A stretch of DNA of 64,000 nt from Candidatus Multivoradales bacterium (GCA_965223155.1 CBDCVR010000015.1:384001-448000); one strand, 5' to 3'; counted from the stretch's first letter, positions 1-64,000 are shown. The notes: generated by a model from the letters alone, not told the origin. Translations and numbers: made by a program.

Positions 1-2350
1 TATAGAGACTCAACGCGGCGTTCCTGATCTCCCCTCTAACGCTAGATTCAGAACTGTTCGACATCCGAATGAGCAGGCCGGGAACTCGGCTGAGCTGCTG
101 CCGCGCCTCCAATCGTGACCGATCGGTAGGCTGCCGATTTGCCAGATTCTGAGACTCTTCGGGGTCGACACTCAAATCATAGAGTTCCTGCCTGCCATGC
201 AACGGCCACCACGAAGTGTTGTAAAAAATGTACTTGATCCGGTTCTTGTACCGAAGACTGATGCCATAGTTCGTGTTCGCCGCATACGTCCATGCAGCGC
301 CAGGTGGCGTACGTTGGCCTCCTCCAACAAGGGAAAGCAGAGAGACACCTTCAACGCCCCACGGCGATTCGACATCAAGAAGCTCAAGGAGCGTGGGTAG
401 AATATCGATAGAGCGAACCTGTTCCGTTATCACCTTCCCTCTCGGCAACTCCGAGGGATACGCGATGATCAGAGGGACCAGGATGTCGTGATCGTAGACG
501 TGACCATGCCCTCGTTGTGAGTGTTCGCCGAGAGCCTCTCCATGGTCGGAAGTCAAGATCACGACAGTCTTGTCTTCTAGGTCAAGTTCTCGCATTGTAC
601 GAAATAGTTTTCCGACCTGATCATCCGCAAAGGCAATGCCACTGTCGTACAGATCGGTCGTAAGTCTTTGCGCATCGTCCCCGGCAAAGTATCCAGCAGC
701 TTCTTCGCCGAGCGTCACCCACCGGTGCAAGGCTGAAAGCTGACCTTGCCGAGCCTGCGCAGGGACGGGTTCGATTCGAACGCCGGCCAGTCCGGGCGGC
801 GCTGAATCGTTGAAACTCGAAAAGTATGGCTCGCGCCGGCGATACGGAGCGTGGACCTCATACGTGTGAAGAAAGAGAAAGAACGGCCGTCCTTCCTGGC
901 TAGACAGCCATGCCCGAGCTCGACTGAAGATCTCCTCAGCTTCGCTTTCGCCTCGGCCGGTAGGGGGGTAGTAGTACTCATCAAATCCCTTGGTGAATCG
1001 ATATCTAGGATGAAGAAAACCACCCCCGGTCAGTGCTGCGGTGACGTAACCCTCCGACCTGAGAATCTCTGCCAGCATTTTGGGGCGCTCCATCTGGCCG
1101 AGATGATCCACACCGTGAGTCAAAGCGTCTTGCCCACTGAAGATGGAGACATGAGACGGAAGGGTCCATGGAGCTGACGCAACTGCGGACTGGAAGTTCA
1201 CACCACTCCTATCAGCCCATGCGTCGATATTGGGAGAGGTCTTCCTGGAGTACCCATTTAGCGACAGATGATCTGCCCTAAGTGTGTCCAACGAAATCAG
1301 AATCACGTTCGGCCGAGTCTTACGGAGGCTGTCCGGTACGACGCGAGGATTTCCCCAGGCCGCAAGTCCCCTTGTCAGCCCATCGGGAAGGGTCGAGTCT
1401 GTCTCCATTGTTATGGTCGCAATCTCTCCGCCATACGTCGACAAATCGACCTCTTGCGCTACCCAATCGCTGGCCTGGCCCGTCGGGCTGCGGCCGAGAG
1501 TCCTTCGGAATAACAGTTCTTGGGGGCCATCGCCACGTCGTGCCCAGACCTTCACTACGGGATCCCCTATCGTCAATTCAGGTCCTACGGCTCGCCCCGT
1601 TGTGACTCCTACATACCTCGCGTGGTCCCATTTCAACGAGGCTCGCTCCGGAAGGTCAAGCGTCCACTCACGAACCCTCCCAGCAGGACTGACAAATCCG
1701 TTGCGGAGAGTGGTTCCGATTTTGATCTGCCACACCGTTTCTGTACGCTCGGAAAGCGCATCTGTGGCCAGCAAAGAGTGCCCTACGACGCTCCTCAGGG
1801 CAATCCGCTCGCCTCGAACGCTCGTGGGATCGAGACGGAGGGTAGCCACCGACGAGGACCAGTGGGGGGAGCTAGACACAGGGAAGATGAACGCAGTAAA
1901 GCCTTGCTCCGCAGCTCTTGACTGCGTGGCGAACATCCCCCGTTCTGAAGAAAAGCCTTCGCCTTCCGAGGCCCAGAATATCTGGGGGCGACCTTTGGCC
2001 GCGCCATTCAGCACAACCTCGATCGCATCCACCATCCGAGTGTCAAAATCCGTGTGACGCCAGATCTGCGGATCGTCCGAAGACGAGGAAAGGGTGAGAC
2101 GACCTCCGCTTACTTCCAGGTCACCGTCTACGTTGTGCACCTCCCACTTGGCCAGATCTCTATCGTCCACGAACGACCAGGAGAACACTTCGGCGCGACG
2201 AGTAACTCCTTCGAGAGAAAAGACTTCGGCTGGGGCTTCCGTCGCGAAACGCACTACTTGACTGGGCTCACCACCACAGGCCGACAAACCTCCCATGATG
2301 AGGAGAAGACACGCCGGCAGGGCTGAGGCAGGTTCTGTCTTCTGAAACAC
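1..2350 (-). CDS. Sulfatase/alkaline-phosphatase-superfamily lipoprotein with N-terminal beta-rich domain (3' end runs off the window)
   Basis: Absent from the ORF track because there is no stop in the window. Manual translation from GTG 2350 gives MFQKTEPASALPACLLLIMGGLSA-C (lipobox), then RPNVILISLDTLRADHLSLNGY, SAPWTLPSHVSIFSG, ILTSDHGE, QVRSIDILPTL and ELYDLSVDPEE. Confidence 0.88.
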   Translation of the reverse strand, partial: MFQKTEPASALPACLLLIMGGLSACGGEPSQVVRFATEAPAEVFSLEGVTRRAEVFSWSFVDDRDLAKWEVHNVDGDLEVSGGRLTLSSSSDDPQIWRHTDFDTRMVDAIEVVLNGAAKGRPQIFWASEGEGFSSERGMFATQSRAAEQGFTAFIFPVSSSPHWSSSVATLRLDPTSVRGERIALRSVVGHSLLATDALSERTETVWQIKIGTTLRNGFVSPAGRVREWTLDLPERASLKWDHARYVGVTTGRAVGPELTIGDPVVKVWARRGDGPQELLFRRTLGRSPTGQASDWVAQEVDLSTYGGEIATITMETDSTLPDGLTRGLAAWGNPRVVPDSLRKTRPNVILISLDTLRADHLSLNGYSRKTSPNIDAWADRSGVNFQSAVASAPWTLPSHVSIFSGQDALTHGVDHLGQMERPKMLAEILRSEGYVTAALTGGGFLHPRYRFTKGFDEYYYPPTGRGESEAEEIFSRARAWLSSQEGRPFFLFLHTYEVHAPYRRREPYFSSFNDSAPPGLAGVRIEPVPAQARQGQLSALHRWVTLGEEAAGYFAGDDAQRLTTDLYDSGIAFADDQVGKLFRTMRELDLEDKTVVILTSDHGEALGEHSQRGHGHVYDHDILVPLIIAYPSELPRGKVITEQVRSIDILPTLLELLDVESPWGVEGVSLLSLVGGGQRTPPGAAWTYAANTNYGISLRYKNRIKYIFYNTSWWPLHGRQELYDLSVDPEESQNLANRQPTDRSRLEARQQLSRVPGLLIRMSNSSESSVRGEIRNAALSLY

Positions 2351-2371
2351 TGGCAAACTGAAACTGCATAC

Positions 2372-2408
2372 AGAAGAGCCTGGCCTTTGTCAAAGGCCAG
2401 GCTCTTCT
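2372..2408. terminator. Intrinsic terminator-like perfect inverted repeat
   Basis: AGAAGAGCCTGGCCTTTG-T-CAAAGGCCAGGCTCTTCT (18-bp arms), 25 bp past the stop of the 2433..3623 gene. Confidence 0.75.
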
Positions 2409-2432
2409 TGTCTCAATATCTTGACGAGGGAC

Positions 2433-3623
2433 TTACTCTTCTCCCGCCCCTACAGACACGTCATCGAGTCGCCTGCTGAGATCCTCGATGGTCGCCTGCT
2501 GTTGAAGTGTGTACAGAGTAAGCTCTTCGATCTTCTCGAGCATTGCAAAACTCAGCTTGCGAAGATTTACACCGTTGGCATCGATTTCCGCGCCGCTAGG
2601 AACGTTAGGTAGGTGCTTGTTTTCCTCAATGAAGGACTCGAGATCTGCAAGACTCCGTAGCGAGTACTCTGGCTCGAAAACGTAGTCAGGAGTGCACCCA
2701 CCACCACCAGCCACGTCGGAACAGTTCCCCGCAGCCAAGGTGAGGTCACCATCAGGACTCAGGGACAACTCAATATCGCCGTCGCTCGTGTCCACAAAAT
2801 TGAAGAGGCCGCCATTTGTCACCGAGAACCTCCATGTCTGAGAGGCGGTGTTGTTGGTGATGTCGAATCGCGCGATCGCTCCACCTTCTAGGTGCATGAG
2901 TGTAGCATTCCCCCCGCCGGCGTCTTCGACGTGCAACTGCGCCGTACCATCCGTCCTCCTCACATGCACCGACGCATCCGGACTCGCGGTCCCGATACCC
3001 ACGTTGCCGCTTCCCGCCAGGTCGATCGCGCTGGTGGGCGCGCCGGGGCGGATGCGGAAGGGCAGGCTCGAACCGTTGGAAACGTCGCGGATGAAGTAGT
3101 TGGTCTCGTTGCCGGCAACGTCCCAGATCTGAGGCGCGAAGCCGGAGGTGCCGTCCTGCTCGAGGCGCAGGGTGGGCGTGTCGCCGGACTTGATGTGCAC
3201 TTCCACGACGGGCGTGCTCGTGCCGATACCGATCCTGCCGCCATCATCGACATAGAGCGAGTGCGACCGCGCGTTGGCCTCGACCGTGAAGGGGGTCCTG
3301 CCGCCGGTGATGTCGTCGATCGAGAACTTGTTGGCGCCGCCGTTGGCGGAGTCGTTCGCGGTTAGCTGCCAGTCGTTCCGTGGAAAGCTGGCCGCGGTGC
3401 TGGTGTCGTCGAACTTGATCCGTAGGTTGTTCTCCTTGAGACGGATCGTGTCGAAACCGAAACTCTCACCGTTGACACAGTCAAACCCGACACAAGCCGA
3501 GCCGTCGATGATGACGTCGTCCAAGTGCACGATGTCGGCCGAGGCGGGCGCACCCGGAGCCAGGGCCAACGCGAAAAGGCCGAAAGCGGCCGAGATCCAC
3601 AGCGTTCCTTGTAGTTGCTTCAT
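2433..3623 (-). CDS. Secreted tail-fibre-like protein with C-terminal chaperone-like/coiled-coil module
   Basis: Sec signal ending ASA|DIVH; GRIGIGTSTP and GNVGIGTASP fibre repeats; C-terminal PDYVF...HLPNVPS...LEKIEELTLYTLQQQ coiled coil; RBS AAGGAG upstream. Confidence 0.8.
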   Translation of the reverse strand: MKQLQGTLWISAAFGLFALALAPGAPASADIVHLDDVIIDGSACVGFDCVNGESFGFDTIRLKENNLRIKFDDTSTAASFPRNDWQLTANDSANGGANKFSIDDITGGRTPFTVEANARSHSLYVDDGGRIGIGTSTPVVEVHIKSGDTPTLRLEQDGTSGFAPQIWDVAGNETNYFIRDVSNGSSLPFRIRPGAPTSAIDLAGSGNVGIGTASPDASVHVRRTDGTAQLHVEDAGGGNATLMHLEGGAIARFDITNNTASQTWRFSVTNGGLFNFVDTSDGDIELSLSPDGDLTLAAGNCSDVAGGGGCTPDYVFEPEYSLRSLADLESFIEENKHLPNVPSGAEIDANGVNLRKLSFAMLEKIEELTLYTLQQQATIEDLSRRLDDVSVGAGEE

Positions 3624-3635
3624 TGCTTCGTCTCC

Positions 3636-4463
3636 TTATCGGTTGTCTGGCGTATTGTTCGAATCAGACACCGGCCGGTGCTCGGGGGAATGCCCCAGCG
3701 CCAGCGCGGTCTCGTCGTTGTCTCCGGAGGATGCCCGGTCGGCCTGAGCGAGTCCACCAGCAGCCTGCTGTACCTGAGCCGCCGGCGTGGTAAAGACCTC
3801 GACCGCACCGGCCGCGACCTCGTCATCGCTGTCGCCGGCCGGCCCACGTGGCGCGGACGCACCGGGCGCCGAACCACCGGCAAGCTCGATCCCCGACGAG
3901 CCTTCCAGGCTTGCCGGCGGACCGGCTTCCCGCATGGGCAGCGGCTCCTGGACCGAAGGATCGACGGCAAAGCCGTTCACGATCGCAAACGTGCCGTTCT
4001 GGCTGCCCGGAACCGCGGCTCCAAAGACCTCCAGGCCGTTTTTCCTCGCCGATGCTTCGATCCGAAGCTGCTTAGCGACCTCGGGATCGTGGATATAGGA
4101 AAGCTCCCAGGTATAGGTGCCGTCCGGGAACGGTTGACCGGAATCGTCCACGACGTTCACGATCGGCGTCTCTCCTCTGCCGAAGACCTGCCGATAGATC
4201 TGGCCGGGACCCGAAATGGTCAGGACCGCGCGCGCAAAACCAAAATTGGGCACGATCTGGACGCCGTTCGGATGTACGAAGACGTCGGCCTGGGGACCGG
4301 CCCCGGCTCCGAGAACCGGAGCTCCCAGAAGAAGAGCCGCCAGGAGCGCCATTGCAGCCAGTGGAACCCGTGGAGTCCGTAGAGCCAGGGCCCGGTTGGT
4401 GGACCGAATTGGTGAAGATCTCAAGGCTGTTCTCCTTTCGAACTGGGAGTCTGTCGATTCCAT
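3636..4463 (-). CDS. Secreted hypothetical protein (beta-sandwich core plus low-complexity acidic tail)
   Basis: Hydrophobic signal-like segment MALLAALLLGAPVLG; core AVLTISGPGQ...FPDGTYTWEL...QNGTFAIVNG. It lies 15 bp after the adhesin stop and 12 bp before the fibre gene. The start may be the internal ATG near 4352. Confidence 0.65.
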   Translation of the reverse strand: MESTDSQFERRTALRSSPIRSTNRALALRTPRVPLAAMALLAALLLGAPVLGAGAGPQADVFVHPNGVQIVPNFGFARAVLTISGPGQIYRQVFGRGETPIVNVVDDSGQPFPDGTYTWELSYIHDPEVAKQLRIEASARKNGLEVFGAAVPGSQNGTFAIVNGFAVDPSVQEPLPMREAGPPASLEGSSGIELAGGSAPGASAPRGPAGDSDDEVAAGAVEVFTTPAAQVQQAAGGLAQADRASSGDNDETALALGHSPEHRPVSDSNNTPDNR

Positions 4464-4478
4464 TCTAGCCGCCCCTCG

Positions 4479-7400
4479 CTACTGCTCGGGATCGAAGGTG
4501 GCGGTGCAGCTGGTGGCGCCGCTGACCGTGACGCTGGTCACCGCGCCGCCGGTACAGGCACCGCTCCAGCCGGCGAAGACCGAACCCGGATCGGCGCGGG
4601 CGGCAAGCGATACCACGGTGCCGTCGTCAAAGTCGGCTTCGCAGTCGCTTCCGCAGGCGATCCCAGCCGGCCGGCTGGTGACGCTCCCCACCCCGGCTCC
4701 CGCCAGAACGATGGTGAGCGTTGACTGGTTCGTAAGCTGAGTGAAGGTCGCCGTGCAGGTCGCGTTGACCACTCCGTCGAGCTCGCCGTCGGCGCAGTCG
4801 GCGTCGCCGCCGAAGCCGTCGAACGAGAACCCGGCATCGGGCACCGCCGACAGGACGATTCGGGTGTTCTGGAAGATGAACGAGCAGACCGCGCCGCAGT
4901 CGATGCCGGCGGGATCGCTGGTGACGACACCACCACCCGAGTTGTTGATCGTGATGGTGACCGGATCGCCTTGCGGCGGCGGCGCGTCATCGAAGGTCGC
5001 CGTACAGGTCTTGTCTCCATCCGGAACCAGGGATCCGTCCAAGCAGTCGGCGTCGCCGCCGAAGCCCAGGAAGATCGAATCGGCTCCCGGAATCGCCGCC
5101 AGCTGAATCGGCGCATCGGTGGGGAACGACGCCGTACAGGTCGAGCCGCAGTCGATGCCCGCCGGCGTGCTGACGACGCTGCCCGAGGACGCTCCAAGCG
5201 TGGTGACGCTCGAGATGGTCACGTTGATCGTGGCCGGAATGATCTGGATGAAGACGGTCGCCGTGTCGCAAAGCGACGGGGTCCCGTCATCGCAGACCTC
5301 GTAGTCGAACTGGTCGGTGGCGACCTGGTCGTCGGTATTGGTGTAGCTGAACGTGCCGTTGGCGTTCAAGGTGACGTTACCCGCCGACGGGCCGGAAACC
5401 GGCGTCGTCGTCAGGCTCAGATTGTCGCCGTTGGCGTCCGTGTCGTTGGCGAGGAGACTCGTGGTCACGCCATCGATCAAAGTCGTGGCGGTGCCCAGCG
5501 GGTCAACCCGGATGGTGTCGGCCTGGGCCGACGGGGGATCGTTCTCGGACTCGACGCCGCCGTTGATGGCGACGATCGCCGTGTCGCACAGAACCGGAAC
5601 GCCGTCGTCGCAGACCTGGAAGACGAACTGATCGGGCAGATCGTCGCCACTGGCGGGAGCGTAGGTCACGCTGGCGCTGGTCGAGGTCAGCGGCGTGACC
5701 GCGCTCATCGCGCCCTCACACGGTCCCGGGCCGTCCGGACAGGCCGGAGGCGCCAGGATCGCAAAGGTCAGGTTGTCGCCATCGGGATCGCTTCCGGTCA
5801 TCGTCACGACGATCGGTGTCACGCCCGCGGTGGCCACCGCTTGCTCGTCCGCCTGCGGCGGGTTGTTGAGCGGTTCCTCGCTGTTGATGGTGACGATACC
5901 GGTCGCGCACTTGACCGGCGCTCCCTGATCGCACACCTGGAAGACGAACGTATCCGGATCGCCGGGATTGTTGGGCGTATAGGTCACGCTGACGCTGGCA
6001 AGATCGCTGGCGGGGAGACCCGCAAGCCCTCCGGCCAAGGGGCCGCTGACCAGCGAGAAGTCCAGAATCGTGCCTTCCGGATCGCTGCCCGACAGGACGA
6101 TGACCTCGGAAGCCGCGGCCGTCGTGACGCTCTGCGAGTTCGCGATCGGCGGGTTGTGGAAGGTATTGACGGTGATGGTCACCGTGGCCTGATCGCACAG
6201 GCCGCCGTCGTCGCAGGCTTCGTAGACAAAGTTCCCGGTGCCGGTGCTGCCGTCGCCGGAAGGCAGGAAGGTGATCTCGGCTCCGGCCGGTGGTAGCGGC
6301 GTCAGAACAGAGAGCGAACCGATCGCCGGATTGCTGAACCCACTCACGATCGAGTAGCCAAGCGGGTCGTTTTCGGCGTCCGTGCCGCTCAGGTCAATCA
6401 CGATCAGGGTCACGGTGTCGGTGGTGAGGTTCTGATCGTTGACGACCGGTGGATCGTTGATCCCGCTGATGGTCATGGTGACCGTGCCGGTGTCGCAAAG
6501 GACCGTCGGATCGTCGGCACCGTCTCCGGTGTCGCACGCGGTATAGGTAAAGGTGTCGTTGGCGCTCTCGCCGGTGTCCAAGTACTCGAACTGTCCGGCG
6601 GGATCGTAGGTCACGTCGCTGCCGTTATTGGTCACGGTGCCGCCGCTGGTGCCCTGGGTCACCGATCCCACGTTCAGGACCTGGCTCTCGTTCAAGGGCC
6701 CCGCGCTGTCGTTGGCCAGCACGTTGACGTTGGTCGCCGTGTCTTCGTCCGTTGCCCCGGCGTCGTCGCCGGCGATCGGCGGATCGTTGACCGAGGTCAC
6801 GGTCACGGTGAACTGCTGGGTCGTCGTGTCGATACCGCCGTTGGCTGTGCCGCCCGAATCCATGACCGTGACGGTGATCACCGCCGAGCCGTACTGGTCG
6901 GCCACCGGGGTGAAGTCGAGAGTCCCGGTCGCGTCCGGCGAGGCATAGGTCACGGTCGGATGCGGAATCAGAGCCGTGTTGTCGCTCGAAGCCGTCACCG
7001 TCAGCGGGAACTGCGGCGGCTGAGTCTCGTTGTTGAAGCCCGGAGCGTCTCCGCCCTGGGCGATGCCGGTCAGGTTGACCACCTGCGGGCCGGCATCTTC
7101 GTTGAGGGGCAGGTCCGCGGGATCGTCGAGCGTCGGCGGATCGTTGACCGGGGTTATCGAGATGCCAACCGTCGCGGTCGAGCACTTGACCGGAATCCCG
7201 TCGTCGCACACCTCATACACGAAGGCGTCGACGAAGTTCTCGGAGCCGTCGTGGGTGTAGCTGAAGGTTCCGTCGGCGTTCAGGATGACGGTGCCGAAAT
7301 CGGGGCCGGAAACCGCCGTGGTCGTCACCGTCAGGCTGTCTTGCGGGTTGGGATCCGAGTCATTGGCCAGAACACTTGCTTCGGTCGAATCCAAGACCGA

Positions 7401-8399
7401 TACGGTGCCGCCCTCGAGGACCGAAGCCGAATCGTCAACTGCGTCGGGAGCCTTCTGGAAAAAGCTGGCCAGGATGGTCAGGGCTCCGGTGTCCACCCAG
7501 ACGTCGCGGCCGATGAAGGCGCCGGTCGCGACCGAGTTCTTGTCGACCTTGATCGTGCCGTTGGGGGCGTAGATCGTGGCGTCGAGATCGCCCTGCTGGC
7601 CGTTTTCGGCGGCGGACGGGCTCGCCAGCGGCGTGCCGTCGCCGCCGTTGATGCCGGCCACGTAGATGATGATTGCGGTGGCATCGATCGTCGCCGTCGG
7701 ACTCGGGCCGACGACGCCGAACTTGCCGACGTCGTAGCGCTCGAGAACGCGCAGGTCGGTGGCGTCATCGAAGAGTACCGAGGCACTCTGGCCGACGGTT
7801 ACCGAGCGGACGTCGTAGACGCCGCCGGTAAGGACCAGGGTCGTTCCGTTGGCGAGGCTGACGTTGTTGTAGGCGCCGGGAGCCAGGGTCAGGGGTGAGT
7901 TGGCCGCGGTGACGACCACATCGCTCGCCCCCGGAACCGCGGTCTGAAACGGCGGCAGGGTCAGGGAGCCGGGCGCGCCCTGGCAGACGTGGGTCGCGGG
8001 CTTGTTCTTGTCTTCGATCTCGTTGCAGTAGACGTCCCCGGCTATGTCGCCGGTGCGGTTGATGAGAATGCTGTCGGCCATCGCCTCGACGGTGTTGCTA
8101 GAACCCGCTCCGAGCGTGCCATTGATCGAGGCGCCCTGCCCGAGGCTGAGCTCGACCCCACCGTCCAAGACCAGACCGTCCAGATTCTGCCCATTGACGA
8201 CGACGTCGCCACCGGGCGAGGAAGCATCGCCAACCTGGGCGTCGCGGTTCAGCCACACACTGTTGGTGGCGAGCACGGCGGCCCGGGACAGACCGGCGGG
8301 CTCAGCCGCTTCGGCCGCCGACGGCGGCAACATGGCCCCACCCAGGAGCACGATCCCAAGAGCCAAGATGGATAGCAAACGGCGGGAACGTCGTGTCAT
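4479..8399 (-). CDS. Large secreted adhesin: N-terminal beta-solenoid, ~7 cadherin/Big-like Ig repeats, 3 divergent InlB-B-like repeats
   Basis: Start re-called to ATG 8399 (RBS GAAAGGA; signal peptide MTRRSRRLLSILALG...AEA). Repeats VLANDSDP/NDPP..DD and VCDDG.P..C.TA.V.I; C-terminal 3x VTS.PAGI.CG..C...F. Confidence 0.85.
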   Translation of the reverse strand: MTRRSRRLLSILALGIVLLGGAMLPPSAAEAAEPAGLSRAAVLATNSVWLNRDAQVGDASSPGGDVVVNGQNLDGLVLDGGVELSLGQGASINGTLGAGSSNTVEAMADSILINRTGDIAGDVYCNEIEDKNKPATHVCQGAPGSLTLPPFQTAVPGASDVVVTAANSPLTLAPGAYNNVSLANGTTLVLTGGVYDVRSVTVGQSASVLFDDATDLRVLERYDVGKFGVVGPSPTATIDATAIIIYVAGINGGDGTPLASPSAAENGQQGDLDATIYAPNGTIKVDKNSVATGAFIGRDVWVDTGALTILASFFQKAPDAVDDSASVLEGGTVSVLDSTEASVLANDSDPNPQDSLTVTTTAVSGPDFGTVILNADGTFSYTHDGSENFVDAFVYEVCDDGIPVKCSTATVGISITPVNDPPTLDDPADLPLNEDAGPQVVNLTGIAQGGDAPGFNNETQPPQFPLTVTASSDNTALIPHPTVTYASPDATGTLDFTPVADQYGSAVITVTVMDSGGTANGGIDTTTQQFTVTVTSVNDPPIAGDDAGATDEDTATNVNVLANDSAGPLNESQVLNVGSVTQGTSGGTVTNNGSDVTYDPAGQFEYLDTGESANDTFTYTACDTGDGADDPTVLCDTGTVTMTISGINDPPVVNDQNLTTDTVTLIVIDLSGTDAENDPLGYSIVSGFSNPAIGSLSVLTPLPPAGAEITFLPSGDGSTGTGNFVYEACDDGGLCDQATVTITVNTFHNPPIANSQSVTTAAASEVIVLSGSDPEGTILDFSLVSGPLAGGLAGLPASDLASVSVTYTPNNPGDPDTFVFQVCDQGAPVKCATGIVTINSEEPLNNPPQADEQAVATAGVTPIVVTMTGSDPDGDNLTFAILAPPACPDGPGPCEGAMSAVTPLTSTSASVTYAPASGDDLPDQFVFQVCDDGVPVLCDTAIVAINGGVESENDPPSAQADTIRVDPLGTATTLIDGVTTSLLANDTDANGDNLSLTTTPVSGPSAGNVTLNANGTFSYTNTDDQVATDQFDYEVCDDGTPSLCDTATVFIQIIPATINVTISSVTTLGASSGSVVSTPAGIDCGSTCTASFPTDAPIQLAAIPGADSIFLGFGGDADCLDGSLVPDGDKTCTATFDDAPPPQGDPVTITINNSGGGVVTSDPAGIDCGAVCSFIFQNTRIVLSAVPDAGFSFDGFGGDADCADGELDGVVNATCTATFTQLTNQSTLTIVLAGAGVGSVTSRPAGIACGSDCEADFDDGTVVSLAARADPGSVFAGWSGACTGGAVTSVTVSGATSCTATFDPEQ

Positions 8400-8478
8400 A
8401 GCGGTAGTTCCTTTCTGATCAGCTCGCCTTTCGCGTCTCGTCGAGAGACCGGCCGGCCCGGTACGCTGGACGGCAGCC

Positions 8479-8515
8479 AAAACGCAAAGAGGGCGCCGTA
8501 CCCGACGCCCTCTTT
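8479..8515 (-). terminator. Intrinsic terminator-like hairpin in the 5' leader of the adhesin
   Basis: Minus strand AAAGAGGGCG-tcgggtacgg-CGCCCTCTTT followed by GCGTTTT. Confidence 0.6.
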
Positions 8516-8627
8516 ACTTTCCAGAAGCCTTGAAGTCAGTTGTAGATCGTTGTTTCCCGTCACCAAATCACCCGCGCCAACCGGGCGCGACTCAACCGTC
8601 CGAAGACGTAATAAAAGTTGAAAGCTG

Positions 8628-8655
8628 ATTCTACTCGGAACTTGTTCCTTGTCAA
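8628..8655 (-). promoter_or_regulatory. Sigma70-type promoter
   Basis: Minus strand TTGACA-16 bp-TAGAAT in an AT-rich intergenic patch. Confidence 0.7.
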
Positions 8656-8752
8656 GGCCTAACCGCGAATCCGTGTGACGATACCGTCACGCCTGACCGG
8701 GCCCGGCTCGCGCACCCTCCGGAAAACGCCCGGAAAGCCTTCTGGGGCCGCC

Positions 8753-10393
8753 TCAGAAGGGAATACCGCAATCGTCGCGGGCGTAGCGGCCCGCTCGCTC
8801 CGCCAGACCGGCCTGAGTCGCCTCGGACTGACCCGATCCCGCGGCCTGTTCGAGCACGGTGTCGATGAAGGAAGCCGCCTCTTCGCAGCGGCCCTCCTCG
8901 GCCAGAGCGTCGGCGACCAGCACCGCGTGCGCGACCGAGGTCTCGGCGGCAAAGAGCTGCCGGGCCAGGCGGAGCGCCCGGGGGCCGTCCCGGAGCTCGG
9001 CGTCCGGGACTTCGACCAGAAACCGGGCCAGAAGATACGCCAGGCGCAGGTCCGACGGCGCCTGACGCTGGAGCGCGTCGAGCCGCTCGAGCGCTTCCTC
9101 GTGGCGACCGCTCTCGGCAAGCGCATCGGCCTCTCCCAGACGCGCCGCGAGGTTCGCCGGGTCGGCCTCGGCCACCGCCCCGAAATGCAGCGCCGCCTGG
9201 CCCGGTTTGCCCGAGGCGGCCAAAACGCGAGCCAGGGCGAGCCGGATTCCGGTATCCGCCGGAGCCAGAAGAGCGGCCTCCTTGAGGTGGGTCTCGGCGT
9301 CGGCAAGCGCCCCCGCCGCCGCCAGGAGCATGCCGAGATTGAACTGCGCGGTCTCGTTGCCCGGCGCCAGAGCAACGACTTCGCGAAAGACCTCGACGGC
9401 CTTGTCCTTCTCGCCTGCCGCTCCCAGAGCCGTTCCCAGATTGACGCTGGCGGAAACACTGGTCGGGTTCGCGGCAACCGCGCGCTCGAACGCCACGACC
9501 GCGTCCTGGTAGCGGCCGGCACGGAACGCGGCTTGCCCGCGCAGGAGAAACGCCCGCTCACCGGTCTTGAGCTCGACCAGGGAATCAATCACCGGATCGG
9601 CGGGACGGATGCCCACGATTCCCTTGCGAGCCACCAACTCGCGGGCCTCGTCCTCCCGGCCCAGCTTGCGATAGGCGAGAGCCAGGGGATAGTAGAGGCG
9701 GTTGGCATCGGGCGATTCGGCAAGCGCCGACTCGAGGAGCCGCACGCTCTCCCCGGCCCGATCGGTCGAGGCCAGAAGCTCCCCAAGGCCAGCCTGGGCC
9801 GCCGAGGAGGTCGGATCCACGCGCAAGGCTTCACGGTACAACCACTCGGCGCGGGCGGCCTGGCCGAGCTCGGCATAGCAGGTGGCGAGCCGCACGTAGG
9901 CCGGAGAGACTCCTGGAACGATAGCTAGCGACCGCTCGTAGAGAGCGATCGCGTCTTCGAGACGGCCCTCGGTCTGGGCGAGGTAGCCCAAGAGATAGGG
10001 CCAGCGGAAATCCCGCGGACTCCGTTCGGCCGCCGCTTCGTAGGCGGCTCGGGCGGGCTCGAAGAGCTCGTAGGCGTGGTAGTGGCGACCCAGCTCGCCC
10101 AGGGCCTCGGCGACCTCTCCCGGCTCGGCATCCTCGCGCGCGAGAACGTCTCGGACCAACTCGGACAGATCTCCGAGCTGTTCAGCCACCGCCGGCTCGA
10201 GATCGGCGCGCACAGCGTCCGGGAGCTGGACCGCTCGAAGAACCGAGGACGCGGCCGTCTCGTCGCCTCCCCGGCCGGAGGTCGCTGCTTGCTTGGCGCC
10301 GAAAGCGACGAGTCCCAGGGCGAACAGGACCGCCAACTTCGCCGCGCCAGGAGTCGTTCGCACCTCGGTCCTGGCTTGCCAACTCGGTCGCAT
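8753..10393 (-). CDS. Exported tetratricopeptide-repeat protein
   Basis: N-terminal hydrophobic segment; many TPR motifs (e.g. WPYLLGYLAQTEGRLEDAIALYERSLAIVP, AQFNLGMLLAAAG); RBS GGAGA and TACAAT upstream. Confidence 0.85.
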   Translation of the reverse strand: MRPSWQARTEVRTTPGAAKLAVLFALGLVAFGAKQAATSGRGGDETAASSVLRAVQLPDAVRADLEPAVAEQLGDLSELVRDVLAREDAEPGEVAEALGELGRHYHAYELFEPARAAYEAAAERSPRDFRWPYLLGYLAQTEGRLEDAIALYERSLAIVPGVSPAYVRLATCYAELGQAARAEWLYREALRVDPTSSAAQAGLGELLASTDRAGESVRLLESALAESPDANRLYYPLALAYRKLGREDEARELVARKGIVGIRPADPVIDSLVELKTGERAFLLRGQAAFRAGRYQDAVVAFERAVAANPTSVSASVNLGTALGAAGEKDKAVEVFREVVALAPGNETAQFNLGMLLAAAGALADAETHLKEAALLAPADTGIRLALARVLAASGKPGQAALHFGAVAEADPANLAARLGEADALAESGRHEEALERLDALQRQAPSDLRLAYLLARFLVEVPDAELRDGPRALRLARQLFAAETSVAHAVLVADALAEEGRCEEAASFIDTVLEQAAGSGQSEATQAGLAERAGRYARDDCGIPF

Positions 10394-10487
10394 ATCATCT
10401 CCGGAGGTCTCTGGTTCCGAGCCACCGGAGCGTCATTGTACTGGCACCGTCTCGATTCCATCTCGACCGCTCACAAAGCCCCAAAGC

Positions 10488-11579
10488 ATGACCTCGGCCC
10501 CCGCTCCAGGCGTCCTATCGAAGTCACGACCCGCGCCCGAGATTTCGATCTGCACGGTTACCTACAACGCGGAAGCCGACCTCGAGGCCTTCTTCGAGGC
10601 ATGGAGCGCTCTCGACGGCGGCCCGTACGAGCTCACCGTGGTCGATTGCGCCAGCACCGACCGCACCCCCGAAATCCTGGAACGAGCACGAGCCCCGCAC
10701 GCAGCCCGAAGCCGGAAGCTCGAGGTTCTTCCCCAGGCGTCGAACCTCGGCTTCACCGGCGGGATGAACCTGGCTCTGGACCGGACCCTCGCTCGGGCCA
10801 CGGGCGATTGGGTGCTTCTGCTGAATGCCGACGCACGCCCCGAGCCCGGCTTCGCAGAACGGCTGACGGCCGCGGCACGCGAGGCACCGGACGACGTCGG
10901 CGCGATCACCCCCAAGTTGCTGTCCGGTACGGGAACCAGAATCGACGCCGCCGGGATGCGGCTTGTCCCCGGCTGGCGCCACCTCAACCGGGGCTCGGGA
11001 CAGCCCGATGACGGCCGCTTCGAAGCTCGCCGCGAGGTGTTTGGTGGCACCGGGGCGGCGACCCTCTTCCGCCGCGCCGCCCTGCTCGACGTTGCCCTGG
11101 ATGGCGAGGTCTTTCTCGAGGAGTTCCACAGTTTTCGCGAGGACGCTGAGCTGGCCTTCCGCCTGCGCGAGCGGGGATGGCGCGTGCTCTACGAGCCGGC
11201 CGCCCGCTGCCATCACGATCATCGCAATACCCCCGCCAGCCGGCGGCGCATGAGTCCGGCGGTCAATTTCCACAGCCTCAAGAACCGCTACTTGCTGCGC
11301 GCCTACCACGGCACCTGGGCAAGCGCTCTCGCAACGTTTCCCGCCGCCGCCGTGCGCGACCTCGGCATCGCCTTCTACGTCGCATTGTTCGAGCGCTCCT
11401 CGATTGCCGCCTATCGCTGGCTCTGGAACCGGCGCTCGGAGATCCGCCGGCGCCGGCAGGCCATCCGCCGCCGCCGGACGCGGAGTCCGTGGGCCACCGC
11501 GCGCTGGTTCTGGCGGTCGAGCCGGCCAGCGCCGGCAGGCTCGCAAGCAGGACCGGAACCCGGGAACCCGGATCGATGA
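10488..11579 (+). CDS. Glycosyltransferase family 2
   Basis: ISICTVTYN, VVDCASTD, NLGFTGGMN, LLLNADA, FREDAELAFR. Start re-called to ATG 10488. Confidence 0.9.
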   Translation: MTSAPAPGVLSKSRPAPEISICTVTYNAEADLEAFFEAWSALDGGPYELTVVDCASTDRTPEILERARAPHAARSRKLEVLPQASNLGFTGGMNLALDRTLARATGDWVLLLNADARPEPGFAERLTAAAREAPDDVGAITPKLLSGTGTRIDAAGMRLVPGWRHLNRGSGQPDDGRFEARREVFGGTGAATLFRRAALLDVALDGEVFLEEFHSFREDAELAFRLRERGWRVLYEPAARCHHDHRNTPASRRRMSPAVNFHSLKNRYLLRAYHGTWASALATFPAAAVRDLGIAFYVALFERSSIAAYRWLWNRRSEIRRRRQAIRRRRTRSPWATARWFWRSSRPAPAGSQAGPEPGNPDR

Positions 11580-12682
11580 CCCGCCGGCAACGGATCGCCC
11601 TCATCGGCAGCCGCGGAGTACCGGCTCGCTACGGCGGCTTCGAGACCCTGATGGCCGAGCTGGCACCCCGGCTCGTGCGCCGGGGATTCAAGGTAACGGT
11701 CTACTGCCGCAAGCCGTTCGCCGAGCCCGGGAGAACCAAGTTTCGTGGCGCCAGCACGGTAACTCTGCCCACCGTTTCGACCAAGCACCTCGAAACCCCG
11801 GTACACACGCTGCTGGCGGCGAGCCATGCCGCCGGCCGCTTTGACGCGGCCCTGGTTGTCAACGGCGCCAACTCCATCTTCGTCCCGATCCTCCAGGCAG
11901 CGGGCACGCGGGTCGCCCTGAACGTAGACGGCATCGAGAGCCAGCGTGCCAAGTGGGGTGTTCTCGGACGCGCAACCTACTCGGTCTCGGAACGGCTAGC
12001 CGCCAACCTCCCCGACGCCCTGATCGCCGACGCCGAGGTCATTCGCCGGCACTACGCCGGCCGCTACGGCGTCGAGGCCACAGTCCTCACCTACGGCGTC
12101 CCCGGCGGACCTCTGCCGGCGGGAGAGACGCTCGACCGGCTGGGTCTCGCAAGCCGCGGCTACTTCCTCTACGTCAGCCGATTCGAGCCCGAGAATAATC
12201 CCCACCGCGTCGTCGAGGCGTACCGGGCCGTCGGCGGCGAGATGCCTCTGGTCATGGTGGGCTGGGCCCCCTACGCGGGCGACTTCGTGACGAAGGTTCG
12301 TGAGCGAGCCGATTCCCGGGCCCTCTTTCCGGGCCCGGTCTACGGCGACGCCTATCGCGAGCTCCTGTCCAACGCCTACGCCTACGTCCAGGCGACCGAG
12401 GTTGGGGGCACGCATCCAGCCCTGGTCGAGGCCATGGGGCTCGGCAATTGCGTCCTGGTCAACGACACGCCCGAGAACCGCGAGGTTGCCGGTGCGACGG
12501 GCCTCTACTTCGACGCCCACCGGCCGGAGACCCTGACCCGGGCCTTCGACCGGGTGCGCTCCGACCCGGCGCTGGTCGATACCCGCGGCGCCAAGGCACG
12601 GGCGCGCGCCGAAGCCCGCTACTCGTGGGAGCGGATCGCCGACGGCTACGCCGAGCTCTTCCGGAAACTGATTCCGAGCTGA
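11576..12682 (+). CDS. Glycosyltransferase family 4 (DUF1972-type N-terminus)
   Basis: IALIGSRGVPARYGGFET, NVDGIE, YVSRFEPENN, EVGGTHPALVEAMG; ATGA overlap with the upstream gene. Confidence 0.9.
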   Translation: MTRRQRIALIGSRGVPARYGGFETLMAELAPRLVRRGFKVTVYCRKPFAEPGRTKFRGASTVTLPTVSTKHLETPVHTLLAASHAAGRFDAALVVNGANSIFVPILQAAGTRVALNVDGIESQRAKWGVLGRATYSVSERLAANLPDALIADAEVIRRHYAGRYGVEATVLTYGVPGGPLPAGETLDRLGLASRGYFLYVSRFEPENNPHRVVEAYRAVGGEMPLVMVGWAPYAGDFVTKVRERADSRALFPGPVYGDAYRELLSNAYAYVQATEVGGTHPALVEAMGLGNCVLVNDTPENREVAGATGLYFDAHRPETLTRAFDRVRSDPALVDTRGAKARARAEARYSWERIADGYAELFRKLIPS

Positions 12683-12696
12683 AAATCACTCTCGCA

Positions 12697-12702
12697 TATA
12701 CT
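12697..12702 (+). promoter_or_regulatory. Possible -10 element upstream of the priming transferase
   Basis: TATACT 24 nt upstream of ATG 12727, followed by RBS GAAGGA; no clear -35. Confidence 0.35.
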
Positions 12703-12726
12703 CGGCCGCCCCTGGGACGAAGGACG

Positions 12727-14172
12727 ATGTTGAAGGAGCGCTCACTCTTGGTCGCCGGTGCCCTGGCGACTCTCGATGGCCTCGCGATCGGCTTCGCGTT
12801 CGCGCTTGCCTACACAGCGAGGTCGAGTCTCGTGCTCCGCGAGCGTTTCGGCTTGAGCGAGCTCTTGCCGATCGAGCGGTATCTGTTCTTGCTGCCGCTT
12901 GCCGCGCTCTTCTGGCTCGCCGCTCTCTACCTTGCCGGCGCCTACCGCTCACACCGCATCAAGTCCCTTGCCCACGAGGTGGGAGAGGTCGTTGTCGCGA
13001 CCGGACTGGCAAGCCTGCTTCTGGTGGTCACCATCTTCTTCTTGCGCCTGGATCTTCGAATGCTCTCGGGACACCCGGTGAGCCGCGGATTCCTCGCGCT
13101 CTGGATCCTGGCCGGAGCGGCCAGCGTCGCCCTCGGGAGGATCGTGGTGCGGGTGCTGGCTTATGCGGCACGGCGGAGCGGCCGGAACTTCCGCAACATC
13201 CTGATCGTGGGATCCTCGCCCGCCGGGCGCCGCGTGGCCCGCAGCCTCGCTCAGCAGCAGCGTTTCGGCTTCCGCATCCTGGGCCTGGTCGCCGACGATT
13301 TCTCGAACCTGGAGGCGATCGACGGGATCCCGGTTCTGGGACCGCTCGACCGACTCATTCCCATCCTGGAAGCGGAGGTGGTCGACGAGGTCGTCCTGGC
13401 GACGACCCGAGCTTCGCACCAGGAATCGATACGCCTGGCGCAGTCGTTGCGCGCGCGCGGCGTCAATACCAGCGTGGCCTTGCCACCGGTGTTCGAGCGC
13501 CGCGTCCGGTCCGAGATGGCCCTGGTCGGAGATGTCCAGCTCCTGCGCTTCTACAGTTCGCCCTCGAGCGTGGCCAAGCTGGCGGCCAAGCGCTGCTTCG
13601 ATTGGATCGTCGCCTCGGGATTGCTGGTGGCGTTCTCGCCGCTCTTGGGCCTGATCGCCCTGCTCGTGCGCGCGACCGGGCCGGCTCCGGTTCTCTTCCG
13701 CCAGCAGCGGGTCGGGCTCAACGGCCGGCGCTTCACGCTCTACAAGTTCCGCACCATGGCTCCGGACGCGGAGTCGGCCCTGGGCGAGCTAGCCGGCCGC
13801 AACGAGATGTCGGGACCGGTGTTCAAGCTGCGCGCCGACCCCAGGGTCACGCCCCTGGGCCGGGTCCTGCGCCGGCTGAGCCTGGACGAGCTGCCGCAGC
13901 TCTGGAACGTCGTGCGCGGAGACATGAGTCTGGTGGGCCCGCGTCCGCCCCTCCCCGAAGAGGTTGACGCCTACGAGCCCCACCATCGGCGGCGGCTCTC
14001 GATGCGCCCCGGCATCACCGGTCCGTGGCAGGTCGGCGGGCGCAGCACGGTGGACTTCGACCGCTGGATGGAGATGGATCTCGCCTACATCGAAGATTGG
14101 TCGCTGTGGCTGGATCTCAAGATCCTGGCCCGCACCGTGCCCGCGGTCCTGTCCGGCCGGGGCGCGTACTAG
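12727..14172 (+). CDS. Undecaprenyl-phosphate sugar phosphotransferase (WcaJ/WbaP-type priming enzyme)
   Basis: N-terminal TM helices, Rossmann-like middle, KRCFDW, FTLYKFRTM, DPRVT, SLDELPQLWNVVRGDMSLVGPRP, PGITGPWQV. Confidence 0.93.
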   Translation: MLKERSLLVAGALATLDGLAIGFAFALAYTARSSLVLRERFGLSELLPIERYLFLLPLAALFWLAALYLAGAYRSHRIKSLAHEVGEVVVATGLASLLLVVTIFFLRLDLRMLSGHPVSRGFLALWILAGAASVALGRIVVRVLAYAARRSGRNFRNILIVGSSPAGRRVARSLAQQQRFGFRILGLVADDFSNLEAIDGIPVLGPLDRLIPILEAEVVDEVVLATTRASHQESIRLAQSLRARGVNTSVALPPVFERRVRSEMALVGDVQLLRFYSSPSSVAKLAAKRCFDWIVASGLLVAFSPLLGLIALLVRATGPAPVLFRQQRVGLNGRRFTLYKFRTMAPDAESALGELAGRNEMSGPVFKLRADPRVTPLGRVLRRLSLDELPQLWNVVRGDMSLVGPRPPLPEEVDAYEPHHRRRLSMRPGITGPWQVGGRSTVDFDRWMEMDLAYIEDWSLWLDLKILARTVPAVLSGRGAY

Positions 14173-14217
14173 GCCGGGCCGGACCGGAAGCGCACGGCCG
14201 GCCGCGGCTGGGCAGCC

Positions 14218-16158
14218 CTAGTAGCCCGCCCGCAGGTACCGGCCGAGGCCGGTCTCGAGAGCGTCCCGGAGCTCCTCGAGCGCCGTCTCGGATCGCTCCT
14301 CGCCGCGATCCGCCTCGACGATCCAGACACTCGGGAATCCGTTGAAGGTCTCGAAGCGCTCGTGGCGCTCGAGACCGGCGAAAACCGGGTCGTCGCTGAC
14401 CCCGTAGTCGCAGAAGCGCGGCGCGCCCCAGCCGGTGCCGGCCAGGAGCTCGGCCAGGAGCTCGCGGCTGAAGAGCAATCGGTGGCCCCACCCGTAGAAT
14501 GCGCGGTTGAGCGCCAGCGTCTGCTCGACCGGGCTGCTATCTCGGGACGCCAGCTCCAGGTGGGTCGCGAGCACCCACTCCACGGCCGGCGTGGACAGGC
14601 GCAGGGTCCCACCGACACGAGTCGCCTTCCATGCTTCATCCAGCATCGACACCGCGCCCTCGGGACCCAGATGTTCCAGAAGGTGTTCGGCAAAGACGTA
14701 CTCGAGATCTCGAAACGGCCAGGGCCGGGTCACGTCCAGAACCTGATCGACGCCCGGGAATCGCCTGATGTCTACGTTCCACCAGCCTTCCAGCGGATTG
14801 TCGCGGCCGCAACCCAGATGAATTCGCCGTGCGCGCGAGCCTCCGGAAAGACGATTGCCGAGCCCGCGCGCAATGCGGCTTGCCCGGGCGCGCAGACCGG
14901 CGGCCGCTCCGGACGCATCTGCCAGAGACGCCGGAAGCGCCGCGGACGCTCGGGATCTTCGACGTGCGCTTATCGAACCGGCGACGGTCTCGGTCGGAGC
15001 CCGATCGACAAAGCTCCGAACGGGCTCGAGAACCTCGGTCCAGGTGTGGTCCCGAACCAACTCGCGCCCCCGCTGAGCCAGCCGGGCTCGTGTCTCGACC
15101 GATTCGAGGAGCTCGGTCAAGGTCCCGACGAGCGCTTCGGCATCGCCCGGCGGCACCAGGCGGCACGCTCGCCGCTCGGCCAGGATCCGGCTGGCGCCGC
15201 CGCCCTCGGTAGCCACCACCGGCAGACCCGCCCACAAGTAGTCCAGAACCCGCGTCCTCATCGAGACCTCGGTCTCGAAGCGCGGACGGTGCAGGACGAC
15301 GCCCACGGTGGATTCGAGATAGAGGCTCGCCCGCTCGGCATAGGGCACCCAGGGAACGAGGAAGACGGTGCGATCCAACCAGCCCCGCCGCCGGGCCAGC
15401 TCCAGGGCCTCGTCGAGCGCCTCCTGGGGCGTCGAATCCGGATGCGGGTTCGAGGAGAAGACGACTCGCACGTCGGGAAAGCGGTCGAGAAGCGCGGGCA
15501 AGGCCTCGAGCAAGGTTCCGGGGTCGTACCAGTCGTAGACGCCGCCGAAGAACAGGATCGGATCTTCCGGGCCGACGCCCGGCAGAACGCCGCGAAGCAC
15601 CGGTGGACCGGCAACCGGCATCTGATCCGGCACGCCGAAAGGCACCTTGACGATCAACTCGCACAGGCTCGCGTCCTGCTCGTAGGCCGGCCCGTCCAAA
15701 CGGCCGAGCGCGAACAGCATTCCCAGGTAGAAGAGCCGTTGCTCGTCGGTCGAGCACAGAAAAAAATCGCCGTGCCGGAGCTGACGGACGAGGGTCTCGC
15801 GGTCGCGAACGGACTGCTCGTAGCCGATCGTCTTGGTGTAGTTCAAGTTCTCGATCGGGAACGGGTCGTACAGATCGACCACCAGCGGCCGTTCGACGCC
15901 GCAGTCGAAATAGACGTCCGAGGCATGACCGAGGACCACCACGACTTGAGCGGCCTCGGCCAGGGCGCCAATCGACCCGGCGTCGTACCGCCGCAGGCGA
16001 AATCCCGGTGGCGCCGGAGCGTCGGCTGGGTCGTTGGGAATCCCCAGGATCACCTCTGCCGACGTGGCCAGGACGCGCGCCGTCTCCCAGGAGCGAATGC
16101 CCATGCCGGCCAGGACCGGCCGGATCGGCTCGGGACAGAGGATCAGGACGCGCTTCAC
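14218..16158 (-). CDS. GT4 glycosyltransferase fused to a C-terminal SAM-dependent methyltransferase
   Basis: Start re-called to GTG 16158 (GTGA overlap). GT-B motifs FFGGVYDWYDP and RTRVLDYLWAGLPVV; MTase motif IHLGCG...NVD...EHLLEHL...GGTLRLSTP. Confidence 0.85.
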   Translation of the reverse strand: MKRVLILCPEPIRPVLAGMGIRSWETARVLATSAEVILGIPNDPADAPAPPGFRLRRYDAGSIGALAEAAQVVVVLGHASDVYFDCGVERPLVVDLYDPFPIENLNYTKTIGYEQSVRDRETLVRQLRHGDFFLCSTDEQRLFYLGMLFALGRLDGPAYEQDASLCELIVKVPFGVPDQMPVAGPPVLRGVLPGVGPEDPILFFGGVYDWYDPGTLLEALPALLDRFPDVRVVFSSNPHPDSTPQEALDEALELARRRGWLDRTVFLVPWVPYAERASLYLESTVGVVLHRPRFETEVSMRTRVLDYLWAGLPVVATEGGGASRILAERRACRLVPPGDAEALVGTLTELLESVETRARLAQRGRELVRDHTWTEVLEPVRSFVDRAPTETVAGSISARRRSRASAALPASLADASGAAAGLRARASRIARGLGNRLSGGSRARRIHLGCGRDNPLEGWWNVDIRRFPGVDQVLDVTRPWPFRDLEYVFAEHLLEHLGPEGAVSMLDEAWKATRVGGTLRLSTPAVEWVLATHLELASRDSSPVEQTLALNRAFYGWGHRLLFSRELLAELLAGTGWGAPRFCDYGVSDDPVFAGLERHERFETFNGFPSVWIVEADRGEERSETALEELRDALETGLGRYLRAGY

Positions 16159-17102
16159 GAGACGACACTCCGGCCTTGCGCCGCGCCGCGCTGGTAGGCA
16201 CAACTCAGCACCCCGTGAAGAAGACGCCTTGGCAGGGGGACACCGGCCCGATCGACGAGAGACAGTACCGGCACCGCCGCACGGGCCGCTCCCGCTGCGA
16301 CCCCGAGCCAGGGACGGGATCGCACGGGCGCGATGAGGTCGTTCGCCCGGAGCTCCGGATGGAGCTCGAAGAGTGTCGCCAGGCCCCGGCCCACTTGCTC
16401 CTGGCGCCGCCAAACGGACTCCAGGGTCATCGGATGGAGGTGCTCGCCGGCGGCCCCGGGGTGGTAGTAAAGCGGCACGCCCGCGCAGTGCAGCCGATAG
16501 CCCAGCTCGACATCCTCCCAGCCGTACTCCCGGAAGGCCGGGTGAAACGGCCGCTCTCCGAGCACTCGCCGCGGCACCGAGAGGTTCGAGGTGAAAAAGC
16601 ACGTAAACGGCACTTCCTCACCCGCCGGCATGGAGCCGTACCCGAACTGGTACCCGTCGCGATTGACCATTTCGAGAACCGGCGTCACCCGCATGCTCTC
16701 GCGGCACCAATCCGTGAAGCCGACCACCGCGACGTCCTGGTCTGACGAGCTGGCACCGGTTCGCCCGCCTCGGTGAAGATGAAAGGCCCGATGTTCGGCC
16801 AGAGCCTCCGGCTTGAGCAGGACGTCGTCCCCCAGAAAAACGACCAACCCCGTTTCGATCGTTCGAAGCGCCCGATTCCGGGCCGCTCCCTGTCCCGCCC
16901 GATCCTGCTCCAGCACGGCCAGACTGAGCCTCGAACCGCCGGTCGAAAGCGTCTTCAGCCATTCCCGCGTGCCGTCGCTCGAGCCGTCATCGACCACCAC
17001 CACGCGGAACTCCCGGAACGTTTGCCGTTCCAGCGCTTCTAGAGTGCGCGCCAGGATCGAGCGGCGGTTATGAGTCGCAACGACGACGTGCACGGCTTCC
17101 AC
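16155..17102 (-). CDS. Glycosyltransferase family 2
   Basis: VVVATHNR, VVDDGSSDGT, ARNRAL, FLGDD, YGWEDVELGYRL. Start re-called to GTG 17102. Confidence 0.88.
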   Translation of the reverse strand: MEAVHVVVATHNRRSILARTLEALERQTFREFRVVVVDDGSSDGTREWLKTLSTGGSRLSLAVLEQDRAGQGAARNRALRTIETGLVVFLGDDVLLKPEALAEHRAFHLHRGGRTGASSSDQDVAVVGFTDWCRESMRVTPVLEMVNRDGYQFGYGSMPAGEEVPFTCFFTSNLSVPRRVLGERPFHPAFREYGWEDVELGYRLHCAGVPLYYHPGAAGEHLHPMTLESVWRRQEQVGRGLATLFELHPELRANDLIAPVRSRPWLGVAAGAARAAVPVLSLVDRAGVPLPRRLLHGVLSCAYQRGAAQGRSVVS

Positions 17103-17243
17103 TGAAACGTTCTCCGGACGAGGTCGGCACGGCTCGCCGGCCGGGACCCACGGTTGTTGATAGCGTACCTCCCACGGAACGCCAGCGAAACGAACCACCG
17201 CCTCTCTTCGTTCCCCGCCCCCCAGCCTCTACCCGACCTCGAG

Positions 17244-18452
17244 ATGCCGAACCCTGCCAAAGTCTCGGTTGCGATCACCAGCTGGAACGGCCGCTCACAC
17301 CTCGAAACCTGCCTGCCTGCGCTCGAGGACCAGCGGCCTTGCGGTCTGGACTGGGAGGTCCTGGTGCTCGACAACGGTTCGGACGACGGCACGGCGGACT
17401 GGGTTGGGCGTGCGCACCCTCGGGTCCGGGTGGTCGAAAGCTCGGAGAACTTGGGGTTTTGCGCCGGCAACAACCGCCTGGTCGCCGAGGCCGATGGCGA
17501 TCTCATCGCCCTGCTCAACAACGACGCGCGGCCGCGGCCCGACTGGCTCGCGGGCCTGGTCGACGGCTTGCTCTCGGCCCCACCGGACGTGGTGGCGGTT
17601 TCCGGCAAGATTCTGGACTGGGAGGGCGCCCGTCTCGATTTCGGCAGAGGACTCCTGGTCTTCGACGGCCACGCCTTCCAGCTCGACTTTCGACGACCTC
17701 TGGACTCGGCGCGCGTCCCCGAGCCCGGTGCCGAGCTTCCCTTCGCTTGTGGCGCCAACATGCTGGTCCGGCGCGAGGCGTTCCGAGCCGCCGGCGGCTT
17801 CGACGAGGCCTATTTCGCCTATCTGGAAGACGTGGACCTGGGCTGGCGGCTGTGGTCCCGGGGCGGCCGGATCGTGTCGGCCCCGGAGGGCGTCGTCCAT
17901 CACCGGTCTGGCGCCACCGGGGGCGTTCTGGGCAACGCCGAGCGCGGTTTCCTGATCGAGCGCAACGCGTTCTTGACCGCCTACAAGAACTACGAGGCCG
18001 GTCTCTTCGAGGCGGTGCTACCCCTCATCTTGACCACCCTCATGAACCGAGCCCGAGCTCTGGTGGCCGCCGACGTCGAGCCCGGCAAGGGCGCCGCAGG
18101 AGCCCTCGACCTGGTCTCCGCCGTTCGGCGTTTCGGGTTGCGGACCTCGATCCGCAAGGGGCTCGGCCGGCTGCGGGGTGCAGCGTCTAGGCCCGCAAAG
18201 CCGCCCAGCGATCGCACTCAGGCGCAGCTGCGTGCCATCGACGCCATCTTGACGGGCCTCGATCTCGCCGCCGCCGGCCGGGCCGAAGTCCAGAGCCGAC
18301 GGTCGCGGTCCGACCGAGAGTACTTCGAGCGCTTCCCCGTCTACGTCGTGCCGACCTACCCGGGCGACGCCGAGTTGTTTGCGAGTGCGGCGTTTGCCGC
18401 GCTATGGCCGGACGAGCTTCCCGCCATCCACGCCGGCCTCGATGAGATCTGA
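17244..18452 (+). CDS. Glycosyltransferase family 2 (rhamnosyltransferase-like)
   Basis: VAITSWNG, LDNGSDDGT, NLGFCAGNN, LLNND, GGFDEAYFAYLEDVDLGWR. Confidence 0.9.
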   Translation: MPNPAKVSVAITSWNGRSHLETCLPALEDQRPCGLDWEVLVLDNGSDDGTADWVGRAHPRVRVVESSENLGFCAGNNRLVAEADGDLIALLNNDARPRPDWLAGLVDGLLSAPPDVVAVSGKILDWEGARLDFGRGLLVFDGHAFQLDFRRPLDSARVPEPGAELPFACGANMLVRREAFRAAGGFDEAYFAYLEDVDLGWRLWSRGGRIVSAPEGVVHHRSGATGGVLGNAERGFLIERNAFLTAYKNYEAGLFEAVLPLILTTLMNRARALVAADVEPGKGAAGALDLVSAVRRFGLRTSIRKGLGRLRGAASRPAKPPSDRTQAQLRAIDAILTGLDLAAAGRAEVQSRRSRSDREYFERFPVYVVPTYPGDAELFASAAFAALWPDELPAIHAGLDEI

Positions 18453-20114
18453 CGGCGACTCGCCGGCCTCCGACCGCTTGAACAGGAGATAGCGGCGATG
18501 GCCCGGGAACTCCCGGAGCACCCGGTAGCCATACGTCCGCACCTCCGGATCGTGGCCGGCGAGGGTCAGCACAAGGTCCGGCCGGTACCGCTCGAGAACT
18601 TCGCCGAGCGGCGTGAAACGGACCCCGTCCAAATAGCGAAGACCGGGCGTGATCAGGCCCGCGCGGTCCACGATTCGTAGCGACGTCTCGTAGCCCAAGA
18701 CACCGATCGACGGATGGAGCAGGCTGGTTTCGGGACCATACCGGGCATCCAGCCAGTCCGCGATTCGGAAGAAGTCCTGGGTCGCGGGATCCAACCGGTA
18801 GCGGTGGCCGCTCGAGCGGTGCACGCCGACCAGCAGAGGAATGGTAATCAGGCTCAAGAGGACCGAAGCCGTGGCCCGTTGAACCGGGCCGCGAAGAGCG
18901 CCCCAGGAGCCGGTCCTCGCGGCCAACCGGGAGGAAACCGTCACCACCCCATGGACGCCGGCCGCGAGCACCAGCCAGAGGAACGGATTGAGGATGTAGT
19001 AGTGCCAGGTAAAGGCAGAGTCGGCTCCGATCCAGGCATAGGCCAGGAGGTGGACGAGCGGATAGGCGAGCACCACCACGAAGCGCCGATCCTTGCGCAG
19101 GAGAAGGACGACACCGGCCAGGGCGACCAGTCCCAACCACCAGGCCAAGACGTCCTGGCCGACGGGCGAATCGGTGAACCGGGCGAGGACGGCCTCGAGG
19201 GTGCGCTTGTAGTAGACGGCGACCCGATAGAGATAGGTCCCGGTGTCCAGGAAGCCCTGCTTGGCACGCAGTGTTTGGGGCGCCATCGAGCCGAAGTAGG
19301 ACTGCGCAAAGACCAGCCACGGCAGGGCGCAGGCCGTGAACGCCGCCGTCAGCTTCCCGGGCCACTTGCGCTCCTTGACCAGGAAGCCCAAGCCGATGAC
19401 GCCCGCCAGGATGGCGGCGTCAGGGCGCACCAAGAAGGCGATGCCCAGGACCCAACCCGCGGCAAGCTGACGATCCAGGAGAAACCACGAGCAGGCAAGA
19501 AGCGCCAGGAAGGCGAACAGGTGGACCTCCATTCCCAGATAGAGGTAGCTCGAGTTGTAGTTGCCGAGAGCCAGCGCGCCGGCCAAAGCTCCGGCCGCCC
19601 AGCCGCCGTGCCTGCGCGCCAGGAGCGCGACTACCAGAACCTCGAGTCCCAGGACGACGACGCCGGCAACATTGAGCCAAGACACCGCCGCGTCCCCGGC
19701 AACTCGAAGCAAGCCTGCGGCCAGGAAGGTCTGGCCCGGGGTGGTCACCCCGAGCACGCGCTCGCCCGGGTTGAAGACGAAGCCCGCGCCCTCGACCAGG
19801 TTGCGCGCGTAGCGCAGGACGATGAGCGAGTCTTCAAAGCGCAGGTGGACCGCGATATTGGACGCGATCCGCACCAGAAAGGGCAACACCGCGGCGAGAA
19901 CCAGAATCCCGAAGAGGGAATCCCTCCCAAGCCCGAGCGGCCGGTTCCGCCCGTCCAGCCGGTTCCCCGACAGGCTTCCCGGAAGGTTTCTCCGGCGTCT
20001 CCAAGCAGGCTCTGAATCGTCGCCCGGACCCCGGTCCGCCGAGCCGATCTCTCGACCGATTCCGGCGCGCGATTCCCGTCCGTTCGAGCTCTTCGATAGC
20101 GGCATCAGGCCCAT
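18402..20114 (-). CDS. GT-C-like polytopic membrane protein (arabinofuranosyltransferase-like motif)
   Basis: FEDSLIVLRYARNLVEGAGFVFNPGERVLGVTTP, GME, RPDA, about 10 TM segments, IVDRAGLITP. Confidence 0.75.
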   Translation of the reverse strand: MGLMPLSKSSNGRESRAGIGREIGSADRGPGDDSEPAWRRRRNLPGSLSGNRLDGRNRPLGLGRDSLFGILVLAAVLPFLVRIASNIAVHLRFEDSLIVLRYARNLVEGAGFVFNPGERVLGVTTPGQTFLAAGLLRVAGDAAVSWLNVAGVVVLGLEVLVVALLARRHGGWAAGALAGALALGNYNSSYLYLGMEVHLFAFLALLACSWFLLDRQLAAGWVLGIAFLVRPDAAILAGVIGLGFLVKERKWPGKLTAAFTACALPWLVFAQSYFGSMAPQTLRAKQGFLDTGTYLYRVAVYYKRTLEAVLARFTDSPVGQDVLAWWLGLVALAGVVLLLRKDRRFVVVLAYPLVHLLAYAWIGADSAFTWHYYILNPFLWLVLAAGVHGVVTVSSRLAARTGSWGALRGPVQRATASVLLSLITIPLLVGVHRSSGHRYRLDPATQDFFRIADWLDARYGPETSLLHPSIGVLGYETSLRIVDRAGLITPGLRYLDGVRFTPLGEVLERYRPDLVLTLAGHDPEVRTYGYRVLREFPGHRRYLLFKRSEAGESPSDLIEAGVDGGKLVRP

Positions 20115-20137
20115 CCCGCCGATGCTACGATTCTCGA
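20115..20137. promoter_or_regulatory. Bidirectional overlapping -10 elements for two leaderless genes
   Basis: Plus strand TGcTACGAT-6 nt-ATG 20138; minus strand TAGCAT-7 nt-ATG 20114; no Shine-Dalgarno on either side. Confidence 0.55.
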
Positions 20138-21262
20138 ATGCCCCGGCCGCTGACGGTCCTTCTCGACGTCACCTCTCGCTGCAATCTGAAGTGCGTGATG
20201 TGCTATTTCTCGGCCGTCGATCGCCTGTCCTTCCCGCCCGCCGATCGCCCCATGGACCGGAACGGCGACATGTCCGTCGCGACCTTCGAGCGCATCGCGG
20301 CCGATCTCTTTCCGCGCGCGCGCAGGGCCTCGTTGGGCTGCACCGCCGAGCCCCTGATTCATCCCGACTTCGCCGAGCTGGTCGCTTGCGCGGGCCGGCA
20401 CCACGTTCCGGATCTCTGGTTCCCGACCAACCTGCTGCCGCTTACCGAAGCAAAAGCCCGGGCCATCGTCAGGGCGCGAGTGCGCACGGTCGGCGTGTCC
20501 GCGGACGGTTTCACGGCCGAAACCTACGAGACGATCCGCGTGGGGTCAACGTGGACCGGCTTTGTGGAGCGATTGGAGCTGCTGCGAGAGGTCTCGGCGA
20601 AGAGCCGAACGCTCGGCGGCCGGGCGCCGAGACTGCGCTTCATCTTCACCTGGATGCGCTCGAACCGGGACCAGCTCCGTCTCCTGCCCGAGTTTGCCGA
20701 ACGGCACGGCGCCGGCGAGATCGACGTCCGCTATGTCTGCCCGACCGTGGGCGTCGACAACAGCGGCGAGCTCCTGACCGACGAGGACCCCGTCGAGCTG
20801 AATGGGGAGCTCGCCGCCACCGCCCGCGAGGCGGTCGCCCGCGGCCTGACCTTGAGCTCCTACCCGGAGTTCGAAGACTCCGCATCTGGCAACCGAACCC
20901 TGGGCGGCCGCGTCCGGCGCCGCCTCTTCCGGCTTCGGGCCGGACTCGACCGGCCGGAGTACTGGCGTCATCGAAGACTCGAGCGCCGCCACGGTTGTGC
21001 CTACCCGGGCACGACCTTCGTCGTGCGCCCGAACGGCGCCGTATTTCCCTGTCAGTACTGGCGAGACGGCCCGATCGGCCTGGTCCCGGACTCCGATCTC
21101 GAGGGGCTGATGCGCTCCGAGCCGCTGGTGCGGATCCGCGACGGGCTGGCGCGAGGCCGACCGGTCGGAAGCTGTAGCAATTGCAACGCCCGCCGCGACG
21201 CGTTCTACCGGCCGTTCACCAGTCCCGAGCCAAACCCGGCGTCGAGCTCGAACCGAGGCTAG
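20138..21262 (+). CDS. Radical SAM protein with SPASM/twitch domain
   Basis: CNLKCVMC (CxxxCxxC); C-terminal CAYP...RPNGAVFPC...CSNC. Confidence 0.9.
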   Translation: MPRPLTVLLDVTSRCNLKCVMCYFSAVDRLSFPPADRPMDRNGDMSVATFERIAADLFPRARRASLGCTAEPLIHPDFAELVACAGRHHVPDLWFPTNLLPLTEAKARAIVRARVRTVGVSADGFTAETYETIRVGSTWTGFVERLELLREVSAKSRTLGGRAPRLRFIFTWMRSNRDQLRLLPEFAERHGAGEIDVRYVCPTVGVDNSGELLTDEDPVELNGELAATAREAVARGLTLSSYPEFEDSASGNRTLGGRVRRRLFRLRAGLDRPEYWRHRRLERRHGCAYPGTTFVVRPNGAVFPCQYWRDGPIGLVPDSDLEGLMRSEPLVRIRDGLARGRPVGSCSNCNARRDAFYRPFTSPEPNPASSSNRG

Positions 21263-22449
21263 GGCTCGAGCGCCGCCAGTAGATCGGAGCACACGGCCTC
21301 CGGAGCCACTCGCGGACGCCACTGTTCGGCAATGCGGCGGGCGTCGCGCCGGCCGGACCGCCACGCGGCGAGCTCCGCCTCCAGAGCACGAGCCAGGCTC
21401 CCCGGCCGCCGGGCGGGTGCGATCGTCCCAAAGCCCTGCCGGCCGCACCAGTCGGCAAGGCAAGGCAACGCCGGTCCGACCAGCGATGCCCCCATGGCCA
21501 AGGCTTCGAAGCCGACGTGTGGGCTCCCCTCCCGACGCGAAGAGACCAGGACGGTGCGGCAAGCCGCCAGCTCCGGGGCCAGCTCGGTCGCGCCGGTGGG
21601 GCCCCGAAACGACACTCGGGAGTCCTCGCGCGCCAGGCGCTCGATCGCCGGGTGCGGGGTTCCGAAGACGACGGCTTTGGTTCCGCACGGGTCGCGTGCC
21701 AGAAACCGGCGCAGAGCTCCCGCCAGAAGCGGAGCGTCCTTTTGCGGGTCGTGCCAGCGGCCCACCGCGGCCACCCGGTCGGCCTTGGCTTCGGGAACCG
21801 GCGTGACGAGAAACGGCTGGGCCACTGCGAACGGCACGATCCGGACCCGCCGGTCCAGGTCCAACCTGCCGTATGAGGACAAGAAGCGCGAGAACTCGCG
21901 GGCGGCGCCGGCGTTACCCAGGATGATGGCGTCGGACTCGGCCGCGCTGGCGAGGTATTCCCGATCGTCCGGCGCTCCGCGCAAACTCTCGATGGCCCAG
22001 CGCCTGAGCCAGGCGGCAAAGCGGCGAGCCTTCGTCGGTATCGAACCGACGTCCAAAGATCGCTCGAGCGTCGCCAGCGGATGGCTGCGGAGCCCGATCC
22101 TGCCGTCGGAATCAGCAATCGAGATCGTGCGCGCCCCGCCCCGCCGGGCCGCGGCCAGCATGCCCGACATCCGGTGCCAGGTGACCGCCGCCACTACATC
22201 CACCCCGAGGTCACGCCAGTATCCGGGATTCTCGAGCGCCGCCGGCGACCTGACGCTCCGCACTGGCAGGCACTCGGTGCCGGACGAGGCGTCGGAGGTA
22301 GGCGAGCCCGCGGCAGAGGCCTCCGAACAGACGATCCAAGGCTCCCACCCGAGGGCCCGGAAGCCCTCGACGTAGCGCTCGAACCGAAACGAGCACTGGC
22401 TCAGAGTCGACGGATGATTCCAGACGATCGCGATCCGCGGTTGCGTCAT
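21259..22449 (-). CDS. Glycosyltransferase family 4
   Basis: Start re-called to ATG 22449. AVGRWHDPQKD and SSRREGSPHVGFEALAMG (E-x7-E motif). Confidence 0.85.
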   Translation of the reverse strand: MTQPRIAIVWNHPSTLSQCSFRFERYVEGFRALGWEPWIVCSEASAAGSPTSDASSGTECLPVRSVRSPAALENPGYWRDLGVDVVAAVTWHRMSGMLAAARRGGARTISIADSDGRIGLRSHPLATLERSLDVGSIPTKARRFAAWLRRWAIESLRGAPDDREYLASAAESDAIILGNAGAAREFSRFLSSYGRLDLDRRVRIVPFAVAQPFLVTPVPEAKADRVAAVGRWHDPQKDAPLLAGALRRFLARDPCGTKAVVFGTPHPAIERLAREDSRVSFRGPTGATELAPELAACRTVLVSSRREGSPHVGFEALAMGASLVGPALPCLADWCGRQGFGTIAPARRPGSLARALEAELAAWRSGRRDARRIAEQWRPRVAPEAVCSDLLAALEP

Positions 22450-23462
22450 CGGGAAGCTGGCCCCGGCGCGGCTGGCGGCGCATGGGAACGGACGAGATCG
22501 GCCGGCAGCCGCCAAGACGAAACGGCACCCACGAGAACCGAGGCGAGCCCGCGCACGGCCTCGGCGCGATCCGGAGCCCGGCTCGGCTTCTTGAGCGGCA
22601 CCAGCATGATGCGCCCGGCCGCGGCCGCCGTCAGAACCGCTCGAAGCAGTCCAGCCAGCCACGCGCCGAAGTGCTTCCTCGCGTACCGATCCAAGTTGCG
22701 GTAGTAGATCCACAGGAACGATCCGTAGCCGAGCGGCCCCACCGAAGCGCCCAGCTCGTGAAGGAACTCGCTTTCCGGCCAGTAGACGAGCTCCCGGCCG
22801 GCGTCTCGCATCCGTCGCGCCAGATCCACGTCACCGAACCAGGCGGGATAGAAGGAAGGATCCATGCCGCCGAGCCGTTCGAGATCGCGCCGGCGGAGCG
22901 CCAGGGCCGAAGCCGCCGGCTGCTCGACCGGACTCCCCGCTTGAGGCTCGCGCGCGTCCCCGCCCCACGGCACGAACAGGCACTGGCGCAGCAAGTCGCC
23001 GGCCGTGGGCAACCGGCGGAGCTGCCAGGCGGACTGGCAGGAACCGTCCCTCGCCAGAAGCCGCGGTGCCACGCCGGCCGCATCCGGGTGACGCTCGAGG
23101 CCCTCGAGAAGCGCCGGCAGCGACCGGGGCGAGGCCGGCCAGGCGTCGGGGTTGAGCAGCAGGACAACCGGGGCGGTCACGGTGGTGAGCGCGTAGTTGA
23201 CCGCTCCGCCGAAGCCCAGGTTGGCGCCGGGATCGAGAGTTCGGCCAGGGCCCGGCGGCAGGCTGCCGCTCGACCCGTTGTCGACGATCACGAGCTCCCA
23301 GCGGGTGTCCTCCGGCCAGTGCTCGAAAAGACGGGCCAGCTGCGCCTCGTTGTGCCAGTGGACGACCAGCCCGCAAAGCTCGGGCGGATCGCGACGTTCG
23401 GCCGCCGGTTCCGGCCTGATGGCGCTGGCCTCGAGGTCGGACGCGCGGCGTTCGTCGGTCAT
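22446..23462 (-). CDS. Glycosyltransferase family 2
   Basis: IVDNGS, NLGFGGAVN, LLLNPD, GGMDPSFYPAWFGDVDLARR. Confidence 0.87.
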   Translation of the reverse strand: MTDERRASDLEASAIRPEPAAERRDPPELCGLVVHWHNEAQLARLFEHWPEDTRWELVIVDNGSSGSLPPGPGRTLDPGANLGFGGAVNYALTTVTAPVVLLLNPDAWPASPRSLPALLEGLERHPDAAGVAPRLLARDGSCQSAWQLRRLPTAGDLLRQCLFVPWGGDAREPQAGSPVEQPAASALALRRRDLERLGGMDPSFYPAWFGDVDLARRMRDAGRELVYWPESEFLHELGASVGPLGYGSFLWIYYRNLDRYARKHFGAWLAGLLRAVLTAAAAGRIMLVPLKKPSRAPDRAEAVRGLASVLVGAVSSWRLPADLVRSHAPPAAPGPASR

Positions 23463-23537
23463 CGAAGGGCCCCGGCGGCGGCGGGCAGCGTTCGATCGGC
23501 CCCGACCCCGCGGCTGTTAAAGTTAGCATTCCTTTTC

Positions 23538-23565
23538 GCAGCCGGCAGCCGGCAGCCGGCAGCCG
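23538..23565. repeat. Tandem repeat (GCAGCCG)x4 in a divergent intergenic region
   Basis: Four exact 7-bp units read directly from the sequence. Confidence 0.8.
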
Positions 23566-23600
23566 CCGGTAGCCACACTCGATCTTGTCGAAATCCAGGC

Positions 23601-24473
23601 TTGTCGCAATTTAGGATCAGCTCGCCCGGCCGCTCGCAGAGTCCGACGGCCGAACCTTCCACGTCGGTCTACGATTCGCTTGGGCGCCGCAGCCCGTTCT
23701 TCGAAGAGCTCGAGGAGCTGGTCCGCTACTGGGACCTGGTTCAGCTCTGGACCCGACGCAATCTGAATCTGCGCTACAAGCGCTCGGTGCTTGGCGTCCT
23801 CTGGACGCTGCTCGAGCCGCTGATGCAGATGACTATTCTCGCGATCGTCTTCTCGACCGCGTTTCGCTTCCCGGTCTCCAAGTTCCCGATCTATCTGCTG
23901 TCGGGACTCCTCGCTTTCGATTTCTTCAAGCGCTCGACGGTCCAGATCATCGACGAGATCGCCATCAACCAGGATCTCAGCCAAAAGATCCACTTTCCCA
24001 GGAGCGCCTTTGCGGTGGCAGCGATCCTGACCCAATGGACCAACTGGCTGGTCGCCATGGGTCTGCTTGGCGGCCTCATGCTGATTTTCGATCAGCCGTT
24101 TACTCCGGCTCTCCTGACCGTCCCGTTCGGAATGCTTCTGACCGGCCTCTTCGCCTTCGGCGTGGGGCTGATCGTGGCCACCCTGACCGCGTTCTTTCGC
24201 GACTTCAGCCTCTCCTACAACGTGCTCCTGACGGCGTTTCTCTACGCCACGCCGATCATCTACCCGGTCGAGATCGTGCCCGAGCGCTTCTCCTTCGTCT
24301 ACGAGCTGAATCCGATGTACTACCTCTGCAGCGTCGTCCGCTCGCCGATCCATCAGGGCGTCGTGGCGCCCTGGGAGCACTGGGCGATTGCGTTGGCGCT
24401 CTCGGTCTCATTGTGCCTGTTGGGTTGGTGGATCTTTACCAGCCGGAGGGATCTCATTGCCTACCGCGCCTGA
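23601..24473 (+). CDS. wzm: Polysaccharide ABC exporter permease
   Basis: LRYKRSVLGVLWTLLEPL, YLLSGLL, FRD, FLYATPIIYP, LNPM. Start re-called to TTG 23601 (uncertain). Confidence 0.9.
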   Translation: MSQFRISSPGRSQSPTAEPSTSVYDSLGRRSPFFEELEELVRYWDLVQLWTRRNLNLRYKRSVLGVLWTLLEPLMQMTILAIVFSTAFRFPVSKFPIYLLSGLLAFDFFKRSTVQIIDEIAINQDLSQKIHFPRSAFAVAAILTQWTNWLVAMGLLGGLMLIFDQPFTPALLTVPFGMLLTGLFAFGVGLIVATLTAFFRDFSLSYNVLLTAFLYATPIIYPVEIVPERFSFVYELNPMYYLCSVVRSPIHQGVVAPWEHWAIALALSVSLCLLGWWIFTSRRDLIAYRA

Positions 24474-25221
24474 GCTCCAACCCGCCGCCGAGGGCGCGAG
24501 CATCGAGCTTTCGAACGTAGGCGTCAGCTTTCCCGAGCCCACCGAGCGGATCGGGAGCTTCAAGGAGTGGGCTCTGGCCCGGCTTCGCGGGCCGGTGGCG
24601 AAGCGGGAGTTTCCGGCCGTCGATGACGTCAGCTTGACCGTCGAGCGAGGCGAGGTCTTCGGCATCGTCGGCCGCAACGGCGCCGGCAAGAGCACCTTGC
24701 TCAAGGTCATCGCGCGGGTGCTCCATCCGGGCCGGGGACGGGTCGTCATCCGGGGACAGGTCTCGCCGCTCCTGGAGCTGGGCGCCGGCTTTCACGCCGA
24801 GCTCTCCGGGCGCGAGAACGTGTTTCTGAACGGCGCTATCTTGGGCCACTCGCGCGAAGACATCGCCGAGCGCTTCGACGAGATCGTCGAGTGGGCCGGC
24901 ATCGCCCGCTTCATCGACTCACCCCTGCGCACCTATTCGAGCGGCATGGCCGCGCGCCTGGGGTTCTCGATGGCCACCGCCCACCGGCCCGACGTCCTCC
25001 TCTTGGACGAACATCTGTCGGTGGGCGACACCGAGTTCCAGGACCGCTGCAAAGAGCGGCTGCGCGAGTTCAACGAGCAGGGGACGACCGTGGTGGTAGT
25101 CTCTCATTCGCTCCGGACCGTCTCCGAGCTCTGCTCGCGCGCGGCCTGGCTCGAGCATGGCCGCCTGGAGTTCCTCGGGCCCACCGAGAAAGCCCTCGAG
25201 AGATACCTTGAGGGCACCTGA
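24457..25221 (+). CDS. wzt: Polysaccharide ABC exporter ATPase (no C-terminal carbohydrate-binding domain)
   Basis: [37 protein letters not shown]; the protein ends right after the nucleotide-binding domain. Confidence 0.92.
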
Positions 25222-25297
25222 TAGGGAGGTTCCGAGTCGAACTTCGGCCGCGAGGCGGACTCGCTTGACGGAAGGGCAAGCTAGACTCAAGAGTCTT

Positions 25298-26194
25298 GTG
25301 AGCATTCGTCGCAAAGGAATCTTGCTCTCCGGAGGCGCCGGCACCCGACTCTATCCGGTCACCATCGCGCTCAGCAAGCAGCTTGTGCCGGTGTACGACA
25401 AGCCGATGGTGTACTACCCGCTGTCGACGCTCATGCTCGCCGGCATTCGCGAGATTCTGGTCATCACCACGCGACGAGACCATTCCGCCTACGTTTCGCT
25501 TCTGGGCGACGGCTCGCAGTGGGGCCTCGAGCTCGAGTACGCGATCCAGGACGAGCCTCGGGGCATTGCCGAAGCTTTCTTGATCGGCGAGTCGTTTCTG
25601 GGCTCGGACCCGGTGGCGCTGATCCTCGGCGACAACATCTTCTACGCTCGCGGCCTGGCAAAGAAGCTCCAGACCGCCGCCCAGAACACGAACGGCGCCA
25701 CGGTTTTCGGTTACTACGTCCGGGATCCGGAACGTTATGGGGTCGTGAGCTTCGACGACGCCGGCCGGGTGACCAAGATCGAGGAGAAACCGCAAGACCC
25801 AGAGTCGCACTACGCGGTAACCGGCCTCTATTTCTACGATTCCGACGTCGTGGACATCGCCCGCGGCCTCGAGCCCTCGTCCAGAGAGGAGCTCGAGATC
25901 ACCGACGTCAATCGACGCTACCTGGAACGAGGAACCCTATCGGTCGAGATTCTGGGCCGGGGCACGGCCTGGCTCGACACCGGCACGCACCACTCGCTCC
26001 TCGACGCCGCCAACTTCGTACGCGTCATCGAAGAGCGCCAGGGCCTCAAGATCGCCTGTCCCGAGGAGATCGCCTACCGCCTCGATCTCATCGACGCCGG
26101 CGCGCTCGAAGAGCTCGCCGCCCGTTACGGCGACTCGGAATACGGCCGCTACCTTCGAGGCGTGCTCGAAGAGGGCACCCGTCCCGGTACCTAG
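25298..26194 (+). CDS. rmlA: Glucose-1-phosphate thymidylyltransferase
   Basis: [54 protein letters not shown]. Confidence 0.96.
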
Positions 26195-26214
26195 CAGCCC
26201 TCGGCCGGCTCCCT

Positions 26215-27084
26215 ATGACGACCACCGCGAACACGGGGCGCGGGAACGAAGCGCCGGCAGCGACTCAGCAGGACGGTTCGAGCCGGCCCGAGAGCCCCAC
26301 GCCGCCAAAGGTGACGCTCCTGGGCGTGGACGTGGCCGCCGTCAATCGCACCGAGGCCCTGGCCTGGATTGCGAGGAGCATCGACGCCCGGGAGCGCTCC
26401 TATGTCTGCCTGGTCCCGGCCCACTCGCTGATGGACGCTCGATCCGACGGGGTCTTCCGCGAAGTCCTCAACCGAGCGGGCCTCGCCCTCGCCGATGGAC
26501 AGGGAGTCGCTTGGCCTGCCGGCTGGCTCGCCGGCACCGGTACCGAGCGCGTCTACGGCCCCGATCTGGTCCTCGACTGCTGCCGGCACGGCGTCGGCAA
26601 CGGCTGGCGGCATTTCTTCTACGGCGGGCTTCCGGGCGTGGCGGACTCGTTGGCCGAACGCTTGGCTTCAGTCGCTCCGGGTCTGGCCGTGGCCGGCACC
26701 CGGACGCCCGGCAAACTGGATCGGGGTCGGCGAGAAGAACGCGAGGCCCTTGACCGCATCAACGACACGCGGCCGGACATCGTCTGGGTCGGCCTGGGCG
26801 CCCCCAAGCAAGAGCTTTGGATGGCCGAGCACCGCGCGCACCTAGAGGCGCCGCTCTTGATCGGAGTTGGCGCCGCCTTCGACTTTTTGACCGGACGCAA
26901 GCCCCAGGCGCCCCGCTGGGTCCAGCGGGCCGGCGGCGAGTGGCTGTTCCGCTTCGCCTCGGAGCCGATCCGCCTGTGGCCACGGTACTCCCAGTACCCG
27001 CTCTATGCGGCGCTGGTTCTCAGGCGGCTGGCCGGCTCGGCCTGCGCCGGAGGCGGGCGACGGACTCCTGATCGTCACGCCTGA
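26215..27084 (+). CDS. WecG/TagA/CpsF family (GT26) glycosyltransferase
   Basis: ADGQGV, ERVYGPDL, FFYGG, PDIVWVGLGAPKQELW, GVGAAFDF, APRWVQRAGGEWLFR. Confidence 0.93.
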   Translation: MTTTANTGRGNEAPAATQQDGSSRPESPTPPKVTLLGVDVAAVNRTEALAWIARSIDARERSYVCLVPAHSLMDARSDGVFREVLNRAGLALADGQGVAWPAGWLAGTGTERVYGPDLVLDCCRHGVGNGWRHFFYGGLPGVADSLAERLASVAPGLAVAGTRTPGKLDRGRREEREALDRINDTRPDIVWVGLGAPKQELWMAEHRAHLEAPLLIGVGAAFDFLTGRKPQAPRWVQRAGGEWLFRFASEPIRLWPRYSQYPLYAALVLRRLAGSACAGGGRRTPDRHA

Positions 27085-27148
27085 GCCGTGCCGAACGAGC
27101 GGCCTCGGGACTCACGGCTTCCCGGCCGCAGGCCGGCATGGACTCCGC

Positions 27149-28606
27149 CTAGCGACCGCTGCCGGACAGCACCTCCAGCACCGTCCGGCCCAGCAAATAG
27201 AGGTCCAGCCAGATCGACCAGTTGCGAATGTAGTAGCCGTCGTTGACTTCCTGCACCTCGGGATCGCCGTCGAACCGGGACATAACCTGCCACATGCCGG
27301 TCATGCCCGGCCGCACCGAGCGCCGCAGATCCAGGTGCTCTTGCGAATAGCCGGCGAGATGATAGGCCGGCAGGGGCCTCGGGCCCACGAGACTCATCTC
27401 ACCGCGCACGACGTTCCAGAGCTGAGGCAATTCGTCGATGCTGAACCGGCGGAGCACCGAGCCCACCACCGGCACCAGCCGGGGATCGCGCTCGAGCTTG
27501 AAGCGCCGGCGCCACTCCGAGCGAGCCGCCGCTGAGGCGGCCAGATGCTCTTCCAGAATCTGTTCGGCGTCTGGAACCATGGTGCGAAGCTTCCAAACGC
27601 GAACCGCCCGTCCCCCCTGGCCCTCTCGCTCTTGAAGGTAGAATATCGGTCCCCGACTGAAGCAACGCACGGCAACTCCGGACACGGCCAGGACCGGCAC
27701 GGCCGGAAGCAACCCCAGGCTCCCCAGGACGAGGTCCACCGAACGCTTGGCGAGGCGGTTCCTTCGGCGCAACAGCTGGTTGCTGAACTCGAAGCCCAGG
27801 ACCCCCCCGAGATTTCTGGCGCGCACGCCATCGATCGGCATCTGCCGGGCGTCGCCGAGAGCGATAACCTGCCGGAACCTGCGCTGGAGGCCCGCCACGG
27901 TTGCCGGCCAGTCGGGCTCATCCAGTGTGACGACGGCGACCCGGACACCCTTCTCCGCCCAGGGCCGCATCCGCGACGCCAGGGCGCCGGCGTCCTCACC
28001 CGGCTCCGGGCGGAGCACGGCCAGCGGCCGGTAGCCCAGGGAATGAGCCGTCTTGAGAGCGTCTAGAGCGCGCTCGACCTGGGGGCCATCGCCGTAGACG
28101 ACCACCGGCTCACTCCACCAGGGCAGTCGCCGCAAGAGCTTGAGCACTAGAAATCGCACTGTGGGCTGGATCAGGAGGGCCGCGACCCAGGCGATGGCAA
28201 AGGTGACCCGCGAGTAGGGACTGGCGATCTTGAGCAGGAAGCTAGAAGCCGCCAGCACCGCGAAGACCAGGCTCGTACCCTGCCACGAGCGGCGCAAGGT
28301 CTCGACCGCTCCCAGGCCGAATCCCGGATAGAGGCCCCGTCCCCAGTAGCTGGCGACGAAGAGCCCGAGGATGGGCCAGAGCTCGAGATAGAGCTCGAGC
28401 CGCTGCTCCCGCACCGGCAGCGCCCACAAGACGTACGCCAAGAGGATTGCCACCGCCACCGAGACGGCGTCGAGGCCGCCGAGAAGCGCTACCCGCAGCG
28501 GCCGCCGGGCCGGAAAATCGGAAAACGTCGTGACCTCGGCCGGTTCCGGGCCCCCCGAACTTCGGGTGGCTTCCACGCGGTCTTCACGTACGCCCACGTC
28601 AGTCAT
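27149..28606 (-). CDS. Undecaprenyl-phosphate galactose phosphotransferase-like (WbaP-type) priming enzyme
   Basis: GLYPG, KRSVDL, WKLRTM, FKLERDPR, SIDELPQLWNVVRGEMSLVGPRP, YYIRNWSIWLD. Start is ATG 28606 or TTG 28618. Confidence 0.92.
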   Translation of the reverse strand: MTDVGVREDRVEATRSSGGPEPAEVTTFSDFPARRPLRVALLGGLDAVSVAVAILLAYVLWALPVREQRLELYLELWPILGLFVASYWGRGLYPGFGLGAVETLRRSWQGTSLVFAVLAASSFLLKIASPYSRVTFAIAWVAALLIQPTVRFLVLKLLRRLPWWSEPVVVYGDGPQVERALDALKTAHSLGYRPLAVLRPEPGEDAGALASRMRPWAEKGVRVAVVTLDEPDWPATVAGLQRRFRQVIALGDARQMPIDGVRARNLGGVLGFEFSNQLLRRRNRLAKRSVDLVLGSLGLLPAVPVLAVSGVAVRCFSRGPIFYLQEREGQGGRAVRVWKLRTMVPDAEQILEEHLAASAAARSEWRRRFKLERDPRLVPVVGSVLRRFSIDELPQLWNVVRGEMSLVGPRPLPAYHLAGYSQEHLDLRRSVRPGMTGMWQVMSRFDGDPEVQEVNDGYYIRNWSIWLDLYLLGRTVLEVLSGSGR

Positions 28607-28708
28607 CACTTTCCGCAAGTCCTGAGTAGCCTACCTTAGGGGCTTGCTGGCGCTTCCGGTCGATGTTGGCTAGCCTTGGCGTCGAACTGGCCGGATGGCG
28701 CCCTTCCA

Positions 28709-29254
28709 GTGCAAGTCCAAAGCACAGCGATTCTCGACGCTCTCGTGATCCGGCCCGAGGTCTATCCCGACGCTCGCGGCCAGTTTCTGGAAACTTGGAA
28801 CCAACGCCGCTTCGCCGAACACGGCCTGGACCTCGATTTCGTCCAGGACAATCACTCCCGTTCGACGCAAGGCACGGTGCGCGGGCTGCACTACCAGATC
28901 GGCCGGCCCCAGGGAAAGCTGGTGCGCGCGGCCTCCGGCCGGGTGTTCGACGTGGCAGTGGATCTTCGCCGCAGCTCCACGACGTTCGGTACTTGGATCG
29001 GCTACGAGCTGAGCGACGAGAACCGGCAGTCGCTTTGGATTCCTCCGGGCTGCGCCCACGGTTTCCTGGTGCTCACGGAAACTGCCGACTTCACCTACAA
29101 GTGTACGGACTTCTACGATCCCGAATCCGAGCGGACCCTGCTCTGGAACGATCCCACTCTCGCCATCGATTGGCCGACCGAGGGCCTCGAATTGAAGCTC
29201 TCGGCCAAGGACGCCGACGGCACGCCGTTCCGGCAGGCCGAGTGCTTTCCATGA
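28709..29254 (+). CDS. rmlC: dTDP-4-dehydrorhamnose 3,5-epimerase
   Basis: DARGQFLE, FVQDNHSRS, RGLHYQ, DVAVDLR, AHGF, YKCTDFY. Confidence 0.96.
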   Translation: MQVQSTAILDALVIRPEVYPDARGQFLETWNQRRFAEHGLDLDFVQDNHSRSTQGTVRGLHYQIGRPQGKLVRAASGRVFDVAVDLRRSSTTFGTWIGYELSDENRQSLWIPPGCAHGFLVLTETADFTYKCTDFYDPESERTLLWNDPTLAIDWPTEGLELKLSAKDADGTPFRQAECFP

Positions 29255-29318
29255 GCGGAGTGCTCGGCGGACCGGCGCACGCAGCTCGGAGCCGCTTGCC
29301 GTCGCGGCGGAAGACGGC

Positions 29319-30206
29319 GTGACCCGGCTCCGCGCCCTCGTCACCGGCGCCCGCGGGCAACTCGGGCGGGAGCTCATCGCCACCCTTCCGGACGGCGTTG
29401 ATGCGGTCGGCCTGTCTCGAGCCGAGCTCGACATCGCCAGCCCGGAAGCCGTGGCGACCCGGCTCGACGCAATCCGACCGGAAGTCGTCATCAACACGGC
29501 CGCCTACACCGCGGTCGACGACGCCGAGGCCGAAGGCGAGCTCGCTCGGGCGGCCAACGCGGACGGGCCGCGCTTGCTCGCCGACGCCTGCCGCGCCTCC
29601 GGCGCACGGATGATTCAAGTCTCCACTGACTTCGTTTTCGACGGTGAAGGCCGAAGGGCCTACGCTCCAGACGACCCGGTAGCGCCCCTCGGGGTCTACG
29701 GCCGCACCAAGCTGGCCGGCGAGCGCGCCGTTCGCGAGCTCCTGCCGGAGGCCTCGCTCATCGTCCGCACCTCGTGGCTCTACTCGGCCCACGGCAAGAA
29801 CTTTGTCACCACCATGCTGCGCCTTTTCGCCAGCCAGCCCGTCGTTCGGGTAGTGAACGATCAACTCGGGAGCCCGACTTGGACGGGGACTCTGGCGGCC
29901 GCGATCTGGCGCTGGGCGGCCCGGCCGGCTGCCGTCGGCGTCCGGCACTGGTGTGACCGAGGAGAGACCAGCTGGCATGGCTTCGCCGCGGCCGTTCGAG
30001 ACCTCGGCATCGAACTGGGCCTCCTGACCGACCCGGGTGAGCTGCTGGCGATCGCTTCGGAAGAGTTTCCGACCGCGGCCCGCCGGCCCCGCTTCAGCGT
30101 GCTCGACGCCAATGCCAGCGCGCGCGAACTGGCGCTTCCGCGCCAAGATTGGCGAGAATCGCTGAGGCTGATGCTCACCACCCTCGCAGAGCCTTCCAGT
30201 GGCTAG
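29319..30206 (+). CDS. rmlD: dTDP-4-dehydrorhamnose reductase
   Basis: LVTGARGQLG, NTAAYTAVD, STDFVFDG, YGRTKLAGE, DQLGSPT, ARRP. Confidence 0.95.
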   Translation: MTRLRALVTGARGQLGRELIATLPDGVDAVGLSRAELDIASPEAVATRLDAIRPEVVINTAAYTAVDDAEAEGELARAANADGPRLLADACRASGARMIQVSTDFVFDGEGRRAYAPDDPVAPLGVYGRTKLAGERAVRELLPEASLIVRTSWLYSAHGKNFVTTMLRLFASQPVVRVVNDQLGSPTWTGTLAAAIWRWAARPAAVGVRHWCDRGETSWHGFAAAVRDLGIELGLLTDPGELLAIASEEFPTAARRPRFSVLDANASARELALPRQDWRESLRLMLTTLAEPSSG

Positions 30207-31302
30207 ATTGCTCGTAACCGGCGGCGCCGGCTTCATCGGCGCCAACTTCGTCCACTACTGGTTGGAGCACAAGCCTGAGGACCGCCTGGTGGTCCTGGAC
30301 GCTCTGACCTATGCCGGCAATCTCCAAAGTCTGGAGCCGGCGCGCGAGCACCCCCAGTTCCGGTTCGTGCACGGCGATATTCGCGACCGGGACTTGGTGG
30401 CCCAGCTTCTGGCCGAAGAGCAACTCGACACGATTGTGCATTTCGCCGCCGAGTCTCACGTCGATCGATCGATTGAAGGGCCCGAGGTTTTCCTGGACGT
30501 CAACGTGCTCGGGACACAGCGACTGCTCGAGGCCGCGCGCGAGGTCTGGCTGGAGACGAAACGCGTCCCCCGGTATCGTTTCCATCACGTCTCGACGGAT
30601 GAGGTTTACGGCTCACTGGGCTGGGACGATCCCCCGTTCTCGGAGTCCCATCGCTACGCCCCCAACTCGCCCTACGCGGCCAGCAAAGCGGGGGCGGACC
30701 ATCTGGTGCGCGCCTACTGGAAGACCTACGGACTCGAGTCCACGATCAGCAACTGCTCGAATAACTACGGGCCGTACCACTATCCCGAGAAGCTCATCCC
30801 CCTGGCGATCGTTCGCATGCTCCAGGGTGAGGAGATCCCGATCTATGGCGACGGCAAGAACGTTCGCGACTGGCTCTATGTCGAGGACCACTGCGCCGGA
30901 ATCGCGAGCATTCTGGGCAGGGGCCGGCCAGGGGCCACCTACAATCTCGGCGGGCGCGCCGAGGTCGATAACCTGAGTCTGATCCGGAAGCTGGCCGAGC
31001 TCATGGACCGGACGTTCGCCGAAACCGCCGAGTTGCGGGACCGGTTCCCCGACGCATGGCCCGCGCGTGGCGCCAGCACGCTCGACGCCCTGACCTTCGT
31101 GCCCGACCGGCCGGGGCACGACCGGCGCTACGCGATCGACGCCCGGCGGGCCGCGGTCGAGCTCGGCTTCGTGGCTCGCACGCAGCTCGACGCCGGCCTT
31201 CAGCGAACCGTCGCGTGGTATCTCGACAACGAGCCCTGGTGGCGCGGCGTCATGGATGGCTCGTACCGAAGCTGGATGGAGCGGCAGTACGGCGAGACCT
31301 GA
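30199..31302 (+). CDS. rmlB: dTDP-glucose 4,6-dehydratase
   Basis: VTGGAGFIG, DALTYAGN, HFAAESHVDRSI, STDEVYG, SPYAASK, DRPGHDRRY. Confidence 0.97.
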   Translation: MARLLVTGGAGFIGANFVHYWLEHKPEDRLVVLDALTYAGNLQSLEPAREHPQFRFVHGDIRDRDLVAQLLAEEQLDTIVHFAAESHVDRSIEGPEVFLDVNVLGTQRLLEAAREVWLETKRVPRYRFHHVSTDEVYGSLGWDDPPFSESHRYAPNSPYAASKAGADHLVRAYWKTYGLESTISNCSNNYGPYHYPEKLIPLAIVRMLQGEEIPIYGDGKNVRDWLYVEDHCAGIASILGRGRPGATYNLGGRAEVDNLSLIRKLAELMDRTFAETAELRDRFPDAWPARGASTLDALTFVPDRPGHDRRYAIDARRAAVELGFVARTQLDAGLQRTVAWYLDNEPWWRGVMDGSYRSWMERQYGET

Positions 31303-33238
31303 TCGTTCCGGAGGCCGGCTGCCAGGGTTAGTAGCGCTGGCGGCCCTGCCGATCTCGCTGCTGGCCGTCACCGCCGGCAGCTCGCACCGGTGGGTTGACG
31401 CCACGCGCGGGCTCGAGACCCAACTCCTGGGCCTGGTTGCCTCGGCCGCGCTCGCCGCCCTGGCCGGTCTAGCCTGGCATACCGATCGCGACCGTAGGCG
31501 CGAGCCGGGAGCCGTGACCGTCGCGGTCGCGACTCTCGGTTCTGCATTCACACTGCTGGCGATTCCGGCGTGGGAGGTTCGAGCGGCCACCCTGGTCGCT
31601 CTCCTAGGGTGCGCCTTCGGGGTCCTGGCGTGGGGAATCGTTGGCCGATGGGGTCGCGGCCAGGCCGAGGAGGTCTCGTTTCCGCCGTGTTTCGCCGCCG
31701 CGGTCTTCCTCCAAACCCTGCTCCGGTCCGATCGCTTCTTCGAGTCCTGGAGCTGGAGCTTCGCGCTCGAAGAGCTCGTCCTGTGGCCGGCGGTTGCAGC
31801 GGCCGCCGTGGCGCTTCTGGCACGTCGCGTCCGCGGTCCGGTCGTCCTCGCCGCGCTGCTTGCCACGGTCCTCGCGCGCGGCGTAGGCCCCGAAGCCGCC
31901 ATCGGCCTCGCGGTCCTGGCCTTGGCCGCGGGTTGGCGGACGCCGCCCCATGCCGACGCCAGGGCTCGCTGGGCTCTCGCCGGGACATCCATTCTCGTCG
32001 CCGCACGGAGCGTGCTTCCAGCGCTCGCCGGCGCGGGTGGCTCCCTCGGCACAGCGAGCGCGACGGGCTGGATTGGCCTCGTCGCCGTGCCGGCCATCGT
32101 CGGGCGCCTGCTCGGGGACACGGGCCGAGCCCGTAGCTCGTCCTGGCTGCCGGGAGCGGTCTTGCTCATCGCTGCCGCGCTCCTTCTTGGCCATCGAGAC
32201 GGCATCGCCGTGACCGGAGCACTCGCGGGAATCCTGGCCTTGGCTCTCCCCGCCAGCCTTCTCGGCGCCATCGCCTCCTTGCCCACGCGCTCGGGGCCCG
32301 GCGAGCGCGCGCGGCGGGCTCTAGCCGGGACCGGCCTGGTACTTGCCTCAGCGCCCCTGATACCGGCCGAGCCCGCGCTTCTGGCCGGCTTCCTGGCTCT
32401 GGCGAGCGCCCCAGGACTCTCGTCGAGTGCGGTTCGCATGCAGGCGGTCTGGGCGACAGCTCTGATAGGCGTAGCCGGCCTCGCGGCAGGCTTGCCATGG
32501 CTCAACCCCCAACCGCTCGAAGCAGCGCTGGGCGTCTTCGGGCTGACTTTCGGCTGGAAGGCAATTTCGGCCGTTGCCGCGACGCTGGCAGCTCTGGTCC
32601 TGGCCGAGCACAGCATGCGCCGGACCAGCCTCGGCTCGCGTCCCGGCTGGGCGCCGGCCTTGGCTCCGGGCCTAGCCGCCGTGGCCATTCTGGCCGCGGC
32701 TCTGACGCCGTCCATTCTTCGGCCGACCGAGCCGCTCCTGACCGACGCCATCGTGCTTGGATCCGACGAGCCCGAGCACGAGATCTTGCTCGACGTCGGA
32801 GCGCGCGGCTCCCTGGCCGTGGTCGATGCCTATCTGGGAGGTGAACCGCTTGCGGTCGGAACGCCAGCCCTGGCGATCACCTTCTTCGCGGGCAACGCGC
32901 AGATCGAGCGAATGACTCTGGACGCCGGCATCGACATCGCCAATTGGGCCGCCGATCGACCTTCGGCCGGTCAGGGCGTAGCGCCCGCACCGGCAGCGTC
33001 CGCCGGTCTGAATCTCGTTCCCGACGGAGTCGCTCGCCGGAGCTTCATCCGGCAAGCCCGGAGGGCGGCGGTGCCCTGGATCGCTCGGCCGGCGCCGGAC
33101 GGTCCCTACTTCGCGCGCCGCTACCGGTCGCGGCACCCGGTCGCTCTCGAGCTACCCGCCGATCGCGTGCGCCTGGAGGTCACCGACGAGGCCCGGGGCT
33201 CGGTCGAGGTCGCGCTCTTCTATCTGGGAGTCCGTTGA
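31256..33238 (+). CDS. Hypothetical polytopic membrane protein with C-terminal extracytoplasmic domain
   Basis: Many Ala/Leu-rich TM segments followed by a soluble beta-rich domain (LDAGIDIANWAADRP). It fills the gap between rmlB and the next gene, with a TGATG junction. Start uncertain. Confidence 0.65.
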   Translation: MARTEAGWSGSTARPDRSGGRLPGLVALAALPISLLAVTAGSSHRWVDATRGLETQLLGLVASAALAALAGLAWHTDRDRRREPGAVTVAVATLGSAFTLLAIPAWEVRAATLVALLGCAFGVLAWGIVGRWGRGQAEEVSFPPCFAAAVFLQTLLRSDRFFESWSWSFALEELVLWPAVAAAAVALLARRVRGPVVLAALLATVLARGVGPEAAIGLAVLALAAGWRTPPHADARARWALAGTSILVAARSVLPALAGAGGSLGTASATGWIGLVAVPAIVGRLLGDTGRARSSSWLPGAVLLIAAALLLGHRDGIAVTGALAGILALALPASLLGAIASLPTRSGPGERARRALAGTGLVLASAPLIPAEPALLAGFLALASAPGLSSSAVRMQAVWATALIGVAGLAAGLPWLNPQPLEAALGVFGLTFGWKAISAVAATLAALVLAEHSMRRTSLGSRPGWAPALAPGLAAVAILAAALTPSILRPTEPLLTDAIVLGSDEPEHEILLDVGARGSLAVVDAYLGGEPLAVGTPALAITFFAGNAQIERMTLDAGIDIANWAADRPSAGQGVAPAPAASAGLNLVPDGVARRSFIRQARRAAVPWIARPAPDGPYFARRYRSRHPVALELPADRVRLEVTDEARGSVEVALFYLGVR

Positions 33239-35550
33239 TGAGCGGCCGACCCAGACCCGCACCCCGACCCGAAAGCGGAAGCGAGTCGCGTAGTTCCAGA
33301 CTCCGGCCAGAGCCTGGATCGGCGCTCGAACCCACGCAGCGACCGCTGTTCTGGCTTGCCGCGGGCATTCTGGCATCGGTCCTCTTCGCCCGGCTTCTGG
33401 AATGGAACGGGGAGACGTTCGCCGCAATCGCCGGCAGCCGGCCCCTTACGGGCACCCTGGTCGCCTTGCCCCTGGCGGCCGGCCTCTTCGCCGCGGCCGC
33501 GGCCCTGGCCCAGAGCGGCCCCTCCGGAGGGTGGATCCGTCTGGGCGCGGCCGTCTCCTGCGGAATTCTGGCGCTCCGCTCGCACGAGCTGGGCCTACGC
33601 TGGAGCGAAGCCCTGCTCTCGGGAGTGGTGATGGCGGCCATCACGGCGCTTGCCCTGGGGCACGCCATCGCGCAAACCGCCGTGCTGAGCCGGCTCGACG
33701 CTGGTCTGAAGCGGACCGGAGCGCTGGTGCTGACGGTTCTTGCCGTCTATGCCCTGGCTCTGCCATGGACGCACCGGATGCGCCCGCCGAACGGAGACGA
33801 GCCCTACTACCTGCTTCTGACCCACAGCCTGGCCTACGATCACGACACCGATCTCGCCAACAACTACGAGGCCGGCGATTCGTTGCGGTACATGGGCCGG
33901 AAGATCGGTCCGCAGTACAAGGATCCGGTCGGGCCCGAGGGCCAGATGTACTCCCGGCACAACGCCACGCTGTCGCTGGTTCTGGCCCCCATCTACCGCT
34001 GGCTCGGTCCTCTGGGCGTGCTCGCGGCGATGGCCCTCATGACCGCCGCGTTCGCGGGAGGGGCCTCGCTTCTGACCGAGCGCTACTACCCGGACCGGCC
34101 CCGGGAAGCGCTTTGGGCCGGCGCCGTGACCGGCCTGGCGCCGCCGCTCTTACTCTACAGCTACCAGGTCTGGGTGGAGGTGCCCGCGGCCCTGGTCGCC
34201 ATCGGAGTTACTCTCGCCATCCATCACATCCGAGCGCGGACCGGCCCTGGCGAGACCGGCTTTCCTGTCTTGGCTGCTGGCTCGGGCCTCGCCGGCCTGC
34301 TCTTGCTGTCCACGCTCAAGCTCCGCTTCCTCGCTCTGGCGGCGGGTCTCACCATGCTGGCGTGGTCCTACTGTCCGCCTCATCTGAAACGCTGGGTCGT
34401 CCGCCTCGGGCTGGGGTTGGGGCTCGTCTTCGCGACGACTCTCCTTTTCAACACCGCGGTTTTCGGAGCCGGCCTCAAGCACCACAGTTGGGGCTCCCTT
34501 CTGGGCTACGCCACCTCGCCGCTGTCCTACGCTCGCGGCCTCGGCGGTATCTTCTTCGACGCCTCTTTCGGGCTCTTCGCCACCGGACCGATCTGGATCC
34601 TGCTGCTGCCGGGTGCAGTGCTCACTGCCCGCTCGCGGCCCAGGATCCTGGTGGATCTGGCTCTGGCCACGAGCCTCTACTGCGCTCTCCTCGCTCCGCG
34701 GCTGGAGTGGTACGGAGGCTGGAGTCCCCCGTTCCGCTATGCCCTCGTACTGCTGCCGTTTCTCGCGCCCCTCCTGGTTCCGACGCTAGGTCCGGCCCTT
34801 GGACGCCGGGGCTCGACGCGCCAGCGGACGGCCCTTGCCGCCCTGGGCGCGGCGACCGTGGCCCTGAGCCTCGTCTGGGTCGTGCTGCCCGGCTGGACCT
34901 ACAATTTCGCCGACGGCCGCTCGCTGCTCCTCGACCACCTGGGCATCGCCTTCGGCGGCGACCTGGCCCGATTCTTCCCGAGCTTCGTGCGACCGCGGCC
35001 GGCAAACCTGGTCTGGGTCGCGGCCTTGGGCCTCAGCGCCGGCGTCTTCGCAGCCCGGGCGGGAAGGCGGGCTCGGGGCACGGGCGTCGCGGCCGGCGTC
35101 GTCCTTTTCGTCCTGGCGCTGGCCTGTCTTCCACTCGTTGCCGGCACACCCCATCGGGTAGTCCAGTTCGAGGACCCGTATGTCACCAAGAACGGTGGCG
35201 CCCTCTATCCCGAGCGCTGGCGCCGGAGCCGCGTCACCGTCCGGGGAGCTTGGGAGCTCGAGCCTGGTGATTCGGTGTCGATTCCGATCCGGCCGGCCGG
35301 AACCTCGCTCGCGATCGAGCTCGAGGTCATGCATCGCGTAATCCGCAAGCGAGCGGCAATCGAGGTGCTGGAGAACGGCGCCGTCATCCATGCGCAGGCC
35401 TTGCCGCCGGCCAAGGGATGGCTCAGCCTCCGTCTCGGACCGATTCCGTGGAGCGGCGCCTCCGAGTTGACGTTCCGGCTGCGCGGCCCCAAGCGCTCCG
35501 TCGCCTTCCTGGACCGAGCGGTCCTGCGCTGGCACGGGACGGCACCCTAG
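33238..35550 (+). CDS. GT-C-like polytopic membrane protein
   Basis: PNGDEPYYLLLTHSLAYDHDTDLANNY (DE motif in an external loop), VWVEVPA, WYGGWSPPFRY, C-terminal soluble domain. Start re-called to ATG 33238. Confidence 0.75.
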   Translation: MSGRPRPAPRPESGSESRSSRLRPEPGSALEPTQRPLFWLAAGILASVLFARLLEWNGETFAAIAGSRPLTGTLVALPLAAGLFAAAAALAQSGPSGGWIRLGAAVSCGILALRSHELGLRWSEALLSGVVMAAITALALGHAIAQTAVLSRLDAGLKRTGALVLTVLAVYALALPWTHRMRPPNGDEPYYLLLTHSLAYDHDTDLANNYEAGDSLRYMGRKIGPQYKDPVGPEGQMYSRHNATLSLVLAPIYRWLGPLGVLAAMALMTAAFAGGASLLTERYYPDRPREALWAGAVTGLAPPLLLYSYQVWVEVPAALVAIGVTLAIHHIRARTGPGETGFPVLAAGSGLAGLLLLSTLKLRFLALAAGLTMLAWSYCPPHLKRWVVRLGLGLGLVFATTLLFNTAVFGAGLKHHSWGSLLGYATSPLSYARGLGGIFFDASFGLFATGPIWILLLPGAVLTARSRPRILVDLALATSLYCALLAPRLEWYGGWSPPFRYALVLLPFLAPLLVPTLGPALGRRGSTRQRTALAALGAATVALSLVWVVLPGWTYNFADGRSLLLDHLGIAFGGDLARFFPSFVRPRPANLVWVAALGLSAGVFAARAGRRARGTGVAAGVVLFVLALACLPLVAGTPHRVVQFEDPYVTKNGGALYPERWRRSRVTVRGAWELEPGDSVSIPIRPAGTSLAIELEVMHRVIRKRAAIEVLENGAVIHAQALPPAKGWLSLRLGPIPWSGASELTFRLRGPKRSVAFLDRAVLRWHGTAP

Positions 35551-35580
35551 CGACCGAAGGGCCGAGTCTTCAGCAAGCCC

Positions 35581-38385
35581 CTAGAACGGGTTTCCGAAGC
35601 TCAGAAAGATCACCGGCGAATCCGCGAAGTCGTCGTCCAGGGGCCAACCCACCTCCAGCCGGAGCGGGCCCACCGGCGACAGAAACCGCAGTCCGACGCC
35701 GGCGCCGACCTGCAAGGCGTCCAGATCCAGGCCGTCCCAATCGCCGAAAACGTTGCCGGCGTCCACGAACACGGTCCCGCCCAGGGCGCCGGCGATCGGA
35801 AACCTGTAGTCCAGGTTGGCCAGCACCAGCCCATTGCCGCCGATCGGTACCCGCCGCTCGGTGCCATCTTCATCGACCACGGTCAGGAGAGTCTCGCCCT
35901 CGACGCCCAACAGGTCCCGCCGGTAAGCCCGGTGGGTGCTGCGCCCGCCGGCAAAGAAGCGCTCCGAGATCGGTACCGCCGCCGAAGTCAGCCCGTCCGG
36001 CACCGTCGAATCAACGGCCGGCACATCGCCCCCGGGCTCGATGCCGCCGAGGCGAAAACTGCTGGCCAGTACACCGGCTCGCCCCAGCGGCACGTAGCCC
36101 GTCACCTGGCCGAAGGCCTTGGCGAATTGCGCCGTCGCTCCAACCCAGGGGAACGCGTACTCCAGTTGAAGCGATGACGACCAGCCGGTGGTCGGCACCA
36201 GCGGGTCGTTCCGCCGGTCCACAAACCACCTGGGGGTCAGGCTCAGAATGTCCACGTCGCGCAGCCTGCGATCGATCTCGAGCGCCTTGAGAGCGGGGTC
36301 GGGGTCCTCGACCTCCACCTGCTTTGCGGTCAGGAGCAGACCGTAGCGGGACGAGCCGCGCTCGTACTCGCCGTTGATCTGGAGCCCTCTGCGGTCGGAG
36401 GTGAAGCTCTCCTGCTCTTCGACCACCGTAAAGAGCGAATAGGTGACCGGCAAGCGAACGCGTCCGACGAAGGGCTGGCGCACCAGGAAGCGAGCCTGCT
36501 GCTCGCGCTCGCTGAACCGGAGATCCAGCCGGGCAGCCACGGCACGGCCGAAAAGATTGCCGTGCGAGTAGCCCAAGAGCGTGCGCACGCCGTCCTCGGA
36601 GTCGTAGCCGACGCCAAAGCTGCCCTTCTGCGCCCGCCCCTCCACCACCTCCACCAAGACGTCGCGCTCGGTGGCGAACGGCATCGAGGGGGCCAGGCGC
36701 ACGACGACATTCGAGAAGACGCCCAGGCGGTAGAGGTCGCGCTGCACCGTCAGCAGGCGCCTGCGATTGACCGGCTCGCCGCCGGCGAGATCGATCGACC
36801 GGCGCAGAACGTCCGCCCGGACCCGCCGGTTGCCGCGAATCACGACCCGGTCCACGGTCGCCTGCGGCCCTTCCAAGACTCCGAACTCGACGTCGGCCAG
36901 AAGTCCGGAGTCATCCCAGCGCACCTCGGACGACACCTGCGCGGAAAGGTAACCGGCCTCCTCCAGCCGGGCTCGCAGCTCCGCCGCGGCGTCCTCGACA
37001 CGCCGCTGATGGAAGGGTCCTCCGGCCTCGATCGGCAGGCTGCCGGCTGCCGGCGTCAGGGCCTCGAGGCCCGGGTACGTCACCGAGACGACCCGGCGGC
37101 GACGGCCTTCCTGAATCGAAATCGCCACCCGCAGCTCGTCCCCGGCCTCTTCGACCACGGCGGTGCCCACCTCCGCTTCGAAAAAGCCCTCGAGGGCGTA
37201 GTAGGCCCGCAAGTTCCGCAGATCTTCTTCTAGCTCGCTGTCCACCAAGCGTCCACTACCCCGGAAGAACGCGCGAGAGAGCGTCGTCGCCATCCGAGCC
37301 TCGAGGCTTCGCGTGGTCAGGACCTCGTTGCCCTCGAGATCCAGGCTCGTCAGCGTAAACACCGGCCCCGGTTCGATCGTCAGATCGAGGAGACGCTCGT
37401 GGCCGGCTTCGGTTTGCTCCGCCTCGACCCGGACTCGATAGTGACCGCGCCGCTGAAAGTCGTCGCGAATCCGGTTGACGGTCTGGAGCAGAAGCGCTTC
37501 GTCGAAATGTTCCGATTCGAGCGCGTCGAGAAGTCCCCGCCGGCGGAGCAGGTCGGCATCGAACCCCGAGAACCGGATCCGGAAGACCGGCCCGACGGTC
37601 ACCGGAAACGAGAGCGCCACCGGACCGGCCTCGCCGGGCTCCGACACCGAGGGCTGGCCGACCGACGCGGCCAGGTAACCGCGCTTGATGAGCCAGCGCT
37701 CGAGCCGCTCCGCTTCCTGCGGCAACCGGCCCCGCACGAGACGGTCCCCGACCTTGAGCCGCAGCAGGGCTTCGAGCTCGCTCGCCTCCAGGCCGGCGAG
37801 CTCTCCCGCAACCGCGATCGACGCCACCCTTTGAGGCTCGCGGCAGGTCAGGTGATAGACCACGTCGGCCTGCTGGGTGGCATCGTCCACAGCTACCTCG
37901 AGCCGAACCGCCGCCTCCGGGTAGCCACGCTCGGCCAGCAGGTCCCGGAGGCGGTAGACGCCACGCAGCATCCGGCTCTCGCTCAGGGTCGAGCGGGCGC
38001 GTTGCTCGAGAACGGCGCGGAGCGGCGACTCCTTGAGGCAGACGTCTCCGGCCAAGCGCACCGAACGGACTTGCAGTTTGAGCGCGACCTCGAAGGTCAC
38101 TTGCACCCGGCCGCCGGCATCCGAGTCCGATCCCGCAGGCGAGACCGGGCCGACATAGGCGTGGGCGGTGCGCACGACTCCCGAGGCCTGGAGGTTTCGT
38201 AGGCTTCGACGAACCGCGTCCTCGGACAGAGGCTCGCCGGGCTGGACCACGAGGAGCTCCATTAGCGTCGAGGCTTCGTCGGTCGGTACGCTGCTACGCA
38301 AGACCACGGCATCCACCACCGCGGCCGCGCCGGCGGAGGGGCCCGCCAGGGCCAGGAGCGCCAGGGCTAGAAGGATTCTTCCCAC
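35581..38385 (-). CDS. Omp85-family outer-membrane protein (BamA/TamA type) with multiple POTRA domains
   Basis: POTRA motifs (VIRGNRRV, LYRLGVFSNV), FFAGGRSTHRAY, FVDAGNV, SPVGPLRLEVGW, terminal SFGNPF. Start re-called to GTG 38385. Confidence 0.9.
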   Translation of the reverse strand: MGRILLALALLALAGPSAGAAAVVDAVVLRSSVPTDEASTLMELLVVQPGEPLSEDAVRRSLRNLQASGVVRTAHAYVGPVSPAGSDSDAGGRVQVTFEVALKLQVRSVRLAGDVCLKESPLRAVLEQRARSTLSESRMLRGVYRLRDLLAERGYPEAAVRLEVAVDDATQQADVVYHLTCREPQRVASIAVAGELAGLEASELEALLRLKVGDRLVRGRLPQEAERLERWLIKRGYLAASVGQPSVSEPGEAGPVALSFPVTVGPVFRIRFSGFDADLLRRRGLLDALESEHFDEALLLQTVNRIRDDFQRRGHYRVRVEAEQTEAGHERLLDLTIEPGPVFTLTSLDLEGNEVLTTRSLEARMATTLSRAFFRGSGRLVDSELEEDLRNLRAYYALEGFFEAEVGTAVVEEAGDELRVAISIQEGRRRRVVSVTYPGLEALTPAAGSLPIEAGGPFHQRRVEDAAAELRARLEEAGYLSAQVSSEVRWDDSGLLADVEFGVLEGPQATVDRVVIRGNRRVRADVLRRSIDLAGGEPVNRRRLLTVQRDLYRLGVFSNVVVRLAPSMPFATERDVLVEVVEGRAQKGSFGVGYDSEDGVRTLLGYSHGNLFGRAVAARLDLRFSEREQQARFLVRQPFVGRVRLPVTYSLFTVVEEQESFTSDRRGLQINGEYERGSSRYGLLLTAKQVEVEDPDPALKALEIDRRLRDVDILSLTPRWFVDRRNDPLVPTTGWSSSLQLEYAFPWVGATAQFAKAFGQVTGYVPLGRAGVLASSFRLGGIEPGGDVPAVDSTVPDGLTSAAVPISERFFAGGRSTHRAYRRDLLGVEGETLLTVVDEDGTERRVPIGGNGLVLANLDYRFPIAGALGGTVFVDAGNVFGDWDGLDLDALQVGAGVGLRFLSPVGPLRLEVGWPLDDDFADSPVIFLSFGNPF

Positions 38386-41300
38386 TTGGCGTCCACGGCG
38401 TAGGTGCCGTCGCCGTTTTGTGTCAAGACCAGGACCACCGAAGAACTGAGGCTCCACTTGAGCTCGAGCACCTGCTCTTCGGTCTGGGAGGGGTCGTAGG
38501 AATAGGTGGCGAAGAGATCTCTCGAAAGCTGCTTGCCGACGGTCACTCGCGCCGACGACAGGCTACCGGTCGAGCTGGTGAGCGGATCGATCCGGAACTG
38601 GTCGAGGCCGAAGAGACGATTGAACCGGCTCGCCACCAGGGAGCCGGCCTGGCCGTACAGGAAACCCTCGGCGGCCGCCTGGTCGTCGGCGCCCGAGCCC
38701 TCGAGCGACGCCTCACCTGGCTGGGTGCCACCGGTCAGAAGCGCCAGGACTTCGAGCTCCGCCAGGGGCGGGTCAGACACGAAGTCGAAGTCCAGCTGAT
38801 CCGGCGTCCCCGACAGATTGAGCTGCAGATCGTAGTCGCGCAGGTCGGCCCGCGCCACCAGATCGATGACCGGCTGCAACCGGTACGGATTCGTAAAACT
38901 CAGCAAACCCCGCTCCAGCCGGTACTCGGTGCCCGAGTAGACCAACTCGCCACCGGGCTCGAGCTCCACCTCGCCGAAGACGATCGGGCGCGCCAGGCTG
39001 CCCCGGATCACCAGATCGGCCGACCCGGTGAGATCGGCAGCGTTGTTGCGGATCCGCAGCGTGTTGTCGGCGACGACGTCCAGATTCAGGAGAGTCGTCG
39101 AGAGCCATTCGTCGGTCTCGCCCACCTCCACCCGCCGCCGGGCGAACATGACGCTCAGCAGCTGGTCCAGGCCGGTCGGCACGTTCCCCAGGTAGAGAGC
39201 TCGATCCAGTGAAACCGTGCCGGTCAACTGCTGCCCGGCTGGATTGGACGCCAGCACCACGTCGGAATCGGCCCGGATCGACCAACCCTCCGGGTAGCGC
39301 AAACTCATGTCCGCGCCCGAGACCTGGAAGGTGTAGGTCGGGGCGTCTCCATCCCAGCGCATGCTGCCGGCACCGCGAATCGCACCGCCCGCCGCCTCCG
39401 CCTCGAGCGTGTCGAGCACCAGCTGATCGGGATAGAAGAGCAAGACCGCGCGTGTGTCGCGCGCGGCCAGGGTCAGCCCCGGAGCCAGGATCCGACCATC
39501 GACCAGCTCGCCGACGCCGTCGAAGTCGATCGCCTCGGACGCACCGCCGACGGATCCAATCACGTCGAACCGACCCTCCGAGAACTCCAGGCCCTCGGGA
39601 ACCCAGGGCTCGAACCAGGCCGCGTCCATCGAAGCCTGCACGTTGAGATCCACCGCGCCGGGCTCGGAGAGAGCGAGGCTTCCGCCTACGAAGAGCTCAC
39701 TGACCCCGGCCGGATCGCCCAGAAAGAGGCTCACCAGCTCGACCGAGCCGTCCTCGATCCTGGCCTCCACCGGCTCGAGGTTGGTCAGAGCGAGATCCCC
39801 ATGCGCGAGCGATAGCCGCTCCAGCGCGAGCGTGGCCACGGGCAGGGACTCGGTTCCCAAGGCTCCAACGACGTCGAGCCGGCCACCAGCGCTGGCGGCA
39901 AGGCCCGGGAGCTCGGCGTCGGTGGCCAGCCGGGCCAGGGCCGCGAGATCGATCGCCTCCACCGCAAAGGACAGGTCTACGGCCTCCCCGGTCACGTCTC
40001 CGCCACCGGCGACCTGCAACAGCTCAGGCAGATCGAGCTCCAGCTCAGCCCGGCCATCGCCCCAGCGGGCCTCGAGCTCACCGCTGCCCGCGCCCAGCGC
40101 CCGGCCTCCCAGGGTCAACTCGTCCAAGCGGGCTTCGAGGGCGAGGTCCGGCAGCGCCGACGAGCCCGTCAGGCGAGCGTCGATCGCGACCGTGCCGGCG
40201 AGCTCGGCTCGCCGCTCGCCGGCTCCTCCGAATCGAGCCAGCAGGTCGGCCGCAGCCAGACCGTCCGACTCAGCCGCGAGGTCCAGCCGGTCGGCCGCCG
40301 TGTCGAAGAGACCCAGCACGCGGATCGCCGCTTCGCCCAGCCGCAGCTCGGCCTCGTGAACCGTCAGCACGCCGGAGGCAAGCGCCAGGTCGGCGTCCAG
40401 TCGATCCAGCTCGATCGACGAGGTCGCGCCCGAGAGCACCAGCGGGACTGACTGTCCCCGCACCGTCGCGGCTAGATCCTCACCCGCGCCGCGCATCGTG
40501 ACAGCGCCCGAAAAGTCCCCATCGGCCGGGAGCTCGAACGGCAGCCACACCGCCGCCTGTCCCAGGGGCCAGCGCTCGGCGTCGATCGCCAGATCCAGGT
40601 CCGGAGCTTCCGGATCCGCGAGATCGATCTCGCCGGCGACGATCATGGCGGCGTCCCGATCCAGCAGCTCGAGGCGCAGATCTCGGATCGCCGCCGGTTC
40701 GACACGCAGCCGGCCGCGAAGCTCTTTCGCGGCGAACCCGGGGGCCTCGACTTCTTCGAGGTCGAGGTCGACCTGGGTCACGACTCGTTCTCCGGCAAGC
40801 TCGACCCGGCCTCCAATCGCGCCCCGGCCTCGCTCCGGCCGCCAGGGGCTCTCGTCTGCGGGCAGGGGCAGGAGCTCGAGGACGCGCTCGACCCGGTCGG
40901 TGGCGACGTCGAAGTCGAAGGCGCCCGACCCGTCCGCGATGTCGTAGCTCCCCTCCGCCTGGATGAGATGTCCATCGCCTTGTAAGCGCACCGCCTCTGT
41001 GGACAGAACGCCCTCGCCGATGTTGAGGACCGCCGAGCCGCTCATCGGGATTCCCGGGCCCTCCGCCGGCCGGATCTCGAGATCGGCCCAGCCGTGCCCA
41101 GCGTCCGGCTGCGACCGCTCGAACTGGTACGTAATGGCGCCATCCGCGCGGCTCGCAAAGCCCGCGAGCGGAATCTTCTGATCGGCCAAGAGAGCGTCCA
41201 GGGCGACTCCCTCGAGACGCAGGTCGATCTCGACGTCCGGCTCGCTCGCGCCGGTCTCGACCCGGGCCGAGTCTTGGCTCTGGCTTGGGCCAGGGCTCGA

Positions 41301-42359
41301 GCGAGAGCCCGAGGCCATCTTCACCGCTCCGCGCAGGTCGCCTCCCGAATAGTCGGCCCGCTCGATCTGCACGCGAAGCCCCTCGGCGTCGGCCACGATC
41401 CGGCCGCGCACGTCGGCCAGATCCCGCTCCAGCACCGTGACCCGGCGCGACTCGAGGTCGCCACTCACCGACCAAGCCGGTCCCGAACGCACGAACGCGC
41501 CGGCGAACTCGAACGGCCCCGCCAGCAGGCCGTTGCCGTACCCAAGCCGATCCAGCACGGCCAGGCGCCCACCGGCATCGATCCGAAATCGCGCCTCGGG
41601 CGCTTGGCCCCAGGTCCACCGGCCGTAGACCTCAGCGCGAACGTCGGGCGCTTCGAGGGTGCCGCTCCGCAGAGTGAAGCCCTTCGCGTCCAGCGCCACC
41701 TGCATCGTCAACGAGCCCAGGTACGGTTCGGCATCGCCATGGCGGAAGCTCACTTCCTCCGCCCGGGCCCGACCCTCGAGGCTCAGACCTTCGCCGGCCT
41801 CCGATCCTTCGGCTCCTTGGAGAAGGGCCACCACGTTCCGCGCCGACAGGTCCAGGTCGTAGCGACGGTGGTCCAGCTCGAAGATACCGTCCCGGATCTC
41901 GACCCAGCCCAGGAGGAGTCCCAGGCGCCGGTCGCCTCCCGTCCGGGTCCAGCGCGGAGTGTCCGGATTCCCGTCTTCGTCGAATTCGATGCGCACTTCG
42001 GGACGGATGATCTCCAACCGGCGGAGAGTAATCTGCCGCCGCCAGAAGGAGTCTATGTAGGCCTCGACGCGCAGGCGTTCGAGCCGGGCAAAAGGCGGTT
42101 CGGCCGTGTCTTTGCCCGCAATGACCACGTCTTCCAGGGTGGCCGACAGCGGAATCAAGTCCAGATCCACCGAACCGACCTCGACCGGGCGGTCCAGGCC
42201 CGCCGAGACCCGGCTCTCGACCTGGCCCGCCAGCCAGGACGACACCCAGCGCCCTTCGATGAACTTGAGCGCCAGAAACAGGACCAGAACCAGGCCGACG
42301 ATCGTCCAGGCGGCGGGACGGATCAGCCAGCGCGCGGTTCGGGAGCGCCGCCAGCCCAT
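38367..42359 (-). CDS. tamB: Translocation/assembly module TamB (AsmA-like N-terminus, DUF490 C-terminus)
   Basis: N-terminal TM anchor, long beta-rich body, ADLVIRGSLARP, FVSDPPL, RVTVGKQLSRDLFATYS. Confidence 0.88.
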   Translation of the reverse strand: MGWRRSRTARWLIRPAAWTIVGLVLVLFLALKFIEGRWVSSWLAGQVESRVSAGLDRPVEVGSVDLDLIPLSATLEDVVIAGKDTAEPPFARLERLRVEAYIDSFWRRQITLRRLEIIRPEVRIEFDEDGNPDTPRWTRTGGDRRLGLLLGWVEIRDGIFELDHRRYDLDLSARNVVALLQGAEGSEAGEGLSLEGRARAEEVSFRHGDAEPYLGSLTMQVALDAKGFTLRSGTLEAPDVRAEVYGRWTWGQAPEARFRIDAGGRLAVLDRLGYGNGLLAGPFEFAGAFVRSGPAWSVSGDLESRRVTVLERDLADVRGRIVADAEGLRVQIERADYSGGDLRGAVKMASGSRSSPGPSQSQDSARVETGASEPDVEIDLRLEGVALDALLADQKIPLAGFASRADGAITYQFERSQPDAGHGWADLEIRPAEGPGIPMSGSAVLNIGEGVLSTEAVRLQGDGHLIQAEGSYDIADGSGAFDFDVATDRVERVLELLPLPADESPWRPERGRGAIGGRVELAGERVVTQVDLDLEEVEAPGFAAKELRGRLRVEPAAIRDLRLELLDRDAAMIVAGEIDLADPEAPDLDLAIDAERWPLGQAAVWLPFELPADGDFSGAVTMRGAGEDLAATVRGQSVPLVLSGATSSIELDRLDADLALASGVLTVHEAELRLGEAAIRVLGLFDTAADRLDLAAESDGLAAADLLARFGGAGERRAELAGTVAIDARLTGSSALPDLALEARLDELTLGGRALGAGSGELEARWGDGRAELELDLPELLQVAGGGDVTGEAVDLSFAVEAIDLAALARLATDAELPGLAASAGGRLDVVGALGTESLPVATLALERLSLAHGDLALTNLEPVEARIEDGSVELVSLFLGDPAGVSELFVGGSLALSEPGAVDLNVQASMDAAWFEPWVPEGLEFSEGRFDVIGSVGGASEAIDFDGVGELVDGRILAPGLTLAARDTRAVLLFYPDQLVLDTLEAEAAGGAIRGAGSMRWDGDAPTYTFQVSGADMSLRYPEGWSIRADSDVVLASNPAGQQLTGTVSLDRALYLGNVPTGLDQLLSVMFARRRVEVGETDEWLSTTLLNLDVVADNTLRIRNNAADLTGSADLVIRGSLARPIVFGEVELEPGGELVYSGTEYRLERGLLSFTNPYRLQPVIDLVARADLRDYDLQLNLSGTPDQLDFDFVSDPPLAELEVLALLTGGTQPGEASLEGSGADDQAAAEGFLYGQAGSLVASRFNRLFGLDQFRIDPLTSSTGSLSSARVTVGKQLSRDLFATYSYDPSQTEEQVLELKWSLSSSVVLVLTQNGDGTYAVDAKWEESF

Positions 42360-42590
42360 CGCTTAGCAGCCCGCGGTGGACGTCAAGACGGTCGCCGTGC
42401 AGCCGCCGTACGGTGTGATGCAAGGCGTCGCGACGAGCCTGATGCGGTGGCCTCGTCGAGGAACGGCGCCGCCGCTACCCACCCCACGCCGCTCGCCATC
42501 CGTGAGGCGACCAACTCGCCTCTTCCTCGCTTCTACAAGCTGCACCGCAAGCCCTTGCCGCGCGACCCTCGGGACTTCGACCACGGACTG

Positions 42591-43469
42591 CTAGCCTCCC
42601 CAGCGGAGCTTGCCCCGGAGGCTGTCGTAGAAGGTGCGCCCGCTGGTCCGCACCAGGTGAATTCCCTGCCCGGACCGGGTGATCCGGACCTTGTCGAGAT
42701 ACCCGAGGGTCAAGCCCTCCTGGCCGTCGAGCGTCAAGTACACCTCGGCACTTTGAGTCTCGAGGGTGACCTCGATCGCGCTGTCCGCCGGCACCACGAT
42801 GGGCCGCAGCGAGAACGTGTGCGGACAGATCGGGGTCAGCAGAGCCACCGGCAGCTCCGGATGGACGATGGGCCCGCCGGCGGAGAGGTTGTAGGCCGTC
42901 GATCCCGTGGGGGTCGACAGGATCAAGCCGTCGGAACGATACGTCGTCACCAAGCGCTCATCGACTCTGAGCGTCAGCTGGATGATCCGCGACAGCGCGC
43001 TCTTGGCGATGACGGCGTCGTTGAGGACGCGAAAGCGTTCTCCCTTACCTTCGGCCCGCTGGATCTCTACGTCCAACAGGGCGCGCTCCTCGAGGCGGTA
43101 GCGGCCGGAGAAGACGTCGACGAGACTGGGATAGAGCTCGGCTCGGCCCACTTCGGTCAGGAAGCCCAGCGTGCCCAGGTTGACGCCCAGGATCGGCACC
43201 CCCGCCGGTGCCGCCCTTGCCGCGCCCAGGAGCGTTCCATCCCCGCCCAGAACCACCACCAGGTCGTAGCGCTCGCCGGGCTGATAGAAGGGGCCGTCCG
43301 CGCCCGCGCCGCTTGGCGCCGCGCGCGCGACGGTTTCCTCCAGATGCACCTCGAGTCCCCGCCGGACCAGCCACTCGGCCAGCTCGCGCGCCGTGCGCAC
43401 GGCCTCTCGGCTCGACCGTTTGGCGATGACGCCGACGGTCCGGACGTCGCCGTTCTTCGCCGCCGTCAC
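42591..43469 (-). CDS. nadK: NAD(+) kinase
   Basis: LGGDGTLL, GVNLGTLGFL, LND, DGLILSTPTGSTAYNLSAGGP, PICPH. Confidence 0.96.
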   Translation of the reverse strand: MTAAKNGDVRTVGVIAKRSSREAVRTARELAEWLVRRGLEVHLEETVARAAPSGAGADGPFYQPGERYDLVVVLGGDGTLLGAARAAPAGVPILGVNLGTLGFLTEVGRAELYPSLVDVFSGRYRLEERALLDVEIQRAEGKGERFRVLNDAVIAKSALSRIIQLTLRVDERLVTTYRSDGLILSTPTGSTAYNLSAGGPIVHPELPVALLTPICPHTFSLRPIVVPADSAIEVTLETQSAEVYLTLDGQEGLTLGYLDKVRITRSGQGIHLVRTSGRTFYDSLRGKLRWGG

Positions 43470-44203
43470 TGCCGCTCTCCCAGACGAAACAGCGCGAACG
43501 TCTCGCGGTTGCCCTTGGCACCGGCAACCGGCGACTCGACCGTGCCCTCGCAGACGAGCCCCAGCCTCTCGAGACTCAAGACCACCTCAGCGACCACCCG
43601 ACGCCGGATCTCGGGGTCGCGCACGATGCCGCCCTTGCCGACCAGCTCGCGGCCGGCCTCGAATTGGGGCTTGACCAGCGCCAGCACCCGGGCCTCGGGG
43701 GCGAGCACGCCCAGAACCGCCGGGACCACCTTGGCCAGCGAGATGAACGAGAGGTCAAGCGTCGCCAGCCGGCAAGGCTCGGGAATCGCGTCGGACTCGA
43801 GATAGCGGGCGTTGACACGCTCGAGGGCCACCACCCGCGAGTCCTGGCGGAGGGTGTAGTCGAGCTGACCGTAGCCCACGTCGACAGCGTACACCCGCCG
43901 GGCACCGCGCTCGAGCAGGCAGTGAGTGAACCCACCGGTGGAGGCTCCGACGTCGGCACAGACCCAGCCTGTAGGGTCGAGTTCCAGGGCGTCCAGGGCC
44001 GCTTCGAGCTTGCGCCCGCCACGGGAAACGTAGGGCTCGGCGGCGGCGCGCACGAGCACGTCGGCACCGGACTGAACGCCGGTTCCGGGCTTATCGACGC
44101 GACGGCCGTCTACCTCCACCAGGCCGGCCATGATCGCGCGCCGAGCGCGCTCGCGGGACGGAAAATCCCCTCGCCGGTGCAGCAACTGGTCGAGCCGTTC
44201 CAT
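43466..44203 (-). CDS. tlyA: TlyA family rRNA 2'-O-methyltransferase
   Basis: S4 domain (RLDQLL), YVSRGGRKL, DVGASTGGFT, DVGYGQL, DLSFISL, LVKPQFE, GNRE. Confidence 0.95.
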   Translation of the reverse strand: MERLDQLLHRRGDFPSRERARRAIMAGLVEVDGRRVDKPGTGVQSGADVLVRAAAEPYVSRGGRKLEAALDALELDPTGWVCADVGASTGGFTHCLLERGARRVYAVDVGYGQLDYTLRQDSRVVALERVNARYLESDAIPEPCRLATLDLSFISLAKVVPAVLGVLAPEARVLALVKPQFEAGRELVGKGGIVRDPEIRRRVVAEVVLSLERLGLVCEGTVESPVAGAKGNRETFALFRLGERQ

Positions 44204-44209
44204 GCGGCC

Positions 44210-45439
44210 CTATTCTCCCACGCGCGAAGCGCTCGCTGGGATTGGCTGCCGAGCGTCAGACTCGGTTTGGATCGGCCGAAGCGCGAAGGGAATCGCCATC
44301 AGGAACAGGGCGATTCTCTGGACCTCGGTATCCAGCCAGTTGGCCTCGAACAGACCGGCCACCGCGAAGCACACGAGCCCCAAGAAGCTGGCCAGGCACA
44401 GCTCGTCCGCGGCCGGATCCCGCCCCCGAGCCTCAGCGCCTCTCGCCTGCCCACGAAAGGCGGCTCCCAGAGCCACGGCCAAGAGCCACAGCAACGCGGC
44501 CAGGCCCACCAGTCCCTGCTCGGCGGCTACGTGCAGAAAGGAGTTGTGCAGATGCTCGGCCGAGTGCCGGGGAGCGGACAGCGGCCGGTAGATGGGATAG
44601 AGCTCGCGCACCATGCCCGGACCGATCCCGAAGAAGGGCCGCTCGCGCAGCATCTCGGCTCCGGCTTCGAGCATCGACAACCGGTCGTAGTTCGACGGAT
44701 TCTGAAGATCGAAAATCGAGGCCATCCGGCCCCGTACGGGCGCCGGCAGCAGCACCGCCGCGATCGCCAGCACCGGCAGCCCTGCCAGGAGCCACCTGGG
44801 CTTGCGCACGACCGCCAGGGTGACGAGCCCGGCGGCCAGGGCCACCCAGGCGCTCCGGGTCAAGCTGCCCAGGAGACCGGCGATGAGAACCAGCAGAGCG
44901 GCCCAGCGCCATTGCCGAACCTCGAACTTGCGGCAAGCGAGCTGGGCCAGGCAGACGGCCACGGCCAGGAGCAGAACGCCTGCGAAGGTCATGTAGTGCG
45001 AGAACGGACCCCGGATGCGGTTCTCGAGGCCGCCGAAGCCGGCTCCAAACTGCGCCAGTCCCCACACCGAGCAGAGCGTGGCCACGATGACGAATCCGTC
45101 TACAACGACCCCGATGTCGCGCGCGCTGCGCAGCCAGATCGCGGCCATTGGCAGGCTCACCAGGGCCAGGATCTCACCGGCTTCCCGGACGCTGACGCGG
45201 GTATCGAATGAGAACGTGACCGACACCGCGAGCGCGGCGCCGTACAGAACAAGCGGCGTCAGGATCGGCCGGAACCGAACCAGTCGCGCCTTTGCGTCAG
45301 GCGCCCAGCGCGCCAGGATGAGCGCCACCGCCAGCGCGATGTTGGAAGCCGCCAGGCCGAAGATCGCCCAGACGTGGACAATGAAGGCCCAGCGCCCGGT
45401 CCGTTCCGGAGACCAGCTGGGACGGGAGGTTCTAGCCAC
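44210..45439 (-). CDS. O-antigen ligase (WaaL/Wzy_C) family protein
   Basis: RIRGPFSHYMT, SLTRSAW, RPFFGIGPG, HLHNSFLHVAAEQGLVG. Confidence 0.88.
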   Translation of the reverse strand: MARTSRPSWSPERTGRWAFIVHVWAIFGLAASNIALAVALILARWAPDAKARLVRFRPILTPLVLYGAALAVSVTFSFDTRVSVREAGEILALVSLPMAAIWLRSARDIGVVVDGFVIVATLCSVWGLAQFGAGFGGLENRIRGPFSHYMTFAGVLLLAVAVCLAQLACRKFEVRQWRWAALLVLIAGLLGSLTRSAWVALAAGLVTLAVVRKPRWLLAGLPVLAIAAVLLPAPVRGRMASIFDLQNPSNYDRLSMLEAGAEMLRERPFFGIGPGMVRELYPIYRPLSAPRHSAEHLHNSFLHVAAEQGLVGLAALLWLLAVALGAAFRGQARGAEARGRDPAADELCLASFLGLVCFAVAGLFEANWLDTEVQRIALFLMAIPFALRPIQTESDARQPIPASASRVGE

Positions 45440-45480
45440 GATTGGCGGCCTCGGGCACCGGGTTCTGAAGAGGCCGGTAG

Positions 45481-45729
45481 CTAGCCGAGGATCGACGCCG
45501 GCAGCGCCTCATCGACCAGCATCACCGGAATGTCCGAGACGACCGGATAGACCAGCTCGGACTCGGCGCAAAGCAGCCCCTGCTCGACCACGGGAGGAGT
45601 TTCCCGGAAGTGCTCCTTGTACTTCTCGACCAGCTCCGACCGGACCGACTCGGGCAAGTCCACGAGCTCGAGACTGCCCTTCGTCTTGGGACAGACCAGA
45701 ATCTCGAGAAGCTCCGGATCGACGGCCAT
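45481..45729 (-). CDS. Trm112/YcaR family protein
   Basis: [20 protein letters not shown]...LLC...[15 protein letters not shown]. Confidence 0.88.
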
Positions 45730-45873
45730 TCGTTGCGCGCTCCAAGTCTCAGAGTATCACGCTGTCCGAGGCGGCGCGGACGGCCCGACGGGCGCAGCAG
45801 CGTGCTACGATCCGGCGTCGCCGGCGCTCGCAACGCCGCCGGCAGGCGCCGATCCACCCCCCCACGAAAGATC

Positions 45874-46965
45874 ATGGATAGAGCGTTCTGGCAAGGCCGC
45901 CGCGTCGTGCTGACTGGCCACACCGGATTCAAGGGCAGCTGGCTGGCCCTGTGGCTGGCAGAGCTGGGCGCCGAGGTCACCGGCTATTCGCTCGAACCGC
46001 CCTCCGAACCGAACCTCTTCGAGGAAGCCGGCGTTGCCGGACGCATCGCCGAGTCGATCCACGGCGACGTGCGCGAACTGGACGGCGTCGCCCGGACCCT
46101 GGAGCGGGCGCGGCCGCAGACGATCTTCCATCTGGCGGCGCAGTCCCTGGTCCGGCGGGGATACGCCGACCCTCTCGAAACCTATTCGACCAACGTCCTG
46201 GGCACGGCGGTCGTCCTGGAAGCCGGCCGCCAGGTCCCAGAGCTCGAGTCCGTCGTCGTCGTCACCAGCGACAAGTGCTACGACAATCTCGAGACCTCGC
46301 GCGGATACCGTGAAACCGACGCCCTTGGGGGGCGAGATCCCTACTCCGGCAGCAAGGGCGCGGCCGAGATCGTCACCGCGGCCTACCGTGCGTCCTTCTT
46401 CTCAGGGCCGTCGAGCTCCGTCCCTTCACCGGCCGCCGGAGCCGGTCTGGCCAGCGTCCGAGCCGGCAACGTCCTGGGCGGCGGCGACTGGGCGGAGGAT
46501 CGGCTCGTGCCCGACCTCTTGCGGGGCTTCGCCGCCGGCGCGCCGGTGCCGATCCGCAATCCGGCGGCGATCCGGCCATGGCAGCACGTGCTCGAGCCGC
46601 TGAGCGGCTATCTCGAAGTGGCCGAGCGGGCCGCGGCCGAGCCCCAGGTGGGCGCCCAAGCCTGGAACTTCGGTCCGGACGCCGAGGATGAACGGCCGGT
46701 CCGCTGGGTGGCTGAGCGCCTAGTCGCCGCCTGGGGAGAGGGCGCGGCTTGGCGGCACGACGGCGGCGAGCATCCCCACGAGGCCGGCTACCTCAAGCTG
46801 GACTCCACCAAGGCCCGCGCCGAGCTGGGCTGGCGGCCCAGGCTGCCCCTGCCCGAGGCCCTAGGCTGGGTGGTCGACTGGCACCGCTCGATAGCGGCCG
46901 GCGCCGATGCCGCCGAGCTGACGGTGGCTCAGATCCGAGACTTCGAGAAGCGGATGGCCTCGTGA
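45874..46965 (+). CDS. rfbG: CDP-glucose 4,6-dehydratase
   Basis: FWQGRRVVLTGHTGFKGSWL, FHLAAQSLV, TSDKCY, DPYSGSK, RAGNVLGGGDW, RPWQHVLEPL. Confidence 0.95.
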   Translation: MDRAFWQGRRVVLTGHTGFKGSWLALWLAELGAEVTGYSLEPPSEPNLFEEAGVAGRIAESIHGDVRELDGVARTLERARPQTIFHLAAQSLVRRGYADPLETYSTNVLGTAVVLEAGRQVPELESVVVVTSDKCYDNLETSRGYRETDALGGRDPYSGSKGAAEIVTAAYRASFFSGPSSSVPSPAAGAGLASVRAGNVLGGGDWAEDRLVPDLLRGFAAGAPVPIRNPAAIRPWQHVLEPLSGYLEVAERAAAEPQVGAQAWNFGPDAEDERPVRWVAERLVAAWGEGAAWRHDGGEHPHEAGYLKLDSTKARAELGWRPRLPLPEALGWVVDWHRSIAAGADAAELTVAQIRDFEKRMAS

Positions 46966-48233
46966 GCGGCCTTTCTTGCCGGTTCTGCGGCGCGAACGTG
47001 ACCCGCACGTTCCTGGACCTCGGAAGCTCGCCGCTCGCCAACAGTTACGTCTCTCCCGAGAGCGCGGGTGAACCTGACCGCTTCTACCCGCTCCACGTCT
47101 CGATCTGCGACCGCTGTCTCCTGGTGCAGCTGCCGGAGTTCGAGAGTCCGGCCGAGATCTTCGGCGACTACGCCTACTTCTCGTCCTACTCGCCTTCGTG
47201 GGTCGCCCACGCCCAGCGCTACGTCGAAGACATGACCGAACGCTTCGGGCTCCGGGCCGACTCCCAGGTGGTGGAGGTGGCCTCGAATGACGGCTATCTC
47301 TTGCAGTTCTTTCGCCAGGGCGGGATCCCGGTCCTGGGCATCGAGCCAGCGGCCAACGTTGCCGAAGTGGCCGAGGCCTCGGGAATTCCCACAATGGTTC
47401 GTTTCTTCGGTGAGGAGCTGGCCGGGGAGCTGGCCGACCAGGGCCGGCGCGCCGATCTCTTGCTCGGAAACAACGTCCTCGCCCACGTACCGGACCTCAA
47501 CGACTTCGTGCGCGGGCTTGCGACCCTGCTCGCCCCGGAAGGCGTCATCACCATGGAGTTCCCGCACGTCCTGAGGATGATCGAGGGCAACCAGTTCGAC
47601 ACCATCTACCACGAGCACTTCTCCTACTTCTCCCTCGGCACCGTGCGCCGCGTCTTCGAGGCTCACGGCTTGCGCGTCTTCGACGTCACCGAGCTGCCGA
47701 CCCATGGTGGATCGCTCCGGGTATTCGCCTGCCATCGGGACGCGTGCGGCCACGACACAGTCGACTCGGTCGAACGGGTGCTAAGCGCCGAAGCCGAACG
47801 GAGCCTCGATCGTGTCGATGGATACGCAGGGTTCGCCGCGAGCGTCGAAGCCACGCGGACTGCGCTCGCGGCCTTTCTGGAGCGACTCGAGAGCGAGGGT
47901 CACACGATCGCCGGCTACGGAGCGCCGGCCAAGGGCAACACGCTTCTCAACTACTGCGGTATCGGGCCAGACGTCCTGCCCTACACGGTGGATAAGAACC
48001 CGCACAAGCAAGACACGCTCTTGCCCGGAAGCCGGATCCCGATCTTCACTCCGGAGCGGATTTTCGAGACGCGCCCGGACTACGTCTTCATCCTGCCCTG
48101 GAACATCCGCGACGAGATCCTGGGCGAGATGGCGCCGATCGCGGCCTGGGGCGGACGTTTCTTCGTCGCGATCCCCGAGATCCAGATCGCCGTGCCCGGG
48201 TCAGCCCGGTTCGTCCCCGTCCGAAGCCTCTGA
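46962..48233 (+). CDS. NDP-hexose C-methyltransferase (Zn-binding N-terminus, SAM domain, C-methyltransferase C-terminus)
   Basis: CRFC...CDRC, EVASNDGYLL, NNVLAHVPD, FDTIYHEHFSYF, THGGSLR, GYGAPAKGNTLLNY, ILPWN. Confidence 0.92.
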   Translation: MSGLSCRFCGANVTRTFLDLGSSPLANSYVSPESAGEPDRFYPLHVSICDRCLLVQLPEFESPAEIFGDYAYFSSYSPSWVAHAQRYVEDMTERFGLRADSQVVEVASNDGYLLQFFRQGGIPVLGIEPAANVAEVAEASGIPTMVRFFGEELAGELADQGRRADLLLGNNVLAHVPDLNDFVRGLATLLAPEGVITMEFPHVLRMIEGNQFDTIYHEHFSYFSLGTVRRVFEAHGLRVFDVTELPTHGGSLRVFACHRDACGHDTVDSVERVLSAEAERSLDRVDGYAGFAASVEATRTALAAFLERLESEGHTIAGYGAPAKGNTLLNYCGIGPDVLPYTVDKNPHKQDTLLPGSRIPIFTPERIFETRPDYVFILPWNIRDEILGEMAPIAAWGGRFFVAIPEIQIAVPGSARFVPVRSL

Positions 48234-48788
48234 CGGGATCGCCGGTCCGTCCTCCGCCCGGTAGGTCGAACGGCGCAGCACCCGCTTCCTGGCTTCGCTG
48301 ATGACCCTGGTGTCGTGCTCGACGTCTTCGGTGATCGTGGTGTTGGTTCCGATGACCGCCCGATCCCCGACCTGGATCCGGCCGATGAGCGAAGCTCCGG
48401 CGCCGATTGTGACGTCGTCACCGACGTCGGGCATGTCCTCCAGGCGTTGGGCGTCGGGAGCCCCCAGGGTCACCTGATGGAGAAGAATTGCGCGGGCTCC
48501 GATCCGTGTGTGGCTTCCGACCACGAGGCCGGTGCCGTGGCTGATGATGAGACCGGGCCCGATGCTGGCGCCGGGAGCGATGTCAGCGCCGGTCAGAAAC
48601 AGACCCCAGCGGGCCAGAAGCGCGGGCAGAATCGGAACTCCGGCGCGCTTGCACGCGCTCGCCATCCGGTAGAACACTACCGCCTGGTAGCCGTTGTCGA
48701 AGAGTAGCGCCTCGAGGACGTACCAGGGAAATCGGGTGGTCCGGTTGAGCCGCAGACGGCGCGTGTCGGCGGTGAGGTTCGGAAACAT
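48201..48788 (-). CDS. Serine O-acetyltransferase-like hexapeptide acyltransferase
   Basis: TGADIAPGASIGPGLIISHGTGLVVG, HQVTLG, PDVGDDVTIGAGA. TAGGAT-6 nt-ATG upstream suggests a leaderless mRNA. Confidence 0.85.
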   Translation of the reverse strand: MFPNLTADTRRLRLNRTTRFPWYVLEALLFDNGYQAVVFYRMASACKRAGVPILPALLARWGLFLTGADIAPGASIGPGLIISHGTGLVVGSHTRIGARAILLHQVTLGAPDAQRLEDMPDVGDDVTIGAGASLIGRIQVGDRAVIGTNTTITEDVEHDTRVISEARKRVLRRSTYRAEDGPAIPSEASDGDEPG

Positions 48789-48805
48789 CGCCCGATCCTA
48801 CTGTG

Positions 48806-49711
48806 TTATCGGAGCTGCGGAAGTTTCGGAGGTGGTTCGAGTCGGGCGAAGATACCGCCCAAGGCTCCGACCGCTTCCGCCAGCAGCAGCCGGCGGCCCC
48901 GGAGCGCCTCGACCCCGCCGACCCCAAGGCGAGCGAATGTCCCCAGCACCAAGCGTATCCAGGCCAGGAGATCGCCGTGGCGGCGGGTTAGGAGCGCGGC
49001 GGAACGACCCGCCGAGCGCATCCGCTCCGGCCGCTCCACCGGGCCCGACGTCACGATCCGCCAAGCTGCGGCTTTGCCGACCGCGTAGCATGCGAGACCG
49101 GCCTGGGAGGCTCGCAAGCACCAGTCCACGTCCTCATAGCGGTCGAGCTGCCGGTCGAACAGACCCACCCTGCGTAGCGCCCACGTCGGCAGCAGCATGG
49201 CGGCCCCGCTCAAGCAATCGACGCGATCCTCGCCTTCGAAGCTCCCGGCATCGGTGCTCCCGGCTCCGCGCCACGTGACCGGACGCGATCCAAGGGCAGC
49301 CCTCCCTCCCACCGAGAGCAGGCGATCGCGGTGCCAGTAGTCGTGGATCTTGGGCCCCAGCGCCGCCCCGTCCGGATGCCGGGCCGCCGCCGCCAGCAGA
49401 TCGCGCAACAGCCAGGAGTCCGGCTCGACATCCTGATGCAAGCACAGAGCGTGAGTCCACTTTCCCTTCAAGACCTCCCGCAGTCCCGCGTTCAAGCCGC
49501 CGGCCACGCCGGCGTTGGATCGTGTCCTGATGAGGCGCGCGTCCGGAAACTCATGGCGCACCGCGTCCGAGGTGCCATCCGTCGAACCGTTGTCGACGAC
49601 GAACAGGCCGAAGGAGACCTCCCGCATGGCCATCGCCTTCTCCAGACAGACGAGAACCACCTCCCGGCCTTCAAAGGTCGGGACCACGACGGCAATGCGA
49701 GGTGCCTTCAT
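48806..49711 (-). CDS. Glycosyltransferase family 2
   Basis: IAVVVPTF, VVDNGSTDGT, NAGVAGGLN, LSGAAML, VGLFD..YEDVDWCLRA. Start re-called to ATG 49711. Confidence 0.87.
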   Translation of the reverse strand: MKAPRIAVVVPTFEGREVVLVCLEKAMAMREVSFGLFVVDNGSTDGTSDAVRHEFPDARLIRTRSNAGVAGGLNAGLREVLKGKWTHALCLHQDVEPDSWLLRDLLAAAARHPDGAALGPKIHDYWHRDRLLSVGGRAALGSRPVTWRGAGSTDAGSFEGEDRVDCLSGAAMLLPTWALRRVGLFDRQLDRYEDVDWCLRASQAGLACYAVGKAAAWRIVTSGPVERPERMRSAGRSAALLTRRHGDLLAWIRLVLGTFARLGVGGVEALRGRRLLLAEAVGALGGIFARLEPPPKLPQLR

Positions 49712-49803
49712 CTTCGGCTCGATTGTGGTTTCGGCAGCGGACCGCGGCCGGCTCTGAGCAAGCAGAGACCGTTCGAGTCTTGCAGTAAACTCTGCCGGTC
49801 GCA

Positions 49804-51987
49804 ATGAGTGGAACGAAGCGTCTCGCCTTTCTCGCCGCCGCTTTGTTCCTGGTGCTTTTTACCGGCACGGTCGGCAAGCCGGGGTTGCCGCCTACGCTCA
49901 AAGCGGACGAGCCCGCCTACTTCCTGATGGCCGAAAGCCTGGTCCACGATGGCGACCTGCGGGCCGAGGATCGCGACTACCGCCGGCTCATGGAGAGCTA
50001 TCCGTATCTGCCCACCTCCAACCTCATCTTGATGAGCGACGACGGCTGGCAGACCGTCTATTTCGGCAAGCCGTTCATCTACCCGCTCCTGGGCGCTCCG
50101 TTCGTGGCCGTCTTCGGCGCCAACGGACTGGTCGTCCTCAACGCCCTGCTCTTTCTGGCCATGATCTGGCTGGGCGCCGGCTACCTCGAGCGGTTCAACC
50201 CGACGGCGCTGGCGCTCGTCTTCTCCGCGGCCTTCTTTTTCTTGAGCCCGACTTTCTCGTACGTCTTCTGGCTGCAACCCGAGATCTTGAACGCCGCCTC
50301 GGTCGCGGTGGCCTACGCGATTCTCTTGGGCCGGCCGCAGAACTCCCCGCCCTCGTTCTGGCGGATCCTGGCTTCGGCCGCCGTGCTGGCGGTGGGCGCC
50401 TACAACAAACCGGTTCTCCTGGCCTTCGGCCTGCCGCTCGCGGCGCTGCTCTTCCGGCGCGAGGGACTCCGCGGGGCCTGGAACTGGTGCGCGGCCGCCG
50501 CCGTCACCCTGGGTTTGCTGGCCGGGGGCTCATTCCTCTTGACCGGGCACCCCAGCTCGTACCTGGGGGTATCGCGCGGCGGCGTCAACGTCACCAGCCC
50601 CGAGCAGGTCGCCCATGACCTGTCCGAGCTCTCGGCCAAGCTCGAAGCCGGGTCGACCACGGCCAACTCCTGGTCGTGGGTCTTTCGCAAGCCCCCGACC
50701 ACGCTGCGCGAGATCGGTCAGAGCACCAAGTACTTCTTCATCGGCCGCCATACCGGTCTCGTCGTCTATTTCCCGTTCGCGGTGATCAGCTTCACGCTCT
50801 TTCTCCTCCACTGGCGAAGGCGGCCCGAGGGCTGGCTGACGCTCTTGGCCATCGGAGTCATCGCGGCGTTTTTCATCTGCGTCATCCCGCTCAACTGGCA
50901 CGGCGGAGGCGGCTTCATCGGCAACCGCTACTTCCTGATGGTCTACCCGGCGTTCCTCTTCCTGGTCTCGACCATCCGGCCCGCCTGGCTGATCGCCCCG
51001 GGCGCCGCCTGGGCCGGTCTCTTCCTGGGAGTCATCCTGTTTACCCCCTTTGGAGCGCCGGTGCCCGAGCCGACTCTTCAGGCCCACACCCGCTCCCGCC
51101 CCTTCCAGTTCTTCCCGCTCGAGATCACGTTGCGCAAGCGAGTCCCCGGCTACAGCGTCTTCGGCTACTCGCACCTGGCGCTCATCGGGCGCAAGGACCT
51201 CTTCCTGCCGGACCGGAAGATCGGGGGCGCGCCCCTGATCCATACCGGACAACGAATCGAAGTCGTGGTCATGACGGATCGCCCGATCACGGGGCTGTTC
51301 TTCGAGGTCATGAGCTTCACGCCCGACAACGAGGTCCGCCTGGAGCTGGCCGGAGACTCGGAGACGGTCGTGTTCGAAGGCGCCGGCCGGCGGCGCCAGC
51401 GCCGGCAGGTCGTAGAGCTCAATCCCGTCGACCCGCCACGCGAGCATCTCGAGCTCGAGAACCTCTTCTACATCTACGACATGGAAGTCGAGGCCGCCAA
51501 TGGGCGCAGAATCCACGTGCCCAAGGACTCGGCCAAGACCTACTACGCCGGCGCCCGGCTCGAGTTCCTGGGCCGGCGCGATCAGCTCGGCCGGAGCGAG
51601 CACTACCGCGCCGAATGGCTGGGCGAGGAGCTACCGCAGAGGATCGAAGCCGGCGAGCCGTTTGCGATGACCGTGCGCCTGCGCAACGACAGCAAGAGCG
51701 CCTTCGACTCGAGCGGGCCCTTGCCGGTTACGCTCCGCTACCGCTGGCGCCGTCCCGACGGCGAAGCCCTGGGCGTCGAGCACCGGCAGCGCTTCCCGGA
51801 GCCGGTCGAGCCCGGAACCGCCACCGCTCTCGAAGTCCAGGTCGCTCCGCCCCCAGGGGCCGGCGTCTACCGGCTGGAGCTGGATCTGGCGCGCGAGCAC
51901 GTCGGGCACTTCTCGGAGGTCGCGTCCGAGAAGCGCGTGCTCGAGATCCGGGTCTCGGCGCCTACTGCAGATAGCCCAGCGCCTTGA
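49804..51987 (+). CDS. GT-C-like polytopic membrane protein with C-terminal Ig-like domain
   Basis: KADEPAYFLMAESLVHDGDL, WLQPE, WHGGGGFIGNRY; C-terminal VRLRN...LRYRW...PGAGVYRLELDL. Confidence 0.75.
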   Translation: MSGTKRLAFLAAALFLVLFTGTVGKPGLPPTLKADEPAYFLMAESLVHDGDLRAEDRDYRRLMESYPYLPTSNLILMSDDGWQTVYFGKPFIYPLLGAPFVAVFGANGLVVLNALLFLAMIWLGAGYLERFNPTALALVFSAAFFFLSPTFSYVFWLQPEILNAASVAVAYAILLGRPQNSPPSFWRILASAAVLAVGAYNKPVLLAFGLPLAALLFRREGLRGAWNWCAAAAVTLGLLAGGSFLLTGHPSSYLGVSRGGVNVTSPEQVAHDLSELSAKLEAGSTTANSWSWVFRKPPTTLREIGQSTKYFFIGRHTGLVVYFPFAVISFTLFLLHWRRRPEGWLTLLAIGVIAAFFICVIPLNWHGGGGFIGNRYFLMVYPAFLFLVSTIRPAWLIAPGAAWAGLFLGVILFTPFGAPVPEPTLQAHTRSRPFQFFPLEITLRKRVPGYSVFGYSHLALIGRKDLFLPDRKIGGAPLIHTGQRIEVVVMTDRPITGLFFEVMSFTPDNEVRLELAGDSETVVFEGAGRRRQRRQVVELNPVDPPREHLELENLFYIYDMEVEAANGRRIHVPKDSAKTYYAGARLEFLGRRDQLGRSEHYRAEWLGEELPQRIEAGEPFAMTVRLRNDSKSAFDSSGPLPVTLRYRWRRPDGEALGVEHRQRFPEPVEPGTATALEVQVAPPPGAGVYRLELDLAREHVGHFSEVASEKRVLEIRVSAPTADSPAP

Positions 51988-53533
51988 GCTGCTCGCGCGT
52001 CGACTGATCCATCTCGCCGACCTCGCCCTCCACGCCGGCGATCGCGTCGAAGGGCTGATCGTACCAGCGGCCGAGCACCTGCCGCAGACTCGCCGCGACC
52101 TCGGGACGCTCGTCGAAGAGATTCCGGGTCTCGGCGGGATCCTCGACGAGGTCGAAGAGGGCAAATTGCTTGCCCACCTCACCGGCGACGATCCTCTGAG
52201 CGTGCCCCTCGGCGGCGTCAATCAGCTTGTAGCGACGATCGCGAACGACACGCTGCCACAGGTGCTGGCGCCCGTAGCCGGCTTCCGAGAAAGCGTACGC
52301 CGGGCGGGTGGGGTCCAGACGCCGGCCCACGAGGCGTCCGGCGAGCGACCGACCCTGCATCCAGCGGCCGCCGTCCAGCTCGACCCCGGCGAACTCGAGT
52401 AGCGTCGGCGCCAAGTCGATGAGCTGGACCGGATCCGGATCCACGCCGGCGGCGATACGGCCCGGGAAATGAACGATGAAGGGAACCCGCAGGCAGGTTT
52501 GAAAAGCGAACCGGCCGTGGTCGAAGTAGTACCCGTGCTCGCCCAGCGACTCGCCGTGATCCGAGGTCACCACGGTCACGACGTTCTCCAGCAGTCCCCG
52601 TCCACGCATGGTGTCGAGGAGCTTGCCGATCTCGGCGTCGGCATAGGCGATCTCGGCGTCGTAGCGAGCCAGATAGAAGGCCAAGTCATCCCGTCCGTCT
52701 TCGGCTTGCTCGGTGCCGATACCGCCCATCTCCCGCCGCTCCCGCGTGGCATCGACCAAGACCTTCTGGGACGGGTCGAAGTGCTCGTCGTCCTGGAACC
52801 GGTCCCGGTAGGCTGGCGGCGGCCGGTAGGGCGCGTGCGGATCCAGGTAATGGACCCAGAAGAAGTAGGGTCGCCGGCGGCCGTTCTCGCCGGATCCGTC
52901 TCCGACGATCCGGTCCAGGAGTCCGGTGGCCCAGGCGGTCACCGCGGCGGCGCCGTTGGCATCGCCTCCGGGTTCGGGTGGGTCCCGCTTCCAGGTCTCG
53001 ACGTAGCTCTCAAAGCCCTGATCGAACTGAAAGTCGGCGCCCAGGGCGCCGTTCGAGACCACAGCGTGGGTCTGGTACCCGCGGGCCGCCATCTCCTCGG
53101 CGAGCAGGTGAAAGTCGTTCGGGACCTGGATGCCGACCTTGCGCACGATGCCGTTGTTCTTGGGATAGGTCGCGGTCAGCATCGAAGCGAACGAGGGACC
53201 GGTCTTGGGCCACTGCACCGCGGCCTGGTCGAATCGAACGCCCTCGGCGGCCAAGCGGTCGAGCACCGGAGAGGTGGCCCGCGGGTAGCCATAGCTCGAC
53301 AGATGATCGGCGCGCAGGGTGTCGATGGTCAGAAACAGAATGTCCGGCCGCGACGGTTCGTCTTCCGAGGTGCAGGCCCCGGCCGCCGCCAGCAGGGCCA
53401 CGACCGCGATCGAGCCGGCGGCGGTGGCCGTCCACCGGCCAAGGTGGGAGGGTCCGCCTCCCGGCCGGGAGTTCGACACCTCGGCATGCCGGTCGGAAGC
53501 CGAAGAGCGTGCTTTTCGGATGGGTCGTCTCAT
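51962..53533 (-). CDS. Sulfatase/alkaline-phosphatase-superfamily lipoprotein
   Basis: Lipobox AGA-C, DILFLTIDTLRADHL, WPKTGPSFAS, HYLDPHAPY, YDAEI, TSDHGE, LFDLVEDPAE, LKALGY. Start is ATG 53533 or GTG 53554. Confidence 0.9.
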   Translation of the reverse strand: MRRPIRKARSSASDRHAEVSNSRPGGGPSHLGRWTATAAGSIAVVALLAAAGACTSEDEPSRPDILFLTIDTLRADHLSSYGYPRATSPVLDRLAAEGVRFDQAAVQWPKTGPSFASMLTATYPKNNGIVRKVGIQVPNDFHLLAEEMAARGYQTHAVVSNGALGADFQFDQGFESYVETWKRDPPEPGGDANGAAAVTAWATGLLDRIVGDGSGENGRRRPYFFWVHYLDPHAPYRPPPAYRDRFQDDEHFDPSQKVLVDATRERREMGGIGTEQAEDGRDDLAFYLARYDAEIAYADAEIGKLLDTMRGRGLLENVVTVVTSDHGESLGEHGYYFDHGRFAFQTCLRVPFIVHFPGRIAAGVDPDPVQLIDLAPTLLEFAGVELDGGRWMQGRSLAGRLVGRRLDPTRPAYAFSEAGYGRQHLWQRVVRDRRYKLIDAAEGHAQRIVAGEVGKQFALFDLVEDPAETRNLFDERPEVAASLRQVLGRWYDQPFDAIAGVEGEVGEMDQSTREQLKALGYLQ

Positions 53534-53734
53534 GCCGCGCGTTCCGCGAGGCACGCATGATATCCGGATTCCCGAGCCCGGCTCGGCGCTTCGCGGATCC
53601 GGGATTCAGGCCCGCGACTCACTCGCGATTGGGCCTGTACAATCGGCGCTACCGGGCGCGAGCCCGGTTCATCACCCGAATCGCACAACTGGCCGGAGGG
53701 CGCCGCCAGCGCCGTCCGACCGCAAAGGAGCGCA

Positions 53735-54544
53735 ATGGCTGCAAATACCAACCCGGCGGAGCTGCCGGTCGTCATTCTGTGCGGCGGCAAGGGCACCCGG
53801 CTGCGCGAGGAAACCGAGGTCAAGCCCAAGCCGATGGTCGAGATCGGCGGCATGCCCATCCTCTGGCACATCATGAAGATCTACGGCCACTACGAGGTCG
53901 AGAGGTTCCTGCTCTGCCTGGGCTACAAGGGCTGGGCCATCAAGCAGTACTTCCTGCGCTACCACGAGATGATGCGGGATTTCACGATCTCGATGGGCGA
54001 TCCCGAGCACCCCGAGTTCCACAACCGGCGCGGGCAAGAGCGCTGGCGCGTGACCTGCGCCGAGACCGGCGAGGAGACCGGCACCGGCGGCCGGCTGTGG
54101 CGGGTACGCGACTACATCGACACCGACACTTTCTTTTTCACCTACGGCGACGCCGTCGGCAACGTGGACATCAACCGGCTGCTCGCCTACCACCACGAGC
54201 AAGGCCGGGTGGCGACGGTCACCGGCATTCACCCGACGTCACGGTACGGCGAGATGGAGGTCCACGACGGAATCGCGGTCGAGTTCAACGAGAAGCCCAC
54301 GGTCTCGGAAGGCCTCGTCAGCGGCGGCTACTTCGTCTTTCAACGTGAGGTGTTCGACTATCTCTCGGAGGATCCCGAGCTGCTGCTGGAGTTCGAGCCG
54401 CTCCAGACGCTGGCGCGCGACGGCCAGCTCGCGGTGTACGCCCACGGTGGCTACTGGGAGCCCATGGACACGTATCGCGACTACCTGCACCTCAACCGCA
54501 CCTGGCGGGACGGGAATCCCGAATGGAAGATCTGGAGCGACTAG
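53735..54544 (+). CDS. rfbF: Glucose-1-phosphate cytidylyltransferase
   Basis: VILCGGKGTRLREET, KPKPMVEIG, LWHIMKIY, TGGRL, TYGD, FNEKP, WEPMDT. Confidence 0.94.
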   Translation: MAANTNPAELPVVILCGGKGTRLREETEVKPKPMVEIGGMPILWHIMKIYGHYEVERFLLCLGYKGWAIKQYFLRYHEMMRDFTISMGDPEHPEFHNRRGQERWRVTCAETGEETGTGGRLWRVRDYIDTDTFFFTYGDAVGNVDINRLLAYHHEQGRVATVTGIHPTSRYGEMEVHDGIAVEFNEKPTVSEGLVSGGYFVFQREVFDYLSEDPELLLEFEPLQTLARDGQLAVYAHGGYWEPMDTYRDYLHLNRTWRDGNPEWKIWSD

Positions 54545-54555
54545 TCGGCTAGCTG

Positions 54556-55056
54556 CTAGCGCCGGAAGGTGGCGACGAGCACGACCGAATTGCTTCCCGG
54601 GTTCCGATCGTAAAGGCCCGCGTTCGACAGGTGGTAGAAGAGCAGCCCCAACCGCAGTCGCTCGCTGGCCTCGAAGGCAAGCTCGATGCTGCTCCGGAAC
54701 TCGACCAGCCCGCCCAGGTCCTTGCCGTCGCCCCGCTCCCACAAGCCGACGGCGAACCCCGGACGCACGTGCCACCGCCCTCGAAGCCAATCGTAGGCGG
54801 TGCCCGCATAGGCCCAATAGGCGCCGTCGTCGGTACCCGCCAACCCGCCCACCCACTCGAGCGGCCAACCCAGGGGCGGCCGGCTCATCGGCAGGCGCAC
54901 CTCGAAGCCGGCCTCTCCGGCTTCATGATTCCGGTCGAGATCGAACTGGCCGGCGTAGACCGCCCAATCGGCCCCGGCCGCGGGTACCGGAAGCGCAACG
55001 AAGAGGCCGGCGGCGACACCCAGAGCACGAACGGTAGCGGTCCATGACGCGGGCAT
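54556..55056 (-). CDS. pagL: Lipid A 3-O-deacylase / acyloxyacyl hydrolase (PagL family)
   Basis: Signal peptide, GKDLGGLVEFRS, YHLSNAGLYDRNPG (H-x-S-N). Start ATG 55056 is preceded by TATGAT-6 nt. Confidence 0.82.
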   Translation of the reverse strand: MPASWTATVRALGVAAGLFVALPVPAAGADWAVYAGQFDLDRNHEAGEAGFEVRLPMSRPPLGWPLEWVGGLAGTDDGAYWAYAGTAYDWLRGRWHVRPGFAVGLWERGDGKDLGGLVEFRSSIELAFEASERLRLGLLFYHLSNAGLYDRNPGSNSVVLVATFRR

Positions 55057-58000
55057 CGGCGGATCATACTCCAGCCCAAAGCAGCGCCCCGGAGCCGCGG
55101 CCGCCGCTCTATCTGGTCGCCACCTCCCACCTCGACACCCAGTGGCGCTGGTCGATCCGCACCACCATCCGGCACTTTCTGAAGAAGACTCTGCTCGACA
55201 ACCTCGAGCGCATGCGCACGCATCCGGGCTACGTGCTGAGCTTCGAAGGCGCCTTCCGCTACCAGCTGGCCCAGGAGTACTACCCCGATCTCTTTCTTCG
55301 TGTGCGGCAGGCGGCCGCATCCGGGCGCTGGCGCGTCGCCGGCAGCATGCTCGACGCCCCGGACACGATCCTGCCGGCACCCGAAGCGCTCATCCGCCAC
55401 ATCCTCTACGGCAACGGGTACTTCGAGGCCACCTTCGGCCGGCGCAGCGTCGACGTCTTCCTGCCCGACTGTTTCGGCTTCCCGTGGAGCCTGCCGACCC
55501 TTGCCAGGCATTGCGGCCTCCTGGGTTTCTCGTCCCAGAAGTTCATCAAGTGGTTCGCTCCCAAGAAGCTGCCTTTCGACATCGGACGCTGGCGCGGCCC
55601 GGACGGCAGCGACATCGTCGCCGTGCTCCATCCCGGCGGCTACGGCGAGCCCCTCCGCGACCTCGAGGATCCGGCCGGCCCCGACTCGTTCCCCGAGCTC
55701 GACCGCGACCCCGAGCTTCCTACCTATCGCTACTTCGGCGTCGGCGACCGTGGCGGCGCTCCGGACGCCGCCTCGCTTGACCGAATCGAGCGAGCCCGGC
55801 GCGGCAGGCTCCGAACCGGCGCCCGGCCGCTCGTTCACACCGGCTCGGACCAGTTCTTCCGGGATCTGGATCCAGGCGTCCGGGAGCGCCTGCCGGTCCA
55901 CGACGGCGAGCTCCTACTGCCGACCCACGGCACCGGCTGCTGGACGTCGCACGCCATCTTGAAAACCTGGAACCGCCGCTGCGAGGGGCTGGCGCTGGCG
56001 GCAGAGCGCTCGGCCCTCCTCGCCTCCTGGCTGGGCGGCCCGGGCTATCCGGACACGGAGCTCCGTTCGGAGTGGACACGCTTCCTCTGGCACCAGATGC
56101 ACGACGATCTGACCGGCACCAGCGCCCCCGAGGCCTACCGGTTCTCGTGGAACGATCTCCTGGTCGCCCAGAACCGTCTGGGGCGCATCCTCGCGGACTC
56201 GGTCCGAGCCGTGGCCCGCGGCCTCGACACGCGGACCGCCGGCATTCCGGTCGTGGTCTTCAATCCGCTGCCGGTCGAGCGCGACGAGACGCTCGAGCTC
56301 GCGGTCCGAGACCTCGAGGCGGGCGTGGAGTACTCAGCCGTGGATCCAACCGGCGGCACGTGGCCCTGCCAGGTCGAGTCGAGCCCCGAGGGCAAGCCAC
56401 GGCTTGTGGTTCGAGCCCGGCTCGCACCGTTGTCGGTGAGCGTCTTGGAGATTCGGAAGGGCAATCGTCTGGACGGACCAGAGCCGGACCGCGAAGAGCT
56501 CGACGCCGGCAGCGGCCACCTAGAGAACTGGAAGTATCGGATCGAGCTCGACGGCGCCGGCGGCCTCGACGTCTTCGACAAGCAACTGGGTCGCCGGCTT
56601 TTCGAGAGCCCGCTCGATCTCGTCCTCCTTCCCGACCGTTCCCGGCGATGGCCGGCCTGGGAGATCCTGCGTGGAGATCTTGGCGCCCGGGAGCGGCTCC
56701 TGGACGGGCCAGCGACCGCGCGCGTCGTCGCCGCCGGACCGGTTCGGGCGGTTCTCGAGATCGAACGGCCCTCGGGACCGTCTCGCTTTCGCCAGCGGCT
56801 CACTCTCGCCGCAAGCTCGAGCTCCCGGCGCTTCGACCTCGACACCTGGATCGACTGGCGGCACTCCAGCACGCTGCTCAAGGCGCGCTTCGCGCTGGCC
56901 GCCGGCGGCACGAACGGCACCGAACCGGCGGCCACCTACGATCTCGGCGTGGGCGCCATCCAGCGTGGGGTCAACGAGCCAGGCCGTCACGAAGTCCCGG
57001 CCCAGGACTGGGCGGATCTCTCATGCGGCGACGCCGGCGTCTCCATCATCGCTCCGACCCGGTACGGATGGGATCGGCCGGCCGCCAACGTTCTCCGCCT
57101 CAGCCTACTGCGGGCACCGGCGGCGCTGCGCCGCTTCGCCCACCAGGCCACTCAGGACCGGGGCCGGCACCACGTCCCGATCTCGGTCCTCGGCCACGGC
57201 GGCGACTGGCGCCGGGCTGGCACCGTGGCCGAGGCCGAGCGCGTGGCCCAGCCCGCGGTCGCCTTCGTAGCCGAGTCCCATCCTGGCCCGCTCGGGCGCT
57301 CGGTGTCGCTCCTCGAGCTGGAAGGGACCAACGCCGCGCTCATGGCGCTCAAGCAGGCCGAAGACGGCAACGGTTGGACCGCGCGGGTGCGCGAGACCGC
57401 GGGGACCGGCGGCGAGGTCCGGCTCCGGAGCCCGGGCCGGCCGGACCCCGACATCCTGGAGCAACTTTCCGGAGCGGAGACGGCGGTCGCGACCGAGCAA
57501 CCGCCGGCTGCACCAACGACAGAGAGCTCGCGCGGTGCCGAGGACGACGAACCCTCGGCCCAGACCCGAACCGCCGCGCCGATCCGGCTCGGAGCCTTCG
57601 CGCTCGAGACCGTGCGCCTGCGGCCGCCGGCACCCGCCGCCAAGCTCTCCCCGGCGCGTGTGGAGCCGCTGGAGCTGCCCTTCGACCACTGCGTGGCGTC
57701 TTGGCACCAACCTGGGTCCCGCGCCAGCCCATGCGACTTCGACGGCCGCGGCCGCTCCTGGCCGGGCGAGCTCATGCCCGCCGAGATCCGTTGCGGGGAG
57801 ACGCGCTTCGTTCTGGGCCCCTGGGCGCCAGGCGCGCCGGCCGCCCTCGCTTGCCGGGGCCAGAGGCTCGCTCTCCCGGGCGAAGGGTTCCGCACACTGG
57901 CGTTTCTGGCCTGCAGCGTCGATCCCGGCGGCAGCCTCCTCGAGCTGGAGGTCTCGGGAGGCGTCCAACCGTTGCGAGTGCCCTACTACTCAGGCTTCTT

Positions 58001-58358
58001 GGGCCAGTGGAAGCGCTACTCGGGCCGCCTCGGATTCCTGCTGCGCCGGATCCGCCCCGGCTACCTCGAGCGGGCTCCGGTCGCCTGGCTCGCCAGCCAC
58101 CAGCACACAGCGACCGTCCGCGACGAGGTCTACACCTACTGCTATCTGTTTCGCTTCGAGGTGCCCCTCGAAGCGTCGGACAGGGAGATCGTGCTGCCCG
58201 AGGCGCCGGACGTGCGTCTCTTCGCCGCCACCGCCTCCGATATGGCATTCTCGCGCCTCGAAGCCGCCACCGTGGACCCCGCCGACACGCTCCCCGCCGG
58301 CTCGACGCCGGGAGCCGCCCGCGGAGCAAGCCCGGATACCGAACGCGAACCCTCATGA
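55044..58358 (+). CDS. Glycoside hydrolase family 38 alpha-mannosidase
   Basis: SHLDTQWRW (Zn ligands), FLPDCFGF (nucleophile Asp), WRGPDGS, QMHDDLTGT, VFNPL, HEVPAQDWAD. No signal peptide seen. Confidence 0.92.
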   Translation: MTRASADHTPAQSSAPEPRPPLYLVATSHLDTQWRWSIRTTIRHFLKKTLLDNLERMRTHPGYVLSFEGAFRYQLAQEYYPDLFLRVRQAAASGRWRVAGSMLDAPDTILPAPEALIRHILYGNGYFEATFGRRSVDVFLPDCFGFPWSLPTLARHCGLLGFSSQKFIKWFAPKKLPFDIGRWRGPDGSDIVAVLHPGGYGEPLRDLEDPAGPDSFPELDRDPELPTYRYFGVGDRGGAPDAASLDRIERARRGRLRTGARPLVHTGSDQFFRDLDPGVRERLPVHDGELLLPTHGTGCWTSHAILKTWNRRCEGLALAAERSALLASWLGGPGYPDTELRSEWTRFLWHQMHDDLTGTSAPEAYRFSWNDLLVAQNRLGRILADSVRAVARGLDTRTAGIPVVVFNPLPVERDETLELAVRDLEAGVEYSAVDPTGGTWPCQVESSPEGKPRLVVRARLAPLSVSVLEIRKGNRLDGPEPDREELDAGSGHLENWKYRIELDGAGGLDVFDKQLGRRLFESPLDLVLLPDRSRRWPAWEILRGDLGARERLLDGPATARVVAAGPVRAVLEIERPSGPSRFRQRLTLAASSSSRRFDLDTWIDWRHSSTLLKARFALAAGGTNGTEPAATYDLGVGAIQRGVNEPGRHEVPAQDWADLSCGDAGVSIIAPTRYGWDRPAANVLRLSLLRAPAALRRFAHQATQDRGRHHVPISVLGHGGDWRRAGTVAEAERVAQPAVAFVAESHPGPLGRSVSLLELEGTNAALMALKQAEDGNGWTARVRETAGTGGEVRLRSPGRPDPDILEQLSGAETAVATEQPPAAPTTESSRGAEDDEPSAQTRTAAPIRLGAFALETVRLRPPAPAAKLSPARVEPLELPFDHCVASWHQPGSRASPCDFDGRGRSWPGELMPAEIRCGETRFVLGPWAPGAPAALACRGQRLALPGEGFRTLAFLACSVDPGGSLLELEVSGGVQPLRVPYYSGFLGQWKRYSGRLGFLLRRIRPGYLERAPVAWLASHQHTATVRDEVYTYCYLFRFEVPLEASDREIVLPEAPDVRLFAATASDMAFSRLEAATVDPADTLPAGSTPGAARGASPDTEREPS

Positions 58359-59737
58359 CCTCCGAGCTCCTGGCCCTGTTCGAGTCTTTGGCGGGCGAGC
58401 TCCTGGCCGGCGAAGACGAGCGGCCGGTGGTCGCTCCCAGCCCGCCGGAGGCGCTCGAAGGCGACCTGGATCTGGCCCTGTCCGAACGGGGCCGGCCGGT
58501 ACCGGAGATCGTCGAGTCTCTGCGCCGGGTGCTGGCCGTCACCCCGAGGATCGCCAGCCGGCGCTTCTACCGCCTGCTCTTCAGCGGCCGGGACCCGCTC
58601 GCGACCCTGGGAGACTTGCTGAGCACGCTCGCCAACACACCGATGCACACCTATCGCGGCGGCGGGCCGCACGTGCTGATCGAAAACGAGGTGCTCGGCC
58701 GGATGCTCGAGCTTGCCGGCTTTTCCGAAGGCGAGGCGACCTTGACCGCGGGCGGCTCGCTCTCCAACATGCTGGCGGCGCTTCTGGCCCGGAACGAGGT
58801 CGCGCCGATCCGGGACGACGGGCTGGCCGGTGCGCCGCGCTTGACCGCCTACGCCTCGGAAGAGGCCCACTATTCGATCTCGGGATCCGTGGCCCACGTC
58901 GGCATCGGCCGGAACAACCTGCGCCGGATCGCGGCCGACCGGGGTGGCCGCATGGAACCGGCCGCCCTGGCGGAAGCTCTCGACCGGGACCGCGACGCGG
59001 GCGCGCGTCCGGCTCTGGTCGTGGCGACCGCCGGGACCACCCTGCGAGGAGCGTTCGACCCGCTCGAAGAGATCGCCGCCGTCACCCGCGAGCGCGGCGT
59101 CTGGCTGCACATCGACGCCGCCTTCGGAGCGCCCGTACTCTTCAGCAAGAGCCTGCGCCCGTTGATGGCGGGCTGCGAGCTGGCCGATTCGCTGACCTGG
59201 GACGCCCACAAGATGATGTCGGTCCCGCTGACCTGCTCGGCGCTTCTGGTCCGGCGTGCCGGCCGGCTGGCAGCCAGCCTGAGCGAGCCTGCCGAGTATC
59301 TCTTCGGCGGCGAGTGGCCGGAGGCCGACCCGGGGCGGCGCTCGCTCCAATGCGGCCGCCGCAACGACGCACTCAAGCTCTGGGTCGCCTGGCAGGCTCT
59401 CGGCGACCAAGGCTACGGCGAGCGCGTCGACCGCTACCGGCGGCTGGCCCAATACGCGGCCTCGCGGATCGAAGGGTCTTCGGACCTGCGCCTGGCCGAG
59501 CCTCCGGCCTCGACCATCGTCTGCTTCGAGGCGCCGGGCCGCTCGAGCGCCGAGATCGCCGCCCGGCTGGAGCGCGAAGAGCGCGTCGCTCTGGGCACGG
59601 CCCGCTTCGGCGGCAAGCTGTTCTTGCGGATCGTCTGCGTCAACCCGGAGATCGACGAAGGCGACCTGGACCACCTGATCGACGAGGTCCGTGCCGTCGC
59701 GAAGACGCTCCCCGAAGCCGGGGAGTCCGAGGGCTAG
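58355..59737 (+). CDS. Group II PLP-dependent decarboxylase (GAD/CSAD/aspartate decarboxylase-like)
   Basis: RFYRLLFSGRD, GGSLSN, AHYSI, TAGTTLRGAFDP, WLHIDAAFG, TWDAHKMM (PLP Lys), SLQCGRRNDALKLW; ATGA overlap with GH38. Confidence 0.9.
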   Translation: MTSELLALFESLAGELLAGEDERPVVAPSPPEALEGDLDLALSERGRPVPEIVESLRRVLAVTPRIASRRFYRLLFSGRDPLATLGDLLSTLANTPMHTYRGGGPHVLIENEVLGRMLELAGFSEGEATLTAGGSLSNMLAALLARNEVAPIRDDGLAGAPRLTAYASEEAHYSISGSVAHVGIGRNNLRRIAADRGGRMEPAALAEALDRDRDAGARPALVVATAGTTLRGAFDPLEEIAAVTRERGVWLHIDAAFGAPVLFSKSLRPLMAGCELADSLTWDAHKMMSVPLTCSALLVRRAGRLAASLSEPAEYLFGGEWPEADPGRRSLQCGRRNDALKLWVAWQALGDQGYGERVDRYRRLAQYAASRIEGSSDLRLAEPPASTIVCFEAPGRSSAEIAARLEREERVALGTARFGGKLFLRIVCVNPEIDEGDLDHLIDEVRAVAKTLPEAGESEG

Positions 59738-59742
59738 CCGCC

Positions 59743-60693
59743 ATGGCCGACGTCACCTTTCTCGTTCATCTCGGCAAGGAGTACACGGTGCGCGGCTATC
59801 TCAAGAGCTGGGCACCAGGCTCCGGGCACCGGATCGGCATCAGGCACTATCCCGGCCTCGCCCCGACCGCGACCGCGCCGGCCAAGCGGCTGCGCCAATC
59901 CTGGAGCCGGTACCGGTTCGCCGCCGCTCGGCCCGCGGACGCCGAGCTCGCGCGTCAAGACGTCATCGTCTTCTCGGACCTGGATCGCCTGCGCGACGGC
60001 GAGCGCGACCAGGCAGTCGATCTCTACGACGAGCTCGGCGGAAACCCCGCCGGGCCGAAGCTCCTCAACCATCCCCGGCGCTCGCTCGGCCGCTTCGAGC
60101 TCCTGGACGCGCTGTACCGCCAAGGCTCGAATCGCTTCGCCATCTACCGTCTGGAGACCCACCGGACACCGGCCCGCTTTCCGGTCTTCGTTCGCGCCGA
60201 GAGCGGACATGGAGGCATGTCGCCACTGCTCCACTCGCAAGCCGAGCTGGATCGCGTTCTCACGGAGTTGGAAGGTCGCCACGGCACCCTCGAAGGATTC
60301 TTGATGCTCGAGTACTGCGACGTCACCGGCAAGGACGGCGTCGCGCGCAAGTACGGCGCCTTTCGGGTCGGTGACGCCTTGATCGCCCGCCACATCCACT
60401 TCAGCCGCGACTGGGCGATCCGCGTTCCGGACATCAAAACCGAGCACTCAGCCCGGGAGGAGCTCGAGTACGTCCGGACCAATCCCCTCGCCGAGGAGCT
60501 CATGGCCGTTTTCCGCCTGGCCGGAGTCGAGTACGGGCGGGTGGATTTCGGCCTCCTCGACGGGGTCCCGCAGATCTGGGAGATCAACACCAACCCGATG
60601 ATCCTGGTCCCGGACGACGCCCGGGATCCGCTTCGGTTCGAAGCGCACGACTACTTCGCCCGCGACTTCGCGCGCGCGTTCGACACCCTGTGA
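59743..60693 (+). CDS. Putative ATP-grasp fold protein
   Basis: LLNHP, FPVFVRAESGHGG, MLEYC, RKY, YGRVDFGLLDGVPQIWEINTNP (D...E-x-N metal motif). Confidence 0.72.
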   Translation: MADVTFLVHLGKEYTVRGYLKSWAPGSGHRIGIRHYPGLAPTATAPAKRLRQSWSRYRFAAARPADAELARQDVIVFSDLDRLRDGERDQAVDLYDELGGNPAGPKLLNHPRRSLGRFELLDALYRQGSNRFAIYRLETHRTPARFPVFVRAESGHGGMSPLLHSQAELDRVLTELEGRHGTLEGFLMLEYCDVTGKDGVARKYGAFRVGDALIARHIHFSRDWAIRVPDIKTEHSAREELEYVRTNPLAEELMAVFRLAGVEYGRVDFGLLDGVPQIWEINTNPMILVPDDARDPLRFEAHDYFARDFARAFDTL

Positions 60694-61940
60694 CCCGCCC
60701 GAGCGTCCCCGATCCGCCCGCTTCGGCGCCACCGTCGCCGCCGAGCCGGTATTCGCGGCGAACGCTTCTCGCTCTCGCCGGCGCTCTGGGCGGGCTCTGG
60801 GGCCTCGACCTCGTAACGATGGGGGCGCCGCTTTCGGCCCAGCGCCGGCGGCGCAAGCCGGGTCGGCCCAAGCCGGGTCGATCTAGAACGGGTCGGTCCC
60901 AGACGTCCAAGAAGCGCCGGCGCCGGCCAGTTGCGGTGCCTCGCGTCTCGGGCGGCATCAACGTCCAGCCGATCCGCCGCTTCGGGCCCGACCAGGTGCC
61001 GGTCGACATCGACATCATCCCGGAGATCGTGGACCTTCAGCTCCAGGCTCTCTACGAGCTCGGTTTCGAGCAGATCCGGCTCACGTTGTCCTTCAGCGGC
61101 GACCACGGTGTGGACCTCCTGGCCGCCGTTCCCTACGTACGGGCGGCCAGAGCGCTCGGCATCGACGTCCTCGGCATCATCGGCCAGTTCGGCCACACGC
61201 ACGAGCTGGCGCGGACCCTCGCCGATTCGAGAAAGCGGCGAGTAGTGCTCGACGGCTATCTCGAGCTCTTCGCGGCGCCGGTCGAGTCCGCCGCCGCCGA
61301 TGGCAGCTCCGGGGCTCTAGCCTTCCAGATCTTGAACGAGCCGACCGCCTTCCACGGAATTCCGCCGGTCACTTACGTACGGTCCTTTCTGGCACCCTGC
61401 TTCGACCATCTCAAGATTCGGGACCCCGGGATCACTCTCGTCTCGGCCGCGCCCATCGGGCAGCAGGCGGGGGTGCTGCGCTTCCACGAGATGCTGGCCG
61501 CCGGTGTCGAGGCGGCCGCGGACGTCGTCGGCCTCCACGTCTACGACCGGCGCGTCCTGGCCGAGCTCGCCGGGCTGACCGCCAGGCCCGTCTGGATCAC
61601 CGAGTCCGGGGTCTTCGGCACGGACCTCCACCTGCCCTGGGTTCGCGACACCTTCCCGGAGATCCGGGAGCTCCTGCCGACGGCCGAGCGGATCTTCTTC
61701 TTCGAGCTCTTCGACCTCTTTCCTGGCGCCTACCGGATCCTCGACCTCGTCCAGGAGCCCGGTGGCGCCATCGTCGCCCGCATCGAGTCCCAGGCACTCT
61801 ACGACTACTACCGGAGTGAGGTCCAAGCGGCCAGCTCAGACCTCCGAACCCTGCCCTACCGATCCCTCATTCCCGACATCACGGCCTACTTTCCGTCGGA
61901 ACGGGACGCCGAAGTGGCCTCCCGGATGATCCGGGCGTGA
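60690..61940 (+). CDS. Tat-exported clan GH-A glycoside hydrolase (GH5-like)
   Basis: SRRTLL twin-arginine signal, QILNEP (acid/base), GLHVY, PVWITESG (nucleophile); GTGA overlap with the upstream gene. Confidence 0.75.
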   Translation: MTRPSVPDPPASAPPSPPSRYSRRTLLALAGALGGLWGLDLVTMGAPLSAQRRRRKPGRPKPGRSRTGRSQTSKKRRRRPVAVPRVSGGINVQPIRRFGPDQVPVDIDIIPEIVDLQLQALYELGFEQIRLTLSFSGDHGVDLLAAVPYVRAARALGIDVLGIIGQFGHTHELARTLADSRKRRVVLDGYLELFAAPVESAAADGSSGALAFQILNEPTAFHGIPPVTYVRSFLAPCFDHLKIRDPGITLVSAAPIGQQAGVLRFHEMLAAGVEAAADVVGLHVYDRRVLAELAGLTARPVWITESGVFGTDLHLPWVRDTFPEIRELLPTAERIFFFELFDLFPGAYRILDLVQEPGGAIVARIESQALYDYYRSEVQAASSDLRTLPYRSLIPDITAYFPSERDAEVASRMIRA

Positions 61941-63568
61941 GCCGATCCCCAACCGGAGGGAACCGGAACCGAGCCGGCGTTCTGACCCGCTTCGCGGGCC
62001 CGGACCGGGGCTCGACCTGGTACCGGACCGGGTTTCTGGCATGGGTCCTCACACTGGCCGCGGCGCCTGTCGCGGCCGCTGGGCCGGGCCGTTGCCCCAC
62101 TCCCGAGCCAGGCGCCCCAGATGTCGGGCAAGAAGCGCCACGGGCGCCGGAGAAGGACCGTCCGGAGCCGACGTATCCCTGGGTTCCCGGCCGGCCCTGC
62201 CTAGGCAACGACTGCGGCAGCCGTCTGGTGGATCTGGAGTTCGAGCTCGAAGTGCCGACCGAGGAGACCGAAACCCGGCTCCGGGCCCTGGTGCGCGATC
62301 GCCTCTACCTGAGCCTCGATCGGGCTCCGGGCCGGCGTGGCGCCTCTCTCATGACCGCGCGCTGGCACCTGGCCTGGACCGACGCCGACCGAGCCGATTT
62401 CGCCACCGCCTCCTACCGCGCCGGCCGCGTCCGCCTCGCGGCCCGGGCCACCCGGTTCGGCACGACGGGGAATGCCCGACCGAGCTGGGTTTCGCCGGCG
62501 CGGTCCGGCACCAAGGCGGGCTGGGGAACCGGGGCCGAGCTGGCGTGGAGGTTGAGCCCGGATCTGGAGCTTCTCTTCGACGTCTCCGACGACGAGCCCG
62601 ACCCGCTCTCGGATTCCGCCGAAGCGCTCGCCTCCAGGGCGTCGGGTGGGGGCATCGGCTTCGCCTGGCAGCGGGGGGCGAGCTTCGACCTCGAAGGGCG
62701 CTTGAGCCGGCACCGGGTTCGGACTCAAGCCGGATTCGTCTTGGACCGGGAGGACCTCGGCCTCGCGGCCCGGCTTCAGCGCCGGCGCTGGTATCTCGCT
62801 GGAGACGCTGGACTCGAATCGGTGGAAGGCCGGCTCCGGCGGCGGCAGGCCCGGATCGGCGCCGCGCTGGAGCACCGCGTCACCACCTACCTCGTCGCCG
62901 GAGCCGAGCTTCGCGGTTGGCACGACCTCGACCTCGGCACGGTCGAGCGCGCCATGGGGATGCGTCTCGTCCTCCACGCCCGGCCCTTCCGCTTCGCCCG
63001 GGGCGGCGAAGCCGCCGAGGCCACCACCGGGCTGGCGCGCGAGGCCTACAGGCTGGGGTTCAACGAGCGGCGGCGGCACGATCTGGAAGGGCGCCGGCTG
63101 CTGCGCGAACGGCTCTTGCTCGCCGCCCAGGCCTCCGGCTCTGCCGAGCTCAGCCGGCTTTCCCGAGAGCTCTACCGCGCTCAGGTCGCGGAGCGCAACG
63201 TCGAGATCGCCGGTCTGGCCTGGCGCCTCCACGCCGACAGGATCCAGGGCGGCAGGAGCTGGACGGTGGAAGGCTTCGTCGCGGTTCCGTGGATCGGCAG
63301 AACCCGTCCGGACGGGGCGGACCGGCGGCGGTTGCGGCACCCCGAGGCGGTCGACTTTCTGCGTCTCACGGTCGCTCGCACCCGGCGCCACATCTCGGCC
63401 GGCCTCACGACCGAAGGCACCAGCGCTCGACTCGCTCTGGCGCTCCACCGCGAGCTGGCGCTGACGCTGGATTGGGAGGAGCCGGCGCTTGCCGGCGTCG
63501 ATCTCGCCTTCGGCGCCGAGAGCTCAAGGCGGCTCTCGATCGGAGCCGTCTACCGGCAGGGGATCTGA
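61937..63568 (+). CDS. Secreted hypothetical protein, possibly an outer-membrane beta-barrel
   Basis: Signal peptide (LAWVLTLAAAPVAAA), alternating amphipathic strands, C-terminal LSIGAVYRQGI; GTGA overlap with the upstream gene. Confidence 0.6.
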   Translation: MSRSPTGGNRNRAGVLTRFAGPDRGSTWYRTGFLAWVLTLAAAPVAAAGPGRCPTPEPGAPDVGQEAPRAPEKDRPEPTYPWVPGRPCLGNDCGSRLVDLEFELEVPTEETETRLRALVRDRLYLSLDRAPGRRGASLMTARWHLAWTDADRADFATASYRAGRVRLAARATRFGTTGNARPSWVSPARSGTKAGWGTGAELAWRLSPDLELLFDVSDDEPDPLSDSAEALASRASGGGIGFAWQRGASFDLEGRLSRHRVRTQAGFVLDREDLGLAARLQRRRWYLAGDAGLESVEGRLRRRQARIGAALEHRVTTYLVAGAELRGWHDLDLGTVERAMGMRLVLHARPFRFARGGEAAEATTGLAREAYRLGFNERRRHDLEGRRLLRERLLLAAQASGSAELSRLSRELYRAQVAERNVEIAGLAWRLHADRIQGGRSWTVEGFVAVPWIGRTRPDGADRRRLRHPEAVDFLRLTVARTRRHISAGLTTEGTSARLALALHRELALTLDWEEPALAGVDLAFGAESSRRLSIGAVYRQGI

Positions 63569-63616
63569 CGCCGATAAGCCCCCAAGAGGCCGGGCGCAGC
63601 TGGCCTCTTCCGCCGC

Positions 63617-64000
63617 CTAGCCGTCCGGCCGTTCCCAGGTCTCGCTGCTGTCGTCGAAGGCGGGCAAGTTGATTTCCTGGCCCATGCGCGAGCGCACCCC
63701 GTACTCCCAGAGGCGGGCATACTTCAGAAACACCGCGGTCGCCTGGAGCCCGCAAACCACGAGCCCGTGGAGCCCGTCCAAGAAGCCCAACTGAAGAAAG
63801 TAGGTGCGCAGGAAGCGCCAGAGCGGGCGCGCCCCGATCTCGAGCAAGCCGGCGCTGCGCCCTTCCCGGAAGCCCTGGGCCGCGCCCCACTCGGCGTAGT
63901 TGAGCGTCTTCTGAAAGTACTGCTCGAACGAGCGGTAGGTGAAGTGCTCGAGCGACGACTTGAGGGTCGGCACCGGCCCTTCGATGTCCAGATCCGCGTG
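63617..64000 (-). CDS. GT2 beta-1,4-glucosyltransferase-like (WaaE/KdtX type), 5' end outside the window
   Basis: Frame is open to the window edge: HADLDIEGPVPTLKSSLEHFTY...RFLRTYFLQLGFLDG..G...FLKYARLWE. Confidence 0.85.
   Translation of the reverse strand, partial: HADLDIEGPVPTLKSSLEHFTYRSFEQYFQKTLNYAEWGAAQGFREGRSAGLLEIGARPLWRFLRTYFLQLGFLDGLHGLVVCGLQATAVFLKYARLWEYGVRSRMGQEINLPAFDDSSETWERPDG

What the first reader, a model, noticed from the sequence alone, without database searches (positions are those of the whole stretch)
58355..60693. CSAD/GAD-like decarboxylase + ATP-grasp pair: possible taurine or beta-alanine amidation module
Seen: the motifs RFYRLLFSGRD and SLQCGRRNDALKLW resemble animal GAD/CSAD/GADL1 (RFFNQLFSG, QCGR..D..KLW), and the next gene has an ATP-grasp D...EINTNP end. 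Established: these decarboxylases make GABA, (hypo)taurine or beta-alanine; ATP-grasp enzymes ligate amines to carboxylates; amino-acid and taurine amides of uronic acids occur in bacterial polysaccharides. Inference: an amine is made and ligated onto a sugar acid or peptide. The CysE-like gene at 48201-48788 could supply cysteine (speculative).
Basis: partly seen in the sequence, partly recalled or inferred. Interest (0 to 1): 0.7.

Follow-up and report, generated by a model that had tools for sequence, protein, structure and literature searches.

The report
Decarboxylase plus ATP-grasp amide-forming gene pair
Two tightly linked genes in a soil-type acidobacterium, a relative of the animal taurine/beta-alanine-forming decarboxylases and a previously unclassified ATP-driven ligase, most likely make a small amine and fasten it as an amide onto an acidic molecule, probably a surface sugar polymer.

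Summary
58355-59737 encodes a group II PLP decarboxylase whose best solved relatives are CSAD, GADL1 and GAD65/67. 59743-60693 encodes a 316-aa protein with no Pfam, NCBIfam or PDB sequence match, but a confident ATP-grasp fold (RimK, ArgX/LysX, glutathione synthetase).

The two genes look functionally coupled:
- They are adjacent in three genomes with unrelated surroundings.
- Four further genomes with the same ATP-grasp clade hold a close decarboxylase elsewhere.
- One metagenome contig encodes a decarboxylase-TPR-ATP-grasp fusion.

The decarboxylase keeps all catalytic residues but departs from the CSAD selectivity motif (F/P/H instead of F/S/Y). In one lineage its F/P/H orthologue follows tauABC, which favours taurine. 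This genome, however, has no CDO, no ComA and no close TauC.

The acceptor is unresolved. Pointing to a glycan: the pair lies in a four-gene cassette, with a PslG-like hydrolase, inserted in a polysaccharide locus, and two family members are fused to GT2 domains. Pointing to a small soluble amide: the stand-alone pairs, and GNAT neighbours elsewhere in the family.

The CysE link is unsupported. This is a new variant of a known kind (Campylobacter Cj1436/Cj1438-type amidation). This scan has noted the same theme on other DNA, with other enzyme families.

The parts
58355..59737 (+). Group II PLP-dependent decarboxylase, CSAD/GADL1/GAD-like, 460 aa. The selectivity positions are F76/P96/H98. H172, D254, K286, Y315 and R425 are conserved.
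   Evidence: Its start overlaps the stop of the upstream gene (ATGA).
59743..60693 (+). ATP-grasp ligase of an unannotated family, 316 aa. Family-invariant residues include E190, K203, R266, D268, E280, N282 and P285.
60690..61940 (+). Secreted clan GH-A (beta/alpha)8 glycoside hydrolase, PslG-like. It has a twin-arginine-like signal, then a basic low-complexity linker. The true start may lie downstream of 60690.
   Evidence: Sequence. Only 64 homologues among 1.84 billion representatives. Invariant NE...H.Y...TE. AF2 pLDDT 93.6. Foldseek hits GH1, PslG 5bx9/4zn2/9g17, GH30, GH39.
61937..63568 (+). Protein of unknown family, 543 aa, with an N-terminal hydrophobic signal-like stretch. Possibly an outer-membrane beta-barrel (weak lead only).
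   Evidence: No Pfam, NCBIfam or PDB hit. Atlas features 0.92-0.93 to BBP2_2/porin clusters, but recognition was below the threshold.
55044..58358 (+). GH38-like protein, 1104 aa. It is part of the conserved locus and lies directly upstream of the cassette.
   Evidence: Pfam GH38N/mid/C. Homologues in G119 and G131.
53735..54544 (+). Glucose-1-phosphate cytidylyltransferase.
   Evidence: Pfam. TIGR02623 scores 314.5 bits against a cut-off of 300.25.
51962..53554 (-). Sulfatase-family protein.
49804..51987 (+). LA_3751/LA_3752-like putative glycosyltransferase (below cut-off).
48806..49804 (-). Family 2 glycosyltransferase.
48201..48788 (-). It is not part of the cassette.
   Evidence: Conserved in G131.
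46749..48233 (+). Sugar C-methyltransferase (Methyltransf_13/14).
45610..46965 (+). CDP-glucose 4,6-dehydratase. The domain starts near residue 93 of this ORF.
   Evidence: TIGR02622 scores 454 bits against a cut-off of 278.
44210..45439 (-). Wzy_C (O-antigen ligase/polymerase-like) membrane protein. It is 40-44% identical to the Wzy_C genes that abut ATP-grasp orthologues in L003, L004 and L009, but it is conserved throughout the order.

Best explanation
This is a two-step 'make an amine, then fix it as an amide' module.

Step 1 (inferred from family and residues). The PLP decarboxylase removes the alpha-carboxyl of a small acidic L-amino acid. F76 occupies the place of CSAD Phe94, which excludes glutamate-sized substrates. 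The product would be a 2-substituted ethylamine. My order of preference is taurine from L-cysteate, then hypotaurine from cysteine sulfinate, then beta-alanine from aspartate.

Step 2 (inferred from fold and conserved Mg/ATP residues). The ATP-grasp enzyme phosphorylates a carboxylate to an acyl phosphate, and the amine attacks it to give an amide.

Target in this genome. It is most likely an acidic sugar of the exopolysaccharide or O-polysaccharide built by the surrounding locus. The pair arrived as part of a four-gene cassette together with a secreted PslG-like hydrolase and an envelope protein.

Shown: the gene identities, the fold, the conservation of the pair, and the cassette indel. Inferred: the coupling, the amine and the acceptor.
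For: Coupling
- The genes are 5 nt apart in a run of overlapping genes.
- The decarboxylase lies directly upstream of the ATP-grasp in 2 of 80 genome loci (L005, L008). The neighbours there are unrelated housekeeping genes: methylmalonyl-CoA mutase/MeaB, T2SS ATPases, PEPCK, GGDEF-EAL.
- In the ATP-grasp tree, the window, L005, L008, L002 and L003/4/6/9 form one clade (SH-aLRT 99).
- The four genomes of L003/4/6/9 hold a decarboxylase 49-53% identical elsewhere, with F/P/Y (1) or F/P/H (3).
- Among 401 sampled phylum genomes, a close decarboxylase (E<=1e-90) occurs in 10 including this one. None of the other 9 has the ATP-grasp, and none has Pro at position 2.
- The contig L173 encodes a 980-aa decarboxylase-TPR-ATP-grasp fusion. 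Its C-terminal domain matches the family profile (hhalign 97.2%, E 3e-11).

Amine
- The best solved relatives are CSAD and GADL1.
- F76, H172, D254, K286, Y315 and R425 match the residues named for mouse CSAD.
- In G405, G406 and G407 the F/P/H orthologue follows tauA-tauB-tauC. TauA matches PDB 6ssy at 1.8e-64. TauC scores 312-316 bits against a cut-off of 342, while the next family scores 160.

Acceptor
- The locus encodes Wzy_C, CDP-glucose dehydratase, a C-methyltransferase, GT2 and a cytidylyltransferase.
- The cassette 58355-63568 is absent in same-family genome G119, where the GH38 homologue abuts the convergent gene.
- The third cassette gene is a PslG-like hydrolase.
- 2 of the 4 longer family members are ATP-grasp+GT2 fusions. 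This mirrors Cj1438, which is GT2 plus an ATP-grasp amidoligase (PMC11800379, passages read).
- Glycan genes are immediate neighbours in at least 11 of 80 loci.
- Taurine amide-linked to GalNAcA is known in S. aureus CP1 (PMC12043029, passages read).
Against: - The CSAD motif F/S/Y is met at only 1 of 3 positions, so the substrate cannot be read from known rules.
- This genome (98.66% complete) has no CDO, no ComA and no close TauC (best 30% identity). No known route to cysteine sulfinate or cysteate was therefore found.
- The tauABC link rests on three near-identical genomes (tau genes 79-93% identical). That is one observation.
- His at motif position 3 also occurs in 4 phylum genomes without the ATP-grasp.
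- One clade genome, G403 (L002), has no close decarboxylase (best 27% identity). It is a fragmented MAG.
- The Multivoradales pairs have no glycan genes nearby.
- The Wzy_C orthologue is present in 17 of 17 other same-order genomes, all without the ATP-grasp. Its co-occurrence is therefore uninformative and only its adjacency counts.
- The nearest solved folds (RimK, LysX/ArgX, GshB) act on amino acids or peptide termini, not sugars.
- No uronic-acid-forming dehydrogenase was identified among the locus genes I scanned.
Confidence: 0.45

Rival explanations
1. The pair makes a small soluble amide rather than a polymer decoration. Examples would be a taurine- or beta-alanine-containing dipeptide-like compound, analogous to carnosine (GADL1 plus the ATP-grasp CARNS1) or to gamma-glutamyltyramine (MfnA plus MfnD). 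Such a compound could serve as an osmolyte, buffer or antioxidant.
For: - In L005 and L008 the pair stands alone among housekeeping genes.
- The nearest solved folds are amino-acid/peptide ligases: RimK, ArgX/LysX, GshB.
- Elsewhere in the family, GNAT acetyltransferases lie directly downstream in 8 of 80 loci and are fused in P0246. BKACE is a neighbour in 3 loci.
- tauABC next to the orthologous decarboxylase fits an uptake-or-synthesis arrangement typical of compatible solutes. That last point is an inference.
- GADL1's role in beta-alanine and carnosine production: PMC7367687, title and abstract seen in a search listing only.
Against: - In this genome the pair sits in a cassette with a secreted PslG-like hydrolase inside a polysaccharide locus.
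- GT2 fusions exist in the family.
- The GNAT- and BKACE-linked members lie in other clades of the tree.
Confidence: 0.3
2. The two genes are neighbours without a shared pathway. The decarboxylase would supply taurine, hypotaurine or beta-alanine for general metabolism or stress protection. The ATP-grasp would do something unrelated, for example peptide modification.
For: - Only 2 of 80 ATP-grasp genome loci and 1 of 80 decarboxylase metagenome loci show the pairing.
- Close decarboxylases occur in 9 phylum genomes without the ATP-grasp.
- 17 of 80 family loci carry an aKG-HExxH-type peptide beta-hydroxylase, and 14 carry an NRPS-like A-PCP-TE.
Against: - The pair is adjacent in three otherwise different contexts.
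- The ATP-grasp clade co-occurs with the P-type decarboxylase subclade in 5 of 5 such genomes.
- An independent fusion exists.
- The spacer is 5 nt within one operon.
Confidence: 0.12
3. The order is reversed. The ATP-grasp first joins an acidic amino acid through its side-chain or alpha-carboxyl group to an acceptor. The decarboxylase then acts on the conjugate, as in ligate-then-decarboxylate pathways.
For: - The altered pocket (P96, H98, R101 in place of S, Y and E/K) could admit a larger substrate. This is inference only.
- Butirosin BtrJ/BtrK is a precedent. That is recalled, not checked here.
Against: - Group II decarboxylases need a free alpha-amino acid.
- F76, R425 and the other CSAD-type residues are kept.
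- The tauABC link points to a free small sulfonate.
Confidence: 0.06

Closest known systems
Campylobacter jejuni HS:2 capsule glucuronamide pathway. The Cj1438 C-terminal TupA-like ATP-grasp amidoligase works with the Cj1435 phosphatase and Cj1437, named in the passages read of PMC11800379. The Cj1436 decarboxylase is recalled; it has 0 occurrences in that paper.
   Same: A PLP enzyme makes a small amine. An ATP-grasp enzyme then amidates the C6 carboxylate of a uronic acid in a growing polysaccharide. The ligase is fused to a GT2 domain, as in P0247 and P0248 of the present family.
   Different: - The ligase here has no match to any Pfam ATP-grasp model, including the TupA-like one, at E<=0.01.
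- The decarboxylase here is a group II CSAD-like enzyme, not a CobD/HisC-like phosphoserine decarboxylase.
- No phosphatase is present.
- The amine would be taurine or beta-alanine-like, not ethanolamine or serinol phosphate.
Animal CSAD and GADL1 (PDB 2jis, 6zek, 6enz). With carnosine synthase CARNS1 they form a decarboxylase + ATP-grasp route; the CARNS1 fold class is recalled.
   Same: These are the best sequence matches (E about 1e-76). The residues matching Phe94, His191, Lys305, Tyr335 and Arg466 are conserved. The logic of a decarboxylase feeding an ATP-grasp ligase is also shared.
   Different: - The selectivity motif is F/P/H, not F/S/Y (CSAD) or Y/S/Y (GADL1).
- The residue after T-Y is Arg, not Glu.
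- No cysteine dioxygenase was found in the genome.
- The ligase is not a CARNS1 relative by sequence.
Bacterial F/S/Y-type CSAD-like decarboxylases. The motif F-aa19-S-aa-Y is quoted in PMC4754659 (passages read). The original Agnello 2013 paper is not held.
   Same: They belong to the same family at 41-53% identity. 107 of the 120 closest database homologues carry F/S/Y.
   Different: This protein belongs to a minority with Pro at position 2 (10 of 58 rows in the tree set). Where genomes are known, that subclade co-occurs with the ATP-grasp clade.
RimK, LysX/ArgX and glutathione synthetase (PDB 4iwx, 3vpb, 5k2m, 1gsa).
   Same: These are the nearest solved folds, at Z 14.7-16.2 over the whole 316 residues. 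The chemistry matches too: a carboxylate is converted to an acyl phosphate, then to an amide.
   Different: Sequence identity is 10-14%. No sequence-level match was found, even with a family profile. Those enzymes act on amino acids or protein C-termini.
MfnA/MfnD of methanofuran biosynthesis: a group II tyrosine decarboxylase plus an ATP-grasp tyramine-glutamate ligase (recalled).
   Same: A group II PLP decarboxylase product is the amine substrate of an ATP-grasp ligase.
   Different: The MfnA model scores 78.8 bits against a cut-off of 299. The substrate class differs (aromatic versus small acidic). I made no test against MfnD.
Taurine-amidated GalNAcA in Staphylococcus aureus type 1 capsule (PMC12043029, passages read).
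   Same: It shows that taurine amide-linked to a uronic acid exists in a bacterial surface polysaccharide. That is the product class proposed here.
   Different: It is a structure, not an enzyme system. The passages I read name no enzyme for the taurine addition. The organism and locus are unrelated.

Membership tests
Group II PLP-dependent amino-acid decarboxylase (Pfam PF00282) | Domain match above the curated cut-off | tested here: met
   220 bits against a cut-off of 27, covering profile positions 1-373 of 375.
Group II PLP-dependent amino-acid decarboxylase (Pfam PF00282) | Schiff-base lysine in the x-H-K motif, PLP-stacking His, pyridine-N Asp, catalytic-loop Tyr and alpha-carboxylate Arg | tested here: met
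   K286, H172, D254, Y315 and R425 are invariant in a 26-sequence alignment. They align with the CSAD residues that bioRxiv 10.1101/2020.09.25.308866 names as Lys305, His191, Tyr335 and Arg466. The Asp role is recalled.
Cysteine sulfinic acid decarboxylase in the strict sense | Three-residue selectivity motif F-aa19-S-aa-Y | tested here: not met
   The motif here is F76/P96/H98, so only the first position agrees. Motif as quoted in PMC4754659.
Cysteine sulfinic acid decarboxylase in the strict sense | A source of cysteine sulfinate (cysteine dioxygenase) in the same genome | tested here: not met
   PF05995 was not found in the 98.66%-complete genome. The control genome gave a hit.
Glutamate decarboxylase (GAD65/67 type) | Small residue (Ser) at the position of CSAD Phe94, which admits glutamate | tested here: not met
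   Phe76 aligns with CSAD Phe and with GAD65 Ser. The role of this position is described.
ATP-grasp superfamily | Three-domain ATP-grasp fold | tested here: met
   AF2 pLDDT 93.6. Foldseek E 1e-10 to RimK, Ddl and LysX. VIA-align Z 16.2-14.7 over residues 1-316.
ATP-grasp superfamily | Conserved ATP/Mg2+ residues: Lys on the central sheet, and R-x-D ... E-x-N near the C-terminus | tested here: inconclusive
   K203, R266, D268, E280 and N282 are invariant in 49 family members. Equating them with the Ddl/RimK ligands rests on a recalled motif, not on a residue-level superposition.
TupA-like ATP-grasp amidoligase (the Cj1438 C-terminal domain type) | Sequence match to the TupA-like ATP-grasp model | tested here: not met
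   No Pfam family of any kind matched at E<=0.01. I could make no direct comparison with the Cj1438 sequence because it is not held.
TupA-like ATP-grasp amidoligase (the Cj1438 C-terminal domain type) | ATP-dependent amidation of a polymer-bound uronic acid | not testable with these tools
   This needs an enzyme assay. Only context is available.
RimK / LysX / glutathione synthetase clade | Sequence-level membership | tested here: not met
   No Pfam, NCBIfam or PDB sequence hit. The Atlas lists one RimK-named cluster only at rank 23.
Clan GH-A glycoside hydrolase (for the gene at 60690-61940) | (beta/alpha)8 barrel with the acid/base Glu in N-E-P and the nucleophile Glu in T-E-x-G | tested here: met
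   N137/E138, H204/Y206 and T225/E226 are invariant or nearly so in 26 sequences. AF2 pLDDT 93.6. Foldseek hits GH1, PslG, GH30 and GH39. The signature's meaning is recalled.

The most novel reading that the evidence does not exclude
The P-type (F/P/H) decarboxylases would be dedicated taurine-forming enzymes, for example L-cysteate decarboxylases. This Pfam-less ATP-grasp family would be the so far unidentified taurine:carboxylate amidoligase that makes taurine-amidated acidic glycans. That would be the first genetic basis for this decoration. More broadly, the family would be a new, widespread class of amidoligases recruited to glycans (GT2 fusions), to peptides (HExxH hydroxylase and NRPS-like neighbours) and to small solutes (GNAT neighbours).
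Probability: 0.22. Interest if true: 0.75.

Novelty: new variant of a known kind. Interest (0 to 1): 0.55.

Why it matters
Amide decorations change the charge and the recognition of bacterial surface polymers. Only one amidation system, in Campylobacter, is described in the papers I read.

This pair offers:
- a different ligase family, with at least 390 sequence clusters and no Pfam model;
- a distinct decarboxylase subclade whose altered selectivity motif could extend the rules that tell CSAD, GADL1 and GAD apart;
- a testable candidate for how taurine, or a related amine, gets into bacterial glycans or small amides.

It also gives a first functional handle on an ATP-grasp family found across many phyla.

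Tried and rejected
- **Pantothenate reading** (decarboxylase as a PanD substitute, ATP-grasp as a PanC substitute): rejected. The genome lacks PanB, PanC and PanD altogether. The Multivoradales genomes that carry the pair have a normal PanC.
- **Wzy_C co-occurrence as evidence:** rejected after a control. The orthologue is in 19 of 401 phylum genomes, including all 17 other same-order genomes, none of which has the ATP-grasp. In G402 it sits in the same NAD kinase-TlyA-Wzy_C-dehydratase synteny as here.
- **His at motif position 3 as a marker of the ATP-grasp link:** rejected. 4 phylum genomes without the ATP-grasp have it.
Only 1 of 80 loci had an ATP-grasp relative, the L173 fusion.
- **Agnello 2013:** not held.
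- **Sequencing runs:** no RNA holder listed. I did not lay reads.
- **Complex prediction:** no job sent, because I do not claim that the two enzymes bind each other.
- **Last cassette gene:** sequence searches gave nothing. The Atlas gave only a weak lead.
- **Earlier-findings look-up by sequence:** nothing found.
- **Literature:** a search for ATP-grasp + taurine + decarboxylase + gene cluster found 1 paper, which was irrelevant.

Full report
**What is there**

The window is a 68% GC stretch of contig C15 of a 4.0-Mb, 98.66%-complete genome. Third-position GC picks out the real frames. Between 53.7 and 63.6 kb there is one plus-strand run of genes:
- a glucose-1-phosphate cytidylyltransferase (53735-54544);
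- a 1104-aa GH38-like protein (55044-58358);
- the decarboxylase (58355-59737);
- the ATP-grasp gene (59743-60693);
- a 416-aa ORF (60690-61940);
- a 543-aa ORF (61937-63568).

After these come convergent minus-strand genes. The junctions are ATGA, a 5-nt spacer, GTGA and GTGA, so this is one operon by arrangement.

Upstream lie more polysaccharide genes: Wzy_C, CDP-glucose 4,6-dehydratase, a sugar C-methyltransferase, a hexapeptide acyltransferase, GT2, an LA_3751-like protein and a sulfatase.

**The observation**

The decarboxylase is a full-length PF00282 protein (220 bits). Its best solved relatives are human CSAD, mouse GADL1, mouse CSAD, and then GAD65/67 (E 6e-77 to 9e-67).

The second protein has no Pfam, NCBIfam or PDB sequence match, not even with a 49-sequence profile. 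An AlphaFold2 model built on that alignment is confident (pLDDT 93.6, pTM 0.90). It is an ATP-grasp fold by two independent aligners:
- Foldseek gives RimK, Ddl and LysX at E about 1e-10.
- VIA-align against 48,161 chains gives RimK Z 16.2, ArgX 15.4, LysX/ArgX 15.0 and glutathione synthetase 14.7, each spanning residues 1-316.

K203, R266, D268, E280 and N282 are invariant across the family. From memory of the Ddl/RimK motifs they correspond to the ATP and Mg ligands, but I did not superpose residues.

**Are the two genes coupled?**

The ATP-grasp family has at least 390 clusters in the protein collection, none with a Pfam domain. It has 263 confirmed places in species-representative genomes, of which I examined the best 80. 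Only 2 of those 80, both Candidatus Multivoradales (L005, L008), have the decarboxylase next door.

In those two genomes the pair sits among unrelated housekeeping genes. The pair, not its neighbourhood, is therefore what is conserved.

A maximum-likelihood tree of the 81 ATP-grasp proteins places eight of them in one clade (SH-aLRT 99):
- the window;
- L005 and L008;
- L002;
- the four loci L003, L004, L006 and L009.

The genomes of the last four loci contain a decarboxylase 49-53% identical to ours at another place. The genome of L002 does not (best 27% identity); it is a fragmented MAG. So 7 of 8 clade genomes hold a close decarboxylase.

As a control I sampled 401 genomes of the phylum. 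The ATP-grasp family is in 2 of them, this genome and one with a distant member. A close decarboxylase (E<=1e-90) is in 10, counting this one, and none of the other 9 has the ATP-grasp. These genomes are kin: G405, G406 and G407 are near-identical. The independent lineages number about five.

A separate line of evidence is the metagenome contig L173. It encodes one 980-aa protein made of a PF00282 decarboxylase (a different subtype), TPR repeats, and a C-terminal domain that matches the ATP-grasp family profile (hhalign probability 97.2%, E 3e-11, 212 columns). I rate functional coupling at about 0.8.

**Which amine?**

The alignment with CSAD, GADL1 and GAD65 can be read against two papers:
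- The mouse CSAD structure paper (bioRxiv 10.1101/2020.09.25.308866, passages read) shows that the residues matching Phe94, His191, Lys305, Tyr335 and Arg466 are all kept here, as F76, H172, K286, Y315 and R425. In that paper Phe94 blocks glutamate-sized substrates.
- The selectivity motif is quoted as F-aa19-S-aa-Y (PMC4754659, passages read). Here it reads F/P/H, and the Glu after T-Y in the animal enzymes is Arg.

Of the 120 closest database homologues, 107 carry F/S/Y. Only 5, including this protein, carry F/P/H.

The decarboxylases in the genomes that carry the ATP-grasp clade read as follows:

| Genome(s) | Motif |
|---|---|
| G405-G407 | F/P/H |
| G404 | F/P/Y |
| Multivoradales | Y/Q/H |

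The nine phylum genomes without the ATP-grasp read F/S/Y (5), F/S/H (2), F/T/H (1) and F/Q/H (1). In genomes I could inspect, Pro at position 2 therefore appears only together with the ATP-grasp clade (5 of 5). His at position 3 is not exclusive to it.

In the decarboxylase tree the window pairs with P0123 (99), and L005 joins the other eight P-type proteins (92). A single origin of the P-type is not excluded.

The most telling context is in G405, G406 and G407. There the F/P/H orthologue directly follows tauA-tauB-tauC on the same strand:
- TauA matches PDB TauA at 1.8e-64, and the next-best binding protein scores 1e-11.
- TauC scores 312-316 bits against a cut-off of 342, and the next family scores 160.

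An operon joining taurine uptake to this decarboxylase, with no taurine-degrading gene seen beside it, suggests that taurine is the product, obtainable by uptake or by synthesis.

Against this, my genome has no cysteine dioxygenase, no phosphosulfolactate synthase ComA and no close TauC. I therefore found no known route to cysteine sulfinate or cysteate. The three tau-linked genomes also count as one observation. My rough odds are taurine or hypotaurine 0.45, beta-alanine 0.3, something else 0.25.

**Which acceptor?**

Evidence for a glycan:
- The four genes 58355-63568 are an indel. In same-family genome G119 the GH38 homologue (L090:1109-4249) is followed within about 40 bp by the homologue of the convergent gene (5093-4287). 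In same-genus G131 both flanks end at contig breaks, and the genome has no ATP-grasp.
- The third cassette gene has a twin-arginine-like signal and only 64 homologues among 1.84 billion representatives. Its N-E, H-x-Y and T-E residues are invariant. Its confident model (pLDDT 93.6) matches GH1, PslG, GH30 and GH39 barrels. PslG is the hydrolase of the Psl exopolysaccharide operon.
- Of the 4 longer family members found, 2 are ATP-grasp+GT2 fusions, 1 is ATP-grasp+GNAT and 1 is a tandem duplication. The GT2 fusions echo Cj1438, whose GT2 domain is fused to an ATP-grasp amidoligase that amidates glucuronic acid in the capsule (PMC11800379, passages read).
- Glycan genes are immediate neighbours in at least 11 of 80 loci. 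These are Wzy_C in L003/4/6/9, and GT1/GT4, GT61, Bac_transf with a C-methyltransferase, DegT, heparinase II/III and PGA_cap elsewhere.
- Taurine amide-linked to a uronic acid is an established structure in the S. aureus type 1 capsule (PMC12043029, passages read).

Evidence for a small molecule or peptide:
- The Multivoradales pairs stand alone.
- GNAT genes lie directly downstream in 8 loci, and BKACE is a neighbour in 3.
- An aKG-HExxH-type peptide hydroxylase occurs in 17 loci, and an NRPS-like A-PCP-TE in 14.
- The nearest solved folds act on amino acids and peptide termini.

In the tree these other contexts belong to other clades, so the family probably uses different acceptors in different lineages.

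A control removed one apparent support. The Wzy_C orthologue is present in all 17 other same-order genomes, none of which has the ATP-grasp. Only its physical adjacency in one subclade carries any weight.

**The CysE idea**

The gene at 48201-48788 is closest to serine O-acetyltransferase models but scores below both cut-offs. It is conserved in G131, which lacks the ATP-grasp. Nothing ties it to the pair.

**Comparison and novelty**

In logic this works like the Campylobacter Cj1436/Cj1438 amidation system, like animal GADL1 plus carnosine synthase, and like MfnA/MfnD. The last two ligase assignments are recalled.

It is not a member of the TupA-like or RimK families by sequence, and it is not a CSAD by the selectivity motif. 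I found no paper linking an ATP-grasp enzyme with taurine and a decarboxylase. The search returned 1 irrelevant paper. The search listed 9 papers; the one I read (PMC11800379) describes the Campylobacter system.

This scan has noted the same theme before on other DNA with other enzyme families (e1-4653041, e1-4331312, e1-4391686, e1-3147828). I did not check those notes.

My verdict is a new variant of a known kind. The coupling is well supported and the chemistry is plausible but unproven. Interest 0.55.

Noticed in passing
L173:4884-7826: A metagenome contig encodes a single 980-aa protein that fuses a PF00282 decarboxylase, TPR repeats and a C-terminal ATP-grasp-like domain. It is flanked by a GT2, an OMP beta-barrel and a TolC-like protein.
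   Followed up: partly
L190:814-1839 with L180:3-2931; also L181, L182, L191: Three closely related acidobacterial genomes carry a tauA-tauB-tauC operon followed directly by an F/P/H-type CSAD-like decarboxylase. I saw no taurine-degrading gene beside it.
   Followed up: partly
17 of the loci L002-L081, e.g. L071:3727-5226 and L052:11069-12568: A roughly 499-aa protein with the aKG-HExxH-type peptide beta-hydroxylase domain (TIGR04267) lies within 6 kb of the ATP-grasp homologue in 17 of 80 loci. A cyanobacterial subclade instead has an NRPS-like A-PCP-TE protein (14 loci) plus Asp/Glu racemase.
   Followed up: partly
whole genome G000: No PanB, PanC or PanD was found in this 98.66%-complete genome. 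The same-genus genome G131 also lacks PanC and PanD, while same-family genomes have PanC. The genus may need external pantothenate.
   Followed up: partly
window 55044-58358: A 1104-aa GH38-like (alpha-mannosidase family) protein is encoded inside a polysaccharide biosynthesis operon. It is conserved at this place in relatives G119 and G131. Its last ~300 residues have no family match.
   Followed up: no
window 42591-46965 and L187: The order NAD kinase, TlyA-like methyltransferase, Wzy_C protein, sugar 4,6-dehydratase is shared between this genome and a Multivoradales genome. The Wzy_C protein's best NCBIfam model is IctB (far below cut-off). It is present throughout the order.
   Followed up: partly
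window 60690-60930: The PslG-like hydrolase ORF begins with a twin-arginine-like signal. An unusually basic Arg/Lys/Pro-rich linker of about 40 residues follows, before the barrel.
   Followed up: no
P0245 (protein collection): A 618-aa relative consists of two tandem copies of the ATP-grasp domain.
   Followed up: no
window 22482-31302: A second polysaccharide region holds an ABC-2 transporter, RmlA-D-type genes and a Bac_transf initiating transferase. BamA/TamB genes separate it from the locus studied here.
   Followed up: no
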